From Omnitrophica WOR_2 bacterium RIFCSPHIGHO2_02_FULL_50_17 (lineage in GTDB: Bacteria; Omnitrophota; Gorgyraeia; Zapsychrales; Zapsychraceae): 52,614 nucleotides of DNA. The translations under genes and the position numbers were made by a program. How positions within the stretch are numbered: the stretch's first letter is position 1; every line of letters begins with the position of its first letter. Where the stretch lies: assembly GCA_001805645.1 (NCBI GenBank), contig MHGQ01000041.1, positions 1 through 52,614 of the forward strand, written 5' to 3'. The notes beneath the pieces are model-generated. The model had not been told where the DNA came from and did no database searches. It saw only the letters and a program-made list of their open reading frames with translations. Below are positions 1-52,614 of the stretch, piece after piece.

Positions 1-3000
1 CTTCGTCGCTCGCGGCCGAAGGGAATCCTGAGCGAAGTCGAAGGGTATCCCGTCGTCTGTATCTCGTATCCCGTCGTTTGTATACCGTCGCTCGTCAAAA
101 GCACGAGATACGAACGACGAACGACGAGATACGGTATATGCCAGCGGCGTGTATTCCGTGTACTGCGGATTCTTCGCCTCGGTGCCGGCGCCGCCGTTAT
201 AGAGAGCCTTGACCTCGGCGGCCTTTAACGCGTAGTTGTAATAACGAAAATCATCCATCTGGCCGCCGTAATAATTGTGGTTGCCCTGGTTATTGTTTTT
301 GGCGCAGCCCATGCGGGCGTTATCCAAACCCCAGGTGCTGTTAAACCAGGCGTCCAATCCTAAACTCTGGTCCAGCACCGTGACGGCTACTTCACTGCCG
401 TTGACATACCCCTTGATACCGGTTCCATCCTGCACAAGCGCGACGTGCGACCACAAACCGGCTGCCAAGGCGTTGGGCAGACTGACCTTTAAGCTGATGA
501 CCGAGTTGGCGATGTAAAACTCCAAGTCATTCGCCGCGCGCAGTTCCACCCGGTTTTGCCCGTCGGTATCGGAAATCGAAAAAATCACATCTCCGGAAGA
601 TGGACTGCTAGGATTCACCCACAAGGCAATGCTACCGACAACATGGTTCTTTGCCGCGAGCAGAGTGTCGGCGTTGACAAGCTGGTTGGCCCCGTTTAAG
701 TTAAAGGAAGCGTTAATAACACCGGCGGAAGAAATAGTATTTGTGTAGAGCGGCGCGTACGCCATCATCTCCATCTCCGTTAAACCGACCTCCACGTGGC
801 CGCCGTTGGCGGATATATTAAGCCGGTATTTGTTGTAGGCGGTATCATTGGCAAAGTTAAACGTAACGGGCGACTGCCAGCCCCAGGATGAATAACTGCG
901 GGTATCGAGGACATCCCAACCGGAACCGTTAAATCCTTCAAATGTCCAGTTGTGTGGATTGCCGTCGTCATTGGGATAAATATGGCCGCGCGGGGCAATA
1001 ACATACTGGTTAATCTTGTGTATGGATGAAAATTCATAGGCCAGCCAGCCGCTTTTGGTCCCGTCGGCAACCCAGCCGTCCCAGTTCGTGGTATCATTGT
1101 CAAAGGCTCTATATGGGTAACAAGGACCTCCATTGCAATCCGTTCTATTAAGATATGAACTTGCACTCGCCGTCCCGCTGCCGGTCAAATCCGAGGTGTA
1201 AGCGGATGTCTGTTCCGTGATGGCCGGATATAGGGCGCCGGCGGTGTCGGCGACATTGCTGTCGGCGGCGTTGTCATTAAAGGCGTATTGCACCCACGGC
1301 GAAGGCATAGTGATCACCGCCGGGGCCGCGGGGGTTGCCGAACGCTCATTGGAGTTGCCGCTTTCCATATTCGTGTTGTAAGCGAAGGCTGCAAAATAAT
1401 AGGTTGTATCGTTCGCGAGCCCCGTGATGACTTTGTTGAGCGCACTACCGGCATCCAGGGTCGTCGTGTAATTCCCGCTTTGCGTCCCGTATTTGATTTT
1501 ATATCCGGTGGCATCAATGACACTTCCCCAGTTAAGTTTGACCTCGGTGCTTCCCGTCTGAATAAGATACAATTCCGGCGCGTTAAGCGTGACGGGAGGA
1601 ACCAGCGTTGGGTCATTGGCGATAGTCTCGATCTGCCCGGCCGCGTTGTAATTGTAGACGACGTTTTCTCCCTGGGGATACTGGATATCGGTCAACCGGC
1701 TCAACGCGTCATAACCGCGGTTCACCTCAAAAGCCCGGGCGTTCATCTCTTTCACCGACTGCAGTTCCCGGCCCAGCTCGTCATAGGCAAACTGCGTGTT
1801 CCCGCCGGAATACGTCGCCTGCGTCAGGCGGCCTTTGGCAAAGTTAGACGCCGTTGCGTTGTCATAGGTGTAGTTGACATTTACCATCCCGTTGACGCCG
1901 TCGGTTTTGTTGGTCAAACGGTTGAGAGCATCATAGGTGAAGACAAGCGTCTGCCCCTTGGCGTCGGTCTGGCTGATCAGATTGCCGTTGAGGTCATACG
2001 CATATCCCCAATGGCCCATGTCCGGATCATCCATCGTAATCTTGCGGCCCAAGACATCGTAGGTAATCGTTGTGGTATTGTTGTAGGCATCCTTGGTCTG
2101 GACGAGATTGCCTTCCGAATCGTAGGAATACAGAGTCGTAGCGTAAAGGGTATAGGGTTTGGCAGGGTAATTCGGACTGCGGCCGTCGGCGCCAAGATAC
2201 TCTTCTTTTTTGATGAGCCGGCCGTAGGCGTCGAAATGGGATTTCTGCCGGTGGCCGTTTTCATCGGTCGCGGTGAGCGTCCAATCATCATAAGAAACGC
2301 TCGCGAAAGTCCCGTCGGGATTGGTGGTTTTAACCGCCCGTCCCATGGCATCGTAGGTCATGAGTGTGTGGGGCTTGGCGGTGTCGATTGTATCAATCAC
2401 ATCCATCGGATTGGTGCTAAACGCCGGCAGATACTGCCGGCTCTTCAATCCCCGCGAATCATATTGAGTCTGTCCGTTGATCACATAACGGCCGTTGACT
2501 TCCGAGCGCGCCTTGGTCTGTGCCAGGCGCCCGAAACCGTCGATGAAACTCACCGTATCGATCGTTGCCGCTTTCCCGTGGTACACGCGCTGGCGGGTGG
2601 TGACCTTTGTATAACTTCCGAGAAATTCAATCTCTGTCGTTTGAGTCGGCAGTGCGATGGAATCCAGCGGCGAAACAACCGCCGCGGTGCGTCCGAACAC
2701 GTCGTATGAACGTTTGCCCTGCTGCTGGTTTGGGTCGGTGGTGGATTTGACCTGGCCCCAGAGGCCTTGCAGGCCGCTGGTATCGCTTAAGGCCACACCG
2801 TTGACCCCGTAATATTCATTGATCACTTTATGTCCGAGGGCGTTCTCGGTCGTCATCGGAAACATGTTGTACGTCGTGTCATACGTGACGCGCGCAACAT
2901 TCCCTATGGGGTCGGTGGTCGTCAGGAGATTCCCGCCGGCATCATACGTATATTGGGTGATAGGGTTGACGTTTCCTGTCCCGGCCCAATCCTCTTTTTT

Positions 3001-5952
3001 CGTCAAAAGCCCCTTGACCGGCGCCGCCGTATTGCCCTGATTGTCGTAATAGAACCAGCTCTGGCGGACAATGGTGCCGGCATTATCTTTGACCGTCGTC
3101 TGCCGCGGCAAGCCCACGATCCAGTTGCCGCCGGAGGTGTCTTGGACATACGCGGTCTCCACCGTGCGCGTGTCATTGCCGATATCGCCGCCCGTCGCCA
3201 AGTCCACTTCTCCCCATTGCACCGCTTTGGTCAAGTTGCCTAACTGCGGCGTTTCCTCAAAGGAAAATTCTTCGGCCGTGCGCCGGCCCGTCGCGTTGCC
3301 GTCGTAAACAAAATTATCTTTTCTTTGAAGATAGATGAAGTCGCTTCCGGCGGCAATTTCCTGCTTCGTCCAGGTGTTGACCGTCTTGCTGTAGAGACTG
3401 CCGGAGGCGTCATAAATCCGCTGTTCCAAGACCCTTCCTTTATAGATGCCGTCCTGGGCGAAGGTTGTTTCGGAATAATTGCCGTCGGGGTCCGTGACGC
3501 GCACCAGGCCGAAGCCGCGGAATTCCCGTTCTTGCGCGTCCCACAATCCCTGCTCGTAGGAATTCTGAATCGTGTACGATTCCCCCAGGCCGTTGGACTT
3601 GATGATGGATTTCACCACCTGAATCGAAAAGGGGAGAAACGTCTGCGGATAATTGACAGCGGCCTCATAGGTAATGGAAGACTGCCCGCCCAGACCGTTC
3701 TCGATGGATGACATGATATCCGGCATGACACCGTTGGAAAACGCGATCTCCAGCTTCCCTATAAGATTGTAGACGGCAAAATCAATAATGGTGTCACCGT
3801 TGTAATCCCCCTGCTGTATCTGCGTGTTCGGCCCTTTGATACCGAAGACAAAGGGCAGTTCCGCCGCCGCGGCAAAAGACAACCCATTGGACACGCGGTA
3901 AATGACCTTGCCCGTTGAATCGTCATAAAAGCCTAAGTCGGTTAAGCCGTCATAATTGAAATCCGACACGACTGTATTTCTGCCCGCTCCGAATCCGGAA
4001 ACGGCGGACAATTGCCGCAGGCCTGCGAGGATGTCCCCCGTATTCAGGCGTATATCCCAATTCCCGCTTGTTTTATTAAACGCGCCGAAGTCAATCTGGC
4101 CGTCGCCGTTAAAATCTCCCACGACAGGCGTATCACCGGAGCTTCCAATCAGGATATTCTGTCCGCCGGAGAGGGCCGCGAAGCTGGTGCCCTTATTCAG
4201 GGCGGTGCGGACATACAAACTTCCGGAGGATTTATAAAATGTTAAAATATCCGTCAGCCCGTCCCCGTTAAAATCCCCCGTGGCGGGGTCTTCGCCGGCG
4301 CCGAAGCCGGAGAGCCACACCCCCGAATCGTTGAACCGGCTGCCGTCGGAAAAGGCCACACGCCAGCCCCCGCTGGCCGGGTCAAAGCCGCTGATATCCA
4401 TGCGCCCGTCGGCGTTAAAATCACCCAAAACCAGTTTGCCGTTTGTCCCAAAGCCGGTAATCCATGTTTCCTTCGCTGAGAAGACGCTGCCAGTGGAGCG
4501 CTCGATCTCCACCTTGCCGTCGGCGGAGGTGAAGGTGGCGATGTCCGTTAGCCCGTCGGCGTTAAAGTCCCCGGAGATCTGCGGCAGGATAACACTCGAG
4601 GAATTCATTAAATCAACATTATTCGCCAGGGCGTAATTAAGATTAAAACCAAAACCCTCGTGCTGATGATAAAGAGTTATCTCGACGAGATTGTACCCCG
4701 CCTGCAACGACCATGAAGGGCCCACAGACTGGGAATAATTGCCATTAAGCCAGATCCCGTCAACGCCTCCTGTCGAGTAAGGAACACTTAAAGTCGCGGC
4801 CTTGTCCACATAAAGATATGTCCAGAGCCAGTGAGCCGTGTCCTGGCCGCTGGAGAAGCTGAAATTGCCTGTGCCGTCGCCCTTTGTAGAGAGCGGCCCC
4901 CAATTGACACTGTTACACATATTTGTCGGCGGACACGGGCCGTAATTCTCGTGGCCGCGGTCATATCCGGAATCGTAGCGGTAGTTCCAAAGGTTGTCTC
5001 CGGCGACGGCATTATTCATCGACGTCACGGCATAATTAAAATCAGGATTTTTCGAGGTTTGATAGGAAAACGCCATCGGCGGCAGGGAGCTGAAGCCGTC
5101 GGAGCCGAATTGGACAACAGAGGTTAATAAGGAGCGCCCCGTTGTTTTACTGCCGCTGTAAAGAAAATCGTATTTTCTCTGGAGACTGCCGTCAACGCTC
5201 GCCGTCATCCGGCTGAGCCGCAAGCGTATGGACATGCGAAAGCCGGTGTTGTAGCGGTCAATCTCATTCTCCGGACGCGCCTCCCGCTCAAAAGCCACCT
5301 GAGCAAAGGGGGACAACCCTTTTTGAGAATTGCCCGTGTAACGGATGTCCTGCGGATATAATTTATTTTCGTCACGGAAATACTCGATGGTCATATTATT
5401 GCCGCGGGGGTCTTCGACTTTGTTCAAATACCACTTAAAGACGCGGCTGGTGTCGTCGGGGTCGTATTCCCGGGCGGATGTGGTCTCGCCGAAGAAATAC
5501 TGGGTGCCGTTTTTATCCATGACCTTCCAATAGCCGGAGGTCCGCTCAATCTTCATAAATGCCCCTTCCACCTTGCCGTGGTAGAGTCCAGTGCCCGCGT
5601 CAAAAACCAGTTCCTGGACGCCGCCGTTCTGGACCAAAAGAAATGTATCCGTATCGTCGTAATGAGGCACCCCGCCTTTGGCGGAACGCTGCACCGCTCC
5701 CAGTTCCAGGCTCCATCCCACCCCTAGGATATCGTTGGACGAACTGGAATTATATTGAAGCTGGATATTCGGCTGAATACCGCCGCGCCCGGGAGGGACA
5801 TCCAGAGGAACGCCAAAATTGGCGCTGCCCGTGTGCGGGTCAGCCTCGGCGGAGAGGGCCGTAAACTGATTTTGAGAAGACGCGAAAACCGTGTGAGCAT
5901 TTAACAAAACGATGGCAACCATCATCCCCACGACAAACCATGCCTTTTTCAT
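1..5952 (-). CDS. Giant secreted RHS/YD-repeat protein (SpvB + FG-GAP/VCBS + TcdB-midN + YD repeats + FN3 + LamG with inserted F5/8-discoidin domain); 3' end runs off window
   Basis: ATG at 5952 with GAAGGAGG RBS. Hand translation gives signal peptide MKKAWFVVGMMVAIVLLNAHTVFA, SpvB motif VPPGRGGIQPNIQLQYNS..LGVGWSL, repeated GDFNxDGxxD motifs, WDAQEREFRGFG, YD repeats, FN3 (VKLNW..ATGYKIKYG..GLANDTTYYF) and LamG (GQMDDFRYYNYAL). The same frame is open at position 1; it is absent from the ORF track because no stop lies in the window. Confidence 0.9.
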   Translation of the reverse strand, partial: MKKAWFVVGMMVAIVLLNAHTVFASSQNQFTALSAEADPHTGSANFGVPLDVPPGRGGIQPNIQLQYNSSSSNDILGVGWSLELGAVQRSAKGGVPHYDDTDTFLLVQNGGVQELVFDAGTGLYHGKVEGAFMKIERTSGYWKVMDKNGTQYFFGETTSAREYDPDDTSRVFKWYLNKVEDPRGNNMTIEYFRDENKLYPQDIRYTGNSQKGLSPFAQVAFEREARPENEIDRYNTGFRMSIRLRLSRMTASVDGSLQRKYDFLYSGSKTTGRSLLTSVVQFGSDGFSSLPPMAFSYQTSKNPDFNYAVTSMNNAVAGDNLWNYRYDSGYDRGHENYGPCPPTNMCNSVNWGPLSTKGDGTGNFSFSSGQDTAHWLWTYLYVDKAATLSVPYSTGGVDGIWLNGNYSQSVGPSWSLQAGYNLVEITLYHQHEGFGFNLNYALANNVDLMNSSSVILPQISGDFNADGLTDIATFTSADGKVEIERSTGSVFSAKETWITGFGTNGKLVLGDFNADGRMDISGFDPASGGWRVAFSDGSRFNDSGVWLSGFGAGEDPATGDFNGDGLTDILTFYKSSGSLYVRTALNKGTSFAALSGGQNILIGSSGDTPVVGDFNGDGQIDFGAFNKTSGNWDIRLNTGDILAGLRQLSAVSGFGAGRNTVVSDFNYDGLTDLGFYDDSTGKVIYRVSNGLSFAAAAELPFVFGIKGPNTQIQQGDYNGDTIIDFAVYNLIGKLEIAFSNGVMPDIMSSIENGLGGQSSITYEAAVNYPQTFLPFSIQVVKSIIKSNGLGESYTIQNSYEQGLWDAQEREFRGFGLVRVTDPDGNYSETTFAQDGIYKGRVLEQRIYDASGSLYSKTVNTWTKQEIAAGSDFIYLQRKDNFVYDGNATGRRTAEEFSFEETPQLGNLTKAVQWGEVDLATGGDIGNDTRTVETAYVQDTSGGNWIVGLPRQTTVKDNAGTIVRQSWFYYDNQGNTAAPVKGLLTKKEDWAGTGNVNPITQYTYDAGGNLLTTTDPIGNVARVTYDTTYNMFPMTTENALGHKVINEYYGVNGVALSDTSGLQGLWGQVKSTTDPNQQQGKRSYDVFGRTAAVVSPLDSIALPTQTTEIEFLGSYTKVTTRQRVYHGKAATIDTVSFIDGFGRLAQTKARSEVNGRYVINGQTQYDSRGLKSRQYLPAFSTNPMDVIDTIDTAKPHTLMTYDAMGRAVKTTNPDGTFASVSYDDWTLTATDENGHRQKSHFDAYGRLIKKEEYLGADGRSPNYPAKPYTLYATTLYSYDSEGNLVQTKDAYNNTTTITYDVLGRKITMDDPDMGHWGYAYDLNGNLISQTDAKGQTLVFTYDALNRLTNKTDGVNGMVNVNYTYDNATASNFAKGRLTQATYSGGNTQFAYDELGRELQSVKEMNARAFEVNRGYDALSRLTDIQYPQGENVVYNYNAAGQIETIANDPTLVPPVTLNAPELYLIQTGSTEVKLNWGSVIDATGYKIKYGTQSGNYTTTLDAGSALNKVITGLANDTTYYFAAFAYNTNMESGNSNERSATPAAPAVITMPSPWVQYAFNDNAADSNVADTAGALYPAITEQTSAYTSDLTGSGTASASSYLNRTDCNGGPCYPYRAFDNDTTNWDGWVADGTKSGWLAYEFSSIHKINQYVIAPRGHIYPNDDGNPHNWTFEGFNGSGWDVLDTRSYSSWGWQSPVTFNFANDTAYNKYRLNISANGGHVEVGLTEMEMMAYAPLYTNTISSAGVINASFNLNGANQLVNADTLLAAKNHVVGSIALWVNPSSPSSGDVIFSISDTDGQNRVELRAANDLEFYIANSVISLKVSLPNALAAGLWSHVALVQDGTGIKGYVNGSEVAVTVLDQSLGLDAWFNSTWGLDNARMGCAKNNNQGNHNYYGGQMDDFRYYNYALKAAEVKALYNGGAGTEAKNPQYTEYTPLAYTVSRRSSFVSRAFDERRYTNDGIRDTDDGIPFDFAQDSLRPRATK
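45..137. repeat. Inverted heptamer tandem-repeat hairpin, in frame inside the RHS gene
   Basis: Left arm gtatccc gtcgtct gtatctc gtatccc gtcgttt gtatacc gtcgctc; loop caaaagc; right arm acgagat acgaacg acgaacg acgagat acggtat. Confidence 0.85.
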
Positions 5953-5965
5953 GACAGCCTCCTTC

Positions 5966-6002
5966 TTCCCCTCCCCTAACCCCTCCCACAAGTGGAGGGG
6001 AA
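5966..6002. repeat. REP-like C/G-rich hairpin (CCCCTCCC...GGAGGGG family)
   Basis: ttcccctcccctaacccctcccacaagtggaggggaa; related copies at 28673-28758 and 42617-42646. Confidence 0.6.
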
Positions 6003-6158
6003 TAATATTAAATTCCTTCCCCTGATAAAGAGAGGAATCCTTCATATCAAAAGAAGGGGTGCCCTTCCCGGGAGCCGTCCTCGGGCCTCACCAAAACCGC
6101 CGGGGAGAAAAAAGCGATTTTCTGGAAAAACACCCCCCCCTTATAAACCATCCTATGG

Positions 6159-6193
6159 CGTGAAGCGTATCTCGTGAAGCGTCTCTCGCATTC
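6159..6193. repeat. Heptamer array, downstream arm of four-helix-bundle element A
   Basis: cgtgaag cgtatct cgtgaag cgtctct cgcattc; complementary to 6565-6592. Confidence 0.8.
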
Positions 6194-6196
6194 TCA

Positions 6197-6571
6197 TTAA
6201 AGTTTTTTGATCAAATTCCTGATCATCCGCGATTCATGATCAACTTTCTCAAGCAATTCTAATTTTATCGATTGACTGATATAAACTAAATCCTCACATA
6301 TCTCGATTTGTGTCTCCAGTTCGGCACAAGATCCTAAAGCCAAATAGAGAAACTGCCGATATTCTTTGTTATGATACCGGTTGAACCCCTCCGCAATATT
6401 TGATGGAATAGAAATTGCAGCCCTTCGCATTTGCGCGATCAAGGTAAATAACTCTTCTCTAGGGAATTCTCTCGTTGCTGCATAGACCATGCCCACTATC
6501 TTTTTGCCCAATTGCCAGATATCAAGATCCCTGAAATTCTTTATTTTCTGTTTTTCACTGTCCTGATTCAC
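6197..6571 (-). CDS. Four helix bundle protein (23S rRNA IVS protein family / Avd-like), copy A
   Basis: FRDLDIWQ...FPREELFTLIAQMRRAAISIPSNIAEG...FLYLALGSCAELETQ signature. Confidence 0.93.
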   Translation of the reverse strand: MNQDSEKQKIKNFRDLDIWQLGKKIVGMVYAATREFPREELFTLIAQMRRAAISIPSNIAEGFNRYHNKEYRQFLYLALGSCAELETQIEICEDLVYISQSIKLELLEKVDHESRMIRNLIKKL

Positions 6572-6592
6572 GATTCACTCTTCACGTTTCAC
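6565..6592. repeat. Heptamer array, upstream arm of element A (contains the GTG start)
   Basis: gattcac gattcac tcttcac gtttcac. Confidence 0.8.
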
Positions 6593-6598
6593 GATCTT

Positions 6599-6728
6599 AA
6601 AAAGAGGGGTGCCATGCATCGAGCACCTCGGATTTCCCTTTTTTCAGGTTTATCCCCCCATGCGATACCCTTCTCTTTAGGCTCTTTCCTACGAAAGAGC
6701 CTAAAGAGCGCATGGACACCCCCTTTTT
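6599..6728 (-). other. Multi-branched structured intergenic element (candidate ncRNA/attenuator)
   Basis: Outer inverted repeat aaaagaggggtgccatgc / gcatggacacccccttttt enclosing a perfect 16-bp stem (6673-6708). Confidence 0.45.
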
Positions 6729-6787
6729 CATCACACAAATAGCCACAGAAACCCAGCGCATCCGCCTTCGGCGGACGATACACCTGA

Positions 6788-7063
6788 TTATCCCTTTGTT
6801 TTTTCCTGAATTTTGTCCTTCCCGGTCTTATCCATTCCAACGGCCAGGTCTTCGCTGAAGCATTTCTTGCAAGGGGTATACCCTTCCTTCAAGGCGCCCC
6901 CTTTGTCAATCTTGCTCAGGTCCTTTTTGCCCTTGATAAGCCGGCATATCTCCTTGTGGTATTTACTGCCCTTTTGCGTTACAAAAACCTCGTCGGCAAA
7001 AACACTCGTTGCGACCGACACAAACACAACCAACATCCCCACCATCACTGTCTTACGTATCAT
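6788..7063 (-). CDS. Small secreted protein with Ada-like metal-binding domain
   Basis: Signal peptide (MIRKTV...SVFA) then VFVTQKGSKYHKEIC...GYTPCKKC motif; ATG at 7063 with GGAGAAGAGG RBS. Confidence 0.75.
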   Translation of the reverse strand: MIRKTVMVGMLVVFVSVATSVFADEVFVTQKGSKYHKEICRLIKGKKDLSKIDKGGALKEGYTPCKKCFSEDLAVGMDKTGKDKIQEKTKG

Positions 7064-8726
7064 TGCCTCTTCTCCTTTTTTGTGCCCTGTGGCTATAAGG
7101 GTTGACGTTCTCCTGCATAAGACGGCTGAATTCCCCGCCGGTAAACGCATCGATAAGGGCGGTCAGCTCCTCGACGCGCATCTGTTTATCCAGCCGTATC
7201 TGCGGCTCCAGCGCAGAAGCCATGGCCAATTCCATCTGGATTCTGCGCCGCTCAAAATACAATCGGGTGACCTGATCCAGGATATCCTCGCGCAACTCCA
7301 CCATAAGTTTCGATCGCGTATCAATACCGGTCTGGTCATCGCTCCAAATCAGATCACCCAAATCCCACGAAAGCGCGACATCCCAATCGAGGAGGTCGCG
7401 CCCTTTCACAAGCGCATCGGGATTGGCGCCCGTGTCCCAGTGAAAAAATTCGCTGTCAGCCCTGTCTATCCCGACGGACAAAGACGGCAAAAAGGCCCTC
7501 GTCCGGGCCAGGCTGCGCCAGCTTTTGATTTTGTCCGGATGCACTTCGGCATAATCAATGGCCCAGCGGTGCACCTCGCCGATCGCCGGCTCGTCATGAA
7601 AATTCTTATCCATCTCTTCCAAATCCTTCATGGGTGTCTTTGTCCCTTTATCTCCTTGTAATTCTGAAAAAGGGAGCGCTTTCCCGTCGGGCAAATAAAA
7701 AATGCCCTTGTCCGTCGCCGCATAAACCGTCTCTTGCGCATCCCGAATCAAATGGTTCACCTGATTTGTCTCCATTCCTTTGTAGAGAGACATCCAGCGC
7801 CCGTCTTCAAAGACAAACGCCCCCTTTTTTGTCCCTGCCAACAGGCGCACGCAACGAATGTCGCCTGCAGGGCAGTGTTCACCGTGGCTGGTTGAGGGGA
7901 CCTCAAGGCTTACTAAAGAGGTTATTTCATTTAACGGGAGGGGCCCGGCGGCGATCGGCTGCCATTGCTGTCCCTGATCAGCGCTTGAATAAATCCCCTT
8001 GGACGAGGCCAGGAAAAGGCGGCCGTTGGGAGCAACGTGAAGCGAGCGAATGATAGAATTGTCGCCTGAATCGAACGTCTCATCGGAGGTGTTATCCCCG
8101 TTGGGGATATCACGAATTCCGACGGAAAATACCGCCGCATACCGCTCTGCCTGTTTATGCATCCGGTATAAGCGCCTGTCTGTTGCCAGATAAATAAAAT
8201 CCTTGTCCTGGACCGTGTGGTAAACCGACCTGTCCCCCAGCTCCCCTTCGAGGGTCCGCCAGGTTGTTCCCGGAAAATCCCTGCGGCGCAGCCCCCGGGA
8301 GGTTGCGGCATAAAGATGCTTTTCATCCTGAACAACCGACAGGCATTTCCTGGCCTCTGCATCGGAATCATAATAAATCCTTCGCCATCTCTCCCCCTCA
8401 TCAAGACTCTCATACAAGCCTGCGTCCGTAGCCGCGTAGACGGCCTGCGGTTGGTCCGGCGGCACATAAATAAAGTTAACTTCTTTAGACTCGCCGTCCG
8501 GCTGAAAAACGCTTCGGTAGTCTCTTCCCCTATTATTAGATTTGTAGAGAGCCTTGGCGGTGCCGGCATAAATGACGGACTCATTCAAGGGATGAACGGC
8601 CAGGGCGCGGACATCGGACTCATAAATCCCATCCGATGCCCTTTGCCAGATGAAAGAAGCCGCAGAAAAGCCAAAACAGGTAAAACCGGTCAAAAGAATA
8701 AAAAATACTCGTAAGAAATCCTTCAT
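7053..8726 (-). CDS. Secreted BNR/Ycf48-like beta-propeller protein with C-terminal TolC/outer-membrane-efflux-like helical domain
   Basis: Signal peptide; repeated LYxSxDxGxxW (Asp-box) motifs; C-terminal WDVALSWDLGDL and helical LREDILDQVTRLYFERRR segment. Confidence 0.65.
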   Translation of the reverse strand: MKDFLRVFFILLTGFTCFGFSAASFIWQRASDGIYESDVRALAVHPLNESVIYAGTAKALYKSNNRGRDYRSVFQPDGESKEVNFIYVPPDQPQAVYAATDAGLYESLDEGERWRRIYYDSDAEARKCLSVVQDEKHLYAATSRGLRRRDFPGTTWRTLEGELGDRSVYHTVQDKDFIYLATDRRLYRMHKQAERYAAVFSVGIRDIPNGDNTSDETFDSGDNSIIRSLHVAPNGRLFLASSKGIYSSADQGQQWQPIAAGPLPLNEITSLVSLEVPSTSHGEHCPAGDIRCVRLLAGTKKGAFVFEDGRWMSLYKGMETNQVNHLIRDAQETVYAATDKGIFYLPDGKALPFSELQGDKGTKTPMKDLEEMDKNFHDEPAIGEVHRWAIDYAEVHPDKIKSWRSLARTRAFLPSLSVGIDRADSEFFHWDTGANPDALVKGRDLLDWDVALSWDLGDLIWSDDQTGIDTRSKLMVELREDILDQVTRLYFERRRIQMELAMASALEPQIRLDKQMRVEELTALIDAFTGGEFSRLMQENVNPYSHRAQKRRRGNDT

Positions 8727-8813
8727 TTCATCGCATCCTTATCCATCTTCTCAACGCACATGACACTTAAGGCCTTCCCCACTTTCTATCAACGAATGAC
8801 GCATACGAAACGA

Positions 8814-8842
8814 AGTGTAACATGGTATTGATTATTTGTCAA
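8814..8842 (-). promoter_or_regulatory. sigma70-type promoter of the propeller-RHS operon overlapped by an operator
   Basis: Minus strand TTGACA-17 bp-TACACT with extended -10 TG; the -35 lies in the imperfect palindrome ATTGATTATTTGTCAA (8827-8842). Confidence 0.6.
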
Positions 8843-8950
8843 GTCTCGTTGATTTTTATACAATTTATAATATATTGATTTATAATGGGTTACAATCGTG
8901 TAAAAAAATTTATTTTTACTCCGGGGAATTATTGATTTTTAATTAAAAAT

Positions 8951-8980
8951 GATTGACTATTTGTCAATCTGTGGTACACT
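8951..8980 (+). promoter_or_regulatory. Promoter of XRE regulator overlapped by palindromic operator
   Basis: GATTGAC-TATTT-GTCAATC perfect inverted repeat (8951-8969) containing TTGACT, 16 bp from TGgTACACT. Confidence 0.6.
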
Positions 8981-9006
8981 TCATTTACCACACGAAGGGG
9001 GAGAAA

Positions 9007-9558
9007 ATGTACATCGGAAAACGACTCAGAGAAATCCGCCAGGCCCAGGGCATGAGCCTCACCACCCTGGCCGAAAAAAGCGGCGTCCAGATCGCGACTT
9101 TAAGCCGGATGGAAAACTTAAAAATGACCGGGACGCTGGAATCACACATGAACATCGCCAAGGCACTGGGAGTGGACGTCACCCAGCTCTACACCGCTAT
9201 TATTAGAGAAGAGAGCAAAGCCGAGGCCGCCACTACGAAGTCCGCTTCGGATGTCTTTATCCACAGCGACAAGTCCTCCTACGAGATCCTCACCTCCAAT
9301 GTCTTGGGCAAGCGCATGATGCCGATTCTTTTAAAGATCGAACCGGACGGCCAAACCAATACCGAGCAAAACCGCCCCGGCTCGGAGAAGTTCATTTTCG
9401 TCCTGGAAGGAAAAATCGAGGCCCGCGTCGGCGATAAGACCTATCCCCTGGCCAAAGCCAACAGCCTGTATTTCGACGCCTCGCTGGAGCACTATTTCGT
9501 GAATACGGGGAAATCTACCGCGCGGATGATCTGCGTGGGGACGCCGGTGGCATTGTAA
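9007..9558 (+). CDS. XRE-family HTH transcriptional regulator with cupin domain
   Basis: IGKRLREIRQAQGMSLTTLAEKSGV...LSRMEN HTH; C-terminal cupin (EKFIFVLEGKI...SLYFDASLEHYFVN); ATG at 9007 after GGGGGAG. Confidence 0.93.
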   Translation: MYIGKRLREIRQAQGMSLTTLAEKSGVQIATLSRMENLKMTGTLESHMNIAKALGVDVTQLYTAIIREESKAEAATTKSASDVFIHSDKSSYEILTSNVLGKRMMPILLKIEPDGQTNTEQNRPGSEKFIFVLEGKIEARVGDKTYPLAKANSLYFDASLEHYFVNTGKSTARMICVGTPVAL

Positions 9559-9560
9559 AA

Positions 9561-9610
9561 GTTGAAAAATGTTACAAGAGGTTGGAAAATGTTGGAAAAA
9601 GTTACAGCAA
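9561..9610. repeat. Decamer array, upstream arm of element B
   Basis: gttgaaaaat gttacaagag gttggaaaat gttggaaaaa gttacagcaa, starting 2 bp after the XRE stop. Confidence 0.85.
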
Positions 9611-10005
9611 TGAATACTCGTCCTTATGAAAAGCTGAAATTCTACAAGGATATATGTGAAATCAGAAGGTTTATTCACAAAATAACAAGCCGTTTTGAGA
9701 AATCACATCTTCGCCTGGTTTCCCAGATGCGAGATGCGGCAAGGTCAGCCAAACAGAATATTAGGGAAGGCTATACCAAAGGCACCTTGGGAGAATTTAA
9801 GCATAGCATTAAGATAAGCCAAGGCTCCCTCGAAGAGCTTTGCGGTGACATGCAAGACTGCCATGATGACCGATTAATATCAAGTGAAGAATTTGAGGCC
9901 TTCAAAACTTTACACAGAAGCGCAAGCTATATGAGCACACGATATTTAAAGGCCATGTCCCAAAAAACGCAAATAAACAACTGGAAAGTCCCGTTCAAGC
10001 AGTAA
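9610..10005 (+). CDS. Four helix bundle protein, copy B (divergent)
   Basis: YEKLKFY...LVSQMRDAARSAKQNIREGY...ISQGSLEEL; start could be 9589. Confidence 0.88.
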   Translation: MNTRPYEKLKFYKDICEIRRFIHKITSRFEKSHLRLVSQMRDAARSAKQNIREGYTKGTLGEFKHSIKISQGSLEELCGDMQDCHDDRLISSEEFEAFKTLHRSASYMSTRYLKAMSQKTQINNWKVPFKQ

Positions 10006-10080
10006 ATGCAACTTATGGCAACCTGTAAAACCTTTAACATCGTTCAACCTATTTCAACCTCTTTAAACCTCTTTCAACCT
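10006..10080. repeat. Decamer array, downstream (inverted) arm of element B
   Basis: ...atcgttcaac ctatttcaac ctctttaaac ctctttcaac ct. Confidence 0.85.
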
Positions 10081-10098
10081 TAAGTCACGGAGGGTATT

Positions 10099-10467
10099 AT
10101 GTCTACACCTAAGATTCTCATCGTCGACGACGAAGAAGGCGTGCGCGAGTCCCTCAAACTCATCCTGGGCGACTATTATGACATCATCCTGACTGACAGC
10201 GGCGAGCAGGCCTTGCGCTGTCTGGAGAAAGACCCCGCAATCGGCCTTGTCCTTTTGGATATCAAAATGCCCAAGGTCAACGGGCTGGAGGTGCTCAAAG
10301 CGGTCAAGGCCAAACGCCATGCCCTCAGCGTGGTTATGGTGACCGGCTACAGATCGGTTGAGACCGCCGCGGAGGCCACGCGCCTGGGTGCCTCGGGGTA
10401 TATCGTAAAGCCCTTTAAGTCGGACGAGATTCTGGCCACCGTCCAGCGCTGCCTTGCTTCAATATAG
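10099..10467 (+). CDS. Single-domain response regulator (REC)
   Basis: ILIVDDE...LVLLDIKMP...MVTG...YIVKPF. Confidence 0.95.
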   Translation: MSTPKILIVDDEEGVRESLKLILGDYYDIILTDSGEQALRCLEKDPAIGLVLLDIKMPKVNGLEVLKAVKAKRHALSVVMVTGYRSVETAAEATRLGASGYIVKPFKSDEILATVQRCLASI

Positions 10468-10501
10468 GGACAACCTTGAAAAGCTATAAAAAACAAAAAA
10501 C

Positions 10502-10615
10502 TGGCGGGAAACCCTGGAGATCATGCGCGATCCGGAGATGATGAAAGGCATCCAGGAAGGCCAGCAGGACATCAAAGCCGACCGGCTGTGTTCGAAAAAA
10601 AAGTGTTTGGAAAAG
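10502..10615 (+). pseudogene. Remnant of Phd/YefM-type antitoxin C-terminus
   Basis: Frame reads WRETLEIMRDPEMMKGIQEGQQDIKADRL then VFG after a shift in an A8 run; no N-terminal domain or toxin. Confidence 0.5.
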
Positions 10616-11976
10616 CACAGAAAAGACCCTAAAGGTCTTGACGCATTGAACAAAGAAAACCTCCTCGCGCTGCTTCCGCGCTGAAGACGGCGGGGGAAAA
10701 ATTTGAAATAATGCGATGCCATACCTAACCCTATTATCCGTATTTGCCCTTTTAACCGCAATAACATGTTTCTTGCTCGGCCTACTCATCGGCATATGCG
10801 GCAAAACCAAATTGCACAGAGTTTGGTCCTTATTTCAATTTTCTGTTGCGGGGTGGGGAGTTCTTGCGTTCTTATAGACTATATCCAAAGACCCAAATAC
10901 TGCTTACGATCTTTGGCGGCTCTCTCATCTCTTTGGAGTTTATATTTCCATATTTTTCTTTCACTCGACGTGTCTTTTCTGCAATTTATCCTATCCAAAA
11001 CTTATTAAAGCATCTTATCTTTATGGTGTGTTAAACAACATAGCGCACACCGCAAATAATGGTCACTTGCTTTTTAAAGAAGAACATGTCAAATATCTTT
11101 TTGATTCCGTATATTATCCTCAAGCCCATGCTTTCAATCTCCTGTTAGCATTAGCACCGTGGATCTTCTTGACAATATTCAGCATGTACCACCTGTATCG
11201 TTATTCAAAAATACACGGAGATAACACGGGCCACCAAGCAAAATTATGGCTTATTATATCAATTTTAGGTTACACGGGTGGTTCCTCAACTTTTTTACCA
11301 ATGCTTGGCATTAACCTTTACCCAAACGCCCTTCTCTTGCTCCCCAGCTACGCGCTTATGCAGACTTATGCTATTTTCAAATACCAATTATTCAACTTAA
11401 GAATTGTTCTAGAAAAAAGCATCATCTATTCTGTGTTGATCGCTATTATATCTATTGCCTATTTAGCCATAGTGCTCACGGCAGAAAAAGTACTGCAAAG
11501 CATACTTGGGTATCAATCTGCTTCCATTAGCCTTTTCGCGGCCTTTGCAATCGGTATCATGGTCATTCCTTTACGCAATAGAATCCAAGCATTATTAGAT
11601 CGGTCTTTGTTTAAAGGAACGCAGCCGGAAATCGCAGCAGAGAATGCATTACTGCGCCAGGAGATCGCGCAGTCGGAAAAGTATAAAACGCTCTCCACGC
11701 TGGCCACGGGCATCGCCCACGAGGTGAAAAATCCGCTCACGGCCATCAAGACATTTTGCGAATACCTGCCCCAGAAGCTCGACGACAAGGAATTTCTCCT
11801 TAAGTTCTCAAGGCTTGTCGGCCGTGAAGTTGACCGCATCGACGGGATGGTCCATGAGCTTCTGGATTACGGGAAACCCGCTCCTCTGTCGCTTAAGGAA
11901 ACAGACATCCAAAGGCTGATCACAGATACGCTGGATATTTTAAGCAATAAATTTCTGGCTCACCATATTACCGTTA

Positions 11977-12011
11977 CCTGCACCCTAGACCCTAAACCCT
12001 GCACCCTAAAA
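11977..12011. repeat. Single-arm heptamer array inside kinase CDS
   Basis: cctgcac cctagac cctaaac cctgcac cctaaaa, translated as CTLDPKPCTLK. Confidence 0.75.
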
Positions 12012-12103
12012 ATAGATCCCACCCGTATCAAACAGGCGCTTCTGAATCTCTTCTTAAACGCCATTGACGCCATGCCGGGGGGAGGGAAATTGACTGTGAC
12101 GAC

Positions 12104-12179
12104 GAGGATTAAAGGAATAAAGGATTATAGGAATAGTGACAACCCCTCTAATCCTCTACCCCTTTATTCCTCTAATCCT
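12104..12179. repeat. Inverted octamer-array hairpin inserted in frame in the HATPase domain
   Basis: aggattaa aggaataa aggattat aggaatag / ccctctaa tcctctac ccctttat tcctctaa tcct; adds RIKGIKDYRNSDNPSNPLPLYSSNP. Confidence 0.85.
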
Positions 12180-12387
12180 GTATTTGAAATCTCCATCCAA
12201 GACACCGGCTGCGGCATCGCCGCCAAAGACCTGCCTCATATCTTCGATCCCTTCTTCACCAAAACCGACCACGGGACGGGCCTGGGGCTGACAATCACCC
12301 GGGGAATCATCGAACAGCACGGCGGGAAGGTGAGTATCCGCAGTCAAGTAGGGGTGGGGACGGAGGTGAGGCTGGAATTCCCGTACA

Positions 12388-12416
12388 GTGACTAGTCGCT
12401 GGTCACTAGGGACTAG
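12388..12416. repeat. Heptamer array, upstream arm of element C
   Basis: gtgacta gtcgctg gtcacta gggacta; contains the kinase stop codon. Confidence 0.8.
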
Positions 12417-12420
12417 AAAA

Positions 12421-12774
12421 ATGGAAATAAAAGATTATAAAGACTTGAAAATCTGGCAAAAAGGAATCGAGCTGGTTAACAAAACTTATTCGATTACCGA
12501 AAAATTCCCTAATAGCGAACTGTATGGTTTAACAAGCCAGATGCGAAGAGCGGCGATTTCGATTCCTTCCAATATCGCTGAAGGATTCGTACGCAAACAT
12601 ACAAAAGAGTACTTCCATTTCTTAACGATATCGTTGGGATCTTGTGCAGAATTGGACACGCAGGTTATTATCGCTGTGGAAAGAAAATATATCAGCAAAG
12701 ACTTATGTGATAATTTTACGAATGAATTATATTACGAAATGCGGATGATAAGCAGCTTACTTAACAAACTATAA
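12421..12774 (+). CDS. Four helix bundle protein, copy C
   Basis: YKDLKIWQKG...FPNSELYGLTSQMRRAAISIPSNIAEG...SLGSCAELDTQ. Confidence 0.93.
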   Translation: MEIKDYKDLKIWQKGIELVNKTYSITEKFPNSELYGLTSQMRRAAISIPSNIAEGFVRKHTKEYFHFLTISLGSCAELDTQVIIAVERKYISKDLCDNFTNELYYEMRMISSLLNKL

Positions 12775-12786
12775 ATATCTTTTTAC

Positions 12787-12814
12787 TAGCGACCAGCCCC
12801 CAGCGACTAGCGAC
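12787..12814. repeat. Heptamer array, downstream (inverted) arm of element C
   Basis: tagcgac cagcccc cagcgac tagcgac. Confidence 0.8.
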
Positions 12815-12817
12815 TGT

Positions 12818-14023
12818 TCAAATCTTCCCCGCCTCATACAGCTCCACCAGGGCATCGACAACGGCCGGATTAAACTGCGTGCCCGTACAGCGCTTAATCT
12901 CAGCCATCGCGGCTTCTTTGCTTAAGCCTTTACGATAGGGACGGTCCGAGGTCATGGCATCAAAGGCGTCGGCAACCGCAATAATGGCCGCCGCCCAAGG
13001 GATATCCTCGCCTTTGAGGCCCTCGGGATAGCCTTTGCCGTCAAAATGCTCATGATGGTATTTGATGCCCTCAAGACATTCCCGCGGTAAGCGAAGGGGG
13101 CCGACCATCTCGCTGCCGCGCACGGTATGCTGTTTCATGACAGCGTATTCCTCGTCGGTCAGTTTACCCTGTTTATTGAGGATGACTTCAGGAATCGCTA
13201 TTTTGCCGATATCGTGCAGAAGAGCGGCGATATAGATACTTTCAAAAAAACTTTCCTCGAACCTCGCCGATCCGCCGGCCCCGCCAACAGCGGGGGTGGC
13301 GGCCATCTGCCGGGCGATCGCCACCGAATATTCCGTGACACGGCCCGTGTGCCCGTGCGTGTAGGCGTCTTTGGCTTCAATCGTCGAGCCTAAGACCTCG
13401 ATTGTCTGCAGGAACAACTGGCGGTTACGCTCCGCCTCGCGCTTTAAACCTTCAAAGAGCTGGGCGTTGCGGATCGCCATCGCCGCGTCCGAGGCGAGCG
13501 CGGCGAAAAAATCCAGCTCCGGCTGTTCAAATTTCGTTCCGTCGTGCTTTTCCCCCAAAAGCAGAATCGCCATCAGCTTATGGCGATAATAGGCCGGCAC
13601 GCAGGCAGCGGTATTGAGCATCTGCATCTGTTCGTCCACCCTGTAAAGAAGCTCTTTGACGGCCTTGCCGTTTCCGTTATGGATGATGCTCTCGCGCCAG
13701 ACGAGGCGGTTGATGTCGTCGGAGACAATCGCGTTGCGGTCTAAAGTCAATGGCCTAAACTCCCTCTGGCTGAAAATTCTAATCAGAGGGCTCTCATGGC
13801 TGAACCGCGTAAAGCCGGGGGGCACTTTCATGCCTATTTCCCCGCGCGAGATATTCAGGACATAAATATCCTTCTTGGGCTCATAAAGGATCATGGCGGC
13901 ATGCTTGATATGGAGCTTGCGGACAATCATGCGGACAATGAGCTTGATCAAGAGCCTCGGGTCATGAATCATGATCATGCCCTTGCTGGCGGTCTCGAGT
14001 TCTTTTTTATAGTCAATCTTCAT
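12818..14023 (-). CDS. GAF + HD-GYP domain cyclic-dinucleotide phosphodiesterase
   Basis: YTHGHTGRV, LLHDIGK, HHEHFDGKGYPEGL, VADAFDAMTSDRPYR; N-terminal GAF. Confidence 0.92.
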   Translation of the reverse strand: MKIDYKKELETASKGMIMIHDPRLLIKLIVRMIVRKLHIKHAAMILYEPKKDIYVLNISRGEIGMKVPPGFTRFSHESPLIRIFSQREFRPLTLDRNAIVSDDINRLVWRESIIHNGNGKAVKELLYRVDEQMQMLNTAACVPAYYRHKLMAILLLGEKHDGTKFEQPELDFFAALASDAAMAIRNAQLFEGLKREAERNRQLFLQTIEVLGSTIEAKDAYTHGHTGRVTEYSVAIARQMAATPAVGGAGGSARFEESFFESIYIAALLHDIGKIAIPEVILNKQGKLTDEEYAVMKQHTVRGSEMVGPLRLPRECLEGIKYHHEHFDGKGYPEGLKGEDIPWAAAIIAVADAFDAMTSDRPYRKGLSKEAAMAEIKRCTGTQFNPAVVDALVELYEAGKI

Positions 14024-14024
14024 T

Positions 14025-14155
14025 GAAAAAGGTTGGAAGACGTTGCAAGAGGTTGGAAAATGTTAGAAGAGGTTACAGTCCTTAACCTGTTCCTAACCTC
14101 TTAACCTTTCGAAACCTTTTCTAACCTCTTGTAACCTTTTCTAACTTTTAACTAA
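14025..14155. repeat. 'Empty' inverted decamer-array hairpin of the same family as element B, with no ORF
   Basis: gttggaagac gttgcaagag gttggaaaat gttagaagag gttacag / ...ctttcgaaac cttttctaac ctcttgtaac cttttctaac; shares caagaggttggaaaatgtt with 9575-9593. Confidence 0.88.
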
Positions 14156-14511
14156 CGCTTTAACTCTGCAAGTACAATCTTCTCCAGCTCCTCCAACACC
14201 AGCGGCTTGTGGATATATCCTCTCACGCCGTAAGCATTAGCCATGTTCATCGTCTCTTCGTCCTCGACGCCGGTCACCATAATGACTTTGGTGTCGCTGC
14301 CCTTGTCGCGAAGCTCTTTAAGGACATCCACACCGTTCATCTGCTCCATGCGCACGTCCAGAAGGACCAGATCCGGCTTTTCCTTGTCGATAATCTCCAG
14401 CGCCTCCTGCCCGCCGCTGGCGGTAAAGACGTCAATCTGACGTTTGGCGAAAAACCGCCGGGCGAACTCCCGGATGTCCATTTCGTCGTCGACAATGAGT
14501 AATTTGGGCAT
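14152..14511 (-). CDS. Single-domain response regulator (REC)
   Basis: MPKLLIVDDE...PDLVLLDVRM...VIMVTG...YIHKPL. Confidence 0.95.
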   Translation of the reverse strand: MPKLLIVDDEMDIREFARRFFAKRQIDVFTASGGQEALEIIDKEKPDLVLLDVRMEQMNGVDVLKELRDKGSDTKVIMVTGVEDEETMNMANAYGVRGYIHKPLVLEELEKIVLAELKR

Positions 14512-14528
14512 GATTGTACTCCCTTTCA

Positions 14529-14561
14529 AGACTATAGACTATAGACGATAGACCATAGACT
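14529..14561. repeat. Heptamer array, downstream arm of element D
   Basis: agactat agactat agacgat agaccat agact. Confidence 0.85.
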
Positions 14562-14566
14562 TGGGT

Positions 14567-14926
14567 TTACAATTCCCGCTTTACGGCTTCAATGAGACCA
14601 AACAAAGTCTTTGCGACCTCTTGCTTTTGTTCCTCGATTCTGCCAAATAATTCGTCTCTCAAATAACCCAATTTATTGGCTAAATGAAGAAGATATTCTG
14701 TTTCAGCGAGCGATGCTCTGGCCACATATAAAAACTGCAAATAATCTTTTTGATGCTGTCTGCTGGCGCCTTCGGCGATATTGGTCGGGACGGACACAAC
14801 TGCCCGGCGAAGCTGAGATGTCAGTCCGTAAAGCTCCTCTTTCGGGAACTGCTGGGTCACTTTGTAAATCTCAACGGCAAAATCATCCGCCAATTGAAAC
14901 GCTTTAATACTCTTGTAATTTCTCAT
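14567..14926 (-). CDS. Four helix bundle protein, copy D
   Basis: MRNYKSIKAFQLA...FPKEELYGLTSQLRRAVVSVPTNIAEG...ARASLAETEYLL. Confidence 0.93.
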   Translation of the reverse strand: MRNYKSIKAFQLADDFAVEIYKVTQQFPKEELYGLTSQLRRAVVSVPTNIAEGASRQHQKDYLQFLYVARASLAETEYLLHLANKLGYLRDELFGRIEEQKQEVAKTLFGLIEAVKREL

Positions 14927-14949
14927 CACTGTCTTCTCTATCAACCACC

Positions 14950-14977
14950 GGTCTATGGTCTATTGTCTATGGTCTAT
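14950..14977. repeat. Heptamer array, upstream (inverted) arm of element D
   Basis: ggtctat ggtctat tgtctat ggtctat; contains the stop codon of the upstream kinase. Confidence 0.85.
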
Positions 14978-17145
14978 GTCGCTATAGGTAAAACCAGCCT
15001 CGTCCGCGAGCCTTCTTTGTATTCCGACGTAAATTCCACCTTCCCCTGGTGGTTTTCCTCAATGATTTTCCTCATCACATACAACCCCAGACCCGTTCCC
15101 TTTTTGCTGGAAAGTTTCGTCGTAAAAAACGGCGTAAAGAGCTTATTAATATCCTGCGGCCTGACGCCGATGCCGTTGTCGCTAAGGAGAATCTCCAGGT
15201 TCTGGCCGTTGGAATGAGCCGTGATTTCCAGCCTTCCTTTGTAACCAGGCTCCTTGAATTCCTCCTGCCTCTCCATCATGGCATCATAGGAGTTGTCGAT
15301 GATATTGAAAAAGACCTCCTGAAGCTGCGTAAAATTTCCGTGAACCGGCGGGACCGCGTGGTCGAAATTCCGGACGATGTCGATGCGGTTGAGTTTAATC
15401 TTAAACTGGACCATCTCCAGCGAGGCATCCAGGAGCTTGTTGAGGTCAACGGCGCCAAAGCCCTCCTCGGGCTTGCGGGAATATTTCAACAGCCCCTCGA
15501 CGATCTCGCCGCCTCGTTTGACGTTGTCCTGAATCCTGTCCAGCGAATGCTCGATTTCTTCCAGAAGTTCGCGCGTCTCCGGCGGCAACGGGTCTTTTTT
15601 TTTGAGCCGGATGGTGTCCACCGCGTCCCCGGCGATAAAGCCCATCGCGTGCAGGCGGTTGTTGATCTGGTGCGAGAGTCCGTCAGCCATGGTCCCGATG
15701 GTGGCCATCTTCTCGGCCTTGATAAGCTGTTCGTGCGTCTTTTTCATCTCCTCGTAAAACTGAGCGTTTTCGATGGCCAATGCCGCCTGATTGGCGAGAA
15801 TGGAGAACACAATCAAGTCATCGTGGCTGTATAACTTCCCGGATTTTTTCTTTCCCAGCGCGATAAAGGCAATCAGACGCTCATCCATGAAGCTCGGGAC
15901 AATCAACGCCGCCTGCAGGTCTTCCATGACCTTTCCAATTTCGGCTAAAGCCTCGTCCTTAAAATCCACACTGCGCTGTTTGACCTCATCGTAAACCAAA
16001 GGCTCGCGGTGTTTCTGCAGATGCTGAATCAAAACGGCGTCGCCGGCAATGACACCACTCCTTCGGTCGCCTCCTATGCCCTTGGAGGCCTTCAAGACGA
16101 ACTGACTGGAAGATTCATGGAAAAGATAAATGATGCTGTGCTCGATTTTGACCGTCCGCGTCACGATATGGACGATCAGATTCAGCAGTTTTCCAAGCTC
16201 CTTGACCCTTCCCATCCCGAGTGATGCCCGGCGCAGGGCCGCCTGATAGCGCCTCTGCTCCTGCAAGAGCCGGTCTTCTGCCTTGCGCTGGATGAACAAA
16301 TAGATTGACGGCCCGACGGTGGCCAGGACAGTCGAGCTGATCAACGGCGCCAGCCACCACATCTCTCCCATTAAACTTTTCAACTGCTCCCGCCAGCCGA
16401 AGGCAAGGACAAAAGGAATGCCAAGAACAAATGAATAAATAACAAAAAAAATACTAGTACGTGTTACCGCGACACTAACATCCATTAACCTATACTTTAT
16501 AATCGCATAAGCAAATATTATAGGTAATTGAACTAAAAAAATAAACCCTAGAGGGAAAAGAGATATTCCATAGTTTGGAATAAAATCCACACTGCCAAAA
16601 GACGCTATAATAGATCCCAAGAGAACATATTTAGTTTTAGATAACTGGATAAGGTTTCTTTCTTTTAGAAGATTCAGGACAAGATCGACAAATCCAGCTG
16701 TAAAAAGTCCGATAAAAAAACATAAAAACAGTGGATGCATTTTTATGTTTGCCTGAGGGTAATAACCCCAAGAATAATGATAAAGATCGGCTATCAATAA
16801 GGGGGTAAAATATAAAAAATAAAGAAAGATTATTCCACCCACCCAGAAAAGACTCTGTAATAATCTAATTCTTTGTTTATTTAAAAATGTAGCTATAAAT
16901 TCGTAGAATGTTACCGGGATGAATATAATCCCTGCAAAACCCATCTTAAAAGCAATTAGCATATGGCTAATATCACTTATTCTGCTCGCCAAAGCATAAC
17001 TTATAAGCCAAATAAAAATAGCTATCGTTAACTTCAGAAATGCCCTATTTATTGATGAATTCTTATTCTTGACAAATGTGAGGATTCCAAATCCCAGAAC
17101 AAAAAAGGCAGCGAACACTCGAAGGGCATAAATAAGAATAGCCAT
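14974..17145 (-). CDS. 7TM-sensor + GAF histidine kinase
   Basis: About 9 hydrophobic N-terminal helices, GAF, LSHQINNRL H-box, NIIDNSYDAM, DNGIG, GTGLGL. Confidence 0.92.
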   Translation of the reverse strand: MAILIYALRVFAAFFVLGFGILTFVKNKNSSINRAFLKLTIAIFIWLISYALASRISDISHMLIAFKMGFAGIIFIPVTFYEFIATFLNKQRIRLLQSLFWVGGIIFLYFLYFTPLLIADLYHYSWGYYPQANIKMHPLFLCFFIGLFTAGFVDLVLNLLKERNLIQLSKTKYVLLGSIIASFGSVDFIPNYGISLFPLGFIFLVQLPIIFAYAIIKYRLMDVSVAVTRTSIFFVIYSFVLGIPFVLAFGWREQLKSLMGEMWWLAPLISSTVLATVGPSIYLFIQRKAEDRLLQEQRRYQAALRRASLGMGRVKELGKLLNLIVHIVTRTVKIEHSIIYLFHESSSQFVLKASKGIGGDRRSGVIAGDAVLIQHLQKHREPLVYDEVKQRSVDFKDEALAEIGKVMEDLQAALIVPSFMDERLIAFIALGKKKSGKLYSHDDLIVFSILANQAALAIENAQFYEEMKKTHEQLIKAEKMATIGTMADGLSHQINNRLHAMGFIAGDAVDTIRLKKKDPLPPETRELLEEIEHSLDRIQDNVKRGGEIVEGLLKYSRKPEEGFGAVDLNKLLDASLEMVQFKIKLNRIDIVRNFDHAVPPVHGNFTQLQEVFFNIIDNSYDAMMERQEEFKEPGYKGRLEITAHSNGQNLEILLSDNGIGVRPQDINKLFTPFFTTKLSSKKGTGLGLYVMRKIIEENHQGKVEFTSEYKEGSRTRLVLPIAT

Positions 17146-17147
17146 GG

Positions 17148-18278
17148 CTAATGATATCTTTTGACAAATAAATCTCTATATGTATTAAGTTCTTCCCGAC
17201 TATAAAGCCGCCCGTGGAAAGAAAATCCCGCCAATCCAAATCCATTTCGATTGCTTAAATCTCGGATTTCTAGAATATTAGCTTCAGTTATTTCGCCGCG
17301 ATTAATTGAAAAATTTTTACGCGCTCTTTCAAAACCTAAGGCGAGACCTTCTGCGACACATCCATAAATTGAATTGTCTCTAACAAAATTTAACCATTTT
17401 TTATTGCTACTATGACAATTAATTGTCGTTGCACGCCCCCCATCAAATGCAAAAATATCTTTCCTCCGGACAGTAAAATCATCGGTTAAGTTATAAGGCA
17501 ATGAAACATCACAAATTATTGAATATGGTTTAATATCCACAGGGTTTATAAGAGGGATAAAAGAACTGGTTGCCAACAAAACAACTTCAGCGTGTTTAAT
17601 TGCTTTACTGGAGTCATTCTCGATTGTTATTTTATCATTTAAAAAACTTATCTCCCTCACTACGGGGTCATCCTGTCGGATATTCCTTGAACACAAAATA
17701 ATTTTCCGAAATTTTTTTGCTAAAATTTTTGCACAAATACTTCCAATATCTCCCGTAGCTCCCACTATGCTTATGGTCAAATTTGCTGGGTTTACTTCTA
17801 GCCATTGGGAGGCTTCTAAAACACCCTCAATTGCAAGCGCCGCCGTAAGCGTATTGCCACTGGTTATGACAACATTGTTATTTCTTACAATTTCTGATAG
17901 ATATTGCTCATCATTGCAGGCTATAGAAGTAAATCCTGTCAACACAATAATTTGAGCTCCTTTCCTTATTGCATATTTTATTGCATTTAAAACTTTTTTA
18001 AGAGCCATCTCCTTATTAACTACTACTTCTTCTGGGAATACCCCACACATTATTCCAAGAACGTCTATTTTAAAATTCAGTGCGGATTTTAAATTGTGAA
18101 CGCACATAAAATTGTGTGGAGGTAGTTTTTGAAAACACTTCTTTACAATCTGTGGAGAGAGTTGATTCAAAAGCCACGCTATTAAACTGTCAAACGGAGA
18201 ATAAAAAAAAGTTTTTTCCTTAAACTCACTGACATTCATCGGATGGAGCACAAACGCAACTTTTTTTAAATTCGTCAT
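17148..18278 (-). CDS. Long-chain acyl-ACP reductase-like NAD(P)-dependent oxidoreductase (COG5322-like)
   Basis: TSGNTLTA, IVGATGDIGS, DGG, YGCVAE (Cys equivalent to AAR FACFAE) and NFS.NRG...GF motifs, as in cyanobacterial AAR. Confidence 0.75.
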   Translation of the reverse strand: MTNLKKVAFVLHPMNVSEFKEKTFFYSPFDSLIAWLLNQLSPQIVKKCFQKLPPHNFMCVHNLKSALNFKIDVLGIMCGVFPEEVVVNKEMALKKVLNAIKYAIRKGAQIIVLTGFTSIACNDEQYLSEIVRNNNVVITSGNTLTAALAIEGVLEASQWLEVNPANLTISIVGATGDIGSICAKILAKKFRKIILCSRNIRQDDPVVREISFLNDKITIENDSSKAIKHAEVVLLATSSFIPLINPVDIKPYSIICDVSLPYNLTDDFTVRRKDIFAFDGGRATTINCHSSNKKWLNFVRDNSIYGCVAEGLALGFERARKNFSINRGEITEANILEIRDLSNRNGFGLAGFSFHGRLYSREELNTYRDLFVKRYH

Positions 18279-18284
18279 ATGTTT

Positions 18285-19523
18285 CTAAATCGCCTGTTTC
18301 TTAAATGTTAAACACGTATTATTCCCCCCAAACGCCTGTGAATTATTCAAAACAATTTTTATCTTATGTTTTCGCCCTTTGTTCGGCACGCAATCGATGT
18401 CACACTCAGGGTCTTTGGTCTCGTAATTGATCGTCGGCGGGAGTTCGCTGTTTTTGATGGCCAGGCAGCAGGCAATTGTCTCCAGCGCCGCCGAGGCCCC
18501 CATGGTATGGCCCAGCATGGATTTGATGGAGCTCATGGGGATCTCGCCGGCCCGTTTGCCGAATACCCTGTAAACGGCCGCACATTCCGCCCGGTCATTG
18601 ACCTTTGTCCCGGTCCCGTGGGCGCTGATGTAATCCACATCGCTGATATCCACCGCCGAGGCCTGTAAAGCCTTCCGCATGGCCTTGCAAATACCATCAA
18701 CAGACGGTTCCGTCATATTGCCGGCATTGCAGGACATGCCATAGTCGAGGACCTCCGCGTAAATGGGCGCTTTTCGTTTTAAAGCGCCCTCCAGCGTCTC
18801 CAGGAAAACCATTCCCGCCCCTTCCCCGGGGACCATGCCGGTACGGTTTTTATCGAACGGCCGGCATTTATCCGTGGCCACATTCAGCAAACGGCAAAAA
18901 CCGCTGTAGACAGTGCGTGAGAACGCTTCAGCACCGCCGCTTAAGGCAAAATCCACCCGGCCCAACCGAATAAGGTCTGCGGCATAACCGACAGCATAAC
19001 TCCCCGAGGCGCAGGCGTTCGTAAACACGCTATTCTCACCGTTGAGATTAAGCTCCAAGGAAACATTCCCGCTTAAACCGTTGACCGGAAACCCCAAAAA
19101 GTATTTATTGTCAACAGAAAGACAGTGCGCGTCCATCTTAAGATCATCAAAACGCTCCAATATATTACTCTCACCAGCCGTTGTCCCGATCATGACCGCG
19201 GTTGTGTGCTTTGAAAGGGTGCGGTGGTTCATTTTTGCGTCATCCATGGCCAGTTTGCTGGCGGCAATGGCCAGTTGCGAGGCGCGGCCGATTTTCTCGG
19301 CTTTTTGCCGGCGCATAAAATCCTCCGGATGAAAATCCTTGACCTCTCCGCCGATGTGGCAACTGTGCGAAGACGTGTCGAAGGCCGTGACCGGGGAGAT
19401 CCCCGACTTGCCCGCCATAATATTCTTCCAGAACTCCTGCCAGCCGATGCCCAAAGAGGAGATGACCCCGAGGCCGGTGACGACGACGCGGCGATTTGAA
19501 TTCTGATCAGTGGATTTTATCAT
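18285..19523 (-). CDS. fabF: Beta-ketoacyl-ACP synthase II-like (active KS)
   Basis: VVVTGLG, NACASG (catalytic Cys), AHGTGT, KSMLGH, AFGG. Confidence 0.88.
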   Translation of the reverse strand: MIKSTDQNSNRRVVVTGLGVISSLGIGWQEFWKNIMAGKSGISPVTAFDTSSHSCHIGGEVKDFHPEDFMRRQKAEKIGRASQLAIAASKLAMDDAKMNHRTLSKHTTAVMIGTTAGESNILERFDDLKMDAHCLSVDNKYFLGFPVNGLSGNVSLELNLNGENSVFTNACASGSYAVGYAADLIRLGRVDFALSGGAEAFSRTVYSGFCRLLNVATDKCRPFDKNRTGMVPGEGAGMVFLETLEGALKRKAPIYAEVLDYGMSCNAGNMTEPSVDGICKAMRKALQASAVDISDVDYISAHGTGTKVNDRAECAAVYRVFGKRAGEIPMSSIKSMLGHTMGASAALETIACCLAIKNSELPPTINYETKDPECDIDCVPNKGRKHKIKIVLNNSQAFGGNNTCLTFKKQAI

Positions 19524-19590
19524 TTGTTTTCGTTGAACGTTGACAGGTATCGCGGCTGGAAACGGCGATATCTTTCAACAGACATCGTCA

Positions 19591-20043
19591 TCAATCCCGC
19601 CTCAAGCTATAAAAAATCTGAATATCCGCTATTGTTTCTTCTTTTACGCAAACACGCACGTCCATATACCCGCCGGTCTTAAGCGCCCGGCCGGAAAGCG
19701 TCTTTAAAACGACCTGATCACCGGCGTAGACGGAGCGGACAAACTCGGCCTTCACCTGCCCTAGAAAAATTCTCGAGGCCGATGCTAAACTTTCCTCATG
19801 CGTCAGCCTGTAAAACAAAATCGCCGCCTGCGCCGCGGCTTCCAGAAGCAATGTCTCGGGAAAGACGCTGGATTGCCATTGTGGGTTGGCGAACATCCAC
19901 TCATTGGCGGTGATATTCTTGACGGCCGTGAGGCTCTCTCCCTTTTTAAATTCAATCACCCGGTCAATCATAACAAACGGGTACGCCTGCGGCAGGATCC
20001 GGGCGATGTCCCTGTGATCAAGGCAAGCCGCCGCTTCCCTCAC
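19591..20043 (-). CDS. FabZ/FabA-like hotdog dehydratase homolog (catalytic His motif degenerate)
   Basis: ILPQAYPFVMIDRV...AVKNITANE...LLLEAAAQ; GTG start overlaps the upstream TGA (GTGA). Confidence 0.8.
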   Translation of the reverse strand: MREAAACLDHRDIARILPQAYPFVMIDRVIEFKKGESLTAVKNITANEWMFANPQWQSSVFPETLLLEAAAQAAILFYRLTHEESLASASRIFLGQVKAEFVRSVYAGDQVVLKTLSGRALKTGGYMDVRVCVKEETIADIQIFYSLRRD

Positions 20044-21287
20044 GCGCACCGCCCCAGGACCATGCAGCAGTTGCTGCCGTTGGGCCCAAAAGTTATGACA
20101 AGCGCCTTGTCGACTTTTGCCGGTCGCGACTGGTTCGGGACATAATCCAGGTCGCAGTCCGGGTCCGGTTCGTTTAAATTCACCGTCGGCGGGACAAACC
20201 CCTCCCGCAGAACCCCCACCGCCGCCGCGGCCGCAAACGCCCCCGAGACGCTGTAACATTCTCCGGTCATGGACTTGATGGAACTGACCGGGATCTCGTA
20301 AGCGCGCTTGCCGAAGACTTCTTTGATGGCCTCGGTTTCGATTTTATCCGCGGCCACGGTCGAGTTGGCATTGGCACAGATATACCCGATGTCCTGCGGC
20401 TCCACCCCGGCGTTTTCCAGCGCGTTTCTCATCGCGGCCTTCACCCCGGTCCCGGCCGGGTTATATTTATGAAGGCGAAATGGATCAAAATAATACCCGA
20501 ACCCGAGGACCTCGCCTAAAATCTGCGCCTTGCGGCTGCGCGCGTGTTCATAATCCTCCATCGCCAGAAGGCATGCCCCTTCGCCGAAGGTGACCCCGTT
20601 GCGCCGCCGGTCAAAGGGGCAATTGACGAACGCCCCGCCGTTGGTGCCGGATAAAAATTTGAGCGCATGAAAACCCTCGAAGGTGAGCTCACACATCTCC
20701 TCCACCCCGCCGGTAAAAATGAGTTTGGCGCGCTCCATCTGCAAAAAGTCATACGCGTAGCTCATCGCGTCCAGACTGGCCGTGAAACCGGTGGAGATCG
20801 TGGTATTAAACCCTTGAATATTGTTCCAGATGGAAACCTGGCTGGCGGGGGAATTGATGACGGTATTGGGAAAAAGGGCGGGGTTAACGTAACGGGGGCC
20901 TTCCTTCAAGGTCACCATGTCAAAATCGCTGATGCTTTTGATGCTTCCCAGGGTCGTCCCGACGGAAACACCCACATCGTCCGTGTTTTCCTCCGTAATG
21001 GTAAAGCCGCTGTCCGCAATGGCTAGCTTGGAGGCGGAAACCAGAAGCTTGGTGCTGCGGTCGAGGGTCCGCAGGCCCTTGGGGCCCATATAACGCACGG
21101 CGTCGAAATCGCTGATCTCACCGGCGACATTCACCGAAAACCGGTCGGTGGGAAACAGCGTCACGGGACGGTAACCGATCTTCCCGTCTTTAAGCGCCTG
21201 CCAGAATTCCTTCCTGCCCTGTCCGGTGCTGGCCAGGATCCCCAGGCCTGTAATCACCACCCGCTTATCGGCCGGTGAGTTGCTCAT
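20040..21287 (-). CDS. Ketosynthase homolog lacking catalytic triad (chain-length-factor-like)
   Basis: KS fold, but STGFTASL (Cys to Phe), CANANST (His to Asn), KSMTGE (His to Glu). Confidence 0.85.
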   Translation of the reverse strand: MSNSPADKRVVITGLGILASTGQGRKEFWQALKDGKIGYRPVTLFPTDRFSVNVAGEISDFDAVRYMGPKGLRTLDRSTKLLVSASKLAIADSGFTITEENTDDVGVSVGTTLGSIKSISDFDMVTLKEGPRYVNPALFPNTVINSPASQVSIWNNIQGFNTTISTGFTASLDAMSYAYDFLQMERAKLIFTGGVEEMCELTFEGFHALKFLSGTNGGAFVNCPFDRRRNGVTFGEGACLLAMEDYEHARSRKAQILGEVLGFGYYFDPFRLHKYNPAGTGVKAAMRNALENAGVEPQDIGYICANANSTVAADKIETEAIKEVFGKRAYEIPVSSIKSMTGECYSVSGAFAAAAAVGVLREGFVPPTVNLNEPDPDCDLDYVPNQSRPAKVDKALVITFGPNGSNCCMVLGRCA

Positions 21288-21317
21288 ACGTCCCTGTTCG
21301 CGCTCTTCAAGGGAATC

Positions 21318-21572
21318 CTATTTGTTGATAATCTTGGCAACGATTTCGACGGTCTTGTTCAAACTGGTAAATTTGCTCAGTTGCTCCTCGGGAATCACGA
21401 TCTTGTATTTCTTCTCGATTCCCGCCAGGATTTCCAGCGCCATCATCGAGTCCATGCCTAAATCCGTTGTGAACTGCGCATCATCGCTGATTTTTTCGGC
21501 GTCGGATTCGATAATCTCGGCGATCATCGCCCGGATATCTTCCTTGACATCAACAGCCGACTTCAATTTCAT
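21318..21572 (-). CDS. Acyl carrier protein
   Basis: DLGMDSMMALEI phosphopantetheine site; acidic, 84 aa; AAGGAGG RBS. Confidence 0.92.
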   Translation of the reverse strand: MKLKSAVDVKEDIRAMIAEIIESDAEKISDDAQFTTDLGMDSMMALEILAGIEKKYKIVIPEEQLSKFTSLNKTVEIVAKIINK

Positions 21573-21672
21573 AATGTTATTGCCCTCCTTGTTAAATTTC
21601 CATTTTCCAGCATTTCGGCGCTGGTTGAATGCGTTTTGGGATCGCGGCTAAACGGTAATCCTTTCCTCAAAA

Positions 21673-21767
21673 CAGGTTACCGGGATATCAGAGGATCAGT
21701 GGGCAGGATATCAGGGATCCGTGAATCAGGAAAAGCAAAGTTACGGCTTCCTGATCCGCTGATTTCC
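21673..21767. repeat. Degenerate inverted ~8-mer array (ATCAG/CTGAT) in the ACP operon leader
   Basis: cgggatat cagaggat cagtggg caggatat cagggatc cgtgaat cagg ... cctgatccgctgatttcc. Confidence 0.6.
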
Positions 21768-21788
21768 TTTTGCTTAATATTTTTGTTT

Positions 21789-21818
21789 ATTATAGTGCCC
21801 AAGCGCGGCGGGGGTCAA
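21789..21818 (-). promoter_or_regulatory. sigma70 promoter of the ACP-KS-reductase-kinase operon
   Basis: Minus strand TTGACC-18 bp-TATAAT. Confidence 0.6.
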
Positions 21819-21851
21819 GGAGTTTGGCAGGTTTTTCAGGAAGGCTTCTGA

Positions 21852-22145
21852 TTACCAGACTTTCCGTAAGGCATCGATACTGCTCATATAATCATCATGA
21901 TCCAGATGGACGGCCGCCCCATGTTCGGCTAGAAAATCCATCGCCTCCGAAACCGAAACATCCAATTCTGCCGCCAAGCGTCCTAATGATATTTTACCGT
22001 GACGGTAGCGCTCCAGAAGTAAAAATCGCCACCCGTATTCCAATAGCTCCCTGGCGGACTGTGATCGGTCCTTTTTCCCCTGCTTAGCTCATTTAAAGAT
22101 ATGCCGTTGCTCCTGCGCATTCAACCGCAGACTTATCACGTTCAT
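21852..22145 (-). pseudogene. UPF0175-like putative antitoxin with in-frame TGA at codon 19
   Basis: MNVISLRLNAQEQRHIFK*AKQGKKDRSQSARELLEYG...YRHGKISLGRLAAELDVS; no cognate toxin downstream. Confidence 0.65.
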
Positions 22146-22161
22146 TTTTTATGGCAGGTTC

Positions 22162-22836
22162 TCAATATCCTGCGGCGTGCGGATGTTGAGGCAAGGCCTG
22201 CTCCAGAGAGGCTGCTTCTTTTTTCAATCTTATATTATCCTCTTTGAGAACGGCGAGTCTTTGGTGAATCCAATCCCTGCTGTCGGGCAATTGGTGTTTG
22301 AGCGCCGTCTGCCTTTGCCTGAGGTGCTCGATCGTCTTTAAAGGCTGGGCGCTCTCTTTTTCCATCCTCGCCAAATCTTCTTGCGCCTTCCGGACATTTC
22401 TTCGGCTTTGCCGGACAGAAACCAAAAGGGCATTCCCTTGTCCCTTCGACAGCCTGGGCGACGCGCCTGCCGATACCATCCCCGTCTTGGCCTGCAAGCG
22501 GGCAATGTCCGCCTGAAGGGCTTTTATTTTCACGTCCACATCTTCTTTCCTGCCCGTCTCCACCGGCCCGCCCTGTTCTCTTTTTCTTAACAATGCGTGC
22601 TTCCTGGCCTCCAAAAACTTTAACTCCTCGTCCAGAGATTGGATGTGTTTCTCGTAACCAGTGATTTCCGAGGCAAGAAAATCATTTTTATCCGCCAGAT
22701 TCCGGAAGCTCTCCTTAAGGCCAGCGAGGCTCAACTCCAGCATGGCCTCGGCGGAGCCGTGCGGGGATGTCTGGGCAAAGCCGGGATGCGTGAGCGCGCC
22801 TATAAAAATGACCGTTAATAAATATTTCTTCATCAT
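22162..22836 (-). CDS. Hypothetical secreted coiled-coil protein
   Basis: Signal peptide, heptad-rich sequence, coupled to the pilC stop. Confidence 0.7.
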   Translation of the reverse strand: MMKKYLLTVIFIGALTHPGFAQTSPHGSAEAMLELSLAGLKESFRNLADKNDFLASEITGYEKHIQSLDEELKFLEARKHALLRKREQGGPVETGRKEDVDVKIKALQADIARLQAKTGMVSAGASPRLSKGQGNALLVSVRQSRRNVRKAQEDLARMEKESAQPLKTIEHLRQRQTALKHQLPDSRDWIHQRLAVLKEDNIRLKKEAASLEQALPQHPHAAGY

Positions 22837-24044
22837 TATAAGATCTGAACAATCGTGAGAATGGGCAAGAAAAGCGCAATAACGATAAATCCAATGACTA
22901 CGCCTAAGAACCCAATCACCAGCGGCTCGATGATGCTGGTAAGCCCATCCACCGCGGCATCGACCTGATCGTCATAGAATTCGGCAATCTTCAGAAGCAT
23001 CTTTTCCATCTGCCCCGTTTTCTCGCCGATGCTGATCATCCGCGTCACCATCGGCGGGAAAACCCCGCTTTTAATGAGCGGCCCCGCCAGGCTCTCCCCC
23101 TCGCGCACGCTTCCCTTGACCTCGTCAATGACTAGTTCCAGGACGCGGTTTCCGATCGTCTTTCCGACAATCTCCAGGGATTCCAGGATGGGAACGCCGC
23201 TCTGGATGAGGGTGGCCAAGGTGCGGCTGAAACGGCTGATAGCGACCTTGCGCATCAATTCGCCGAAAATCGGTATCCTCAAAACAGCCCGGTCAATAAC
23301 GAGCGCCCCTTTTTCGGTCTTATGCCACTGCCTGAGAAAAACGATAATCGCGGCGGCGCCGGCGACAAACCACAGCAAATGATGCTTGAGGGCATCACTT
23401 ACGGTCATGAGCATCTGTGTCATGGCCGGCAGATCCCGGCCGAAGGAATCATAGATGCCCTTAAAGGTCGGCACGACCTTAACCAAAAGGACGACCGTGA
23501 TGATAATCGCCATGGAAACAACGACCATGGGATACATAAGAGCCGCTTTCACCTTACGCTTCAGGCGCAGAATCTTTTCCAAATACGACGAGATACGGTC
23601 CAGAATCGCGCTCAACACCCCGCCGGTCTCGCCGACCTTAATCATGTTGACAAAAAGACCGTCGAAGACGTTGGGGTGCTTGGCGAAGGCCGCGGAAAGG
23701 CTGCTTCCGCTCTGGATATCATCACGGACACTGATGAGGACTTTTTTGAACAAGGGGTGGGTCACCTGATCCTGGAGGGCGTCTAACCCCTGGATGATGG
23801 GAATCCCGGCATCCACCATGGTGGCTAATTGGCGCGTGAAAATCACGATTTCATCCGCTTTGACCTTTTTGCTTCTGAAGGTGCCGCGTCTGCCGCTCAC
23901 TCCTTCTTTGATCTCGGCAAGCGAGATAATGACCAGCTGGCGCTTGCGAAGCTCCTCGATAACGGCGACCTTGCTCTCCGCCGCAATCTTACCGCCTACG
24001 GTGCGGGAATCCTTATTTTTGGCGACATATCTAAAGGTGGGCAT
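22836..24044 (-). CDS. pilC: Type IV pilus/T2SS inner-membrane platform protein (PilC/GspF)
   Basis: FTRQLATMVDAGIP, GETGG, RFSRTLATLIQSGVPI, GEKTG, IEP motifs. Confidence 0.93.
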   Translation of the reverse strand: MPTFRYVAKNKDSRTVGGKIAAESKVAVIEELRKRQLVIISLAEIKEGVSGRRGTFRSKKVKADEIVIFTRQLATMVDAGIPIIQGLDALQDQVTHPLFKKVLISVRDDIQSGSSLSAAFAKHPNVFDGLFVNMIKVGETGGVLSAILDRISSYLEKILRLKRKVKAALMYPMVVVSMAIIITVVLLVKVVPTFKGIYDSFGRDLPAMTQMLMTVSDALKHHLLWFVAGAAAIIVFLRQWHKTEKGALVIDRAVLRIPIFGELMRKVAISRFSRTLATLIQSGVPILESLEIVGKTIGNRVLELVIDEVKGSVREGESLAGPLIKSGVFPPMVTRMISIGEKTGQMEKMLLKIAEFYDDQVDAAVDGLTSIIEPLVIGFLGVVIGFIVIALFLPILTIVQIL

Positions 24045-24543
24045 CTGAATCGTTCTCAGGAGGCTCTAGGCCATACCAGCGGTCAATGGCCGTCTCAATT
24101 TCCCGGCGGGTGGCGATAAAGGGGGCGACCTTACAATGCGTATGGCGGCGCACATGCGTCTTGACGAAAGTATCAAAGGGATTCAGCATCACAAGGCTTA
24201 AAATATCCCCTACCCGGTCAAGAGGGATCACGCGGTGGCGGCAGACAACCTCACGGGGAACAAGCTGAAGGACGTTTCTGTCAATCTCATAACGGTCAAT
24301 GGCAATGTAGGGAATGTTGCACTGGACGACCAAAGCGGCAACAATATCCCGGTCATCGACAAACTTAAACCCGATGAGGATCTCGCCGATATAACCGCCT
24401 TTTTCCTTCTGAATCTTCAAAGCCTGATTCAACTGAAGGCGGGTAATCCTCTCGCGGTCGATGAGGATTTCCCCCAGGAGCCGTTTTTTGGGTGTCGCAT
24501 CGATTTCATCGACGGTCATCTCACACCTCAGCGTCATAGGCAA
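24031..24543 (-). CDS. Stand-alone MshEN/GspE N-terminal domain protein
   Basis: RLLGEILIDRERIT..QLNQALKIQ...IGEIL; no ATPase domain. Confidence 0.8.
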   Translation of the reverse strand: MPMTLRCEMTVDEIDATPKKRLLGEILIDRERITRLQLNQALKIQKEKGGYIGEILIGFKFVDDRDIVAALVVQCNIPYIAIDRYEIDRNVLQLVPREVVCRHRVIPLDRVGDILSLVMLNPFDTFVKTHVRRHTHCKVAPFIATRREIETAIDRWYGLEPPENDSDAHL

Positions 24544-24626
24544 CTTTTACGGTGTTATCCATTGAAAATTCTATCATAAAATACGGCTCACAGATAAGAA
24601 AACACAAAAAAATGCGGCCAACCCCT

Positions 24627-26336
24627 TTATTCGCTGGTTGTCACCCGAAGGACCTCCTCCAGCGTGGTCTCCCCTGAGACACACTTTTCCATGGCATCCT
24701 CCCACAACGTCGCCATGCCCTTCTCTTTTTGCGCATAACGCTTGATATCGTCCGAAGATTTCCCGTTCAAGAGCATCTCCCGCACCGTGTCGTCAATATC
24801 CAAAACCTCTACGATGCCCATCCGTCCGCGGTAGCCGGTCTGACGGCAGGCCTCACATCCCTTGCCGTGGTAAAAGACGGTCCCCGCTTTGAATTTATAA
24901 TCCAGCCGGCCGAGGACATCTTTGGGGATCTCTAAGGGTTGTTTGCACTGTTCGCAAATTTTGCGGCATAGGCGCTGGGCGCTCACCAGGATTAAGCTGG
25001 AGGCAACCAGAAACGGCTCTACCCCCATGTCCACCAGCCGCGTGAGAGCCCCGGCGGCATCATTGGTATGAAGAGTCGAGAGCACCAACTGTCCCGTCAA
25101 AGAGGCCTTGATGGCGACATCGGCGGTCTCATTGTCGCGGATCTCGCCGACCATCACGACATCCGGACTCTGCCGCAAGATGGCGCGTAACCCTTCGGCA
25201 AAGGTCAATCCGATTTCCGGACGGGTATGAATCTGCGTGAGGCCGTCCACCAAGTATTCCACCGGGTCCTCGACCGTAACGATATTCTTATCCACCGTAT
25301 TCAGGACATTGAGGACAGAGTAAAGGGTGGTGGATTTGCCGCTTCCCGTCGGACCGGTGACCAGAATCATCCCAAAAGGCTTCTTCACGGCCTCCTGCAT
25401 GATCTTGAGAGGCTCTTCCGTAAAACCCAGCCCTTCCAGTCCGGCGGAAAGATTGGCCTTGTCCAAGATGCGCATAACGACCTTTTGCCCGAACGTCGTC
25501 GGAAGAATGGAAACGCGAAAGTCGACCTCCCGGCTGACAATCCGCAGCTTGAACCTGCCGTCCTGCGGCAGATGAATACACGTAATGTCCAGACGGGACA
25601 TAATCTTGAGGCGCACAATAATCGCATTCTGGTTTTCCTTGGGGATTTCCAGGATGTCCTGCAGCACCCCGTCGATGCGGTAACGCACCCGCATCCCCTC
25701 GGAGGCAGGCTCCATATGGATATCAGAGGCCCTCTGCCTTAAGGCCTCCTTGATAATCAGATTCACCATCCGTATGATCGGGGCCCTCTCGCTTTCGTCA
25801 ACCACATTATCCGTGTCCAGGCCGTGCTCCTGTTCGCTCACAATTTCGAATTCGCCGGCTTCGATATCCTTGCTGATATCCGCAACGCTGGCGGCCTTCG
25901 GCTCGCCGTAGTATTCGTCGAGGGCCTTGGCGATTTCCTCGCTCGTGCTCATGACGGCCTCGATCTCTTTACCGGTGATATTCTTCAAATCGTCGATGGC
26001 AAAGACGTTGAGGGGATCAGAAAGGGCAACGGTCACAGAATTTTCCAGGGACGAAAGGGGAATGATGCGGTATTGACGGGCCACGCGCTCCGGGATGATT
26101 TCCTTTAATGAGGGGTCGATCTTATATTTGCCTAAATTAATAAAAGGGATATTGAGCTCCCGCACCAACAGGACCAGGAGATCCTTCTCACTCACCAGTC
26201 CCTTCTCGATGAGCGCCTTGTCCAGGCTGATGCCCTTGCTCTTCTGCAAAGCAACCGCCTCATCGATATCCTTCTGTTTAAGATGCTGCGACCTGATCAG
26301 AGTCTTCAGAACTTTGTCTTTGAGCGTCTCAGGCAT
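24627..26336 (-). CDS. pilB: Type IV pilus assembly ATPase PilB/GspE family (paralog 2)
   Basis: ASDIHMEP, GPTGSGKST, LRQSPDVVMVGEIRD, STLHTND, tetra-Cys. Confidence 0.9.
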   Translation of the reverse strand: MPETLKDKVLKTLIRSQHLKQKDIDEAVALQKSKGISLDKALIEKGLVSEKDLLVLLVRELNIPFINLGKYKIDPSLKEIIPERVARQYRIIPLSSLENSVTVALSDPLNVFAIDDLKNITGKEIEAVMSTSEEIAKALDEYYGEPKAASVADISKDIEAGEFEIVSEQEHGLDTDNVVDESERAPIIRMVNLIIKEALRQRASDIHMEPASEGMRVRYRIDGVLQDILEIPKENQNAIIVRLKIMSRLDITCIHLPQDGRFKLRIVSREVDFRVSILPTTFGQKVVMRILDKANLSAGLEGLGFTEEPLKIMQEAVKKPFGMILVTGPTGSGKSTTLYSVLNVLNTVDKNIVTVEDPVEYLVDGLTQIHTRPEIGLTFAEGLRAILRQSPDVVMVGEIRDNETADVAIKASLTGQLVLSTLHTNDAAGALTRLVDMGVEPFLVASSLILVSAQRLCRKICEQCKQPLEIPKDVLGRLDYKFKAGTVFYHGKGCEACRQTGYRGRMGIVEVLDIDDTVREMLLNGKSSDDIKRYAQKEKGMATLWEDAMEKCVSGETTLEEVLRVTTSE

Positions 26337-26342
26337 ATCTTT

Positions 26343-28112
26343 TTATTCCTCATCACAGGCCGTCACCCTTAAGACCTCCTCCAATGTCGTCAAACCGGCA
26401 ACCGCCTTGGCCAAACCGTCTTCGCGCATGGTTTTCATCCCCTCGGCGCGGGCCGTCTCCTTAATCTTAAACTCCCCGGCCCTTTGAAGGATGAGCTCCT
26501 TAATCGCCGGCGAAAAGACAAGGACCTCCGTAATTCCGACACGTCCCTTGTAGCCCGTGTGAAAACAATGCTTGCATCCCTTCCCCCGAAAGAGCTGAAC
26601 ACTTTGGGAGGAAACCGTTCGGGCCGCCTGCGGCGAGCCTCGCCAAAGGCGGGCCAAGCCGACGCGCTCGGCGACGATGGCGGAAAGGGATTGGGACTCC
26701 GTGCAATGGGGGCAGATCCGCCTCAAAAGCCTCTGGGCGACAATCGCCAGGACCGAGGAACAAATCAAAAACGGCTCAATCCCCATATTTTCCATACGGA
26801 CAATCGAACCCGCGGCGGTCGTCGTATGCAGGGAGCTCAACACCAAATGGCCTGTCAAAGCGGCCTTCACCGCGATATCCAGGGTCTGGGAATCGCGGAT
26901 TTCCCCAATCATAATAATATCGGGGTCCTGCCGCAGGATAGACCGCAGCGCCGCCGGAAACGTCAACCCGACGGACGGCCTGATGTTAACCTGATTGATT
27001 CCCTTCATCTGGTATTCCACAGGGTCTTCGACGGTAATAATATTTTTGCCGGGGGAATCCACGTACCTCAGAATGGAATACAGGGTCGTCGTCTTGCCGC
27101 TTCCCGTCGGGCCGCAGGCCAAGATGAGCCCGTGGGGCTTGACGGCGCATTCTTTCAGGCGTTTCAGGGATTCCGGCTCAAAGCCGAGATTCTCAACATC
27201 TAAAACGGCGGCCCCCCGGTCCAGAACCCTCAAGACAACCTTTTCCCCCAAAACCGTCGGCAGGACATTCACGCGAAAATCCACTTCCCGGCTATTAGAG
27301 ACGACAGTTTTAAACCGCCCGTCCTGGGGAAGGCGATGCTCGGAGATGTCCAGATTCGATATGACCTTAATGCGGGAGACAATCGGATAAAGGAAGGCCT
27401 TGGCCATGCGGTCGATCTCCTGGATCACCCCGTCAATCCGGTAACGGACCCGCACAGCCTTTTCCAGCGGCTCGATAAAGACATCGCTCGCCTTTGATAA
27501 AACGGCCTGCTGGATAACCGTATCGGTGAGCTTGATAATAGGGGCCTCGTCGGATAATTGTTCGACCGCCGCCTGGTCCCCTTCGGCCTGCGCCTCCTTA
27601 ATGAGCTCCATCTCCCCCGTGTCTTTAATATCCTTAATAATCGCCTCAAAGATCTCCGCAGGGGTGATGCCCCCTTCCTGTTCCTTGTAATACTTGTGAA
27701 TCGTCTTCTCGAGATCCTTGGGCCGGCTGATAATGGGATTAATGGTATAACCTGTCAAGGCCTTGATATTATCAATCACGAAAATGTTGAGAGGATCGGC
27801 CATGGCGAGGGTCAGATGATCCCCCATCAAAGAAATCGGCATAATCTGATATTTCAGCGCCACCTCCTGAGGGATAATTTTGACGACTTCCGGATCAATC
27901 TTCAGACGGGAGATGTTGATAGGCGGATACCCCAGCCCCTCGCTGAGGACATGGGTCAGGGTATCCTCATCGATCAAATTGAGCGTGATAAGAATCCGGT
28001 TTAATTCCTCGCCGGTCTTCTTCTGCTCTTTAAGGGCGCGTTCCAGATCCTCGGAGGAAATCAACTTGTCGCGGATAAGGATTTCTTTCAGACGGTCTTT
28101 AAGAGATGCCAT
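26343..28112 (-). CDS. pilB: Type IV pilus assembly ATPase PilB/GspE family (paralog 1)
   Basis: GPTGSGKTT, LRQDPDIIMIGEIRD, SSLHT, CPHC..CKHC. Confidence 0.9.
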   Translation of the reverse strand: MASLKDRLKEILIRDKLISSEDLERALKEQKKTGEELNRILITLNLIDEDTLTHVLSEGLGYPPINISRLKIDPEVVKIIPQEVALKYQIMPISLMGDHLTLAMADPLNIFVIDNIKALTGYTINPIISRPKDLEKTIHKYYKEQEGGITPAEIFEAIIKDIKDTGEMELIKEAQAEGDQAAVEQLSDEAPIIKLTDTVIQQAVLSKASDVFIEPLEKAVRVRYRIDGVIQEIDRMAKAFLYPIVSRIKVISNLDISEHRLPQDGRFKTVVSNSREVDFRVNVLPTVLGEKVVLRVLDRGAAVLDVENLGFEPESLKRLKECAVKPHGLILACGPTGSGKTTTLYSILRYVDSPGKNIITVEDPVEYQMKGINQVNIRPSVGLTFPAALRSILRQDPDIIMIGEIRDSQTLDIAVKAALTGHLVLSSLHTTTAAGSIVRMENMGIEPFLICSSVLAIVAQRLLRRICPHCTESQSLSAIVAERVGLARLWRGSPQAARTVSSQSVQLFRGKGCKHCFHTGYKGRVGITEVLVFSPAIKELILQRAGEFKIKETARAEGMKTMREDGLAKAVAGLTTLEEVLRVTACDEE

Positions 28113-28138
28113 GCTGTAGTCGCCTCTTAAGAAAGCGG

Positions 28139-28594
28139 TTATCGACTGCCCTTGGAATAATAACTATCAATGGACTGTTTGATTTCGGTGGCCGTGCTCA
28201 CGAAGGTCTGAACGGTGCATCCCGTGAGAAGCTCCACGTCCTCCGTGGCCTGAAAATTTAACGGGTTGGCCATCGCCAGGGTCAGGCTCTTCCCTATTTT
28301 ATCGATGGGAATAAGACAAAATTTCCGGCAGACGCCCTCGGGCACCGAATGAATAACCTCAGGGTCGATTTCATAATTGGCAAGCGGCAGGTAAGGAAAC
28401 CCGTACTGGCAGGTGAGGGCCTGGGCGATATCTTTCTCTGTGGCGAATTTCATCTGGACGAGGATCTCCCCCAAGAGCCCGCCGCGTTTATCCTGATATT
28501 CCCTGGCCAGATTCAGCTGATCGTGGTTAATGACGCCGCGCTCGATGAGAAGCTCCCCTAACTGTTTTGTCGTTGTCTTTTTAAAATGCCGCAT
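28139..28594 (-). CDS. Stand-alone MshEN/GspE N-terminal domain protein
   Basis: KQLGELLIERGVIN..QLNLAREYQ...LLGEILV. Confidence 0.85.
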   Translation of the reverse strand: MRHFKKTTTKQLGELLIERGVINHDQLNLAREYQDKRGGLLGEILVQMKFATEKDIAQALTCQYGFPYLPLANYEIDPEVIHSVPEGVCRKFCLIPIDKIGKSLTLAMANPLNFQATEDVELLTGCTVQTFVSTATEIKQSIDSYYSKGSR

Positions 28595-28645
28595 AGAGAA
28601 ATTCTACTATACTTGTCTCAAGTTCACAATTTATAAATTGGTATA

Positions 28646-28784
28646 TTGAGTTTGGCAAATTTTCCCCTAGAATTCCCCTCCATCGACGGGAGGGGATGAG
28701 GGGAGGGTGAAGATTAAATTGTCACCCCCACCTTTCCTCCCCCGTCGAGGGGGAGGAATGAGGGTCAAAAAGTGCCAAACTCAA
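28646..28784. mobile_element. MITE/REPIN-like element: 12-bp terminal inverted repeats enclosing two REP-like hairpins
   Basis: TTGAGTTTGGCA (28646-57) ... TGCCAAACTCAA (28773-84); internal tcccctcc/ggagggga and ttcctcccc/ggggaggaa hairpins. Confidence 0.6.
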
Positions 28785-28821
28785 GTTAGTATTATGGATT
28801 GAAGACGCGCCCCCATCCTTC

Positions 28822-29928
28822 TCAAAAAACCGTTCGTCTTTTGCTTAAGTTCAGAAGAAACCCCATCATGACGGCAAAGATCAAAAAAGACGAACGCCCG
28901 TAACTGATAAAGGGAAGGGTCAGCCCGACAACGGGAAACAATCCCATCACCATGCCGATATTGATGACGGCTTGCAGCGTCAGGATGGAGACAATCCCTA
29001 TGCCGACAAGCATCCCGAATTTATCTTTGACCTGCTCCGTAATGTCCAGACCACGACTAATCAGTTGAAAATAGCAATAAACCAGCAAAAGACCGCCCAC
29101 AAACCCCCACTCTTCCCCGATGACGGAGAAAATAAAATCCGTATGCCGCTCGGGGAGAAAATTCAACTGATTTTGTGTCCCGGAAAGCCACCCTTTCCCG
29201 AATATCCTGCCGGAACCCACGGCGATTTTGGACTGAATAATCGTATACCCCGCGCCCAGAGGATCAACATTGGGATTCAAAAAAACCAGCAGGCGGTCCT
29301 TCTGGTAGGGTTTGAGGATATGCCAGGCAAAAGGGAGGATACCCAGCATCACGGCAAGCAGACCCCCGATATAACGGAATTTCAGGCCACCGGCAAACAT
29401 CATGACCAGAGATATCCCCAAAAGAAGCAGGGCCGTTCCCAAATCCGGCTGTTTGAAGACAAGCAGCATGGAGAGTCCCACCCAAAAAAGCGGGAATATC
29501 ATCTCCCGCAAAATGACCTCCATTTTCCCAATGATATCAAGCAAAATAATCGGCCGGCGCTTGCTCCAATAACGCCCCAACATCAAGATAACGGCCAATT
29601 TCGTTATCTCGGAGGGTTGGAAACTCAGCCCCCCGAGTTCCAGCCAGCGCCTTGCCCCCAGGGCGTCCCGTCCGCCCAGAAGCACTCCCAATAAAAGGAC
29701 AATGTTAAAGCCGTAAAAAAAATAAGCGATATCATAAAACTTCCTGTAATCCATTCTGCCGACGAGAAACATCAGGAGCATCCCCGCGGCGGCACACCAC
29801 AACTGGTCATAAAAGACCTCCCGGGACACACGGACGTTTTCAAACGAGGCGCTGTATAAGGCCAGCAATCCCATGACAATAAGGGCCGTTGTGTAAATCC
29901 AAATTTTCTTGTCTAAATCCCGTCTCAT
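28822..29928 (-). CDS. rodA: Rod shape-determining protein RodA
   Basis: GARRW, FQPSE, QPDLGT, PERHTDFIF, LPFISYG; follows mrdA. Confidence 0.95.
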   Translation of the reverse strand: MRRDLDKKIWIYTTALIVMGLLALYSASFENVRVSREVFYDQLWCAAAGMLLMFLVGRMDYRKFYDIAYFFYGFNIVLLLGVLLGGRDALGARRWLELGGLSFQPSEITKLAVILMLGRYWSKRRPIILLDIIGKMEVILREMIFPLFWVGLSMLLVFKQPDLGTALLLLGISLVMMFAGGLKFRYIGGLLAVMLGILPFAWHILKPYQKDRLLVFLNPNVDPLGAGYTIIQSKIAVGSGRIFGKGWLSGTQNQLNFLPERHTDFIFSVIGEEWGFVGGLLLVYCYFQLISRGLDITEQVKDKFGMLVGIGIVSILTLQAVINIGMVMGLFPVVGLTLPFISYGRSSFLIFAVMMGFLLNLSKRRTVF

Positions 29929-29981
29929 TCGATGAAGCTCCTTAAAACACCCCCCCTGGCATATCCTTCCCCGCCCTAGGA

Positions 29982-31697
29982 TTACAAGGCTTCCCGCTCC
30001 TTCATCCCCAGAAGAAGGCTCCTCGCAATCAGAGAGGCGTTATAACTCGAACCCCCGTACTCCAAAAAAATGCACAGGGCGATATTTTTCTTTTCGCCCC
30101 TGACATAACCGGTAAACCAGGCATGGGGTTTTTTGCCTCCGGATGTCTGGGCCGTCCCTGTCTTTCCGGCCACATACACATCGGGGAAATCCAGGATATG
30201 AGCCGTTCCGGAAAAATCGGTCACGGCGGCCCTTAATCCTTTCTGAACGGTTTGCAGCGCCCTTTCATCGATTTTAATCTTCCGCTCACCGGACAATCTC
30301 TCAACCTCCGTCTCGCCGATCGCCTTAATCACATGGGGCTGAACCATCACCCCCTGACGGGCGATCACGGCCATCAGGCGGAGGATCTGCAAAGGAGTCG
30401 CAAGGACATCGCCCTGCCCAATCGACAGATTCAGGGTATCCCCGGCATGCCATCGTCCCATTCCGGAGGCAATCCTCTGCTGCTGGCTGGGAATGAAACC
30501 GGCCTCTTCATAGGGCAGGTCAATATGCGTCATCTCTCCCAGACCCAGCCAACGGGCATAATGATGGATTGTCTCTGCCCCCAACAGAAGCCCCACATTG
30601 TAATAGTACACATTGCAGGAGTGCGCCAGCGATGCAATCAGATTCTGCGAGCCATGCACATGAGTGCAACGGAATCCCGCCTTCCTCAAGAAATAAACGC
30701 CTGTGCAGACAAAACTCGTCTGAGGCGTGATTTTTTTTGAATGCAAACCGGCCGTTGCCAAAACCACCTTAAAAACCGACCCCGGCGGAAACGCCCCCTT
30801 AATGGCACGGTTAAGAACAGGCGCTGACGGATCGGCCAAAAAACGGCTGACCTCATTCTGCCGCCGGCTGTCCGCAAAAGCGCTGGGATCAAAGGCCGGC
30901 GAACTGGCCAGGCTTAAGATTTCCCCGTTATCCATATCCATCACGATGATAACCCCTGTCTTGTCTTCCAATAGCTCCAGGGCATCCTGCTGGATATCGC
31001 TGTCGATAGTAAGGGTGATATCCTGCCCTTTCTTCGGCTCGCGCAGGCCCAATAACCGCACCTGCTGGCCGCGGCTGTTGACCTCAACCTGCAAACCGCC
31101 CTCCTCCCCCCGCAGATAGGCATCGTAATATTCCTCCACGCCGGAGTAGCCGGTCACGCTCTGCAGCGAATAGCCATATTCCTTAAAACGCTCCTTCTGG
31201 GCACGGTTGATTTTGCCCGTATATCCCAGGACATGCGCGCTGTTTTTATGCAAAGGATAATCCCGTCTGTAAGTCTCCTGGATAAAGAGGCTCGGGAACC
31301 GGTATTTGTTCTCCTCGATCACGATGGCCTTTTCAAGCGGAATATCCTCCGCCAGGGTGACGGGATCAAAAGGGGCTGTTTTTCTCTGGCCGTAGCGCTG
31401 AAGGATCGAGTTCTCATCCATCCCTAAGACAGCGCTAAGGAATTCGAACACCCCTTCCGCCTTCTGGATATCCTGGGGGGTGACCATCACATCATACGAA
31501 AGACGGTTATCAGCCAGGATTTTCCCGTTACGATCCTTAATCCGGCCCCGCCATCCATCCAAAGGAACAATGCGGATACGGTTATTGACGCTGAGACCAT
31601 AAAAATACCGCCCCTGGATCGCCTGGACGTAAAATAAATCCGCGACGATGAGCACGAAGAATCCGACAATCGTTATACGAATAATTTTGAGACGCAT
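29982..31697 (-). CDS. mrdA: Penicillin-binding protein 2
   Basis: PGSVFK (SxxK), SCN (SxN), KTGTAQ; within mre operon. Confidence 0.94.
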   Translation of the reverse strand: MRLKIIRITIVGFFVLIVADLFYVQAIQGRYFYGLSVNNRIRIVPLDGWRGRIKDRNGKILADNRLSYDVMVTPQDIQKAEGVFEFLSAVLGMDENSILQRYGQRKTAPFDPVTLAEDIPLEKAIVIEENKYRFPSLFIQETYRRDYPLHKNSAHVLGYTGKINRAQKERFKEYGYSLQSVTGYSGVEEYYDAYLRGEEGGLQVEVNSRGQQVRLLGLREPKKGQDITLTIDSDIQQDALELLEDKTGVIIVMDMDNGEILSLASSPAFDPSAFADSRRQNEVSRFLADPSAPVLNRAIKGAFPPGSVFKVVLATAGLHSKKITPQTSFVCTGVYFLRKAGFRCTHVHGSQNLIASLAHSCNVYYYNVGLLLGAETIHHYARWLGLGEMTHIDLPYEEAGFIPSQQQRIASGMGRWHAGDTLNLSIGQGDVLATPLQILRLMAVIARQGVMVQPHVIKAIGETEVERLSGERKIKIDERALQTVQKGLRAAVTDFSGTAHILDFPDVYVAGKTGTAQTSGGKKPHAWFTGYVRGEKKNIALCIFLEYGGSSYNASLIARSLLLGMKEREAL

Positions 31698-32161
31698 TTT
31701 TTCATCTGGCTGAAAACAAACGGGGCCGCGGCCATGGTCAAGACAAGCTGCGGCATGAAGATAAACCGAAACACCTCACTTGAAGGGATGACGCCTTCGA
31801 ATATCCGATACAGGGAATAATAGGCCGCGACGTTAATAATAAGGATCACAAAGATTAATATATACCGCGACAGGCGCGACCCCATATGGTAAATATATTG
31901 CTTGAGGATCGTCGTCATATAAGCAGAGACGACAAACGAGCACAGAGAAAGGCCAAAGACATTCGTGCTGAAACTGTCCCTCACAAGGCCCGCCAACAGG
32001 GCCGTCAACAGGCCGTAGCGGATGCCGAAATAGAGATTAAAAAAGATAATCAGCAGTAAAGACAAGTTAGGCGCCAGCCACCACCCGACGCTGTTGAATA
32101 ACAGGAATTCTGCCACAAATGCCGCAATAACAAAGAACGTGATAACGATAACCCTGCGCAT
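31673..32161 (-). CDS. mreD: Rod shape-determining protein MreD
   Basis: Hydrophobic 162 aa with GLVRD motif, between mreC and mrdA. Confidence 0.85.
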   Translation of the reverse strand: MRRVIVITFFVIAAFVAEFLLFNSVGWWLAPNLSLLLIIFFNLYFGIRYGLLTALLAGLVRDSFSTNVFGLSLCSFVVSAYMTTILKQYIYHMGSRLSRYILIFVILIINVAAYYSLYRIFEGVIPSSEVFRFIFMPQLVLTMAAAPFVFSQMKKCVSKLFV

Positions 32162-32174
32162 GGATTGTCCCGGC

Positions 32175-32960
32175 CTATTTCAATAGGATAAGCACTTCCT
32201 CAACCTGCGAAAATGAAACGACAGGCTTGATGATACATTCGATGGACGGCCTCTGAGGATAATCTATAACCTCTATAACCTCGCCTATCAGCAGCCCTTC
32301 AGGGAAAGAGGAGCTCAATTTTGAGGTGATGACCTTATCTCCCGCATAAACCTTGGCCTGCGCGCTCAAATACCGTATGCGGCAGACGTCCATCTGCAGG
32401 GAACCCGAGACCAAGCCGACCTCCCGGGAGCCCCCCACGACGGCAGCGACGCTGAACTGCGGATCCGTCAGAAGAATGACCTTGGATGTCTCCGGACTTG
32501 TCTCGGCGATCTTGCCCACGACCCCCAGGGCATTCACGACCGCCATGCCCTGCGTTATCCCGTCATCCGTTCCCTTATCGATAATGAGGGCCGAATTCCA
32601 AAGAGACGGGTCCCGGCCAATGACATGGGCGGCGACCGAGGCGTAGACGAGCTCCTGTTTTAATCCCAGAAGCTTTTCCAGGCGCGCATTTTCCTGCATC
32701 ACCTCTTCCAGACCGACCAGCCGCGCCTTCAAGATATCAACCTGCTTTTTTAAACGCTGGTACTCCCTGAATGTCTTATGGTAAAAAAGAACTTTCTTGA
32801 CTTCGTAAATAGGAATGGATAACAGACGGATAGGGGCCCCCATGCCATGAATGAACCCAAACTTAAGACCGGTAAACGCATCAGAACGGGCAAAAAATAT
32901 GAGGAAGGGTATGACGAGGACTAAAAGGTAAGCTAAATTCTTCTGGTTTTTTCTAAACAC
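32175..32960 (-). CDS. mreC: Rod shape-determining protein MreC
   Basis: ENARLEKLL, IDKGTDDGI, GVVGKI, FPEGLLIG. Confidence 0.93.
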   Translation of the reverse strand: MFRKNQKNLAYLLVLVIPFLIFFARSDAFTGLKFGFIHGMGAPIRLLSIPIYEVKKVLFYHKTFREYQRLKKQVDILKARLVGLEEVMQENARLEKLLGLKQELVYASVAAHVIGRDPSLWNSALIIDKGTDDGITQGMAVVNALGVVGKIAETSPETSKVILLTDPQFSVAAVVGGSREVGLVSGSLQMDVCRIRYLSAQAKVYAGDKVITSKLSSSFPEGLLIGEVIEVIDYPQRPSIECIIKPVVSFSQVEEVLILLK

Positions 32961-33022
32961 GCATATATCGGAGGATTGACCCCATGTGCGACTTTAGCTG
33001 CACAAGGGGGGTCACCGCTTGG

Positions 33023-34096
33023 TTAAAATTCCAGTTTGGTTTCAACGACAATCCGTCTTCGTAAACGCGCCGGCATATTTAACACCTGGCCCGTTCCCAT
33101 AACGACGGCTGTCAGGGGGTCATCCGCGACGTGTACCGGCAGACCCGTTTCTTCGGAAATCCTTTTATCAAGACCGCGCAAAAGAGATCCGCCGCCGGCC
33201 ATCACAATGCCGCGGTCAATCAAGTCTGCGGCCAGTTCAGGGGGGGTCTGTTCCAATGTAGACTTGGAGGCATCCACAATGGCCTGGACCGGATCATGCA
33301 GGGCCTCTCGAATCTCTACGGAAGTGATAGAAATTGTCTTAGGCAAACCCGAAATCAAATCGCGGCCCCGGACATCCATATTTAATTCCTCCTCCAGCGG
33401 AAAGGCCGATCCGATACGGATTTTGATTTCCTCAGCCGTCCGTTCCCCTATCATCAGGTTATATGTCTTGCGCAGATATTCAATGATGGCCCCATCCATT
33501 TCATCACCGGCGATACGGATAGACTTGGAGAACACAAGGCCTCCCAGGGAAATAACGGCAAGCTCGGTGGTACCGCCGCCGATGTCGATAATCATATTTC
33601 CGGCCGGCTCCTCCACCGGCAGCCCCACCCCTAGGGCCGCGGCCTTAGGCTCTTCAATCAAAACGACGGTTCTGGCCCCTGCCCGTTCGGCAGAATCCCT
33701 TACCGCCCGTTTTTCAACGGCCGTAATCCCCGAGGGGATAGCAATCACGATCGCCGGACGCACCAGGACCTTACGTTTGTGCACTTTGCGGATAAAATGC
33801 TTTAACATCGCTTCCGTTATCTCAAAATCCGAGATGACGCCGTCTTTCATCGGCCGGATGGCGATGATGTTTCCGGGGGTGCGGCCCAACATCTTTTTGG
33901 CCTCTTCCCCGACAGCAATCACACGGTTTGTATCCTTTTCGATGGAAACAACGGAGGGTTCGCACAGGACAACGCCTTCTCCCTTGACATAAACGAGCGT
34001 ATTGGCAGTGCCCAAGTCGATGCCCATATCATTGGAGAACAACCCGATGATATAATTCACGACCCTGGAGCAAATCTTAAAGAATCTTTGTAACAT
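33023..34096 (-). CDS. mreB: Rod shape-determining protein MreB
   Basis: [23 protein letters not shown]. Confidence 0.97.
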
Positions 34097-34149
34097 ACAT
34101 ATCCCTTATATATGAAAAGAAAATTAGTGTCAATGATATTTCCATTTAT

Positions 34150-35439
34150 TCACCTCACCCCCACCGCCTGAACTCCCAGTCCCTTTAAATCCCGGATAAA
34201 GCCCGGATAGGATTTGGAGACACACTCAATATCTCTAATGCGCATACCCAGTTTTGAACCTAATATGGCAAAGGACATCGCCAGGCGATGATCTCGATGG
34301 GGATCAAGCAGGCAGTCGGTCTTATACTGATTCTGGGGATAAATAACAATCTCATTTCTTTTTTCCACCACCTTTGCGCCTATTTTCCTTAACTCCTGCC
34401 CCAAGTCGCTGATCCGATCGGATTCCTTAACACGCGCATGGCCGATATCCAATAAACGCGTTGGGCCATCGGCAAAAAGGGCTAAAATAGCCATCACCGG
34501 GACCAAATCCGGACAATCCTTCAAGGAGAAATCACCTCCCTTAAGGCAAAACGGCCCTTTCATCCTTATAGATTTTGATGTCTTTTGAAATTTAACCCCC
34601 ATCTTCTCCAAGAGCCGCAGGATATGACTATCGGCCTGAACGAAACGGTCGTCAAAGGCCCCTTCAAGAGCGACATCGGATTTATTAAGGACAGCCGCCG
34701 CCATCAAAAAGGCGGCCAGGCCATAATCTGCCGGAACCGTAAAATTTTTCAGCCCCTTAAAGCGCTGATTTGCAGGAATTACATAACGGCGCAGGCCCTC
34801 TCTTCTTATCTTGACACCACTTTTATCGAGGACCTGCATAGTCATTGTAATATAATCGGCAGACACGATTTTTTGTCCTGTCAATGTCAGAGAAGTGTCC
34901 TCTCCCATCTGCGGGCAGGCGATAAGCAATGCCGAAATAAACTGAGAGCTTAAGCTCCCGTCAATCTGAATATTTCCCCCGCGAAGGCTTCCTCCCTGGA
35001 TGCGGATCGGTATCCCCTCCTGCCTTCCTTCCCCGAAAATTTCTACTCCCATGGAGCGCAGGGTCCGCGTCAGAAAAAGATTCGGGCGCCCTTTCAATGT
35101 CCCCTGGCCCCCAATGGTTGCCTTACGGCCGTAGAGGGCAACCAGCGGCAGGATAAACCGCAAAACTGTCCCCGATTCCCCCACATGAATATGCGAAAGA
35201 CGCAGAGGATTACGCTTCGCCGCTACCTTCCATGTCTCTCGATGCAGACGGGTTAACTGAGCGCCCAAATTTCGCGCAACCCGCATCGATACCCTGGCAT
35301 CGTCGCAAGGCGAAGGGTTCCGGATGAAGGAGATCCCGCCGCAGGCGGCAATCATAAAGGCGCGGATAGAATACGATTTGGAGGAGGGAACATGCACAGC
35401 CCCCCTCACAAAAGCGGCGGGTTGAACCTTGAGAATCAT
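34150..35439 (-). CDS. aroA: 3-phosphoshikimate 1-carboxyvinyltransferase
   Basis: SKS, GESGT, SSQFISALL, KESDRI, DHRLAM, KSYP. Confidence 0.95.
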   Translation of the reverse strand: MILKVQPAAFVRGAVHVPSSKSYSIRAFMIAACGGISFIRNPSPCDDARVSMRVARNLGAQLTRLHRETWKVAAKRNPLRLSHIHVGESGTVLRFILPLVALYGRKATIGGQGTLKGRPNLFLTRTLRSMGVEIFGEGRQEGIPIRIQGGSLRGGNIQIDGSLSSQFISALLIACPQMGEDTSLTLTGQKIVSADYITMTMQVLDKSGVKIRREGLRRYVIPANQRFKGLKNFTVPADYGLAAFLMAAAVLNKSDVALEGAFDDRFVQADSHILRLLEKMGVKFQKTSKSIRMKGPFCLKGGDFSLKDCPDLVPVMAILALFADGPTRLLDIGHARVKESDRISDLGQELRKIGAKVVEKRNEIVIYPQNQYKTDCLLDPHRDHRLAMSFAILGSKLGMRIRDIECVSKSYPGFIRDLKGLGVQAVGVR

Positions 35440-36308
35440 TATTCTTTGATGATGACCTGATCGTTTTTACGGACCTGGCGGCTTGAAAGGGGCGGGATAA
35501 AATCGGCCGCCGACATCTCAGGCTGAACACGCGTGATTTTGACATCGCCGAGATACTGCTTGTCGCGGTAAACGGACAATATCTTATCTGCGGCTATGCC
35601 GTGATTGGTTCCTAGATTGACGATGATAAATTCCGTTTGCGCATCCACGGTTAAGACACGGCCTTCCAATGACTTGGAAGGGGCGATCACGATTTTTTCA
35701 AGCTCAACTTCTTCCTGTTTAGGAGAAACTGAGGCGGCCTCCGGCGTGGGTGTTGCTGTGGGACGGGTGGACTCAACCTGCGCCTGCTTCAGGCGGTTCA
35801 TCTCCTCCTCCAACTCTTTCTTGCGCTGTTCAATCTCTCGAATTTTCTCCTCCAAGGCCTGTTTGGCATCCAACTCGGCCTGTAATTGTTTTTCCAAATC
35901 AGCCGCTTTCTGTTTTGCCTCTTCACTGCCGGCTAACTTCTTCTGAAGCTCTTCCTTAGCCTTGATCTCTTGACCCATCTGCTCTTTCAGGGTAAGATTT
36001 TCCGACTTTAATTCCTCTCTTAATCCCTTCTCCAGCTCCAGGTCATCCAGCAAACCATTAATCTTCTCGTCGGCTTCCTTATTCTTCTCTTGCAGCAGAA
36101 ATCCTTGCTTGATCGCATCTTGCAGCTGGGCTTCAATTTTGGCTTCGTTGGCCTTGCTCTTTTCTAACGTTACCTCGACTGATTTACGCCTCTCGATTTC
36201 TTTATGGAGAAAGAACATGGTAAGACCCGCCAAAGAAAGGGAAAGGACAATAAAAATAATCAGGAAGATTGTTAAGACCTTACCAGAGGAGTTTATCGGC
36301 TTTTTCAT
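35439..36308 (-). CDS. Membrane-anchored coiled-coil protein with C-terminal beta domain (FlgT-C-like)
   Basis: N-terminal TM, long heptads, EGRVLTVD...VNLG...SAADFI. Confidence 0.65.
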   Translation of the reverse strand: MKKPINSSGKVLTIFLIIFIVLSLSLAGLTMFFLHKEIERRKSVEVTLEKSKANEAKIEAQLQDAIKQGFLLQEKNKEADEKINGLLDDLELEKGLREELKSENLTLKEQMGQEIKAKEELQKKLAGSEEAKQKAADLEKQLQAELDAKQALEEKIREIEQRKKELEEEMNRLKQAQVESTRPTATPTPEAASVSPKQEEVELEKIVIAPSKSLEGRVLTVDAQTEFIIVNLGTNHGIAADKILSVYRDKQYLGDVKITRVQPEMSAADFIPPLSSRQVRKNDQVIIKE

Positions 36309-36406
36309 GGGCGGTCAAAATAAAAAGGGTTGAAATTTCATGCTGGTATTATTATATGGAAAAAGTAACATAAGTAAAGTCTGGAATTAAATATTTATTT
36401 GCAGGC

Positions 36407-37312
36407 TCAAATGTCCACTTTCTCCAGGAATTCCCGAGGCATCTTGCACAGGAATTCCAAGAAACACCCGTAGTGCGGATGCCTAAAGCCTATGCCCTGG
36501 GCATGGAGGGCAAGCCGGGGGAAACTTCCCTTCCTGCCGTATTTCTCATCCCCTAATATCGGATGCCCTTCGTGGCTCATGTGCACGCGCAGCTGATGGG
36601 TTCGTCCTGTCCGTGGAAAGAGGTGCACCAGAGAAACCCCGTGATGGCGCTTAACGACTTTGTAAAAAGTAACGGCCTCTTTGGCCCCTTCTGTGTAGAC
36701 GACATCCTGTTTTCCCCTCTGATAGACGTGCCGCCCCAGCGGCGCATCAATGACGCCTTCGTCAAACTCAACCTCACCCGCGACCAACGCCGTATAATGC
36801 TTCTTGACTTGATGTTCCTGAAATTGTCTGGCCAGATGCGCATGGGTGACATTATCCTTGGCAACCAGCAAAAGCCCCGAGGTCTCTTGATCCAGGCGGT
36901 GAACAATGCCCGGGCGAAAGGATGTATTGACGTCCGAGAGACGATCACAGTGAAATAATAAGGCGTTGACCAGTGTCCCTGAATAACATCCCTGAGCCGG
37001 ATGCACCAGCATCCCGGCCGCCTTATTCACGGCCAGAAGAAAATCATCCTCGTAAAAAATATCTAAAGGGATATCTTGCGCTTCGATATCCTGGGGGGGC
37101 AGAAGCTCATCCGGGATCCGGACATGCACCTCATCGCCCTCGTGAACATTGTAATGGGCCTTGACCGTTTTGCGGTTGACGAGCACACAATCCGCCTCGA
37201 TGAGCTTCTTGACGAAACTGCGGGAAGGCGCCTGGGCAAGGTGCTGCGCCAAATAGGCATCAAGGCGTTTGTGATGATTCTCTGCGTCAACTTTTAATAC
37301 GTGCGTTGACAT
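36407..37312 (-). CDS. rluD: RluA-family 23S rRNA pseudouridine synthase (RluD-like)
   Basis: S4 domain, RPGIVHRLDQETSGL, TGRTHQLRVH. Confidence 0.88.
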   Translation of the reverse strand: MSTHVLKVDAENHHKRLDAYLAQHLAQAPSRSFVKKLIEADCVLVNRKTVKAHYNVHEGDEVHVRIPDELLPPQDIEAQDIPLDIFYEDDFLLAVNKAAGMLVHPAQGCYSGTLVNALLFHCDRLSDVNTSFRPGIVHRLDQETSGLLLVAKDNVTHAHLARQFQEHQVKKHYTALVAGEVEFDEGVIDAPLGRHVYQRGKQDVVYTEGAKEAVTFYKVVKRHHGVSLVHLFPRTGRTHQLRVHMSHEGHPILGDEKYGRKGSFPRLALHAQGIGFRHPHYGCFLEFLCKMPREFLEKVDI

Positions 37313-38009
37313 AAAGGGCCGCCCCCATCAATCCCAGACACACCCACTGATAAACGCTCAACCCCGCCCACAGCACATCATGATCGGCCCGGAAGAATTC
37401 AACGCCGAATCTTAAAAGAGAGGCCGAAAGAAGATACACGGCAAAAACCCTTCCATGAACCTGCGTCGTCTTCTGATACCGTTTCAGAAAAAAGAAAATC
37501 ATCAAAAGCCCGAAAAAAGAATAAAGCTGGGTAGGATGAAGACGGGCACCGTGGGCGGGAAAAAATATCCCCCACGCGACCTCTTTCCCATAACAACAGC
37601 CATTTAAGAAACAACCTATCCGGCCGATGGACTCCCCCAGAGCCACATAGGGAGCCACCAGATCCAATAACGGAAGAAGCGGTAATCCCTTCTTTCTCAC
37701 GAATCCTATGCCGGCAAGACAGGCCGCGATAAATCCGCCCTGCCAGGCCAGGCCGCCTTTCTGAATCATCACGATCTCCCAAGGATGGTCTATAAAAAAA
37801 CTTGCATTCAGGATCACGTAAAAAAGACGGGCCCCTGCCAAACCGGCGACGACGACCCAAAAGGCGAGATCAAAGATGCTGTCCGGGGCGAGGCCTAGCC
37901 TCTCGGCATCCCGGGAGGCCCCCAGGGTGCACACCATCACAGCCACGGCAAACATTAACCCGTAGGCGTAAACGGTCAGAGGTCCGAAGGTATAGATGAC
38001 AGGATGCAT
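37287..38009 (-). CDS. lgt: Prolipoprotein diacylglyceryl transferase
   Basis: GARLFYV, GGLAWQGG, GRIGCFLNGCCYG, HPTQLY. Confidence 0.95.
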   Translation of the reverse strand: MHPVIYTFGPLTVYAYGLMFAVAVMVCTLGASRDAERLGLAPDSIFDLAFWVVVAGLAGARLFYVILNASFFIDHPWEIVMIQKGGLAWQGGFIAACLAGIGFVRKKGLPLLPLLDLVAPYVALGESIGRIGCFLNGCCYGKEVAWGIFFPAHGARLHPTQLYSFFGLLMIFFFLKRYQKTTQVHGRVFAVYLLSASLLRFGVEFFRADHDVLWAGLSVYQWVCLGLMGAALYVNARIKS

Positions 38010-38011
38010 GG

Positions 38012-38494
38012 TTATACCCTGCCGGGACGGAAACACTTCCAGGCAATCATCACGGCACCGATAGTGATGGCGCTGTCCGCGATATTAAAGACCGGCCAGA
38101 TGCGGAAGTCAATAAAATCAATCACATGGCCGTAGGCAATGCGGTCATATAAATTCCCTAAAGCGCCGCCCAGAATCAATGAAAAGGCGATCATATAGCT
38201 GCGGCTGACGGCCTGCGGATTCTTGTGGTAATAATGGATGTTATAAATCAAAAGTGCCACGGCGATAAGAGGGATGATGATAAAAACAACTCCCCGGTCT
38301 TTAAAAAAACCGAAGGCAATACCGGTATTGTGCACAAGGGTCACGTGAAAGACGCGGCGGATAACAGGCAGGGACTCGCCGCTGGAAAGAAAACGGGAAA
38401 AGAAAACCTTTGCGACCCTGTCGAGGCCGACAACGAAAAGGGTCACTAAAAGCGACAGGAAAACATCCCATTGAGATCGGTTAAGATCTCTCAT
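38012..38494 (-). CDS. lspA: Lipoprotein signal peptidase
   Basis: NTGIAFG, GGALGNLYDR, VIDFI, FNIAD. Confidence 0.96.
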   Translation of the reverse strand: MRDLNRSQWDVFLSLLVTLFVVGLDRVAKVFFSRFLSSGESLPVIRRVFHVTLVHNTGIAFGFFKDRGVVFIIIPLIAVALLIYNIHYYHKNPQAVSRSYMIAFSLILGGALGNLYDRIAYGHVIDFIDFRIWPVFNIADSAITIGAVMIAWKCFRPGRV

Positions 38495-38880
38495 CTTTTT
38501 TCGGATTCAATTCTCTCTTGGCACTTCAGGCAGGTCTCGGCGTAAGGAATGGCCTTGAGCCGCGCCTCGGAGATGGACTTATCGCATTCCGTGCATGTCC
38601 CGTAGGTCTTGTCTTCGATTTTTTTGAGGGCAAGGTCGACCCTGTAGAGGACCTCCCGTTCGTTGGAGGCCAGCCCCAGGCTGAACTCCCGGTCGTAGAG
38701 GTCGGTCGCCACATCCGCCATATGCTGCACATGACCCGAGGCGTCCCGCGACTCGCTGCCCACCCCGCCGTTAGGACTCTGGGAGATGTTATTGATATCG
38801 CGGACAAAATCTTCCTTTAATTTCAAGAGGAGTTTTTTAAAAAACTCCAGCTTCTTCTTGTCAAATTTCTTTTGCATCAT
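38491..38880 (-). CDS. TraR/DksA family C4 zinc-finger regulator
   Basis: [14 protein letters not shown]...[15 protein letters not shown]. Confidence 0.9.
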
Positions 38881-41684
38881 CCAGCGTACTCCTTTACATT
38901 AACCGCGCAACGGGCACAAAGCGTTTCATGTTCTGGATCCTCTCCGATGTCCGTTCGATAATTCCAGCACCGGCTGCATTTCTCTCCCTCGGCTTTCTGG
39001 ACAACAATTTCCCGCGCGAAACTCCCCGCGGAAGGTTCTCCGAAATTGGGGACATACTCAACGGCCGCCTGGGAAACGATAAATACCGACGGGAGCATGC
39101 CTTCGTGCGCTTTGAGGTAATCGTATTCGTTTTTGTTCCCTGTCCGAATAAGAATTTTCGCCTCAAGCGAGCTTCCCACTTCCCCTGCCTGGCGCTTATC
39201 CTCAATGGCCTTGAGGACATCGGGCCTCATCACCACAAGCCGCCTGAATTTTTCCTCAACGGCCTTATTATTCCATTCTCCCGGCATGACAAGCCAGTCC
39301 AGCAAATGAACGCTGGGGACATCCTTCATGCCGGCATCCTTAGGGCTGGCCAGATAAATCTCATCCGCCGTAAAACTTAAAATCGGGGCCATGGCCCTCA
39401 CCAGATGATTGAGAATATGATAAAGAACGGTCTGCGCGCTCCTTCTTTCCCGCCCATAAGCCGCAGAAGTATACAGCCTGTCTTTTAGGATGTCAAGATA
39501 AAAACTGGAGAGATCCTCGTTGCAGAAAGTATAAATCATCTTTGTGACTTTGGCAAATTCATAGCCGTCAAAAAAATGCCTCAACTCTACAATCGTTGCA
39601 TACAGACGATAGAGCGCCCATTTGTCCAAATCCGCCAGATGAGTGTAGGGCACCTCGTCCCGCGAGGGGTCGAAGTCATAAAGATTTCCCAAAAGGTAGC
39701 GGGCGGTATTGCGGATTTTGCGGTAGGCGTCCGTCAAGCGCTCAAGGATCTCGGGAGAGATGCGGACATCTTCTTCGTAGAAGCTGGAGGCGGCCCACAG
39801 CCTGACAATGTCGGCCCCGCTATTTTTCATCAAATCCAGCGGCGAGATGACGTTTCCCAGCGACTTGGACATCTTGCGTCCCTGGCCGTCCACGACAAAA
39901 CCGTGCGTCAAAATGATTTTAAAGGGCGGTTTCCCTTCAATGGCCATCGCCGGAATGAGAGAGGATTGAAACCAGCCGCGGTGCTGGTCGGAGCCTTCCA
40001 GATACATCTCAATAGGCACTTCGCGGCCCATCACGGCCTTCACAACCGCCTGATAGCTTACCCCGGAATCAAACCAGACATCCAGGATATCGTTTGTCTT
40101 CTCAAAGGCGCCCCGGCCGCAGTCCGGACACCGGAATCCCGGCGGAATGAGATCTTGGACATGCCTTTCGAACCAGGCATCCGTACCCTCTTTCCTGACG
40201 ATACCGGCAAAGTGTTCGATAACCTCGACGAACAATTTATGTTCCCCCTGGCATCCCGGACATCTCAAGGCAGGAATAGGCACCCCCCAATAGCGCTGGC
40301 GGGACAAGCACCAATCCGGACGGCTGACCACCATCCCCAAAATCCGCTCCTCACCAGAAGGCGGAACCCACTGCACATCTTTTTTAATAACCTCTTTCAG
40401 CCGTCCGCGCAGATTGTCGTGATCAATCTCCAGGAACCATTGCTTAGTGGCCCGAAAGATAATGGGTTTCTTGCAGCGCCAGCAGTGCGGATAAGAATGC
40501 GCCACGTTCTCGCTGGCAAATAACGCGCCTTTTGTTTTTAGTTCTTCAATGATTTTCTCATTGGCCTTGAACACATGCTCGCCGGCATAATGCCCCGCCT
40601 CTTGGGTGTACACCCCATTGTCATTGACGGGCATCATAATCTCCAGTCCATACTTCAACCCGGTCTCAAAGTCATCCTGCCCGTGGCCGGGCGCCGTATG
40701 CACCAGCCCCGTCCCTTCTTCTTTGGTGACATAACCGGCCGTCACAACACGGCAATCTTCCCGCAGGCCGAAAGGATGCCGGTACACGAAAGGCGTCAGC
40801 TGCATCCCGGAAACTTCCTCCAGGATTTTGAACTGCGTAATCCCCGCCTTCTTCAAAACGCCCTGGCAAAGAGAGCTTTCCATAATCAAGACTTCATCGC
40901 TGATATCAACAAGAGAATATCGAAACGCCGGGTGCACCGCCACGGCCACGTTGGCCAAAAGGGTCCATGGTGTCGTCGTCCAGATCAAAAGATAAGCCGG
41001 TTTTCCAACTGGCAAAAACTTCAAGCTATCAGGATTATTAGCCTTGAATTTCACATAAACCGACGGGGAGGTGTGATCTTCGTATTCCACCTCGGCCTCG
41101 GCCAGGGCGGTTTCGCAGTTAGGGCACCAGTTGACCGGCTTAAGGCCGCGGTAGATATATCCCTTTCTGTGTAAGGCCGCCAGGGACTTTAAAATCCAAT
41201 ATTCATATTCGGGGGAAAGCGTCAGATACGGCTGATCCCACTGGCCGAAGACACCCAGGCGCTTGAACTGCTCGCGCTGAATCCCGACGTATTTCATGGC
41301 ATACGCATAAGCCTTCTTGCGAAATTCGATGCAGTCCACCTCGCCTTTTTTCTGCTTTAACTCCTTGAGGAGCTGGTGCTCGATGGGAAGGCCGTGGCAG
41401 TCCCAGCCGGGGATGTAAAGGCTGTCGAAGCCCTGCATCGTCTTATATTTGACAATCATGTCTTTAAGGATTTTATTTAAGGCATGGCCAATGTGAATGT
41501 CGCCGTTGGCATACGGCGGCCCGTCATGCAGAGTGAACGCCGGCCTGCCTTTGGATTTTTCACGAATTTTAGCATAAAGCCCTTCCTTCTCCCACTTCTC
41601 TAAATAGAGGGGCTCCTTTTGGGCAAGGCCCGCCTTCATGGCGAAATCGGTCTTCGGCAGATTGAGGGTTTTCTGGTAGTCCAT
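38877..41684 (-). CDS. ileS: Isoleucine--tRNA ligase
   Basis: [28 protein letters not shown]-terminal Zn finger. Confidence 0.98.
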
Positions 41685-41695
41685 TTTGTGATCGG

Positions 41696-41741
41696 CCCCG
41701 TCCACCCCCGAGGTGGACGGGGTTACCGGTTACTGGTTACT
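41696..41741. repeat. 11-bp-stem GC hairpin followed by 3x heptamer ggttacY
   Basis: ccccgtccacc-cccga-ggtggacgggg; ggttacc ggttact ggttact overlapping the mtnP stop. Confidence 0.65.
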
Positions 41742-42600
41742 GAATATATTTCCCGATAATAATACTCAATTCTCTCTTTTTCTGCTCGGGGATGTTGGCC
41801 GGATTGGTGATGATGGCGTTTTTCAGGGCATCTTGCGCGGCAAATTTCTTAATCTTGCCCAAGCGCGGGATCGCCAGACGCAGGATCTCCTTGGCCCGTT
41901 CCACATTCTTGTTGAGATTCCCTATAATCATCTCGACGGTCACCTCTTCATGCCCCTCAAACCAGCAGTCATAATCCGTCACCGCGCACAACGAGGCATA
42001 GGCAATCTCAGCCTCGCGGGCGAGTTTGGCCTCCGCCATATTGGTCATACCGATGATATCCACCCCCCAGCTGCGGTATAAATGAGATTCGGCGCGCGTC
42101 GAAAACTGCGGGCCTTCCATATTAAGATAAATCCCTTTCTCGTGGACGGTCACACCCGCCTGCCGGCCGCATTCTGCCAGCACCTTCGTCAATTCCGGAG
42201 AAACAGGATCCGCCAACGCCACATGGGCTACGATGCCGCCGGTAAAAAAACTGGATTCCCGCGCCTTGTTGGTGCGGTCAATGAACTGATCAGGCACGAC
42301 AAAGTCCATCGGCTTAATCCCTTCCTTCATGCTCCCGCAGGCCGAGACCGAGACAATCGCATCCACGCCGAGGCGTTTCATCTCGAAGATATTGGCACGG
42401 TAGTTGATCTCGCTTGGGCTGATATGGTGTCCCCGTCCGTGGCGCGCCAAAAAAACAACATCAACCCCTTCCAATTTCCCCTTCATGAAATGATCCGACG
42501 GAGGACCGAAGGGCGTGTCGGGAATCGTCAAATCCTCCACATGCTCGATTCCCTCCATCTTATACAAACCACTGCCGCCGATGATTCCAATCTTGGCCAT
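41737..42600 (-). CDS. mtnP: S-methyl-5'-thioadenosine phosphorylase
   Basis: IGIIGGSGLY, RHG..H, INYRANI, EGPQFSTRAES, VTDYDCW. Confidence 0.94.
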   Translation of the reverse strand: MAKIGIIGGSGLYKMEGIEHVEDLTIPDTPFGPPSDHFMKGKLEGVDVVFLARHGRGHHISPSEINYRANIFEMKRLGVDAIVSVSACGSMKEGIKPMDFVVPDQFIDRTNKARESSFFTGGIVAHVALADPVSPELTKVLAECGRQAGVTVHEKGIYLNMEGPQFSTRAESHLYRSWGVDIIGMTNMAEAKLAREAEIAYASLCAVTDYDCWFEGHEEVTVEMIIGNLNKNVERAKEILRLAIPRLGKIKKFAAQDALKNAIITNPANIPEQKKRELSIIIGKYIQ

Positions 42601-42647
42601 TTTTAACTCCCCCATGAATTCCCTCCCCCTCGTGGGGAGGGGAATTT

Positions 42648-43466
42648 TCATATTGATAATGATAATTCTTTAGCCCTCTTCTGTGCCGCCTGAAGGGCCC
42701 GCTCAAATATCTCCTCAAATTTATTTTTAAAAAACACATCCATCGCCGCCTGTGTTGTCCCGCCTTTGGACGTAACACGCGCGCGTAAAACTCCCGCGTC
42801 TTCTTTAGACTTCTCCAGTAACGCCAAGCCTCCCTTCAATGTCTGGGTAACAAGCTGTTCGCTCAAATCTTTCTTTAACCCCAAGGAAACCGCGGCCTTC
42901 TGAAGGCATTCCACAAAAAGAAAAACGTAGGCCGGACCGCTTCCGGAAACGGCTGTGACGGCATCCATCCATTTCTCTTCGACGACAACCGCCTGGCCGA
43001 TGCCGTTAAAAATCTGACGGGCTTTTTGAAGATCGGCACGGGTCGCTCTTTTTCCGGCGCAGACCGCCGTCATGCCCTCCCCGACCTGGGCCGGCAGATT
43101 CGGCATGGTGCGCACAACCCGGATACCATGCCCCAGTCTCTTCTCTATATAACGGCACGTGATTCCGGCGGCAATCGAGATAATCAGATGCCGCTTAGTC
43201 ACGAAAGGCCGCACCCCTGCCAAGACCTCCTCAAAGCTCTGCGGCTTAACCGCGAGAATCACAATCCCGGATTGACGGACGACCGTCGTGATGTCCATGA
43301 CGGCAACCCGGAACCGGCGCTTCAAAACTTGAGCGCGCTTCGAATCCGCCTCACAGACACGCACGGCAAATGTGCGGCCAATGCCGGCGAGGATGGCCGT
43401 CCCCATATTCCCGCCGCCGATAAGACCGATTGTCGTTTTTCCCATTGACACCATTGTATTAATCAT
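42648..43466 (-). CDS. proC: Pyrroline-5-carboxylate reductase
   Basis: IGGGNMG, LAVKPQ, RTMPN, SGSGPAY, VTSKGGTT. Confidence 0.96.
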   Translation of the reverse strand: MINTMVSMGKTTIGLIGGGNMGTAILAGIGRTFAVRVCEADSKRAQVLKRRFRVAVMDITTVVRQSGIVILAVKPQSFEEVLAGVRPFVTKRHLIISIAAGITCRYIEKRLGHGIRVVRTMPNLPAQVGEGMTAVCAGKRATRADLQKARQIFNGIGQAVVVEEKWMDAVTAVSGSGPAYVFLFVECLQKAAVSLGLKKDLSEQLVTQTLKGGLALLEKSKEDAGVLRARVTSKGGTTQAAMDVFFKNKFEEIFERALQAAQKRAKELSLSI

Positions 43467-43493
43467 TTGTTATTCATTTGCATTTGGAATTTG

Positions 43494-44195
43494 TCATTTT
43501 TCATTAAATATGGCTCGTCCAATCCTTAACATATCCGCCCCTTCTTCGAGGGCAATCTCGTAATCGGAGGTCATTCCCATGGATAAATATTTCATCTCGA
43601 TGCGCTCATGGCCGGCAAAGTTTTCTTCTACGGCATCGGAGAGCTCCCGCAAATCACGAAAACACTGGCGAATCATTCCCTTATCCTCTGTCAACGGCGC
43701 CATCGTCATAAGGCCGTGCAACCGTATATGGGGGCAACGGCTAATGTTTTGAATCAAAGCCGGCACTTCATCGGGCTTGGCCCCGAACTTTTGCTCCTCA
43801 CCCGACGTATTGACCTCCACGAGAATCGTGATATCTTTGTTTAACTTGGCGGCCTGTTTCTCAATTTCCTCGGCAAGTTTTATACTGTCGACCGACTGTA
43901 TCAAGTCAAAAAGCTCAATCGCTTGTCTGACCTTATTGGTCTGCAGATGCCCGATCATGTGCCGGACGGCACGGACATGAAACCCGTCCAAGGCGGCAAA
44001 TTTCTTCTGCGCCTCCTGAACCCTGTTTTCCCCGATATGTTTGAGGCCGGCCTCCAGCGCTTCCTTGATCTGAGGCGCCTCGGCGTATTTCGTGGCCCCC
44101 ACAAGAATGATCTCGACGGGATCCCGGCCGAGTCTCTGGCAAACCGAGGCGATGTGCCCGCTGACACGAGAAAAATTCTCCCTAATCATTGCCAT
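43494..44195 (-). CDS. yggS: YggS-family PLP homeostasis protein
   Basis: GENRVQE, HMIGHLQTNK, LSMGMTSDY, RIGRAIF. Confidence 0.95.
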   Translation of the reverse strand: MAMIRENFSRVSGHIASVCQRLGRDPVEIILVGATKYAEAPQIKEALEAGLKHIGENRVQEAQKKFAALDGFHVRAVRHMIGHLQTNKVRQAIELFDLIQSVDSIKLAEEIEKQAAKLNKDITILVEVNTSGEEQKFGAKPDEVPALIQNISRCPHIRLHGLMTMAPLTEDKGMIRQCFRDLRELSDAVEENFAGHERIEMKYLSMGMTSDYEIALEEGADMLRIGRAIFNEK

Positions 44196-44324
44196 AACCT
44201 AGCATAAAGGAATTTATTAGTCAACCCTTGGGCAGATCCGATTGAAAAACAGATTGGAAACATTTGAATTTTTCATAAAAAACTGTAATATAAGGTTTAA
44301 GAAATACCAATGCAGGGCTAGAAA

Positions 44325-44714
44325 ATGCATGCTCCCCCAAAAACCCTTAACCTCAAAGATTTATCCAAAAGTTTTCTCTATGCCTTCAACGGCATACGCA
44401 TTATTGTCCTTTCCCAGCGTCACGGTTACATCTATTTAATCGCAACAATCGTCATCGGCCTTACAGGTCTCCTTCTGCAGATTTCACGCCTAGAGTGGTG
44501 CTGGATCATCATTGCAGCCGTTTCGGTCTGGACGGCAGAGGCCATCAATACAGCGTTTGAATTCCTGTGCGATGTGGCCTCGCCCGAGTTTCATCCCCTC
44601 GTTGAAAAAGCTAAAGACGCCGCGGCCGGCGCTGTTCTCTTGTGCACTATGGGGGCCGCCGCCATCGGCCTTCTTATCTTAGGCCCTCCTCTTTTTAAAA
44701 TCCTCAAGGGATAA
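44325..44714 (+). CDS. dgkA: Diacylglycerol/undecaprenol kinase family protein
   Basis: SFLYAFNGI, EAINTAFE..CD, AKDAAAGAVL. Confidence 0.88.
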   Translation: MHAPPKTLNLKDLSKSFLYAFNGIRIIVLSQRHGYIYLIATIVIGLTGLLLQISRLEWCWIIIAAVSVWTAEAINTAFEFLCDVASPEFHPLVEKAKDAAAGAVLLCTMGAAAIGLLILGPPLFKILKG

Positions 44715-44725
44715 CCCCTTCATTC

Positions 44726-45889
44726 CTAAAACAACACATTAGCACATATCCCTAAAAGAATAATCTGCGGGACAGTGATAACGGGCAGCCATATCGCAGT
44801 TTTCCGGCCGATATTATGCCAAAGAAGGCCAATCTCGGTATAATCGGTGGCGACGCCGGCCATCAAAAAGACAAAACTGTTGCCCAATGCCCCTGTCTGC
44901 TTGAAAATCTCAAAGGCCAAGGGCGCGGTGCCTTCGGAACACACCTCCAGAACAGTGGCGGCAAAAAGGGTTACGGTCATCCCTACGGCGGTGGGGCCCA
45001 TATATTGGTGAAAAATATGTGCCGGGACGTACGCCCCTGCCAGACTCGCCAGCCCCATCCCAATCATGATCCACCATAGAACCATATCGCCCAATGCCCT
45101 GGCCCCGTCGTAAATACCTTTTGCATCTTCCGCGAGCTGCTGCCGGGAAAAACGATAGTCTCTGAACCGATTCATCAGATCTTTGCCAAGAGAGAACCTT
45201 TCGTTGACTGAGACGCTGTTGGGATTTGTCTCAACAAGCCCTCTCGATTCAAGAAGCTGATAAATAAGCCCTGTAAAAACAGCGACCACGACAGCGGAAA
45301 TCACGATAAAAAGCGCGCGCGAAATTCCGAAGAATCCAATCAACATCAGCGTCAAGGGCAGGTTGGCCCACGGGCTGGCCATCAAAAAGGCAATGACGGA
45401 AGCGGTAGATGCCCCTTTCTTATACAATTCGATAGAAAGCGCCAGAATCCCGTGACTGCAGGCGCTCATAAAGAATCCCAAAAATACCGCCCGCAGAATA
45501 GTCCGTTTTTGGCGTCGGGCAAGAATGGAAGAAATATATTCCCGAGGGATAAAGCGGTCAATAACGCCGCCTAAAAAAATCCCGAGAAGAACCGCCCACC
45601 AGACGATTCTGAGATAGTCCATCAAAGATTCACGGAAAGGGATCAAAAAAGGCATCCCGTAAGATAAAAGACTTAGAGACAGTAAAACACCCAAGACAAT
45701 ACATGTCTTATTTGTATACCAGCGCCTTGAGGGAATTGTGCAAGTGCCTTGTGAAGAGATAACGAGATGGTTTTGGCCGGCAAATTTTTTTAAACAGTGG
45801 TAAGAACAAAAATAAAACGTCTCGGCGTCTTTTTGAATCCGCCACGGCGAACGTTTATCAACAGCCATGCCGCAGATAGGGTCATTCAT
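44726..45889 (-). CDS. YHS/TRASH domain + DUF318 (ArsP-like) permease
   Basis: DPICGM...YFCS..C metal-binding domain; SACSHG and VCSEG permease motifs. Confidence 0.8.
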   Translation of the reverse strand: MNDPICGMAVDKRSPWRIQKDAETFYFCSYHCLKKFAGQNHLVISSQGTCTIPSRRWYTNKTCIVLGVLLSLSLLSYGMPFLIPFRESLMDYLRIVWWAVLLGIFLGGVIDRFIPREYISSILARRQKRTILRAVFLGFFMSACSHGILALSIELYKKGASTASVIAFLMASPWANLPLTLMLIGFFGISRALFIVISAVVVAVFTGLIYQLLESRGLVETNPNSVSVNERFSLGKDLMNRFRDYRFSRQQLAEDAKGIYDGARALGDMVLWWIMIGMGLASLAGAYVPAHIFHQYMGPTAVGMTVTLFAATVLEVCSEGTAPLAFEIFKQTGALGNSFVFLMAGVATDYTEIGLLWHNIGRKTAIWLPVITVPQIILLGICANVLF

Positions 45890-45892
45890 CGC

Positions 45893-47002
45893 TTAGGCGT
45901 CGTTTTCGTCCTCCCCATACCAGCGCAGCTTCAAGCGGTGCGCCTTATAGAAAAGACCCAATAAACGCATATTAACAAAAAGGAAATACACAAAAATCAG
46001 CCATTTGAATAAGCCGCCCCAGATGGGAATAAAAACAAGGGGAATCCGGTTCACCAGAAGATTCAAGGCTTGTGTCAAAACCAAAAAGATAAGGGTCAGC
46101 ACGTAAGGGACAAACGTACAGCCGATGGATTTAAATATATTCACAATATTTAACGACGAGAGCCCTCCCACCAGGCTCACGGCAAGGGTATACATCGGCG
46201 CGATGAAACCTCCGATGACCACCAAGGCAAAAAAGATAAGGTCGTATCGTTTAAAATAAAAATAATAAGCCGCCGCCGGCCCGTAACAGAGGACCCACGA
46301 CAATACCATCAACACCGCCTTCCCTATCCAGTCAAACCATGCCATAAAATCCGGCCAGTCAAAGGCATCCTCGCGCTCGACACTTACGGCGGTCTCGATA
46401 ATACTGACCATGCAGCCCACCCAATAACAGAAAAACATAATCAAAACGATAAGGCCGTAAAACGGGGCATACATCGCCACATTCATGGCGGCAAAAAAGA
46501 TCGCGCCGCCGATGGTGGCAAATACCACCTGCCCTTTCAACGGATACAGGAGAACCCCGGGGACATACCGCCAATAATTTTTCTCGTTAATCGCGGTTGG
46601 AGGCGCGGATTCGCTTTCCTGAATGACCTTTTTTTCTCCCTCGGAAAGCCCCATACTTTTCTGGACACTCTCTTCCCTTTCTTTTTTCTCTCTCTTTGCT
46701 GAGGCTTTATTTTTATTGTAAATCGCTATTAAGGCAATAAGAAGGGCGGCCACACCCGCTACGAGGCCGTCCTGCCATCTCAATCGGAAGACCTCTTTTT
46801 TCCCTTCGGGGGCGGCCTGCGGGGTGTTGCGAAGGTTTTCGGGAGGATGCGCGGCCAAAAACTCCTCAATGGACTGATTATCCAATTTTGTAACGGATCG
46901 CTCAGGTTGTTTTTGATCTCCTGAAGGGTTGGGATCCGCCCAGGCGAACTGGCATGAAAAAAAAAGAACAACCCCGCTCAAGAGTATTCTACGCATCTTC
47001 AT
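45893..47002 (-). CDS. Multi-pass membrane protein (DUF4013-like) with N-terminal signal peptide
   Basis: Signal peptide, charged linker, about 6 TM helices, WPDF motif. Confidence 0.6.
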   Translation of the reverse strand: MKMRRILLSGVVLFFSCQFAWADPNPSGDQKQPERSVTKLDNQSIEEFLAAHPPENLRNTPQAAPEGKKEVFRLRWQDGLVAGVAALLIALIAIYNKNKASAKREKKEREESVQKSMGLSEGEKKVIQESESAPPTAINEKNYWRYVPGVLLYPLKGQVVFATIGGAIFFAAMNVAMYAPFYGLIVLIMFFCYWVGCMVSIIETAVSVEREDAFDWPDFMAWFDWIGKAVLMVLSWVLCYGPAAAYYFYFKRYDLIFFALVVIGGFIAPMYTLAVSLVGGLSSLNIVNIFKSIGCTFVPYVLTLIFLVLTQALNLLVNRIPLVFIPIWGGLFKWLIFVYFLFVNMRLLGLFYKAHRLKLRWYGEDENDA

Positions 47003-47005
47003 TTC

Positions 47006-47743
47006 TTATTCCCACGACATGTTTCCGAAATCGTCAATCTTCATGGATTTGAACCGCCGGCCGCCGCTTCCTTTTTTCTGGTTATCATCTTCATAACTTT
47101 TGTCTTTCGGATAACTCTCCCGCGGATAACTCTCGCTTTGATAATCCTGAACATCTTTGGAGACATCTTGAGGAAGGGTCTCGTCATAATACGCCGCCCC
47201 TTCCTCGGCCTTCATCACCTCCTGCATCATCATCATTTGCCGCTGGTTGGCCTCGTCCTGAACCCTCTGCGCCTGCTCCAGAACAGCGGAAAAGTCCTGC
47301 CCATAGCCCTGCTGGGCGGGAGGAGCCAGAAAGGGGAAACCCATAGGCCCTGCAGACGGAGCCGGTAGAGCTGCAGCGCCTTTCTGTCCAGGTTTCGGTG
47401 GCTCCGACACCGGCGGGGACGCGGGCCGGGGAGCCGAGGCACCCCCTTGAGCGGAGGGCTGAGTCTCATCTGCTCCCTTAACTCCTAAGCTGCTTAAGAA
47501 ATCGCTATACCAAGGCTTGGTCTTATCTTGTGCGGGTTTAGTTTTCTCTATTCTTTCAATCTCATCCTCCTGAAAAAGAACCCCTTCGATCCACAGCCCC
47601 TTGTCTGTCTTGTTGACCTCGCCCTCCATCACTCTGCCGTTTTTCAAATGAATAATATCGGCCAGACAAAAAGAGGCAAAAAGAAGCCCTGACCCAACGA
47701 TACCCCCGACAACCACCGCTTGTTTAACGATTTTATTGTTCAT
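47006..47743 (-). CDS. Hypothetical exported low-complexity protein
   Basis: Signal peptide, ADIIHLKNGRVMEG motif, Pro/Gln-rich linker. Confidence 0.7.
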   Translation of the reverse strand: MNNKIVKQAVVVGGIVGSGLLFASFCLADIIHLKNGRVMEGEVNKTDKGLWIEGVLFQEDEIERIEKTKPAQDKTKPWYSDFLSSLGVKGADETQPSAQGGASAPRPASPPVSEPPKPGQKGAAALPAPSAGPMGFPFLAPPAQQGYGQDFSAVLEQAQRVQDEANQRQMMMMQEVMKAEEGAAYYDETLPQDVSKDVQDYQSESYPRESYPKDKSYEDDNQKKGSGGRRFKSMKIDDFGNMSWE

Positions 47744-47856
47744 AAGATCACCGCCTTCCGGGGTTGCCACCTGTTTTCCTTATGGTATCCCGGCAGCAGA
47801 ACGGGATGGCACGGCTGCCTTTTTTATCTTGCGTGAAAAATGAAGCCTTCCACACT

Positions 47857-47887
47857 CCCCGATGCCTGCCTGCGGCAGGCATCGGGG
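47857..47887. repeat. Perfect 14-bp-stem GC hairpin (REP-like or terminator)
   Basis: ccccgatgcctgcc-tgc-ggcaggcatcgggg downstream of the FHA gene. Confidence 0.65.
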
Positions 47888-47902
47888 CATCCAGATAGGG
47901 CT

Positions 47903-48892
47903 TCATTCCTGCGATTTTGAATCCCCGTCCGCCTTAGGCGTACGGCGTATATGAGCAGAGTCAAATATCTTTCCCGTGCCGGTCAAAAACTGATCGACGG
48001 ATTGGCTGGAAAAAATTTTCATAAAGGGCGGTTTCAGCGTGGCATAATACACCGGATTCGGATTAAACTCGTCCTTAAAGGTGTAATACAGCAGTGTCAT
48101 AATCGCGATAATGACCGACGTAATCGTGGCGCACACCACGACCCTGTTTCTCAGGGAGACATGGGTCGCGACGGTCAGATTGCCGATTAAAAATACCGTA
48201 AAAAGCGCCCCGCAGAAAAGGACGGCGCTTCCCGTTTCCGTCATCATGCTATTGACAAAATAGCCGATATATTCACTCAAGGTAGCCAAGGGCAACAGAA
48301 GAGCTAAAAAAAGGACGCTGAGGCTTAATTGGGCCACGAACTGCGCGCTATGCTTGATCATCCGCCCGACAAATGCCCAGACACTCGCCCATACAAGAGC
48401 CGCAAACAGGAAACCAAGCGCCCCCGAAGCCAATTTAAGGAAGGAGAGATTTTCCGAGCTGCGCAGATGCACATGAAACGTAAATACCATAAAGGCCAGA
48501 ATGAGAATCGACCAGACGTTGACGGGGTAGCTTATCCTTTTAAGAAAACCATGCGGGGAGGCCAGGAGCTTTGTGGAGGCAACGGGATGGGCGGGGCTTA
48601 AAAGGCGCAGCCGTGTCCGGCCGACGATAATCTCGTCCCCGGAAAAGGCGTGAACCTCATCCATAACTTTGGCGGACTTGCGCACATACATCCCATTCTC
48701 GCCGCTTATGTCTTTCACCAGCCAGCCGTCTTCTTTAGCAGAGACCAAAAGATGCTGTGCCGAGACATGCGGATCGCTTAAGATGAGGTCGTTGGCGTAG
48801 CCGCGCCCCACACAGACGACCGGCGCATCAAATGTCCGGTATTCCTTGATAAAACGCAGCGGATGGATTATTTCAATAACGAGCTGCGCCAC
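47903..48892 (-). CDS. FHA domain membrane protein
   Basis: VGRGYANDLILSDPHVSAQH...NG FHA motif followed by TM helices. Confidence 0.88.
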   Translation of the reverse strand: MAQLVIEIIHPLRFIKEYRTFDAPVVCVGRGYANDLILSDPHVSAQHLLVSAKEDGWLVKDISGENGMYVRKSAKVMDEVHAFSGDEIIVGRTRLRLLSPAHPVASTKLLASPHGFLKRISYPVNVWSILILAFMVFTFHVHLRSSENLSFLKLASGALGFLFAALVWASVWAFVGRMIKHSAQFVAQLSLSVLFLALLLPLATLSEYIGYFVNSMMTETGSAVLFCGALFTVFLIGNLTVATHVSLRNRVVVCATITSVIIAIMTLLYYTFKDEFNPNPVYYATLKPPFMKIFSSQSVDQFLTGTGKIFDSAHIRRTPKADGDSKSQE

Positions 48893-50163
48893 GTGATCTC
48901 CTTCATAAACTTCCGCGCAAAATCAACGGCATTTTTCCTGCCCACCCCCAGGGCCACAAGCTCGACAAGCAGCCCCCGGTCTTTTTGGTCGACCAAGGCC
49001 ATGGAAAGGTTAATATCGTAAAGCTCGGGGTATTTTTTATAGCTGCGGGCGCACCACAGGACCTTCATGTCCCTGCGATCGACGCGCACGAAATCGTTAT
49101 CGCACTGAAAATTCGTGACGTCTTCTTTATCCCGGGCGTTTTCGTAAGGGTGCGGATATTGAAAATGCTGTTCATACAAATGATAAAACCGGATAGGATT
49201 AAGCCCTTTGCTTGTCATCCAGTAATATTGATAGAAAATCTGTCCCGTGGAAAGACCGGGAGAAAGGAAAATATTGTCATTGGTGGAACAGTTAATATAG
49301 GCGTAATTGTAAAGCTCCTCTTCCTTATCCTCGGACTTGCCCCAGCATTTAAAGACCTTGAGGATCTCGCCGGGGACATTCGCCTCGCCCACCTTAAGCG
49401 TATCCCAGACGGAGGCCAGCAGTTTTCCCATATACCCTTCTTGGTTTTGGGTCAACTGCTGATTGATATACGTCTTCCATTCACGCCTTTTCAAAGGAGG
49501 CTGCGTCAACACATGATCGTACAATTCTTTTAAGTGTTCCACGGGGACAAGGAAGCTTACCTCGTTGCCGGCGGTAGAGACATTGATGCCTATGACCTGC
49601 CCTTCCCGATTGATGGCAGGCCCGCCGCTCATGCCCGGATTCAAGGAGCCGCTGAACAATATCTTTTTATACAAGGAATCTTCCATGAGGCCGTTGTAAA
49701 TCCCCTCCATAATGGACATCCCCAGGTCAAAGGGGTTGCCCATCGCAAAAAGGCGCGTCCCCTTCAACAGATGCGATTCCCCCAGAGGAAGATAGCCTTG
49801 AGGGCTGTCCTGGCTTTGAAGGATCGCCAGGTCATGAACCACGTCAATATCCAGAAGAACCACCTCTCCTGCGGCCCCGTCATGCCGGACATAATCCACA
49901 CGAAACCTCGATGGGGCATGAACGGCCTCGGAAACCACGTGAAAATTCGTCGCGATATGTCCTTGAGGGCTGAACTGAAAACCGGAGCCGATAGAGGTCT
50001 TCTTGCCGGTCGCTAAATCAATGACCTGAATCTGGACAACGCTGCGGTTGTGATCCTGATACAGGCGCTGCGCCTCATCGGTGATCTGCTGGGCCGACAC
50101 CCTTGCCGGCATGGCGGCGATCAAAGCCATTCCTAAAAACGGAAGAAAGTCTTTTCGCCGCAT
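48868..50163 (-). CDS. Secreted trypsin-like (S1C) serine protease
   Basis: GSGF, ATNFHVV, HDLA, NPGMSGGP triad; signal peptide; no PDZ. Confidence 0.88.
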   Translation of the reverse strand: MRRKDFLPFLGMALIAAMPARVSAQQITDEAQRLYQDHNRSVVQIQVIDLATGKKTSIGSGFQFSPQGHIATNFHVVSEAVHAPSRFRVDYVRHDGAAGEVVLLDIDVVHDLAILQSQDSPQGYLPLGESHLLKGTRLFAMGNPFDLGMSIMEGIYNGLMEDSLYKKILFSGSLNPGMSGGPAINREGQVIGINVSTAGNEVSFLVPVEHLKELYDHVLTQPPLKRREWKTYINQQLTQNQEGYMGKLLASVWDTLKVGEANVPGEILKVFKCWGKSEDKEEELYNYAYINCSTNDNIFLSPGLSTGQIFYQYYWMTSKGLNPIRFYHLYEQHFQYPHPYENARDKEDVTNFQCDNDFVRVDRRDMKVLWCARSYKKYPELYDINLSMALVDQKDRGLLVELVALGVGRKNAVDFARKFMKEITWRSSLLK

Positions 50164-50259
50164 GCGGCAGCCACCCCAGATTTTTAAAAATCTTCCCATC
50201 GCCATAAAGTATAAGACACAAAATATCCCCTGCAAAGGGAAAAGTAGGCTAAATATGAA

Positions 50260-51198
50260 TTAAATGACCTTCCTGAATTTGGCGATAAAGAATCCTTCCC
50301 TGCCCTCATGAGGAAGCACCCTGAAAGAACAGCAGACCTGAGGGACAAATACCCGGCCCTGCCATTCCCGCAGTGCGGGATAGGATAAAATACCGTCCAG
50401 ATTGACCGGCACCGCCTCCAGCGCGCCTTGTGTCTTTCGAATCAGCCAATCCACAACGGCCTCATTCTCCTCGGGGGCAAAGGTGCACGTGGAATAAACC
50501 AAAACACCGCCGGGTTTAAGGAGACGGCTGGCATGAAGAAGCAGCCCTTTTTGCTTGCGGCTCATTTCTTTAATTTTACGCGGGCTCCAATAGTCAAACG
50601 TCTTAGGCTGATCGGATCTAAAACGGCTTTCAGAGCTGCACGGGGCATCCACCAAAATCCTGTCGAACAACCGGTCACAGCGGAACCTGCGGCCGTCGGT
50701 CAATTTAAACGAGACATTCTGCGCCCCCAACTGGCTGACGACCGATTTTAATTTGTAATAGCGTCCGCGGATGGCCTCGACGGCGACAATCCCCCCTTCA
50801 TTGTTCATGCGCGCGGCCATCTGGGTCGTCTTGCTTCCCGGGGCCGCGCATAGATCCAAGACATATTCCCCCGGCTGCGGATCGAGGACCGCAACCGGCA
50901 GCAGGCTGGATAAACTCTGGCGGTAAAGAAGCCCTTCATTGATGAGATCCATCCGTGTCAATTCCTCACGCGGGATTCCTTCCAAGATCAGGGCCTCGGC
51001 CAAACACGGAACTTCCCGAAAGGCAATGTTCCGTTCTTTCAATTTTGCGAGCATCTGCGGACGGGTCGTTTTGAGGGTATTGATGCGGACACTCAAAAAA
51101 TCAGGGCGGGCAAAACTTTCAACGACCTGATCATAGCGCTGCGGGCCCACGATTGTCCTGAGGCGGTCTAAAAAGATGGGGAGCGATCCTTCACTCAT
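50260..51198 (-). CDS. RsmB/RsmF (NOL1/NOP2/Sun) rRNA m5C methyltransferase
   Basis: LDLCAAPGSKT, DAPCS, YSTCTFAPEENE. Confidence 0.92.
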   Translation of the reverse strand: MSEGSLPIFLDRLRTIVGPQRYDQVVESFARPDFLSVRINTLKTTRPQMLAKLKERNIAFREVPCLAEALILEGIPREELTRMDLINEGLLYRQSLSSLLPVAVLDPQPGEYVLDLCAAPGSKTTQMAARMNNEGGIVAVEAIRGRYYKLKSVVSQLGAQNVSFKLTDGRRFRCDRLFDRILVDAPCSSESRFRSDQPKTFDYWSPRKIKEMSRKQKGLLLHASRLLKPGGVLVYSTCTFAPEENEAVVDWLIRKTQGALEAVPVNLDGILSYPALREWQGRVFVPQVCCSFRVLPHEGREGFFIAKFRKVI

Positions 51199-51498
51199 AA
51201 CGCAACGCCTTATGTGTTTCGGAGGCGTTACTATCAGTGCCACACCAAATCCCACCAGCCCGGCACCACCCGTAACACCGCCGATTGGAAGCGATTTCTT
51301 TTGTAACGAATTTTAAATCACAGTCTTATCGACAACGTGTTCTTTGTCCTTTAACGTGCCCTGTGTTCTTTTCCAAGGGACAGGTTGACTAGATTGCCTG
51401 CTCCTCTTTTTAATATCTTACCGCTGACCTTTTGTCCCCGCCCCATACCCCTCCCACCGCGGCGCGAGACGGGGCAATCGGACATTCGACAATTTCTT

Positions 51499-52614
51499 CT
51501 AAACCAGCTCACCCACCGACTGCCAGGGAAGGGCGAACACGCGGTCACTTAGTTTTGCTTTTCGCGGGATCCGGCAAACCAGATAAGCGGTTCCGGCCGA
51601 AGAATATTCGGAAAGAAAAACCTCCAAATAACGGATGTCGCTTTTCGTGGGATTTTCGGTCCACTTAACTTCAATGGGCGTATACGCGCCGTTTTTGTCG
51701 ACGACCCAGTCGACCTCGGGCCCGTCCGGGTCCCGCCAAAAACGGACGCGGACCGCGGGGCTCTTCGTATGCGTGCCCCTTAACAGCTCAAGACCGATGA
51801 ACTGTTCGAAGATCCTCCCCATCGTATCCCGGGGAAGTTTGGTCCCCTCTCTGGCGGCGACGCGCCGGACGCCCAAATCAAAAAATAAAAATTTCTCGGA
51901 CTTGGTCAGCCTTTTCCGGGTTTTGCTTTGGGTGAGCGGCTCAATCCTCTCGGCGATAAGACAATCCTCCAGGATCTGATAATAAGCGCCTATGGTTGTA
52001 TGGGCCACGCCGATCTCCTGGGACAGTCTCCTTAAATTGATGATCCCGCCCGATTCACAGGCCGCAAGCTCCAGAAACCTCGCGAAATCGCCCAAATTTC
52101 TCACCACCGCTTCCGCCCTGACTTCTTCCTCCAGATAGGTCGTCACGTAAGATTCCAAGTCGATCTCTCTGTCCGCGCCTTCTTGAACCGCGAGGATTCC
52201 CGGCAAAGAGCCATACAGGAGCCGCTCGTCCAGGTCTTTGGCGGGAAATTCCGACAGACTAAAAGGGTCTATTTTAAATGTGGTCACCCTTCCTGGAAGG
52301 AGATTGACCCGGGCGCCCCGCCTAAGTTTTCGGGCGCTTGAGCCGGTGAGAATAAAATTGGCCTGCCCCCTGTCAATAAGATCCTGAACAACATCCAGAA
52401 TATCCGGCACCTTCTGGACCTCATCTAAAATAATCAAAGGACGTTTTTTCGCCGGGCCGAGGGCCTCTATTTCGCTTTTAAGGAGCTGGGGTGATTTTTC
52501 GTAGCACTGGCGTATATCCGGCTGAATAAAAGAAATCGAGAGGTCGGAGTTAAACCGGCTGATAAGCGTCGTTTTCCCGGTCTGTCTTGCCCCGAATAAA
52601 AGCACGCTTTTATT
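51499..52614 (-). CDS. AAA+ ATPase with DUF4143 domain (5' end beyond window)
   Basis: GARQTGKT Walker A, ILDEVQ, LTGSSA, EVDWV...PIEVK. Confidence 0.88.
   Translation of the reverse strand, partial: NKSVLLFGARQTGKTTLISRFNSDLSISFIQPDIRQCYEKSPQLLKSEIEALGPAKKRPLIILDEVQKVPDILDVVQDLIDRGQANFILTGSSARKLRRGARVNLLPGRVTTFKIDPFSLSEFPAKDLDERLLYGSLPGILAVQEGADREIDLESYVTTYLEEEVRAEAVVRNLGDFARFLELAACESGGIINLRRLSQEIGVAHTTIGAYYQILEDCLIAERIEPLTQSKTRKRLTKSEKFLFFDLGVRRVAAREGTKLPRDTMGRIFEQFIGLELLRGTHTKSPAVRVRFWRDPDGPEVDWVVDKNGAYTPIEVKWTENPTKSDIRYLEVFLSEYSSAGTAYLVCRIPRKAKLSDRVFALPWQSVGELV

Follow-up and report, generated by a model that had tools for sequence, protein, structure and literature searches.

Four-helix-bundle genes enclosed by inverted tandem-repeat arms: candidate mobile hairpin cassettes within operons of an Omnitrophota bacterium

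Four genes for four-helix-bundle proteins (A–D; Table 1) lie in the window, i.e., the whole 52,614-nt stretch of the Omnitrophica WOR_2 genome (G000; 92.8% complete) analysed here. All four pass the cut-offs of two models for the 23S rRNA intervening-sequence protein family (PF05635, 62–127 bits against 33.8; TIGR02436, 53–123 bits against 24), in agreement with the first-pass annotation of this DNA, which had called them paralogs. Gene B is the divergent member, with 24% identity to A in alignment, and gene D matches the solved structure PDB 2GSC (E 1e-22). As that annotation also described, each gene has a tandem array on its 5′ side and the reverse complement on its 3′ side (Tandem Repeats Finder, with the upstream arm of C found by direct reading), the units being 7 or 10 nt long, and the predicted minimum-free-energy fold of each sense transcript places 17–33 pairs between its first and last 60 nt, i.e., a stem with the ORF in its loop. 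The weakest arms are those of A (inverted-repeat score 10), while B, C and D score 13–22 (B, 17.5; D, 22). The 3′ arm of A is C-rich and built on a compound 14-nt unit (CGTGAAG+CGTATCT, + strand reading); it pairs with the 5′ arm in the predicted fold, and its compound motif recurs in gene-less copies on five other contigs (C60, C26, C35, C56 and C61).

The arms abut the neighboring genes closely. The 5′ arm of B starts at the stop codon of an XRE-cupin gene (8953–9558), and its 3′ arm stops 17 nt short of a response regulator gene (10099–10467), whose GGAGG ribosome-binding site is spared. Likewise, the stop codon of a histidine kinase (11028–12395) falls within the 5′ arm of C, and the first unit of the 5′ arm of D supplies the TAG stop of another kinase (14974–17145).

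Table 1. Cassette arms, four-helix-bundle genes, gene-less hairpins and solo arrays in the window.
Feature	Position	Strand	Evidence and units
Cassette A, 3′ arm (sense)	6159..6188	-	Tandem Repeats Finder, period 14, 2.1 copies; CGTGAAGCGTATCT
Gene A, four-helix-bundle protein, 124 aa	6197..6571	-	PF05635 121.5 bits; TIGR02436 115 bits
Cassette A, 5′ arm (sense)	6565..6595	-	Heptamers GTGAAnC/GTGAATC; Tandem Repeats Finder, period 7, 4.4 copies
Cassette B, 5′ arm	9553..9607	+	10-nt units GTTGGAAAAT; Tandem Repeats Finder (9553–9603), period 10, 5.2 copies
Gene B, divergent four-helix-bundle protein	9610..10005 (alternative start 9562)	+	PF05635 62 bits
Cassette B, 3′ arm	10032..10081	+	Tandem Repeats Finder (10032–10080), period 10, 5.0 copies
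Solo heptamer array, ACCCTAA x4.1	11982..12010		Tandem Repeats Finder; in kinase gene
Gene-less hairpin, 8-nt units AGGAATAA	12105..12179		Tandem Repeats Finder; fold -31.3 kcal/mol, z -5.8
Cassette C, 5′ arm	12385..12416	+	GTGACTA/GTCGCTG/GTCACTA, direct sequence reading; inverted-repeat score 13
Gene C, four-helix-bundle protein	12421..12774 (alternative start 12388)	+	PF05635 126.6 bits
Cassette C, 3′ arm	12785..12817	+	ACTAGCG units; Tandem Repeats Finder (12785–12815), period 7, 4.4 copies
Gene-less hairpin, B-type 10-nt units	14028..14149		Tandem Repeats Finder; fold -53 kcal/mol
Cassette D, 3′ arm (sense)	14529..14561	-	AGACTAT units (+ strand reading); Tandem Repeats Finder, period 7, 4.7 copies
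Gene D, four-helix-bundle protein	14567..14923 (or 14944)	-	PF05635 125.9 bits
Cassette D, 5′ arm (sense)	14950..14978	-	ATAGACC units; Tandem Repeats Finder, period 7, 4.1 copies
Solo array, AATGACA/TCATTTG unit family	43474..43505		Tandem Repeats Finder; unit search

Two hairpins of similar build but lacking a gene, both overlooked in the first-pass annotation, also lie in the window. The one with B-type units occupies the gap between a response regulator (14152–14529) and an HD-GYP gene (12818–14023). The other is an in-frame insertion within the histidine kinase upstream of C, where it adds ~16–20 residues that alignments show to be missing in nearly all orthologs; one compared locus (L117) has units like GGATTAAA in a cassette that does bear a gene. 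The solo ACCCTAA array falls in a stretch of the same kinase whose length varies between aligned orthologs, and the unit of the other solo array also flanks a PF05635-family gene on contig C64.

Hairpins and solo arrays of common units are scattered through the genome: units A, D, F and I form 8–10 arrays apiece (permuted units, mostly 0), and at one threshold gene-less hairpins outnumber gene-bearing ones 20 to 5. An Acidobacteriaceae genome (G032) has 111 hits to GTCAGTA arrays at ~40 loci (control, 0), with only one of its six PF05635-family genes carrying this unit (gene-less hairpins ~40, gene-bearing 1); the loops of these hairpins appear mutually unrelated, a poor fit to simple copying of one MITE. 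In a Lysobacterales genome, TAGGGGA arrays occur at dozens of loci and also flank one PF05635-family gene. Two relatives in which no family gene could be detected were sampled, and both have gene-less hairpins, 5 in 291 kb of G012 (reversed-query control, 0) and 6 in 400 kb of G022 (control, 3), so that a strict need for a resident gene is not supported. Conversely, none was seen in 302 kb scanned of a relative with six family genes (G024); the hairpins therefore do not simply track the gene. Some gene-less hairpins are cassettes after ORF deletion. Specifically, taking 359 nt out of the cassette at one orthologous locus (L115) yields the hairpin at another (L112), the flanks matching at 71/75 and 76/80 positions, and a variant of gene A with a 282-nt in-frame internal deletion (6252–6533) co-exists with the full form in metagenome contigs from three runs.

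The hairpin-arm layout is near-universal for the family. Among 113 family genes (9 from G000, 27 from relatives and 77 from a wider genome-contig collection), 103 score ≥12 for flanking inverted repeats, compared with 6/1000 random intervals and 22/1564 non-family proxy genes, an enrichment of the kind the first-pass annotation had proposed to test in this and related genomes. All nine G000 genes have inverted periodic arms by eye (8/9 score ≥12), and with metagenome loci included arms were found in 117/123. The best-scoring non-family genes were true mobile genes, namely one IS30 and the two RAYT-like genes of G000, which are flanked by their own non-tandem repeats. In the 96 cassettes passing the period filters, the repeat period is 7 nt in 78, 8 in 14, 10 in 3 and 6 in 1; arms have a median length of 4.6 units (IQR 3.6–5.1), with some far longer (10–14 units). 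Family genes are present in 28/31 relatives, and the source taxa span Bacteroidota, Planctomycetota, Acidobacteriota, Clostridia, Proteobacteria, Patescibacteria and others, including one cassette with GGGTGTA arms on a Calothrix plasmid.

Cassettes are placed in sense orientation against the upstream stop codon: both neighbors are co-directional for 74/111 cassettes, only 4/111 are antisense to both, and the median distance from the final sense codon of the preceding ORF to the 5′ arm is 4 nt. Together with the lack of any match to rRNA families at 5800–15300, this orientation bias upholds the proposal that the cassettes reside in mRNAs of operons rather than in rRNA. Orthologous intergenic sites, whose comparison the first-pass annotation had proposed, show gain, loss and replacement of the cassette. 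The gap between the second response regulator and the HD-GYP gene is 5–18 nt in five orthologous loci, holds a complete cassette in two (L115 and L116) and elsewhere contains hairpins without a gene, in five unit types. Similarly, the gap between the XRE-cupin gene and the first response regulator is occupied by B orthologs or by members of other clades and is empty in four loci (23–40 nt), and at one locus (L113) a retained B-type 5′ arm adjoins a cassette of another type. A C-like gene (78%) occupies the site of gene C in L115. No target-site duplication was seen at the compared orthologous loci, and no transposase lies inside the cassette, the latter as originally noted.

Both the genes and the arm sequences are under strong purifying selection, with dN/dS of 0.04–0.15 for family genes (0.04 for the B ortholog at the same site in L111, 82% identical) and arms 24/24 to 26/27 identical at loci with saturated synonymous sites, pS being 0.60–0.77 (e.g., the D ortholog at the same site in L111, 88% identical, with arms 26/27 and 24/25 identical despite pS = 0.77). 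Arm and protein co-diversify, as had been suggested: the fraction of pairs with a unit distance ≤1 is 0.01–0.02 below 50% protein identity, 0.29 at 60–70% and 0.86 above 80%, and D-like proteins keep D-like units at different sites. The repeat period itself is not stable in protein clades, as the protein tree requires at least 13 period changes, against 14–18 with shuffled labels. Co-divergence and arm conservation would also follow if gene and arms were just co-inherited and the arms constrained otherwise. Mismatches in the stems are concentrated in one unit phase (140 vs. 121.6 ± 4.5). In the sense strand, G:U mismatches (105) show no excess over A:C (112), so that neither wobble tolerance of an RNA helix nor selection on the RNA stem as such is supported.

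These patterns lead us to favor, at slightly better than even odds (roughly 0.55), a form of the 23S rRNA intervening sequence (IVS) that resides outside rRNA, i.e., a mobile hairpin cassette with putative recognition sites of the cognate protein as its arms. Gene and arms would constitute a single compact, operon-dwelling element, ordered as a G-rich tandem array (~4–5 units, mostly of 7 nt, more rarely of 8 or 10), short leader, ORF, short trailer and reverse-complement array, an architecture that is that of the ORF-bearing IVS but set between protein-coding genes. The arms may be arrays of specific sites recognised by the cassette's own protein, presumably a pentamer like its solved homologs (2GSC, the structure of XCC0516 from Xanthomonas campestris, and 2RLD, five chains each), and the protein–hairpin complex would serve upkeep or spread of the element; the median arm length is compatible with the suggested pentamer ring; arms of 10–14 units occur too. 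Gene-less copies would then be non-autonomous or relic derivatives, comparable to MITEs of transposons or REPINs of RAYT genes. Counting against the mobile-cassette reading are the hairpins of G012 and G022, the unrelated loops in G032, the absent target-site duplications and the lack of a transposase; the protein has no known catalytic activity. In its behavior the element resembles a mobile cassette of a kind so far little recognised.

Several of the same observations could be read otherwise. One unit repeated at many operon-internal sites and the sequence-level constraint on arms would suit a regulon in which the four-helix-bundle proteins are sequence-specific RNA/DNA regulators, the dispersed arrays and hairpins their operators, the own arms a means of autoregulation and mobility incidental; published heptamer-array families are interpreted as regulatory networks in the accessible text on Geobacter metallireducens (PMC2700814), Xanthomonas (PMC4692102) and Beggiatoaceae (PMC4679880). 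We consider this possible but doubtful: a conserved need for regulation is hard to square with five unrelated hairpin unit types, or nothing, in one orthologous gap of near relatives, a coding region carries one hairpin in frame, and some genomes with hairpins have no detectable family gene. Sense orientation in operons and pairing of the arms in predicted folds also accord with RNA-level excision, in which the operon transcript folds into a dsRNA stem through the arms, a cut by RNase III or a similar enzyme releases the ORF loop as an IVS is released from pre-23S rRNA, and the tandem units serve mainly to build the stem; the first heptamer repeat is where RNase III cleaves the homologous Coxiella element, according to the accessible part of PMC4990558. 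This is unlikely here. RNase III cuts at the arms had been suggested, but searches of G000 with PF14622, PF00636 and tblastn using a relative's RNase III turned up no RNase III gene, and one was found in just 2/31 relatives despite the family's wide occurrence among them, which makes such cuts improbable in this organism; the G:U count and the conservation of arm sequence itself, beyond complementarity, argue the same way.

The excess of gene-less over gene-bearing hairpins in G000 and G032, and their presence in G012 and G022, might instead mean that hairpins came first, spread by slippage and template switching or by RAYT-like transposases, with the gene a passenger that homes into or is retained in loops. 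The two RAYT-like genes of G000 and the remnant arm beside the L113 cassette fit such an account, but units follow protein clade rather than site, the two direct cases of ORF deletion run from cassette to gene-less hairpin, and the RAYT genes are flanked by repeats of their own; we hold it quite improbable. That the genes are stray Avd accessory genes of diversity-generating retroelements (DGRs) we rejected as having next to no likelihood: the matches to the bAvd and DivGenRetAVD models are weak (21–32 bits, far under the 80-bit cut-off), no reverse transcriptase lies beside the cassettes, the sole match to one in G000 lies elsewhere, on contig C42, and 24/31 relatives have none.

Among known systems, REPIN/RAYT pairs a gene flanked by inverted repeat copies with the same repeat dispersed as gene-less hairpins, in several families per genome. 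Cassettes share with it, and with MITEs, the inverted flanking repeats, dispersed gene-less hairpins and several repeat families, and one flank scan caught both the cassettes and the RAYT-like genes of G000. They differ in that the protein is a four-helix bundle lacking any HUH or tyrosine-transposase motif, the arms consist of tandem 7–10-nt units rather than a single imperfect palindrome, and gene-less hairpins also occur where no family gene is detectable in the genome. Rickettsia palindromic elements are short and mobile and can enter protein-coding genes in frame, as the kinase hairpin does; their sequence organisation is different, and no protein gene associated with them is known. Cyanobacterial STRR sequences are tandem 7–8-nt units at many sites. 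The orphan heptamer families of Xanthomonas (GGGAATC; PMC4692102), Geobacter metallireducens (paired hepta/octanucleotide; PMC2700814) and Beggiatoaceae (TAACTGA; PMC4679880) consist of 7–8-nt units that recur, between as well as within genes, at tens to hundreds of places, often as convergent pairs able to form stem-loops and with a copy number that differs between relatives, and thus resemble the repeats described here in tandem units, dispersal, pairing and copy-number variation; the accessible text of those papers draws no link to PF05635 genes.

In a cryo-EM structure of the DGR Avd pentamer (a homologous barrel), all five protomers contact one RNA stem-loop, with flipped-out bases in inter-protomer crevices (preprint 10.1101/2023.10.23.563531, as far as its accessible text goes), and the clustering of stem mismatches in one unit phase is reminiscent of this arrangement; the Avd stem is 11 bp, whereas stems here comprise 25–50 bp of repeats, and no reverse transcriptase partner accompanies them. 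The claim that the element is undescribed stands in part: the literature searched yielded neither the general hairpin-arm rule nor the gene-less copies, but tandem heptamers in the stem around a gene of this family are on record. The 23S rRNA IVS of Coxiella burnetii carries 2–3 copies of GACAGAT, differing by strain, 5′ of the S23p ORF and within a 28-bp stem; ORF-bearing IVS, cited there also for Leptospira and others, are regarded as selfish, with no known means of spread (PMC4990558, accessible part). Coxiella IVS and cassettes thus share the protein family, terminal inverted repeats forming a stem with the ORF in its loop, and 5′ tandem heptamers. The Coxiella element sits in helix 45 of 23S rRNA and its ORF is described as decaying (PMC4990558), whereas the cassettes described here, in a clade where RNase III genes were seldom found, occupy operon mRNAs and intergenic gaps, have tandem arrays in both arms with a unit of their own per copy, disperse gene-less copies, and keep their genes under purifying selection.

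The four cassettes of the window (A-D) each hold a four-helix-bundle gene between a 5' arm of short tandem units and a 3' arm that repeats them in reverse complement. Profile searches bear out the grouping of the four genes as paralogs of one family, proposed in the first-pass annotation (PF05635, 62-127 bits, cut-off 33.8; TIGR02436, 53-123 bits, cut-off 24). PF05635 and bAvd are the only Pfam matches of the cassette proteins, and their PDB homologs by sequence similarity, 2GSC (E 1e-22) and 2RLD, hold five chains per deposit. Tandem Repeats Finder and direct reading place the arrays of A-D exactly where they had been marked; direct reading also confirms that in all four cassettes the array after the gene reverse-complements the one before it and that units differ per copy (a compound CGTGAAG + CGTATCT in A, a 10-mer in B, GTCRCTA in C, ATAGACC in D). 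The stem with the ORF in its loop is likewise predicted by minimum-free-energy folds of the sense transcripts, with 17-33 arm-to-arm pairs between the first and last 60 nt. As first described, no transposase lies inside the cassettes and they stand outside rRNA, with protein-coding neighbours and no rRNA family match at 5800-15300.

Family genes and gene-less hairpins (inverted array pairs lacking a family ORF) in the window
Feature	Position	Strand	Remark
Gene A	6197-6571	-	PF05635 and TIGR02436 match
Gene B	9562-10005	+	PF05635 and TIGR02436 match
Gene C	12388-12774	+	PF05635 and TIGR02436 match
Gene D	14567-14944	-	PF05635 and TIGR02436 match
Gene-less hairpin, B-type 10-nt units	14028-14149		overlooked in the first-pass annotation
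Gene-less hairpin, 8-nt units, within histidine-kinase gene	12105-12179		overlooked in the first-pass annotation

The kinase-internal hairpin adds about 16-20 residues that alignments show to be missing from nearly all orthologs, and its frame stays open because the third unit carries TAT where the others carry TAA. The sole Rfam match, a microRNA precursor model on this hairpin (28 bits against a threshold of 70), we regard as spurious. Other repeats also occur in the window. Short arrays lie near its start (a 21-nt unit x2.5 at 45-96 and ACGAACG x2.6 at 110-127), and the contig end may coincide with a repeat. Directly upstream of cassette A lies a REP-like palindrome (5968-6002; CCCCTCCCAC..GTGGAGGGG), which is a highly repeated element, as contigs from four metagenome runs pile up on it (summed depth 23-1835 vs ~3-12 nearby) and many loose contig ends occur on both of its sides. 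On contig C71 of the same genome, a membrane-protein gene lies between G/C-rich inverted repeats (6728-6792, 8070-8131) similar to this palindrome.

Arms of this kind accompany the family far beyond the window. The window genome (1.92 Mb, 77 contigs, 92.8% complete, 50% G+C) has nine family genes by a profile built from the four proteins, and inverted periodic arms surround all nine. We scored arms as the best local alignment of 190 nt of one flank against the reverse complement of the other (threshold >=12) for 113 family genes (9 from the window genome, 27 from 30 related genomes, and 77 from 80 loci across many phyla). The first-pass annotation expected arrays to be enriched around the family, and they are: 103/113 family genes score at least 12, vs 6/1000 random intervals and 22/1564 non-family proxy genes, and inclusion of the metagenome loci brings the count to 117 of 123. 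The best-scoring non-family genes are two RAYT-like transposases and one IS30; the flank test therefore picks out real mobile elements. Among the 96 cassettes that pass stricter filters, the period is 7 in 78, 8 in 14, 10 in 3, and 6 in 1, and arms have a median length of 4.6 units (IQR 3.6-5.1, range 2.4-10). The family itself comprises 20,301 clusters (50% identity) matching at E <= 0.001; it is present in 28/31 genomes of the window genome's clade set and in only 3/61 genomes of a Lysobacterales-centred order-level sample, which offered no informative locus.

Individual copies vary around this architecture. A Calothrix plasmid copy has textbook GGGTGTA arms. On plasmid gamma of Nostoc sp. 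PCC 7120 (15088-15438), a family gene is followed by a C-rich heptamer array (CTGCCYT) and preceded by a non-complementary one; an ISL3 transposase gene sits directly upstream and may have displaced the 5' arm. The family gene at C66:4144-4662 of the window genome is interrupted in frame, at the centre of its conserved helix region, by ~33 extra residues; a short inverted repeat (4158-4177, 4485-4504) touches this insertion, and one element may here have inserted into another. Cassettes also cluster: four of the window genome's nine family genes lie inside 9 kb, and clusters recur in relatives (G020:C43, G030:C35, G024:C7, G017:C39) and at two metagenome loci (L111, L115), several relatives having 3-6 family genes per 5-21 kb. 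The pattern suggests that cassettes hop locally or that a region of small signalling operons is a hot spot for them.

Scanning metagenomes with the HD-GYP protein yielded orthologous loci whose own HD-GYP products match that of the window at 50-79% identity; the loci share a conserved backbone of histidine kinase HK2, response regulator RR2, HD-GYP, kinase HK1, then regulator RR1 and XRE-cupin. Across these loci the same gaps are empty, hold a gene-less hairpin, or hold a cassette, so that synteny is not constant, as befits the inserted cassettes of the first-pass annotation. The RR2-HD-GYP gap measures 5-18 nt in five loci. In others a gene-less hairpin fills it: of B type in the window, of GTCGTCA units in L111, of GTAAGTS units around a ~100-nt loop in L112-L114 (with a one-unit difference among loci), of GGCGTCN units in L119, and of GCGTTGT units in L126 and L127 (again differing by one unit). 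In L115 and L116 the gap is taken up by a complete cassette whose gene is D-like, and one side of the L116 cassette has about ten units. At the XRE-RR1 site, the window has B and L111 its 82% ortholog; five loci have genes from other clades, 44-51% identical to A, C, or D; and four have no cassette, only 23-40 nt. At this same site in L113 (6041-6657), a B-type 5' arm of 10-nt units stands directly outside an AGGTGAT-type cassette and the B-type 3' arm is missing; such nesting is what a second arrival at a filled site leaves behind. L115 bears two cassettes 86% identical to each other in adjacent gaps. No target-site duplication is evident between filled and empty sites at the compared loci.

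Some gene-less hairpins derive from cassettes by deletion. Removal of exactly 359 nt, from the start ATG to an ATGA at the stop, would turn the L115 cassette into the L112 hairpin between HK2 and RR2 (flanks 71/75 and 76/80 identical), and DNA contigs from three public runs contain a variant of cassette A that lacks 282 nt (94 codons) inside the gene and co-exists with the full form. Two further joints (6189->6567 and 14560->14950) could be read as excision at the locus; their sides span only 21 nt, and we take them as same-unit hairpins elsewhere. The joints 14023/14025->14180 and a loose end behind 14023 (X5), each seen in one or two contigs, indicate strain variants in which the hairpin is of another type.

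For the 111 cassettes with enough flank, both neighbours are co-directional with the cassette gene in 74 and both antisense in 4, and the 5' arm starts a median of 4 nt beyond the last sense codon of the upstream ORF. In the window, the first unit of cassette D supplies the TAG stop of the upstream kinase, the arm of C contains the TGA stop of its kinase, and B begins with the XRE-cupin gene's TAA and closes just ahead of the next gene's GGAGG. Arm order is likewise biased: G exceeds C in the 5' arm of 98 of 117 cassettes (14 the reverse, 5 equal), with 32% G and 13% C overall. As the hairpin is identical on both strands, this "G-rich arm first" order is intrinsic and not tied to gene strand. 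Rho loading (rut) sites are C-rich and G-poor, and Rho is present in the window genome. Were a C-rich, G-poor arm transcribed first, it would stay single-stranded for ~400 nt and might act as such a site; in the order observed, the C-rich arm would meet a G-rich partner that is already made and pair at once. Stop codons in all three frames occur in 40/115 5' arms, compared with 24.8 +/- 3.6 in period-preserving permutations and 28 in reversed arms, an enrichment that is real but modest and does not fully explain arm composition. Stem mismatches concentrate in one phase of the unit.

Genes and arms are both conserved. Orthologous or closely related cassettes show dN/dS of 0.04-0.15, and their arms are nearly unchanged where synonymous sites are saturated (26/27 and 24/25 at pS 0.77; 24/24 and 24/25 at pS 0.60), identities to be read knowing that arrays can slide in alignment and that arm lengths differ. 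The earlier suggestion that arm and protein co-diversify is upheld: the fraction of pairs with a unit distance <=1 rises from 0.01-0.02 below 50% protein identity to 0.29 at 60-70% and 0.86 above 80%, and D-like proteins at different sites retain AGACYAT-like units. Arm sequence, and not merely complementarity, is therefore constrained, and this constraint follows the protein. As a clade trait, period was set aside as a weak signal, with 13 changes on the protein tree vs 14-18 under shuffled labels (a poorly resolved tree of ~110-residue proteins).

Cassette units also occur in places that have no family gene. At one threshold the window genome has 25 inverted array pairs, 5 with a family gene and 20 without, vs 11 in a reversed-query control; the units of cassettes A, D, F, and I form 8, 10, 8, and 10 arrays, vs mostly none for permuted units. 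On contig C60, the housekeeping gene hemE (7638-8651) is tightly bracketed by two gene-less A-type hairpins (7555-7640 and 8640-8745) that share A's compound motif. On contig C64 (54081-55535), three to four AATGACA-unit arrays surround a chain-length-determinant/tyrosine-kinase-like gene (54282-55067) and its neighbour, a family gene (55133-55504), such that a non-family gene lies between arrays of a cassette's unit. Elsewhere, the GTCAGTA unit has 111 matches at ~40 loci of an Acidobacteriaceae genome (0 in the control), where only one of six family genes bears it; a Flavobacterium genome has two extra loci; and a Lysobacterales genome has 70 TAGGGGA matches, for which the reversed-pattern comparison is invalid, the reversed pattern being a rotation of the unit.

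These dispersed arrays could be pictured as satellites spread by a cassette, and several observations count against that picture. Two relatives with no detectable family gene have five and six gene-less hairpins (G012, 291 kb sampled; G022, 400 kb), some with units typical of cassettes in sister genera; of two relatives with family genes, one with six has none in a sampled 302 kb (G024) and one with seven has 16 in a sampled 372 kb (G007). Hairpin density is thus not simply dependent on gene presence, and hairpins may outlive their gene or arise independently. The loops of same-unit hairpins in the Acidobacteriaceae genome look mutually unrelated, which also counts against satellites, as do the frequent changes of period and the lack of evident target-site duplication.

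The cassettes could live at the level of RNA or of DNA. Among described elements the Coxiella 23S rRNA intervening sequence (IVS) is their nearest relative: its 28-bp stem has two to three tandem GACAGAT units upstream of the S23p ORF and is cut by RNase III at the first repeat (PMC4990558). By analogy, this precedent favours an RNA-level life. No RNase III gene (PF00636, PF14622, tblastn) was found in the window genome, at 92.8% completeness and with the control positive in only 8/14 reference genomes, and only 2/31 genomes of the family and order have a match, one past the cut-off and on a 2.8-kb contig; if this holds, canonical RNase III would be lacking from an entire clade. Stems also show no excess of G:U mismatches (105, vs 112 A:C). 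The outcome of the RNase III search and the wobble counts fit poorly with an RNA-level life. Nor do the cassettes need a reverse transcriptase, which is found in 7/31 genomes vs 28/31 for the family. A cryo-EM report on a diversity-generating retroelement (DGR) describes a homologous Avd pentamer gripping an RNA stem-loop with all five protomers (10.1101/2023.10.23.563531); it is the only precedent for how the cassette proteins may bind.

These data permit a broad reading, to which we give a probability of about 0.3: PF05635 cassettes would be a major overlooked class of bacterial mobile element, in which a pentameric four-helix-bundle protein, non-enzymatic or newly enzymatic, reads a 7-nt tandem code on the hairpin arms and guides both its own cassette and gene-less hairpins as they spread, with the family's thousands of specificities arising by protein-repeat co-evolution. 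If this is true, PF05635 elements would account for much of the heptanucleotide-repeat surplus long known in bacterial genomes (Xanthomonas GGGAATC, Geobacter paired sites, cyanobacterial STRR), and for ORF-bearing rRNA intervening sequences as well. Of greatest interest in the finding are the putative recognition of the arms by the protein and the way in which the cassettes would spread. The family's annotations are limited to "four helix bundle protein" and the erroneous "S23 ribosomal protein"; one architectural rule joins its members with ORF-bearing rRNA IVSs and several orphan heptamer-repeat families, described separately for decades. With the rule, the family gains its first concrete hypothesis open to testing, that a pentameric ring recognizes a tandem 7-nt code in a sequence-specific way, together with a natural library of protein-repeat pairs for studies of nucleic-acid recognition. 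The rule also accounts for hypervariable gaps between operon genes and for small insertions that stay in frame, and warns annotators that ORFs called across arms are spurious.

Parts of this architecture are on record as orphan features: the portions available of reports on Geobacter metallireducens (PMC2700814) and Xanthomonas (PMC4692102) describe hairpin pairs of tandem hepta- or octanucleotides and do not connect them to this gene family. Within the full-text literature, with subscription papers and supplements outside reach, we found no link between PF05635 genes and flanking tandem-repeat hairpins. Among known systems, 23S rRNA IVSs share the terminal inverted repeats and the stem around an ORF, but they occupy a 23S rRNA helix whereas the cassettes lie between protein-coding genes. 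Identity with DGR Avd was rejected (DivGenRetAVD, 21-32 bits against a cut-off of 80), and the sole reverse-transcriptase match of the window genome is on another contig, C42. REPIN/RAYT systems resemble the cassettes in having a gene flanked by inverted copies of a genome-dispersed repeat; however, RAYT is an HUH/Y1 transposase and the cassette proteins match only PF05635 and bAvd. MITEs and insertion sequences share terminal inverted arms, but the cassettes have neither an evident target-site duplication nor a transposase. The window genome has its own RAYT-like (IS200/Y1-type) genes, each within perfect 19-20-nt inverted repeats (C66:12314-12988, C64:47312-48019), and an IS30 (C74:5402-6394), with repeats unrelated in sequence to the tandem-repeat arms. 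The cassettes are thus not rRNA IVSs by location, not DGR parts, and not REPIN/RAYT or MITE/insertion-sequence elements by protein; they combine the architecture of the rRNA IVS with the population structure of REPIN/RAYT and MITE/insertion-sequence elements, and we class them with the ORF-bearing intervening sequence, as a variant of that kind.

Follow-up and report, generated by a model that had tools for sequence, protein, structure and literature searches.

A gene-less decamer hairpin between a REC gene and an HD-GYP gene, probably a non-autonomous relative of hairpin-armed PF05635 cassettes

The REC/HD-GYP junction

The window (the whole stretch of DNA that was analysed, 52,614 nt) comes from Omnitrophica WOR_2 bacterium RIFCSPHIGHO2_02_FULL_50_17, whose genome (1.92 Mb, 92.8% complete) is labelled G000. 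On the minus strand of the window, a REC (response-regulator receiver) gene is followed by an HD-GYP-type gene. The gap between these two cistrons is taken up by an imperfect hairpin, here called H, with five 10-nt units in each arm. The features discussed are:

9558 to 9607, plus strand: left arm of element B, a gene-bearing decamer cassette
9610 to 10005, plus strand: IVP-B, a PF05635/TIGR02436 four-helix-bundle gene in the loop of element B (profile matches)
10032 to 10081, plus strand: right arm of element B
12818 to 14023, minus strand: HD-GYP-type gene, the downstream cistron (HD_5, 124.8 bits)
14024 to 14151, unstranded: H, a gene-less decamer hairpin that fills the whole 128-nt REC/HD-GYP intergenic space
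14028 to 14075, plus strand: left arm of H, five GTT-type 10-nt units with an exact 19-mer at 14046-14064
14072 to 14078, plus strand: GTTACAG, the inner end of the left arm of H, a left-arm end typical of the decamer family
14102 to 14149, plus strand: right arm of H, AAC-type 10-nt units, 77% complementary to the left arm
14152 to 14529, minus strand: REC gene, the upstream cistron (PF00072, 103 bits)
14529 to 14977, minus strand: heptamer ATAGAC cassette at the kinase/REC junction with a PF05635 gene (14567-14944), of a family distinct from the decamer one

The HD-GYP gene starts at the ATG at 14023, and its orthologues keep the N-terminus MKIDYKKELE. Within the gap (14024-14151) are two mutually inverted arrays with 10-nt spacing, each represented by four register-shifted copies (families D1 and D2). 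Each arm is 48 nt long and 26 nt separate the two. The right arm lies 2 nt from the REC stop, while the left arm, and with it the stem, lies 3-4 nt from the HD-GYP ATG. An earlier note, made from the sequence alone, had described the whole gap as a decamer hairpin of the element B family with its arms joined and no gene between them. Both parts of this description hold, the limits given there (14025-14155) being off by a few bases.

As RNA, the plus strand of H folds into an almost continuous stem with a loop of 8 nt and no ORF between the arms (-53.1 kcal/mol, z -8.45, 0 of 200 shuffles equal). The minus strand, which is the transcribed one, folds at -39.1 kcal/mol (z -2.54, 4 of 200 shuffles equal). 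No direct repeat or target-site duplication flanking H is visible in the sequence. A scan of positions 13800-14400 against Rfam gave no rRNA match and no credible match of any kind, the best being mir-266 (22.2 bits against a gathering score of 80, E 0.096). Likewise, a terminator scan found no site in H, and no promoter-like site was found in 12700-15100. There is no Shine-Dalgarno sequence at the HD-GYP start in G000 or in its relatives, which suggests translational coupling to REC.

Likeness of H to element B

The gene within element B, IVP-B, scores 62.7 bits against PF05635 (cut-off 33.8) and 53.1 against TIGR02436 (cut-off 24), and its nearest solved relative is 2GSC (E 3e-7). Two of the observations that had tied H to element B are indeed correct. 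An exact 19-mer occurs twice in the window, at 9575-9593 in the left arm of B and at 14046-14064 in H, with a chance expectation of 0.00 (100 shuffles); the right arm holds a third match on the opposite strand, differing at 2 positions. In addition, GTTACAG closes the left arms of both elements, and these arms are 84% identical over 50 nt when aligned in register. Since this value is only modestly above the 62-77% obtained when the arms are shifted by 10 or 20 nt, the likeness comes in part from the shared unit.

The right arms match poorly (66% over 44 nt). The right arm of B is closer to the reverse complement of the left arm of H (76%) than to the right arm of H, and thus arm identity alone is ambiguous on the orientation of H. 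When full lengths are compared, the joined arms of B are the closest to H among six comparators (0.70 versus 0.63-0.66). H therefore has the inverted 10-nt GTT/AAC arms of the decamer-armed PF05635 cassettes, their arm collinearity, and their GTT(A/T/G)CAG inner end, while the PF05635 gene is missing from its loop, as expected of a gene-less form. A CAG arm end is present in B and in 6 of 13 cassettes of IVP-B orthologues.

A search of public collections with the 19-mer returned 19 metagenome and 5 genome stretches. Decamer arrays are present in only 2 of these 24 (L162 and L165), both at a junction of the type found at C26 in G000 (see below) and not at that of H; the remaining matches look like chance.

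Periodic hairpins elsewhere in the genome

G000 contains nine PF05635 matches, four of them in the window. Four of the nine loci pass the inverted-repeat threshold as gene-in-hairpin cassettes, four more have shorter inverted arrays of 7-9-nt units (judged by eye), and the ninth is a copy at C66. The unit sequence differs from cassette to cassette. Besides these, the genome holds about ten gene-less hairpins with periodic arms, several of which share their unit with a cassette of G000:

C36:4699-4856: ATAGAC gene-less hairpin, unit matching the cassette at 14529-14977
C7:2373-2460: GGACGA gene-less hairpin, unit matching the C37 cassette
C64:54095-54240: TGTCAAAT gene-less hairpin, unit matching the C64 cassette
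H, C26:44116-44270 and C49:58401-58500: decamer gene-less hairpins, unit matching element B

A genome-wide count of decamer hairpins with and without an ORF, as the earlier note had proposed, was made by scanning for inverted GTT/AAC arrays with 10-nt spacing; the reversed genome, used as a control, gave 0 loci. G000 has exactly four decamer inverted loci (B, H, C26:44127, and C49:58401), 1 with a gene and 3 without. Together, the 19-mer, the likeness of the arms, and these four loci support the proposal that H connects the repeat hairpins that stand alone with the cassettes that carry a four-helix-bundle gene.

One hairpin lies within a gene. An inverted array of octamers (AGGATTAA type) at 12105-12179 interrupts the HATPase_c domain of a histidine kinase (gene at 11028-12395) without breaking the reading frame, and adds about 20 amino acids (the RIKGIKDYRNSDNPSNPLPLYSSNP region) that are missing from all 8 aligned orthologues. 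A full cassette could not have sat within the kinase gene; thus, hairpins can arise or insert without a gene.

Decamer arrays and IVP-B across the Omnitrophota

Of 301 Omnitrophota genomes sampled, 16 have an IVP-B orthologue (E at most 1e-12), and these are scattered patchily. In 13 orthologues the identity is 53% or more; 11 of these show period 10 in the upstream arm and 12 have at least three GTTDC cores, while neither feature is present in any of three distant relatives. The arm unit therefore goes with the gene subfamily. When four GTTR cores spaced 10 nt apart are strictly required, a pattern for which the reversed control gives about ten matches in all, 38 of the 301 genomes have a match: 10 of the 16 with an IVP-B orthologue versus 28 of the 285 without one, related genomes being non-independent samples.

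The most extensive set is that of genome G222, in which 59 pattern matches fall into 23 loci with a single IVP-B gene, or about 22 gene-less loci to 1 gene-bearing. Of the 22 non-cassette loci, 20 were examined; all lack an ORF and all lie between co-directional genes. Thirteen full-length gene-less copies align end to end with the arms of the cassette from which the ORF has been removed, at identities (0.73-0.81) that fall within the range seen among the gene-less copies themselves (0.70-0.86). The ORF of the G222 cassette is placed exactly after GGTTACA(G/A).

The C26 hairpin of G000 has an orthologue in G004, where the flanking genes are 84% and 73% identical, so this hairpin is older than the genus split and gene-less hairpins can outlast it. 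No IVP-B was found in G004 by ortholog search, though the hairpin is kept there. The same hairpin recurs in two metagenome contigs, whose left arm has a 27-nt run in common with B. Arrays and genes are also found apart: G291, with 11 pattern matches, lacks PF05635 genes altogether, while in G077, G105, G259, and G265, despite many decamer arrays, none of 25 PF05635 loci has decamer arms. In G004, at about 1830-2030 of C71 (L078), a decamer hairpin is nested in the loop of a heptamer (CGAAATA-type) hairpin.

The junction in relatives

Comparing the REC/HD-GYP junction in close relatives had been suggested as a check, and empty, filled, and hairpin-bearing forms were all found. Orthologous HD-GYP loci number 30, including that of G000 (tblastn, 49-100% protein identity), and REC lies upstream in 25. 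The gap in these 25 is:

3-13 nt, 7 loci (L004, L006, L007, L008, L017, L019, L020)
28-33 nt, 3 loci (L039, L043, L046)
49-106 nt without a periodic hairpin, 7 loci (L011, L013, L014, L015, L042, L044, L047)
a gene-less periodic hairpin, 3 loci (decamer in G000, heptamer in G008, octamer in G040)
a PF05635 gene or its remnant, 2 loci (complete in G022, with CCAGATA heptamer arms; internally deleted in G003, with one arm)
a GxxExxY / PDDEXK_3 gene with arms of roughly 10-nt units, 2 loci (L018 in G027, L041 in G030)
octamer arrays broken by a stretch of withheld bases, 1 locus (G026)

Three of the other five HD-GYP loci reach a contig end (G004, G011, G016) and two have different upstream sequence. 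In the closest relative, G004 (81%), a heptamer GTAAGTC hairpin occupies the place of H for 163 nt up to the contig end. The corresponding contig ends hold the terminal part of a PF05635 gene together with an arm in G011 and tandem repeats in G016. At L013, an ordinary, non-periodic hairpin is followed by a T-run. Metagenome contigs add two further forms: in run X4 the HD-GYP start runs into a G004-type heptamer, and in a contig of run X2 it is joined to an ATAGAC arm, as in G003. Among the contigs of four runs over 8900-15300, none joins cleanly across a deleted H, but they break inside H and so say nothing on its absence. Joints from 14023/14025 to 14180 do occur, though with undetermined letters in the middle and short flanks (30-32), and were set aside.

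The decamer element is present at this junction in none of the 24 relatives with REC upstream; thus, H is a lineage-specific insertion and not a terminator. It inserted in the G000 lineage only; in seven relatives the two genes are just 3-13 nt apart, and the ancestral junction was probably tight too. For unrelated elements that share this hairpin design, the junction is a hot spot.

Several of these relatives deserve description in their own right. The gene at the G003 junction (L003) is 87.5% identical to the C-terminal part of the protein encoded at 14567-14944. It has lost an internal stretch, roughly residues 15-77, and retains just the right arm, of the ATAGAC type; its intact counterpart in G000 lies one junction further upstream. 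In G027 (L018) and G030 (L041), the cargo of the GxxExxY / PDDEXK_3 nuclease family is located between CACAGAT/CGCAGAT units of roughly 10 nt. The HD-GYP orthologue of G036 is followed immediately by a convergent IVP-B orthologue (57% identity) that has decamer arms (C35:25936-27530).

The junction of element B, compared in 24 loci, is similar. It measures 7-22 nt in 9 of them, and holds PF05635 cassettes of other unit families in 3 loci, in addition to B itself. Gene-less sequence of 158-248 nt is present in 4, with inverted repeat arrays in G011 and G038. In G027 (L138, cupin/REC), a 557-nt cassette has arms like those of the L018 GxxExxY cassette and a putative GxxExxY cargo.

Strand preference and orientation

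Folding of the plus strand of H is 14 kcal/mol more favourable than that of the transcribed strand. The GTTACAG end likewise lies on the plus strand. In the cassettes, it is the sense strand of the gene that tends to fold better: 14 of 17 IVP-B-type cassettes (101 versus 56 G-U pairs) and 4 of 7 other cassettes of G000. The sense strand likewise folds better in 5 of 6 gene-less hairpins at co-directional junctions of G000, H being the exception, but in only 13 of 20 G222 copies. The preference is thus a trend, drawn from cases that are not independent, and in the C49 hairpin the GTTTCAA end and the better-folding strand disagree. Another marker is the AATTAA unit: of the 18 G222 copies that can be scored, 15 have it in the arm that is 3' with respect to transcription; inverted copies are therefore in the minority, yet they exist.

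H is probably inverted relative to its operon. Because its transcribed strand folds much worse than the opposite one, H was not shaped by selection on the REC/HD-GYP mRNA, and an inverted position fits a recent arrival.

RNase III

No RNase III gene was found in G000, which is 92.8% complete, with the profiles PF14622, PF00636, and TIGR02191. Among 41 genomes of the order (G000 and 40 relatives), 3 have a match, clear and above cut-off in G022 and G036 and weak in G038; in the other 38 none was found. G222, G157, and G197 are likewise without an RNase III gene, while G198 and G054 have one. Excision of H by RNase III in the manner of an rRNA intervening sequence is doubtful, since no such gene was found in G000, and was dropped as the main mechanism.

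Comparison with known systems

Intervening sequences (IVSs) of 23S rRNA occur as short forms without an ORF, the Salmonella type, and as forms with an S23p/PF05635 ORF in Coxiella and Leptospira. One report regards them as selfish and horizontally acquired, with an ORF that tends to decay, and describes their excision by RNase III, as in Coxiella (PMC4990558). Like an IVS, H is an insert with an inverted-repeat stem whose family has forms with and without a gene, and that gene belongs to PF05635. Unlike an IVS, H lies between two protein genes and not in a 23S/16S rRNA helix, and its arms are tandem 10-nt arrays. Furthermore, an IVS is cut by RNase III, for which no gene was found in G000.

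H also resembles the REPIN/RAYT systems, in which, according to two reports, short palindromic hairpins are dispersed between genes and a single-copy gene is flanked by the same repeats (PMC3116915, PMC3337134). Many gene-less copies per gene are seen here too (3:1 in G000, about 22:1 in G222), as is vertical persistence, in the C26 hairpin shared with G004. However, the protein associated with the decamer family is a four-helix bundle of about 130 residues (PF05635/TIGR02436) rather than a Y1 (HUH) transposase, the Y1_Tnp genes of G000 being located elsewhere. The copy number is also low (four in G000), and the arms are tandem arrays.

Integron cassettes, like the elements described here, are small promoterless genes tied to an imperfect palindrome (attC in integrons), with arrays that turn over fast at conserved positions; unlike attC, the hairpin of the present elements encloses its gene on both sides. 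The Correia repeat-enclosed elements of Neisseria have target duplications. As described in a report on them, they are, like H, gene-less inverted-repeat elements at gene junctions; they are co-transcribed, and their hairpin can affect neighbouring genes (PMC2649163). The same report states that they bind RNase III and IHF and can create promoters (PMC2649163), whereas no promoter-like site was found at H. Nor does H qualify as a MITE, as no direct repeat flanks it and the parent gene is not a known transposase, or as an intrinsic terminator, as it has no such site and its U-run is paired. In short, H behaves as a gene-less IVS or a REPIN would, yet it lacks the defining features of either.

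Origin of H

H probably belongs, as a non-autonomous form without a gene, to a family of hairpin-armed cassettes akin to the 23S rRNA IVSs. Members of this family have arms built from repeated 10-nt units around a GTT(A/G) core, and B is the only gene-bearing copy in G000. Most likely, H arrived or was copied as a gene-less hairpin, in the way that REPINs and MITEs spread, and it may persist as a near-neutral passenger. The earlier note had offered three readings, a non-autonomous derivative, a post-loss scar, and a pre-insertion target. The first is the best supported, given the collinear copies of G222, gene-less in all but one case, and the in-frame hairpin of the kinase; the second is possible; and the third has poor support. 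No target-site duplication is visible and we know of no mobilising enzyme for H, both of which count against the insertion of a gene-less form. Moreover, the decaying PF05635 gene at the G003 junction shows that loss in place does happen, again contrary to a gene-less arrival.

Once in the mRNA, the arms of H would pair and the insert would be looped out, with the REC stop and the HD-GYP start at the two sides of the helix base. Because H spans from the REC stop to just before the HD-GYP ATG, the stem would set stop and start side by side, and a ribosome finishing REC might open the stem base, so that the old translational coupling would be kept. This arrangement could be why the insert is tolerated, although the coupling is something that we purely infer.

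The main rival holds that H is a scar made in place: a complete B-like cassette whose gene ran on the plus strand, antisense to the operon, would have lost that gene through deletion of the loop, leaving the arms joined. This is possible but rather unlikely. It agrees with the junction in relatives, where G003 has an internally deleted PF05635 gene with a right arm and G022 a complete cassette, and with the reported decay of the Coxiella IVS ORF (PMC4990558). The better-folding strand and the GTTACAG end also imply a plus orientation, in which such a gene would be without the operon promoter and free to decay. However, H has no gene remnant and folds with a loop of only 8 nt, gene-less copies far outnumber gene-bearing ones both in G000 and in G222, and a hairpin inside a coding region, such as that of the kinase, cannot be the scar of a cassette. 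A quite improbable alternative takes the hairpin itself as primary, a landing pad whose loop is entered and left by small genes (PF05635, GxxExxY), with H either unoccupied or vacated. Filled and gene-less forms in G222 do differ only by the ORF, set exactly after GGTTACA(G/A); a decamer hairpin lies inside the loop of a heptamer hairpin in G004; five genomes with many decamer arrays have no decamer-armed PF05635 gene; and two unrelated cargo families share one layout. On the other hand, IVP-B orthologues across the phylum keep GTTAC-type 10-nt arms, which argues that gene and arms are inherited together. In addition, the filled junctions of relatives have arms of different families, and the empty ones, of 3-13 nt, have no hairpin, which also speaks against the pre-insertion target of the earlier note.

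Compatible with any of these origins, but unlikely, is the idea that H serves as a putative operator, bound in trans by protein B through its 10-nt units and modulating HD-GYP. The arms of IVP-B orthologues keep the GTTAC core while the spacer letters vary, consistent with a constraint beyond base pairing, and strict decamer arrays are enriched in genomes with IVP-B (10 of 16, against 28 of 285 others), with the reservation that these genomes are non-independent. Yet G004 retains the orthologous C26 hairpin where no IVP-B was found, G291 has its 11 array matches without PF05635, and the 25 PF05635 loci of G077, G105, G259, and G265 include none with decamer arms. That H is just a terminator or attenuator with no tie to the cassettes, the case that the earlier note had named as its refutation, is very improbable indeed. 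There is a run of five Ts after the stem on the transcribed strand, and L013 has an ordinary hairpin with a T-run at this same junction. However, the T-run of H is paired inside the stem, the scan finds no terminator there, the HD-GYP start is 3 nt from the stem, and no promoter-like site was found in 12700-15100. Homology to B and to the other decamer loci would be unexpected of a terminator, and relatives have the junction both without a hairpin and filled with a gene.

Significance

PF05635/TIGR02436 is a very large family whose function is unknown, and it is known mainly from rRNA IVSs and from the Avd proteins of diversity-generating retroelements. A literature search found no description of PF05635 hairpin cassettes outside rRNA. 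The present analysis indicates that the hairpin arms of PF05635 cassettes also exist as gene-less copies, some of them inherited across genera, and that these copies turn over at fixed operon junctions, with one even located within a kinase domain. How the elements move and what the protein does can be studied in a concrete system that comprises two junctions, some 30 genomes, and several families of elements. For annotators, long periodic hairpins between cistrons in these genomes are to be read as insertions and not as regulatory signals conserved with the operon.

A wider proposal can be made only tentatively. It may be the repeat hairpins, and not the genes, that replicate, as REPIN-like miniatures whose partner is a non-enzymatic four-helix-bundle protein recognising the 7-10-nt core of its own hairpin family. 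In Omnitrophota without RNase III, such hairpins would have invaded tight junctions within operons and even, in frame, coding sequence, and the IVSs of rRNA would be the special case that was noticed first.

Other small repeats in the genome

Several repeats of other kinds are present in G000. A Y1_Tnp (IS200/RAYT-like) gene at C66:12527-12760 lies within C66:12289-13040 and has inverted GCACCACCT...AGGTGGTGC palindromes on both sides; the palindromes recur at C62:21241-21283 and C66:16943-17541. The arrangement resembles a classical REP/RAYT-like system distinct from the periodic hairpins. Four loci, C7:12929-13016, C15:6820-6907, C28:8079-8166, and C67:3353-3440, share one and the same 25-nt inverted repeat (ATTCCCCTCCCTCGACGGGAGGGGA and its partner, separated by 38 nt). 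Sequence similar to it adjoins the truncated C66 PF05635 match on the upstream side, so the repeat is another small dispersed element. Finally, C59:3201-3409 is a near-perfect inverted repeat of 104 nt with a 1-nt gap, which may be a fold-back artefact of assembly.

Follow-up and report, generated by a model that had tools for sequence, protein, structure and literature searches.

The operon described here, from an uncultured Omnitrophota bacterium, is a mosaic, in which an AT-rich block covering the end of a ketosynthase gene, a complete reductase gene and the sensor part of the adjacent histidine kinase gene has a history different from that of its flanks. In related loci the enzyme gene at this position (the slot) varies widely, and the class of the slot enzyme is linked to the type of sensor. 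We consider it rather probable that the locus is a lipid/polyketide ligand-and-receptor signalling operon with a recombining specificity cassette. The window, i.e. the whole stretch of DNA that was analysed (52,614 nucleotides), contains the following features of the operon and its surroundings:

21789-21818, minus strand: promoter-like site upstream of the acyl carrier protein gene, a candidate with a consensus match of 11/12 only
21318-21572, minus strand: acyl carrier protein (ACP), 84 aa, with a DSM phosphopantetheine-site motif (PF00550, E 6e-14)
20040-21287, minus strand: KS1, ketosynthase-fold protein with Pfam ketosynthase N- and C-terminal domains
19591-20001, minus strand: FabZ/FabA-like hotdog dehydratase (DH; PF07977, E 4e-14; FabZ models below cut-off)
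18285-19523, minus strand: KS2, FabF-like ketosynthase, predicted to be active as Cys, His and His are all present
17148-18278, minus strand: reductase, 376 aa, distant member of the acyl-ACP reductase (AAR)/PigE N-terminal domain superfamily
16411-17145, minus strand: kinase sensor part, aa 1-245, HisKA_7TM region and part of the next conserved TM stretch
14974-16410, minus strand: kinase core, aa 246-723, TM/linker segment, GAF, DHp with H-box and HATPase
14534-14977, minus strand: IVS insertion in the gap between kinase and receiver, with a 23S-rRNA-IVS-protein gene at 14567-14944 (PF05635, E 9.5e-37)
14152-14529, minus strand: stand-alone receiver (REC) protein (PF00072, E 1.3e-29)
12818-14023, minus strand: predicted HD-GYP phosphodiesterase with a weak GAF-like N-terminal part (PF13487, E 3.8e-36)
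11028-12395, plus strand: neighbouring paralogous kinase, HisKA and HATPase, with its own, weaker GC3 step
16411-18372, minus strand: AT-rich cassette comprising the KS2 tail, the reductase and the kinase 7TM sensor, GC3 0.281
18372 (2-lnL support 18360-18384): left composition junction, inside KS2 at codon 384
16411 (2-lnL support 16396-16420): right composition junction, inside the kinase at codon 245

The preliminary description had placed an AT-rich block at 16420-18370, with both breakpoints inside genes and a return to GC-rich sequence at the GAF/kinase core, and this proved accurate. The GC content in 300-nt windows changes from 0.55 to 0.31-0.39 between ~16400 and ~18400 and then to 0.58, and every 1-kb bin of the window outside the block has a GC content of at least 0.419. 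The limits given above derive from a two-change-point likelihood fit on the GC3 of seven operon genes, the IVS-protein gene being left out; GC3 is 0.281 inside the block (652 codons) versus 0.699 outside (1943 codons; LRT 354). KS2 contributes its last 29 codons to the block, and the right junction is located just past the 7TM region, ~30 codons into conserved protein sequence of the kinase. In 30-codon windows GC3 falls from 0.73-0.83 to 0.17-0.40 in the block and returns to 0.70-0.80 beyond it, with GC1 and GC2 nearly flat throughout. The composition shift is synonymous, and since it is GC3 that changes, the dip cannot be due to amino acid composition, considered earlier as a possible cause; PilC, a polytopic membrane protein in the window used as a control, has a GC3 of 0.71. 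No other 1950-bp window of the 1.92-Mb genome has a GC content as low as that of the block (rank 1 of 8911; mean 0.500, sd 0.032). Among the 16 kinase-like ORFs of the genome, an intragenic GC3 step was found in two, the operon kinase (LRT 133) and its neighbour (LRT 24; GC3 0.41/0.64 with the step at codon 208), the LRT being 11 or less for the remaining 14. The N-terminus of the neighbouring kinase is apparently cut by a stop.

The kinase is, judged by its match to PF16927 (47.6 bits versus a cut-off of 28.6), a member of the HisKA_7TM sensor kinases, and its core contains the Pfam domains GAF_3 and HATPase_c (E 1.5e-22) with an H-box recognizable in the sequence. This core is 58-76% identical to more than 100 database clusters, and in pairwise comparisons of 91 homologues the identity averages 0.19-0.33 as far as aa 210 and 0.53-0.65 from aa 211 onward. 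Where the cores (aa 246-723) of database kinases are 96-98% identical, their sensors share only 23-41% identity, and in 15 pairs with near-identical cores (picked by kinase identity, not by species membership) the identity change points lie at residues 212-286. Sensor and core identity are hardly correlated (r 0.10), and the median sensor identity is ~25% at every band of core identity, that of 95-100% included. The sensor is decoupled from the kinase core.

The locus with the closest backbone, L039 (83% identity in KS1, 78% in KS2 and 85-92% at the nucleotide level over most of the 3' part of KS2, window nt ~18650-18380), has the corresponding AT-rich block with a methyltransferase in the slot and a sensor of unrelated sequence, and the slot of L030 holds a non-homologous SDR reductase. 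At kinase residues 264-283 the proteins of the window and L039 are 100% identical, although the GC3 of the two genes there is 0.85 and 0.25, respectively; the crossover points vary by locus and sit within conserved protein sequence. An identity drop confined to the block, as anticipated in the preliminary description, is seen not only in the kinases with 96-98% identical cores but also between whole loci: L103 and L106 share 90% DNA identity for ~9.9 kb from kinase codon ~213 onward, upstream of which similarity was undetectable in the DNA comparison, and L064 and L067, from the same genus, share 71-76% identity across the greater part of both flanks (66% at the edge between DH and KS2) and almost none between the flanks. 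L067 additionally shows a GC-rich remnant of the old KS2 5' end preceding a complete AT-rich KS2. The expected incongruence of histories was likewise found by AU tests, in which sensor data reject the kinase sister pairs L103+L106 (p-AU 3e-4) and L044+L048 (p-AU 1e-7), and KS2 data reject the grouping of the window with L082 (p 4e-5), its nearest sampled relative for reductase and sensor. The nearest relative of the window flips at the junction, which is seen only in KS2 and kinase residues 246-300: L082 is 50% identical to the window in the sensor and 58% in aa 246-300, compared with 34% and 85%, respectively, for L030 and 29% and 80% for L039; kinase aa 470-723 are compatible with the window and L082 as sisters (p 0.655). 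Together with the junctions and the variety of slot enzymes, this mosaic history largely supports the earlier proposal that the cassette is exchanged as a unit by recombination in conserved flanks.

Formation of the block in place, through drift towards AT of a fast-evolving and weakly constrained region without any exchange, would agree with the rough coincidence of the block with the least conserved part of the kinase and with the presence of the same GC dip in many lineages. It is nevertheless very improbable and is already contradicted by the present data, since the GC3 step is located inside conserved protein sequence and falls at codon 245 in the window and codon 287 in L039 where the amino acids are identical, the slot is filled by non-homologous genes, the nearest relative flips at the junction, congruence between operon parts is rejected by AU tests, and one pair of kinases is 100% identical from residue ~286 with wholly different sensors. 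That two organisms with different GC content were joined during assembly or binning is extremely improbable, even though the genome is a draft in 77 contigs assembled from a metagenome and conserved sequence, as found at both junctions, can lead assemblers to cross over. The KS2 junction is bridged by contigs of three non-source runs (X3 record 6, X4 record 13, X8 record 26) and the kinase junction by non-source contigs X4 record 11 and X3 record 4; these contigs come from other studies and are identical to the window save one difference in X4 record 13. In addition, the reading frames are intact, and the same pattern occurs in 36 of 59 other assemblies, including L067, a 3.36-Mb single-contig chromosome. 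A lone contig in run X6 diverges from the window at 18379. Scarcely credible, finally, is a sensor made hypervariable by the mutagenesis of a diversity-generating retroelement, an idea for which the Avd-like nature of nearby IVS proteins (the IVS protein matches a bAvd-like model below threshold) and the presence of a reverse transcriptase gene in the genome might be quoted: the sole reverse transcriptase found sits on another contig (C42), the variable tract spans ~2 kb with whole non-homologous genes and a composition altered at all bases, and a search for a template-like repeat of the region found none.

The chassis of the operon, [FabH-FabD or ACP-KS1]-DH-KS2-[slot]-7TM/GAF kinase-REC-HD-GYP, recurs across Omnitrophota. 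Relatives of the kinase core were surveyed in species-representative genomes, and the best 80 of 247 candidate stretches were used, among them 59 loci with a full kinase, 58 of which had an upstream ORF. Alternative tailoring enzymes at the slot, whose existence the preliminary description had suggested, are diverse: the 58 loci contain 13 classes, defined as BLAST clusters (with Pfam scans on 16 slot or cassette proteins of related loci, 10 + 6), namely SDR thioester reductases (11), AAR-like reductases (10), methyltransferases (8), KS-like proteins (8), FAD amine-oxidase-like proteins (6), type I PKS (5), hotdog thioesterases (3), AfsA, a known autoinducer-synthase family (2), and HAD, GMC, nitroreductase, GDSL and an unknown protein (1 each). 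The slot genes have a median GC3 of 0.28 (IQR 0.26-0.32), compared with 0.55 (range 0.28-0.85) for the C-side of the kinase; their GC3 follows that of the sensor side (r 0.83) and is weakly correlated with that of the kinase C-side (rho 0.27). An intragenic GC3 step in the kinase (dGC3 > 0.15, LRT > 30) is present in 36 of 59 independently assembled loci, a clear step being absent in the other 23. In 10 of the 36 it is located at residues 351-465, and the exchanged tract therefore sometimes takes in the GAF domain, beyond the sensor.

Sensor similarity follows the class of the slot enzyme; kinase similarity does not. The slot class is shared by 8 of 8 locus pairs with a sensor identity of at least 50% and by 26 of 38 pairs with at least 40%, against a background of 11%, and by 15 of 116 pairs with a kinase identity of at least 70%. 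The sensor tree requires 21 slot-class changes (mean of the shuffles 40.7, with 21 attained in 0 of 500) and the kinase tree 37 (mean 40.8, with 37 attained in 16 of 500), although these shuffle counts overstate the significance because the loci are related and hence not independent of each other. In comparisons within a slot class, the correlation of enzyme identity is r 0.34 with sensor identity and r 0.31 with kinase identity (one near-identical pair removed), and fine-scale co-divergence of enzyme and sensor is therefore not visible at this level. Moreover, adjacent genes are expected to travel together, and linkage alone is thus no proof of matched specificity.

In the window the slot is occupied by the reductase, which is embedded in a tight operon with gaps of 6 nt and 2 nt to its neighbours. 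It matches the PigE model with E 4.5e-40 (137.7 bits versus a curated cut-off of 850) and the AAR model TIGR04058 with 94.3 bits (curated cut-off 449.7), the match spanning residues 82-366, and its Cys307 aligns with a Cys of AAR and PigE chains (PDB 6jzq, 4ppm). Apart from this residue, a GATGDIG NAD(P)-binding motif (at residue 173) and the fold-level sequence match are common to the reductase, cyanobacterial AAR and the PigE N-terminal domain. The aligned Cys is presumably the counterpart of the acyl-accepting nucleophile in AAR. In contrast to both, the reductase scores far below the curated cut-offs and stands in a signalling-operon context, with neither a partner aldehyde-deformylating oxygenase nor an aminotransferase domain.

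The ACP and ketosynthase genes of the operon are dedicated and distinct from the housekeeping fab genes, which form an acpP-fabF pair on contig C2 and a fabH-fabD pair on contig C61 of the same genome; KS2 shares just 39% identity with the FabF encoded on C2. Aligned with KS2 and this FabF, KS1 has Thr, Asn and Glu in the columns of the Cys-His-His triad and is, by this substitution, probably an inactive partner of KS2. In the KS/CLF pairs of type II PKS, the catalytic Cys of the partner is classically replaced by Gln. According to gene maps KS1 is missing from many relatives. The dehydratase ORF as listed extends to 20259, overlapping KS1. On the other side of the kinase, REC is 62-78% identical in most relatives and 49-57% in the most distant loci, and the HD-GYP protein scores 124.8 bits for the HD_5 domain (cut-off 27.2), with apparent HD and HHEHFDGKGYP motifs. 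The IVS gene is flanked by a 27-nt inverted repeat (14534-14560/14951-14977, 93% complementary) made up of short tandem units, and its position differs among relatives. Type IV pilus genes adjoin the operon.

In the signalling operon that we propose, the dedicated ACP, the inactive KS1 partner, the FabZ-like dehydratase and the active KS2 would assemble an ACP-bound acyl or enoyl chain of short or medium length, and the slot enzyme would determine which product is released; with an AAR/PigE-N-type NAD(P)H thioester reductase, the product in the window may be an aldehyde. The adjacent kinase would sense this lipid product through its membrane-embedded 7TM module, and its conserved GAF-kinase core would then phosphorylate REC, which could act on or with the HD-GYP enzyme and thereby change c-di-GMP. 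Slot enzyme and sensor would be exchanged between Omnitrophota lineages as a single AT-rich unit through homologous recombination, the conserved arms in KS2 and the kinase being the sites of crossover, resulting in many enzyme/sensor variants on one chassis. If the product serves as an intercellular signal, these variants would represent "dialects".

Alternatively, the cassette may recombine without any role in cell-to-cell signalling if its enzymes tailor an envelope lipid and the block is diversified under phage or predator pressure, in a manner likened to O-antigen and capsule islands, which are typically low-GC accessory loci; the 7TM kinase would then monitor the state of its own membrane (feedback, as in DesK) or a surface lipid. 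We regard this as unlikely, with the following points in its favour: the slot enzymes are generic lipid tailors (reductases, methyltransferase, FAD oxidase, thioesterase, PKS), the sensor is membrane-embedded, the block is AT-rich with a high turnover, pilus genes are located next to the operon, and an export gene was not seen among the nine operon proteins scanned. However, a homeostatic sensor would not obviously have to change with each enzyme class, yet the sensor type tracks the slot class, AfsA-family synthases are found in the slot, and the synthase is set apart from the housekeeping fab genes. An extension of the signalling interpretation, which seems possible though rather doubtful to us, is a phylum-wide "plug-and-play" language, in which lineages would draw on a shared pool of AT-rich cassettes. 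Each cassette would combine an enzyme from one of at least 13 classes with the 7TM module that fits it, and would provide its lineage with a private lipid signal and receptor controlling c-di-GMP. Exchange across genera and families would proceed by homologous recombination in the two conserved arms, ketosynthase and kinase core, without the need for an integrase, and the system might be used to recognise kin or, the cells being very small and possibly host-dependent, partners.

A literature search for a description of this system found none. According to PMC6334282 (section 5), the ComQXPA locus of Bacillus subtilis contains a poorly conserved block in which the genes for the signal and for its modifying enzyme are followed through to the 5' part of the kinase gene that encodes the membrane sensor; the rest of the kinase is conserved and strains form communication groups. 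The block in the window also covers a tailoring enzyme and the 5' sensor of a multi-pass kinase and has intragenic boundaries. In contrast to ComQXPA, the locus has no peptide pheromone gene, the signal being presumably a lipid or polyketide made on an ACP; the slot holds non-homologous enzyme families instead of alleles of one enzyme; the output is REC and HD-GYP, not ComA; and the exchange spans families of a phylum and has a strong AT-rich signature. The staphylococcal agr locus (AgrB-AgrD-AgrC), to which the preliminary description had compared the window, similarly has a hypervariable segment between conserved flanks, which takes in the signal gene together with a portion of the processing enzyme and, of AgrC, the sensor half. 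Its signal is a peptide thiolactone with four allelic groups within species, and agr involves neither a fatty-acid-type synthase nor the replacement of enzyme families. Beyond the KS2 tail, the reductase, the sensor and the two short gaps, the block holds nothing, and in particular no ribosomal peptide pheromone precursor; the locus is therefore not a member of the agr/com family, and the resemblance is one of mode of working. In the DSF/Rpf system of Xanthomonas, a signal derived from fatty acids is paired with a multi-pass membrane sensor kinase, and the output is a c-di-GMP phosphodiesterase of the HD-GYP type; all three have counterparts here (the signal presumably so). However, an RpfF-type crotonase was absent from the nine operon proteins scanned with Pfam, the operon kinase combines 7TM and GAF without fused REC/HPt, and REC and HD-GYP are separate proteins; we know of no swapping cassette in Rpf.

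In textbooks, bacterial "pherotypes" are explained by hypervariable synthase/receptor loci, which are, to our knowledge, known for peptide signals in Firmicutes. The locus analysed here shows the genetic layout of a pherotype cassette, i.e. a variable synthase/sensor block with conserved flanks and intragenic boundaries, and near-identical kinases (by kinase identity, not species) carrying different alleles of the block. It also represents a clean case of intragenic recombination junctions that are readable from composition alone, and it raises the question why the exchanged pool keeps its GC3 near 0.28 whatever the composition of the host. The natural library of sensor/enzyme pairs on one conserved kinase chassis opens the ligand specificity of 7TM histidine kinases to direct testing, and such pairs could serve as orthogonal signalling parts. 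For Omnitrophota, the same genetic logic as in pherotypes would thus apply in an uncultured phylum and to lipid/polyketide chemistry, with an extra degree of freedom in that whole non-homologous enzymes are swapped along with the sensor module.

The window is a complete 52.6-kb contig of a draft genome (1.92 Mb in 77 contigs, 93% complete), which the names of database relatives assign to Candidatus Omnitrophota, and the genes from the acyl carrier protein (ACP) through the HD-GYP protein form a single tight operon on the minus strand.

Genes of the operon
21572-21318 (-): ACP
21287-20040 (-): KS1
~20001-19591 (-): FabZ-like dehydratase (DH)
19523-18285 (-): KS2
18278-17148 (-): reductase, 376 aa
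17145-14974 (-): kinase, 723 aa, HisKA_7TM + GAF + DHp + HATPase
14534-14977 (-), including an inverted repeat: 23S-rRNA-IVS-protein gene, between kinase and receiver
14529-14152 (-): stand-alone receiver (REC)
14023-12818 (-): HD-GYP protein

In an alignment, the Cys-His-His triad is present in KS2, and the corresponding KS1 residues are Thr, Asn and Glu. The genome encodes a separate acpP-fabF pair (contig C2), which rules out KS2 as the housekeeping FabF, and fabH-fabD (contig C61); the synthase set of the operon is thus dedicated rather than housekeeping. Cyanobacterial acyl-ACP reductase (AAR) and the PigE N-terminal domain are distant relatives of the reductase, which scores below both curated cut-offs; it contains GATGDIG and Cys307, the latter aligning with the Cys of acyl-ACP reductase and PigE chains.

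The GC content falls from ~0.55 to 0.31-0.39 within ~16400-18400, and the drop is located at synonymous sites. A two-change-point fit to GC at third codon positions (GC3) sets the edges of the block at nt 18372, in codon 384 of KS2, and at nt 16411, in codon 245 of the kinase (LRT 354), with a GC3 of 0.281 within and 0.699 outside, which confirms the AT-rich block with breakpoints inside genes that the preliminary description had noticed by eye. Among 8911 stretches of 1950 bp across the genome, that of the block has the lowest GC content. Amino acid composition might have accounted for such a dip, but the change is synonymous, and PilC, a polytopic membrane protein encoded in the same window, has a GC3 of 0.71. 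Among the 16 kinase-like ORFs of the genome, an intragenic GC3 step is confined to the operon kinase and a neighbouring kinase; together with PilC, the 14 others rule out AT-rich codons as a habit of membrane proteins. In addition, contigs of different studies, from runs other than the probable source, bridge both junctions and differ from the window no more than once. The block is therefore real and unexplained by amino acid composition.

A single contig of metagenome run X6 follows KS2 and leaves the window exactly at 18379, the left composition junction, giving a faint hint that an allele with another KS2 tail or cassette co-occurs. Other single contigs depart into unlike sequence within KS2 at 18411 and 18442 (X6) and at 18605 and 18638 (X4, like X6 a non-source metagenome), and such contigs may likewise represent a co-occurring allele. 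No weight was given as evidence to a cover gap at 16262-16388 in run X8 or to short X6 pieces.

The related Omnitrophota locus L039 has the backbone nearest to the window (KS1 83%, KS2 78%, kinase residues 246-300 80%, HD-GYP 79% identity), and at the nucleotide level most of the 3' part of its KS2 is 85-92% identical. Between KS2 and kinase core it carries an AT-rich block of its own (L039:4050-6150, GC 0.27-0.37), which encodes a methyltransferase together with a sensor that shares just 29% identity with that of the window. The AT-rich KS2 tail is common to both loci (82% nucleotide identity) and the left junction is shared; it is therefore either older than the split between reductase and methyltransferase, or there was a later crossover at the extreme end of KS2. 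Locus L030, whose kinase core and HD-GYP protein are 74% and 77% identical to those of the window, has in its block an SDR thioester reductase (PF07993, E 2e-53) that is not homologous to the window's reductase, alongside a sensor of 34-42% identity. The nearest relative of the window flips exactly at the junction: identity to L082 is 50% across the sensor and 58% across residues 246-300, and that to L030 and L039 rises from 34% and 29% to 85% and 80%. We also observed that a lower-GC stretch between KS1 and the dehydratase of L039 (L039:1693-2339) has an insertion of two small genes encoding 97 and 111 aa; by eye they resemble a HigB/HigA-type toxin-antitoxin module.

Among relatives, 14 of 61 have a reductase homologue (E <= 0.001); within the order, 19 of 168 genomes do (E <= 1e-20). 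The kinase core is much more widespread: it is 58-76% identical to more than 100 database clusters, and scanning species-representative genomes yielded 247 confirmed stretches, the best 80 of which were retained; a metagenome scan gave only 8 loci. The gene maps show a single conserved order, [FabH-FabD or ACP-KS1]-DH-KS2-[slot]-kinase-REC-HD-GYP. The slot gene was defined as the longest same-strand ORF ending beside the kinase start, in 59 loci whose kinase is full-length and preceded by 1.3 kb or more of sequence; it is present in 58 and was classified by BLAST clustering, with Pfam scans on representatives. The alternative tailoring enzymes that the preliminary description had called for at this position were indeed found, among them those of L039 and L030.

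Slot enzyme classes
SDR thioester reductase (NAD_binding_4): 11 loci
AAR-like reductase: 10 loci
SAM methyltransferase: 8 loci
Divergent KS-like: 8 loci
FAD amine-oxidase-like: 6 loci
Type I PKS: 5 loci
Hotdog thioesterase: 3 loci
AfsA: 2 loci
HAD, GMC oxidoreductase, nitroreductase, GDSL lipase, unknown: 1 locus each

The GC3 of the slot gene is nearly constant (median 0.28, IQR 0.26-0.32), and that of the C-terminal side of the kinase ranges from 0.28 to 0.85; slot GC3 correlates with sensor-side GC3 (r 0.83) and hardly follows that of the C-terminal side (rho 0.27). In L041, L049, L051, L080, L085 and L109, KS2 and the slot enzyme are separated by a further 7TM kinase (~540 aa); cassettes can therefore carry a second receptor. 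Fusions of an AAR-like reductase with an SRPBCC/START-like domain (~520-530 aa) occur beside other 7TM kinases (database proteins P0055-P0119; L050, L094, L110) and represent a second architecture of the AAR-like enzyme in many Omnitrophota.

Over residues 264-283 the kinases encoded by the window and L039 share every amino acid (100% identity), and yet GC3 is 0.85 in the window versus 0.25 in L039; the step lies at codon 245 in the former and at codon 287 in the latter, which places the crossovers inside conserved protein sequence at positions differing by locus. A clear step is seen in 36 of the 59 loci (26 within residues 195-302, 10 within residues 351-465) and is lacking in 23; in some loci the exchanged tract runs through the GAF domain. 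In 15 pairs of database kinases whose cores are nearly the same, identity breaks down within residues 212-286, in one pair from 100% on the C-terminal side to 32% on the N-terminal side. At the DNA level, L103 and L106 are 90% identical over ~9.9 kb from kinase codon ~213 and unalignable upstream, and in L064 and L067, which belong to one genus, both flanks are mostly 71-76% identical (66% at the DH/KS2 edge), with essentially unalignable sequence between them. In L067 a GC-rich leftover of the old KS2 5' end precedes a complete AT-rich KS2. The identity drop confined to the block that the preliminary description had anticipated is thus seen in these two pairs, and the incongruent trees it had called for were obtained as well: in AU tests of pairs picked by pairwise identity and not from trees, the sensor data rejected both L103+L106 (p 3e-4) and L044+L048 (p 1e-7), which are sister pairs for the kinase, and the KS2 data, which put the window with L039, rejected window+L082 (p 4e-5). 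Over kinase residues 470-723 the sister relation of window and L082 was not rejected (p 0.655), and this region is therefore uninformative on the window's own swap. Crossovers inside conserved sequence, AU conflicts and the flip of the nearest relative support a recombining cassette, with recombination rather than drift behind the block. A search for flanking direct or inverted repeats, which would hint at site-specific recombination, gave just short AT-rich chance matches. A diversity-generating retroelement was rejected, the sole reverse transcriptase match of the genome being on contig C42 (C42:22878-23402, -), where it lies beside another low-GC island (~24001).

Slot enzyme and sensor travel together, as would be expected of neighbouring genes anyway. 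Sensor identity is nearly independent of kinase identity (r 0.10) but tracks slot class. Slot class is shared by 8 of 8 pairs with at least 50% sensor identity and by 26 of 38 with at least 40%, against a background of 11%, and by 15 of 116 pairs with at least 70% kinase identity. With the caveat that related loci are non-independent, the sensor tree requires a minimum of 21 slot-class changes (shuffled mean 40.7, reached in 0 of 500 shuffles) and the kinase tree 37 (shuffled mean 40.8, 16 of 500). Fine-scale co-divergence of enzyme and sensor within a slot class was set aside as support, since the enzyme correlated weakly with the sensor, and no better than it did with the kinase.

The window contains three 23S-rRNA-IVS-protein genes (14534-14977, 12388-12820, 6278-6556); the one between kinase and receiver is enclosed by the two arms of a 27-nt inverted repeat, which are 93% complementary and consist of short tandem units, and a weaker 26-nt inverted repeat (77%) accompanies that at 12388-12774. 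In relatives the intergenic position of such genes within the same operon varies, which suggests that they are small mobile cassettes. Convergent with the operon lies a paralogous kinase (HisKA + HATPase; 10766-12395, +) with a weaker GC3 step (0.41/0.64 at codon 208). This gene may be split or frameshifted, because an 80-aa ORF of membrane-like sequence immediately upstream is cut off from it by a stop; at this position relatives have an intact ~540-aa 7TM kinase and a receiver.

Among the papers listed on Omnitrophota kinases, polyketides, quorum sensing and two-component or c-di-GMP signalling we found no description of this locus; PMC13641062 names Omnitrophota only in its reference list. 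The papers listed on HisKA_7TM deal with archaeal and eukaryotic kinases, and nothing relevant was found on agr composition. The output resembles that of DSF/Rpf systems (a lipid signal, here a proposed one, a membrane kinase and HD-GYP); however, the scanned operon proteins include neither an RpfF crotonase nor the RpfC domain set. The layout of the locus also matches that of agr, but without a peptide precursor the locus is not a member of peptide-pheromone families such as agr.

What the analysis shows is confined to the genetic architecture and its history; the chemistry, a self-sensing step, an action between cells and a link from REC to HD-GYP are inferences. The synthase would assemble an acyl chain on its own ACP, and the slot enzyme would fix the released head group, in the window an aldehyde by thioester reduction. 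The 7TM module might then sense the released lipid within the membrane, and the GAF-kinase core would act through REC on the HD-GYP enzyme and thereby on c-di-GMP. Type IV pilus/type II secretion genes lie directly upstream of the operon (22836-28112, -; by eye a PilC-like platform protein and two PilB-like ATPases) and are a possible target of this output. The main rival explanation keeps the cassette, but as a unit for tailoring and monitoring envelope lipids and not as a communication system. In the proposed mechanism, cassettes of enzyme and sensor are replaced through homologous recombination in conserved arms; if the locus does serve communication, their variants might plausibly represent signal dialects.
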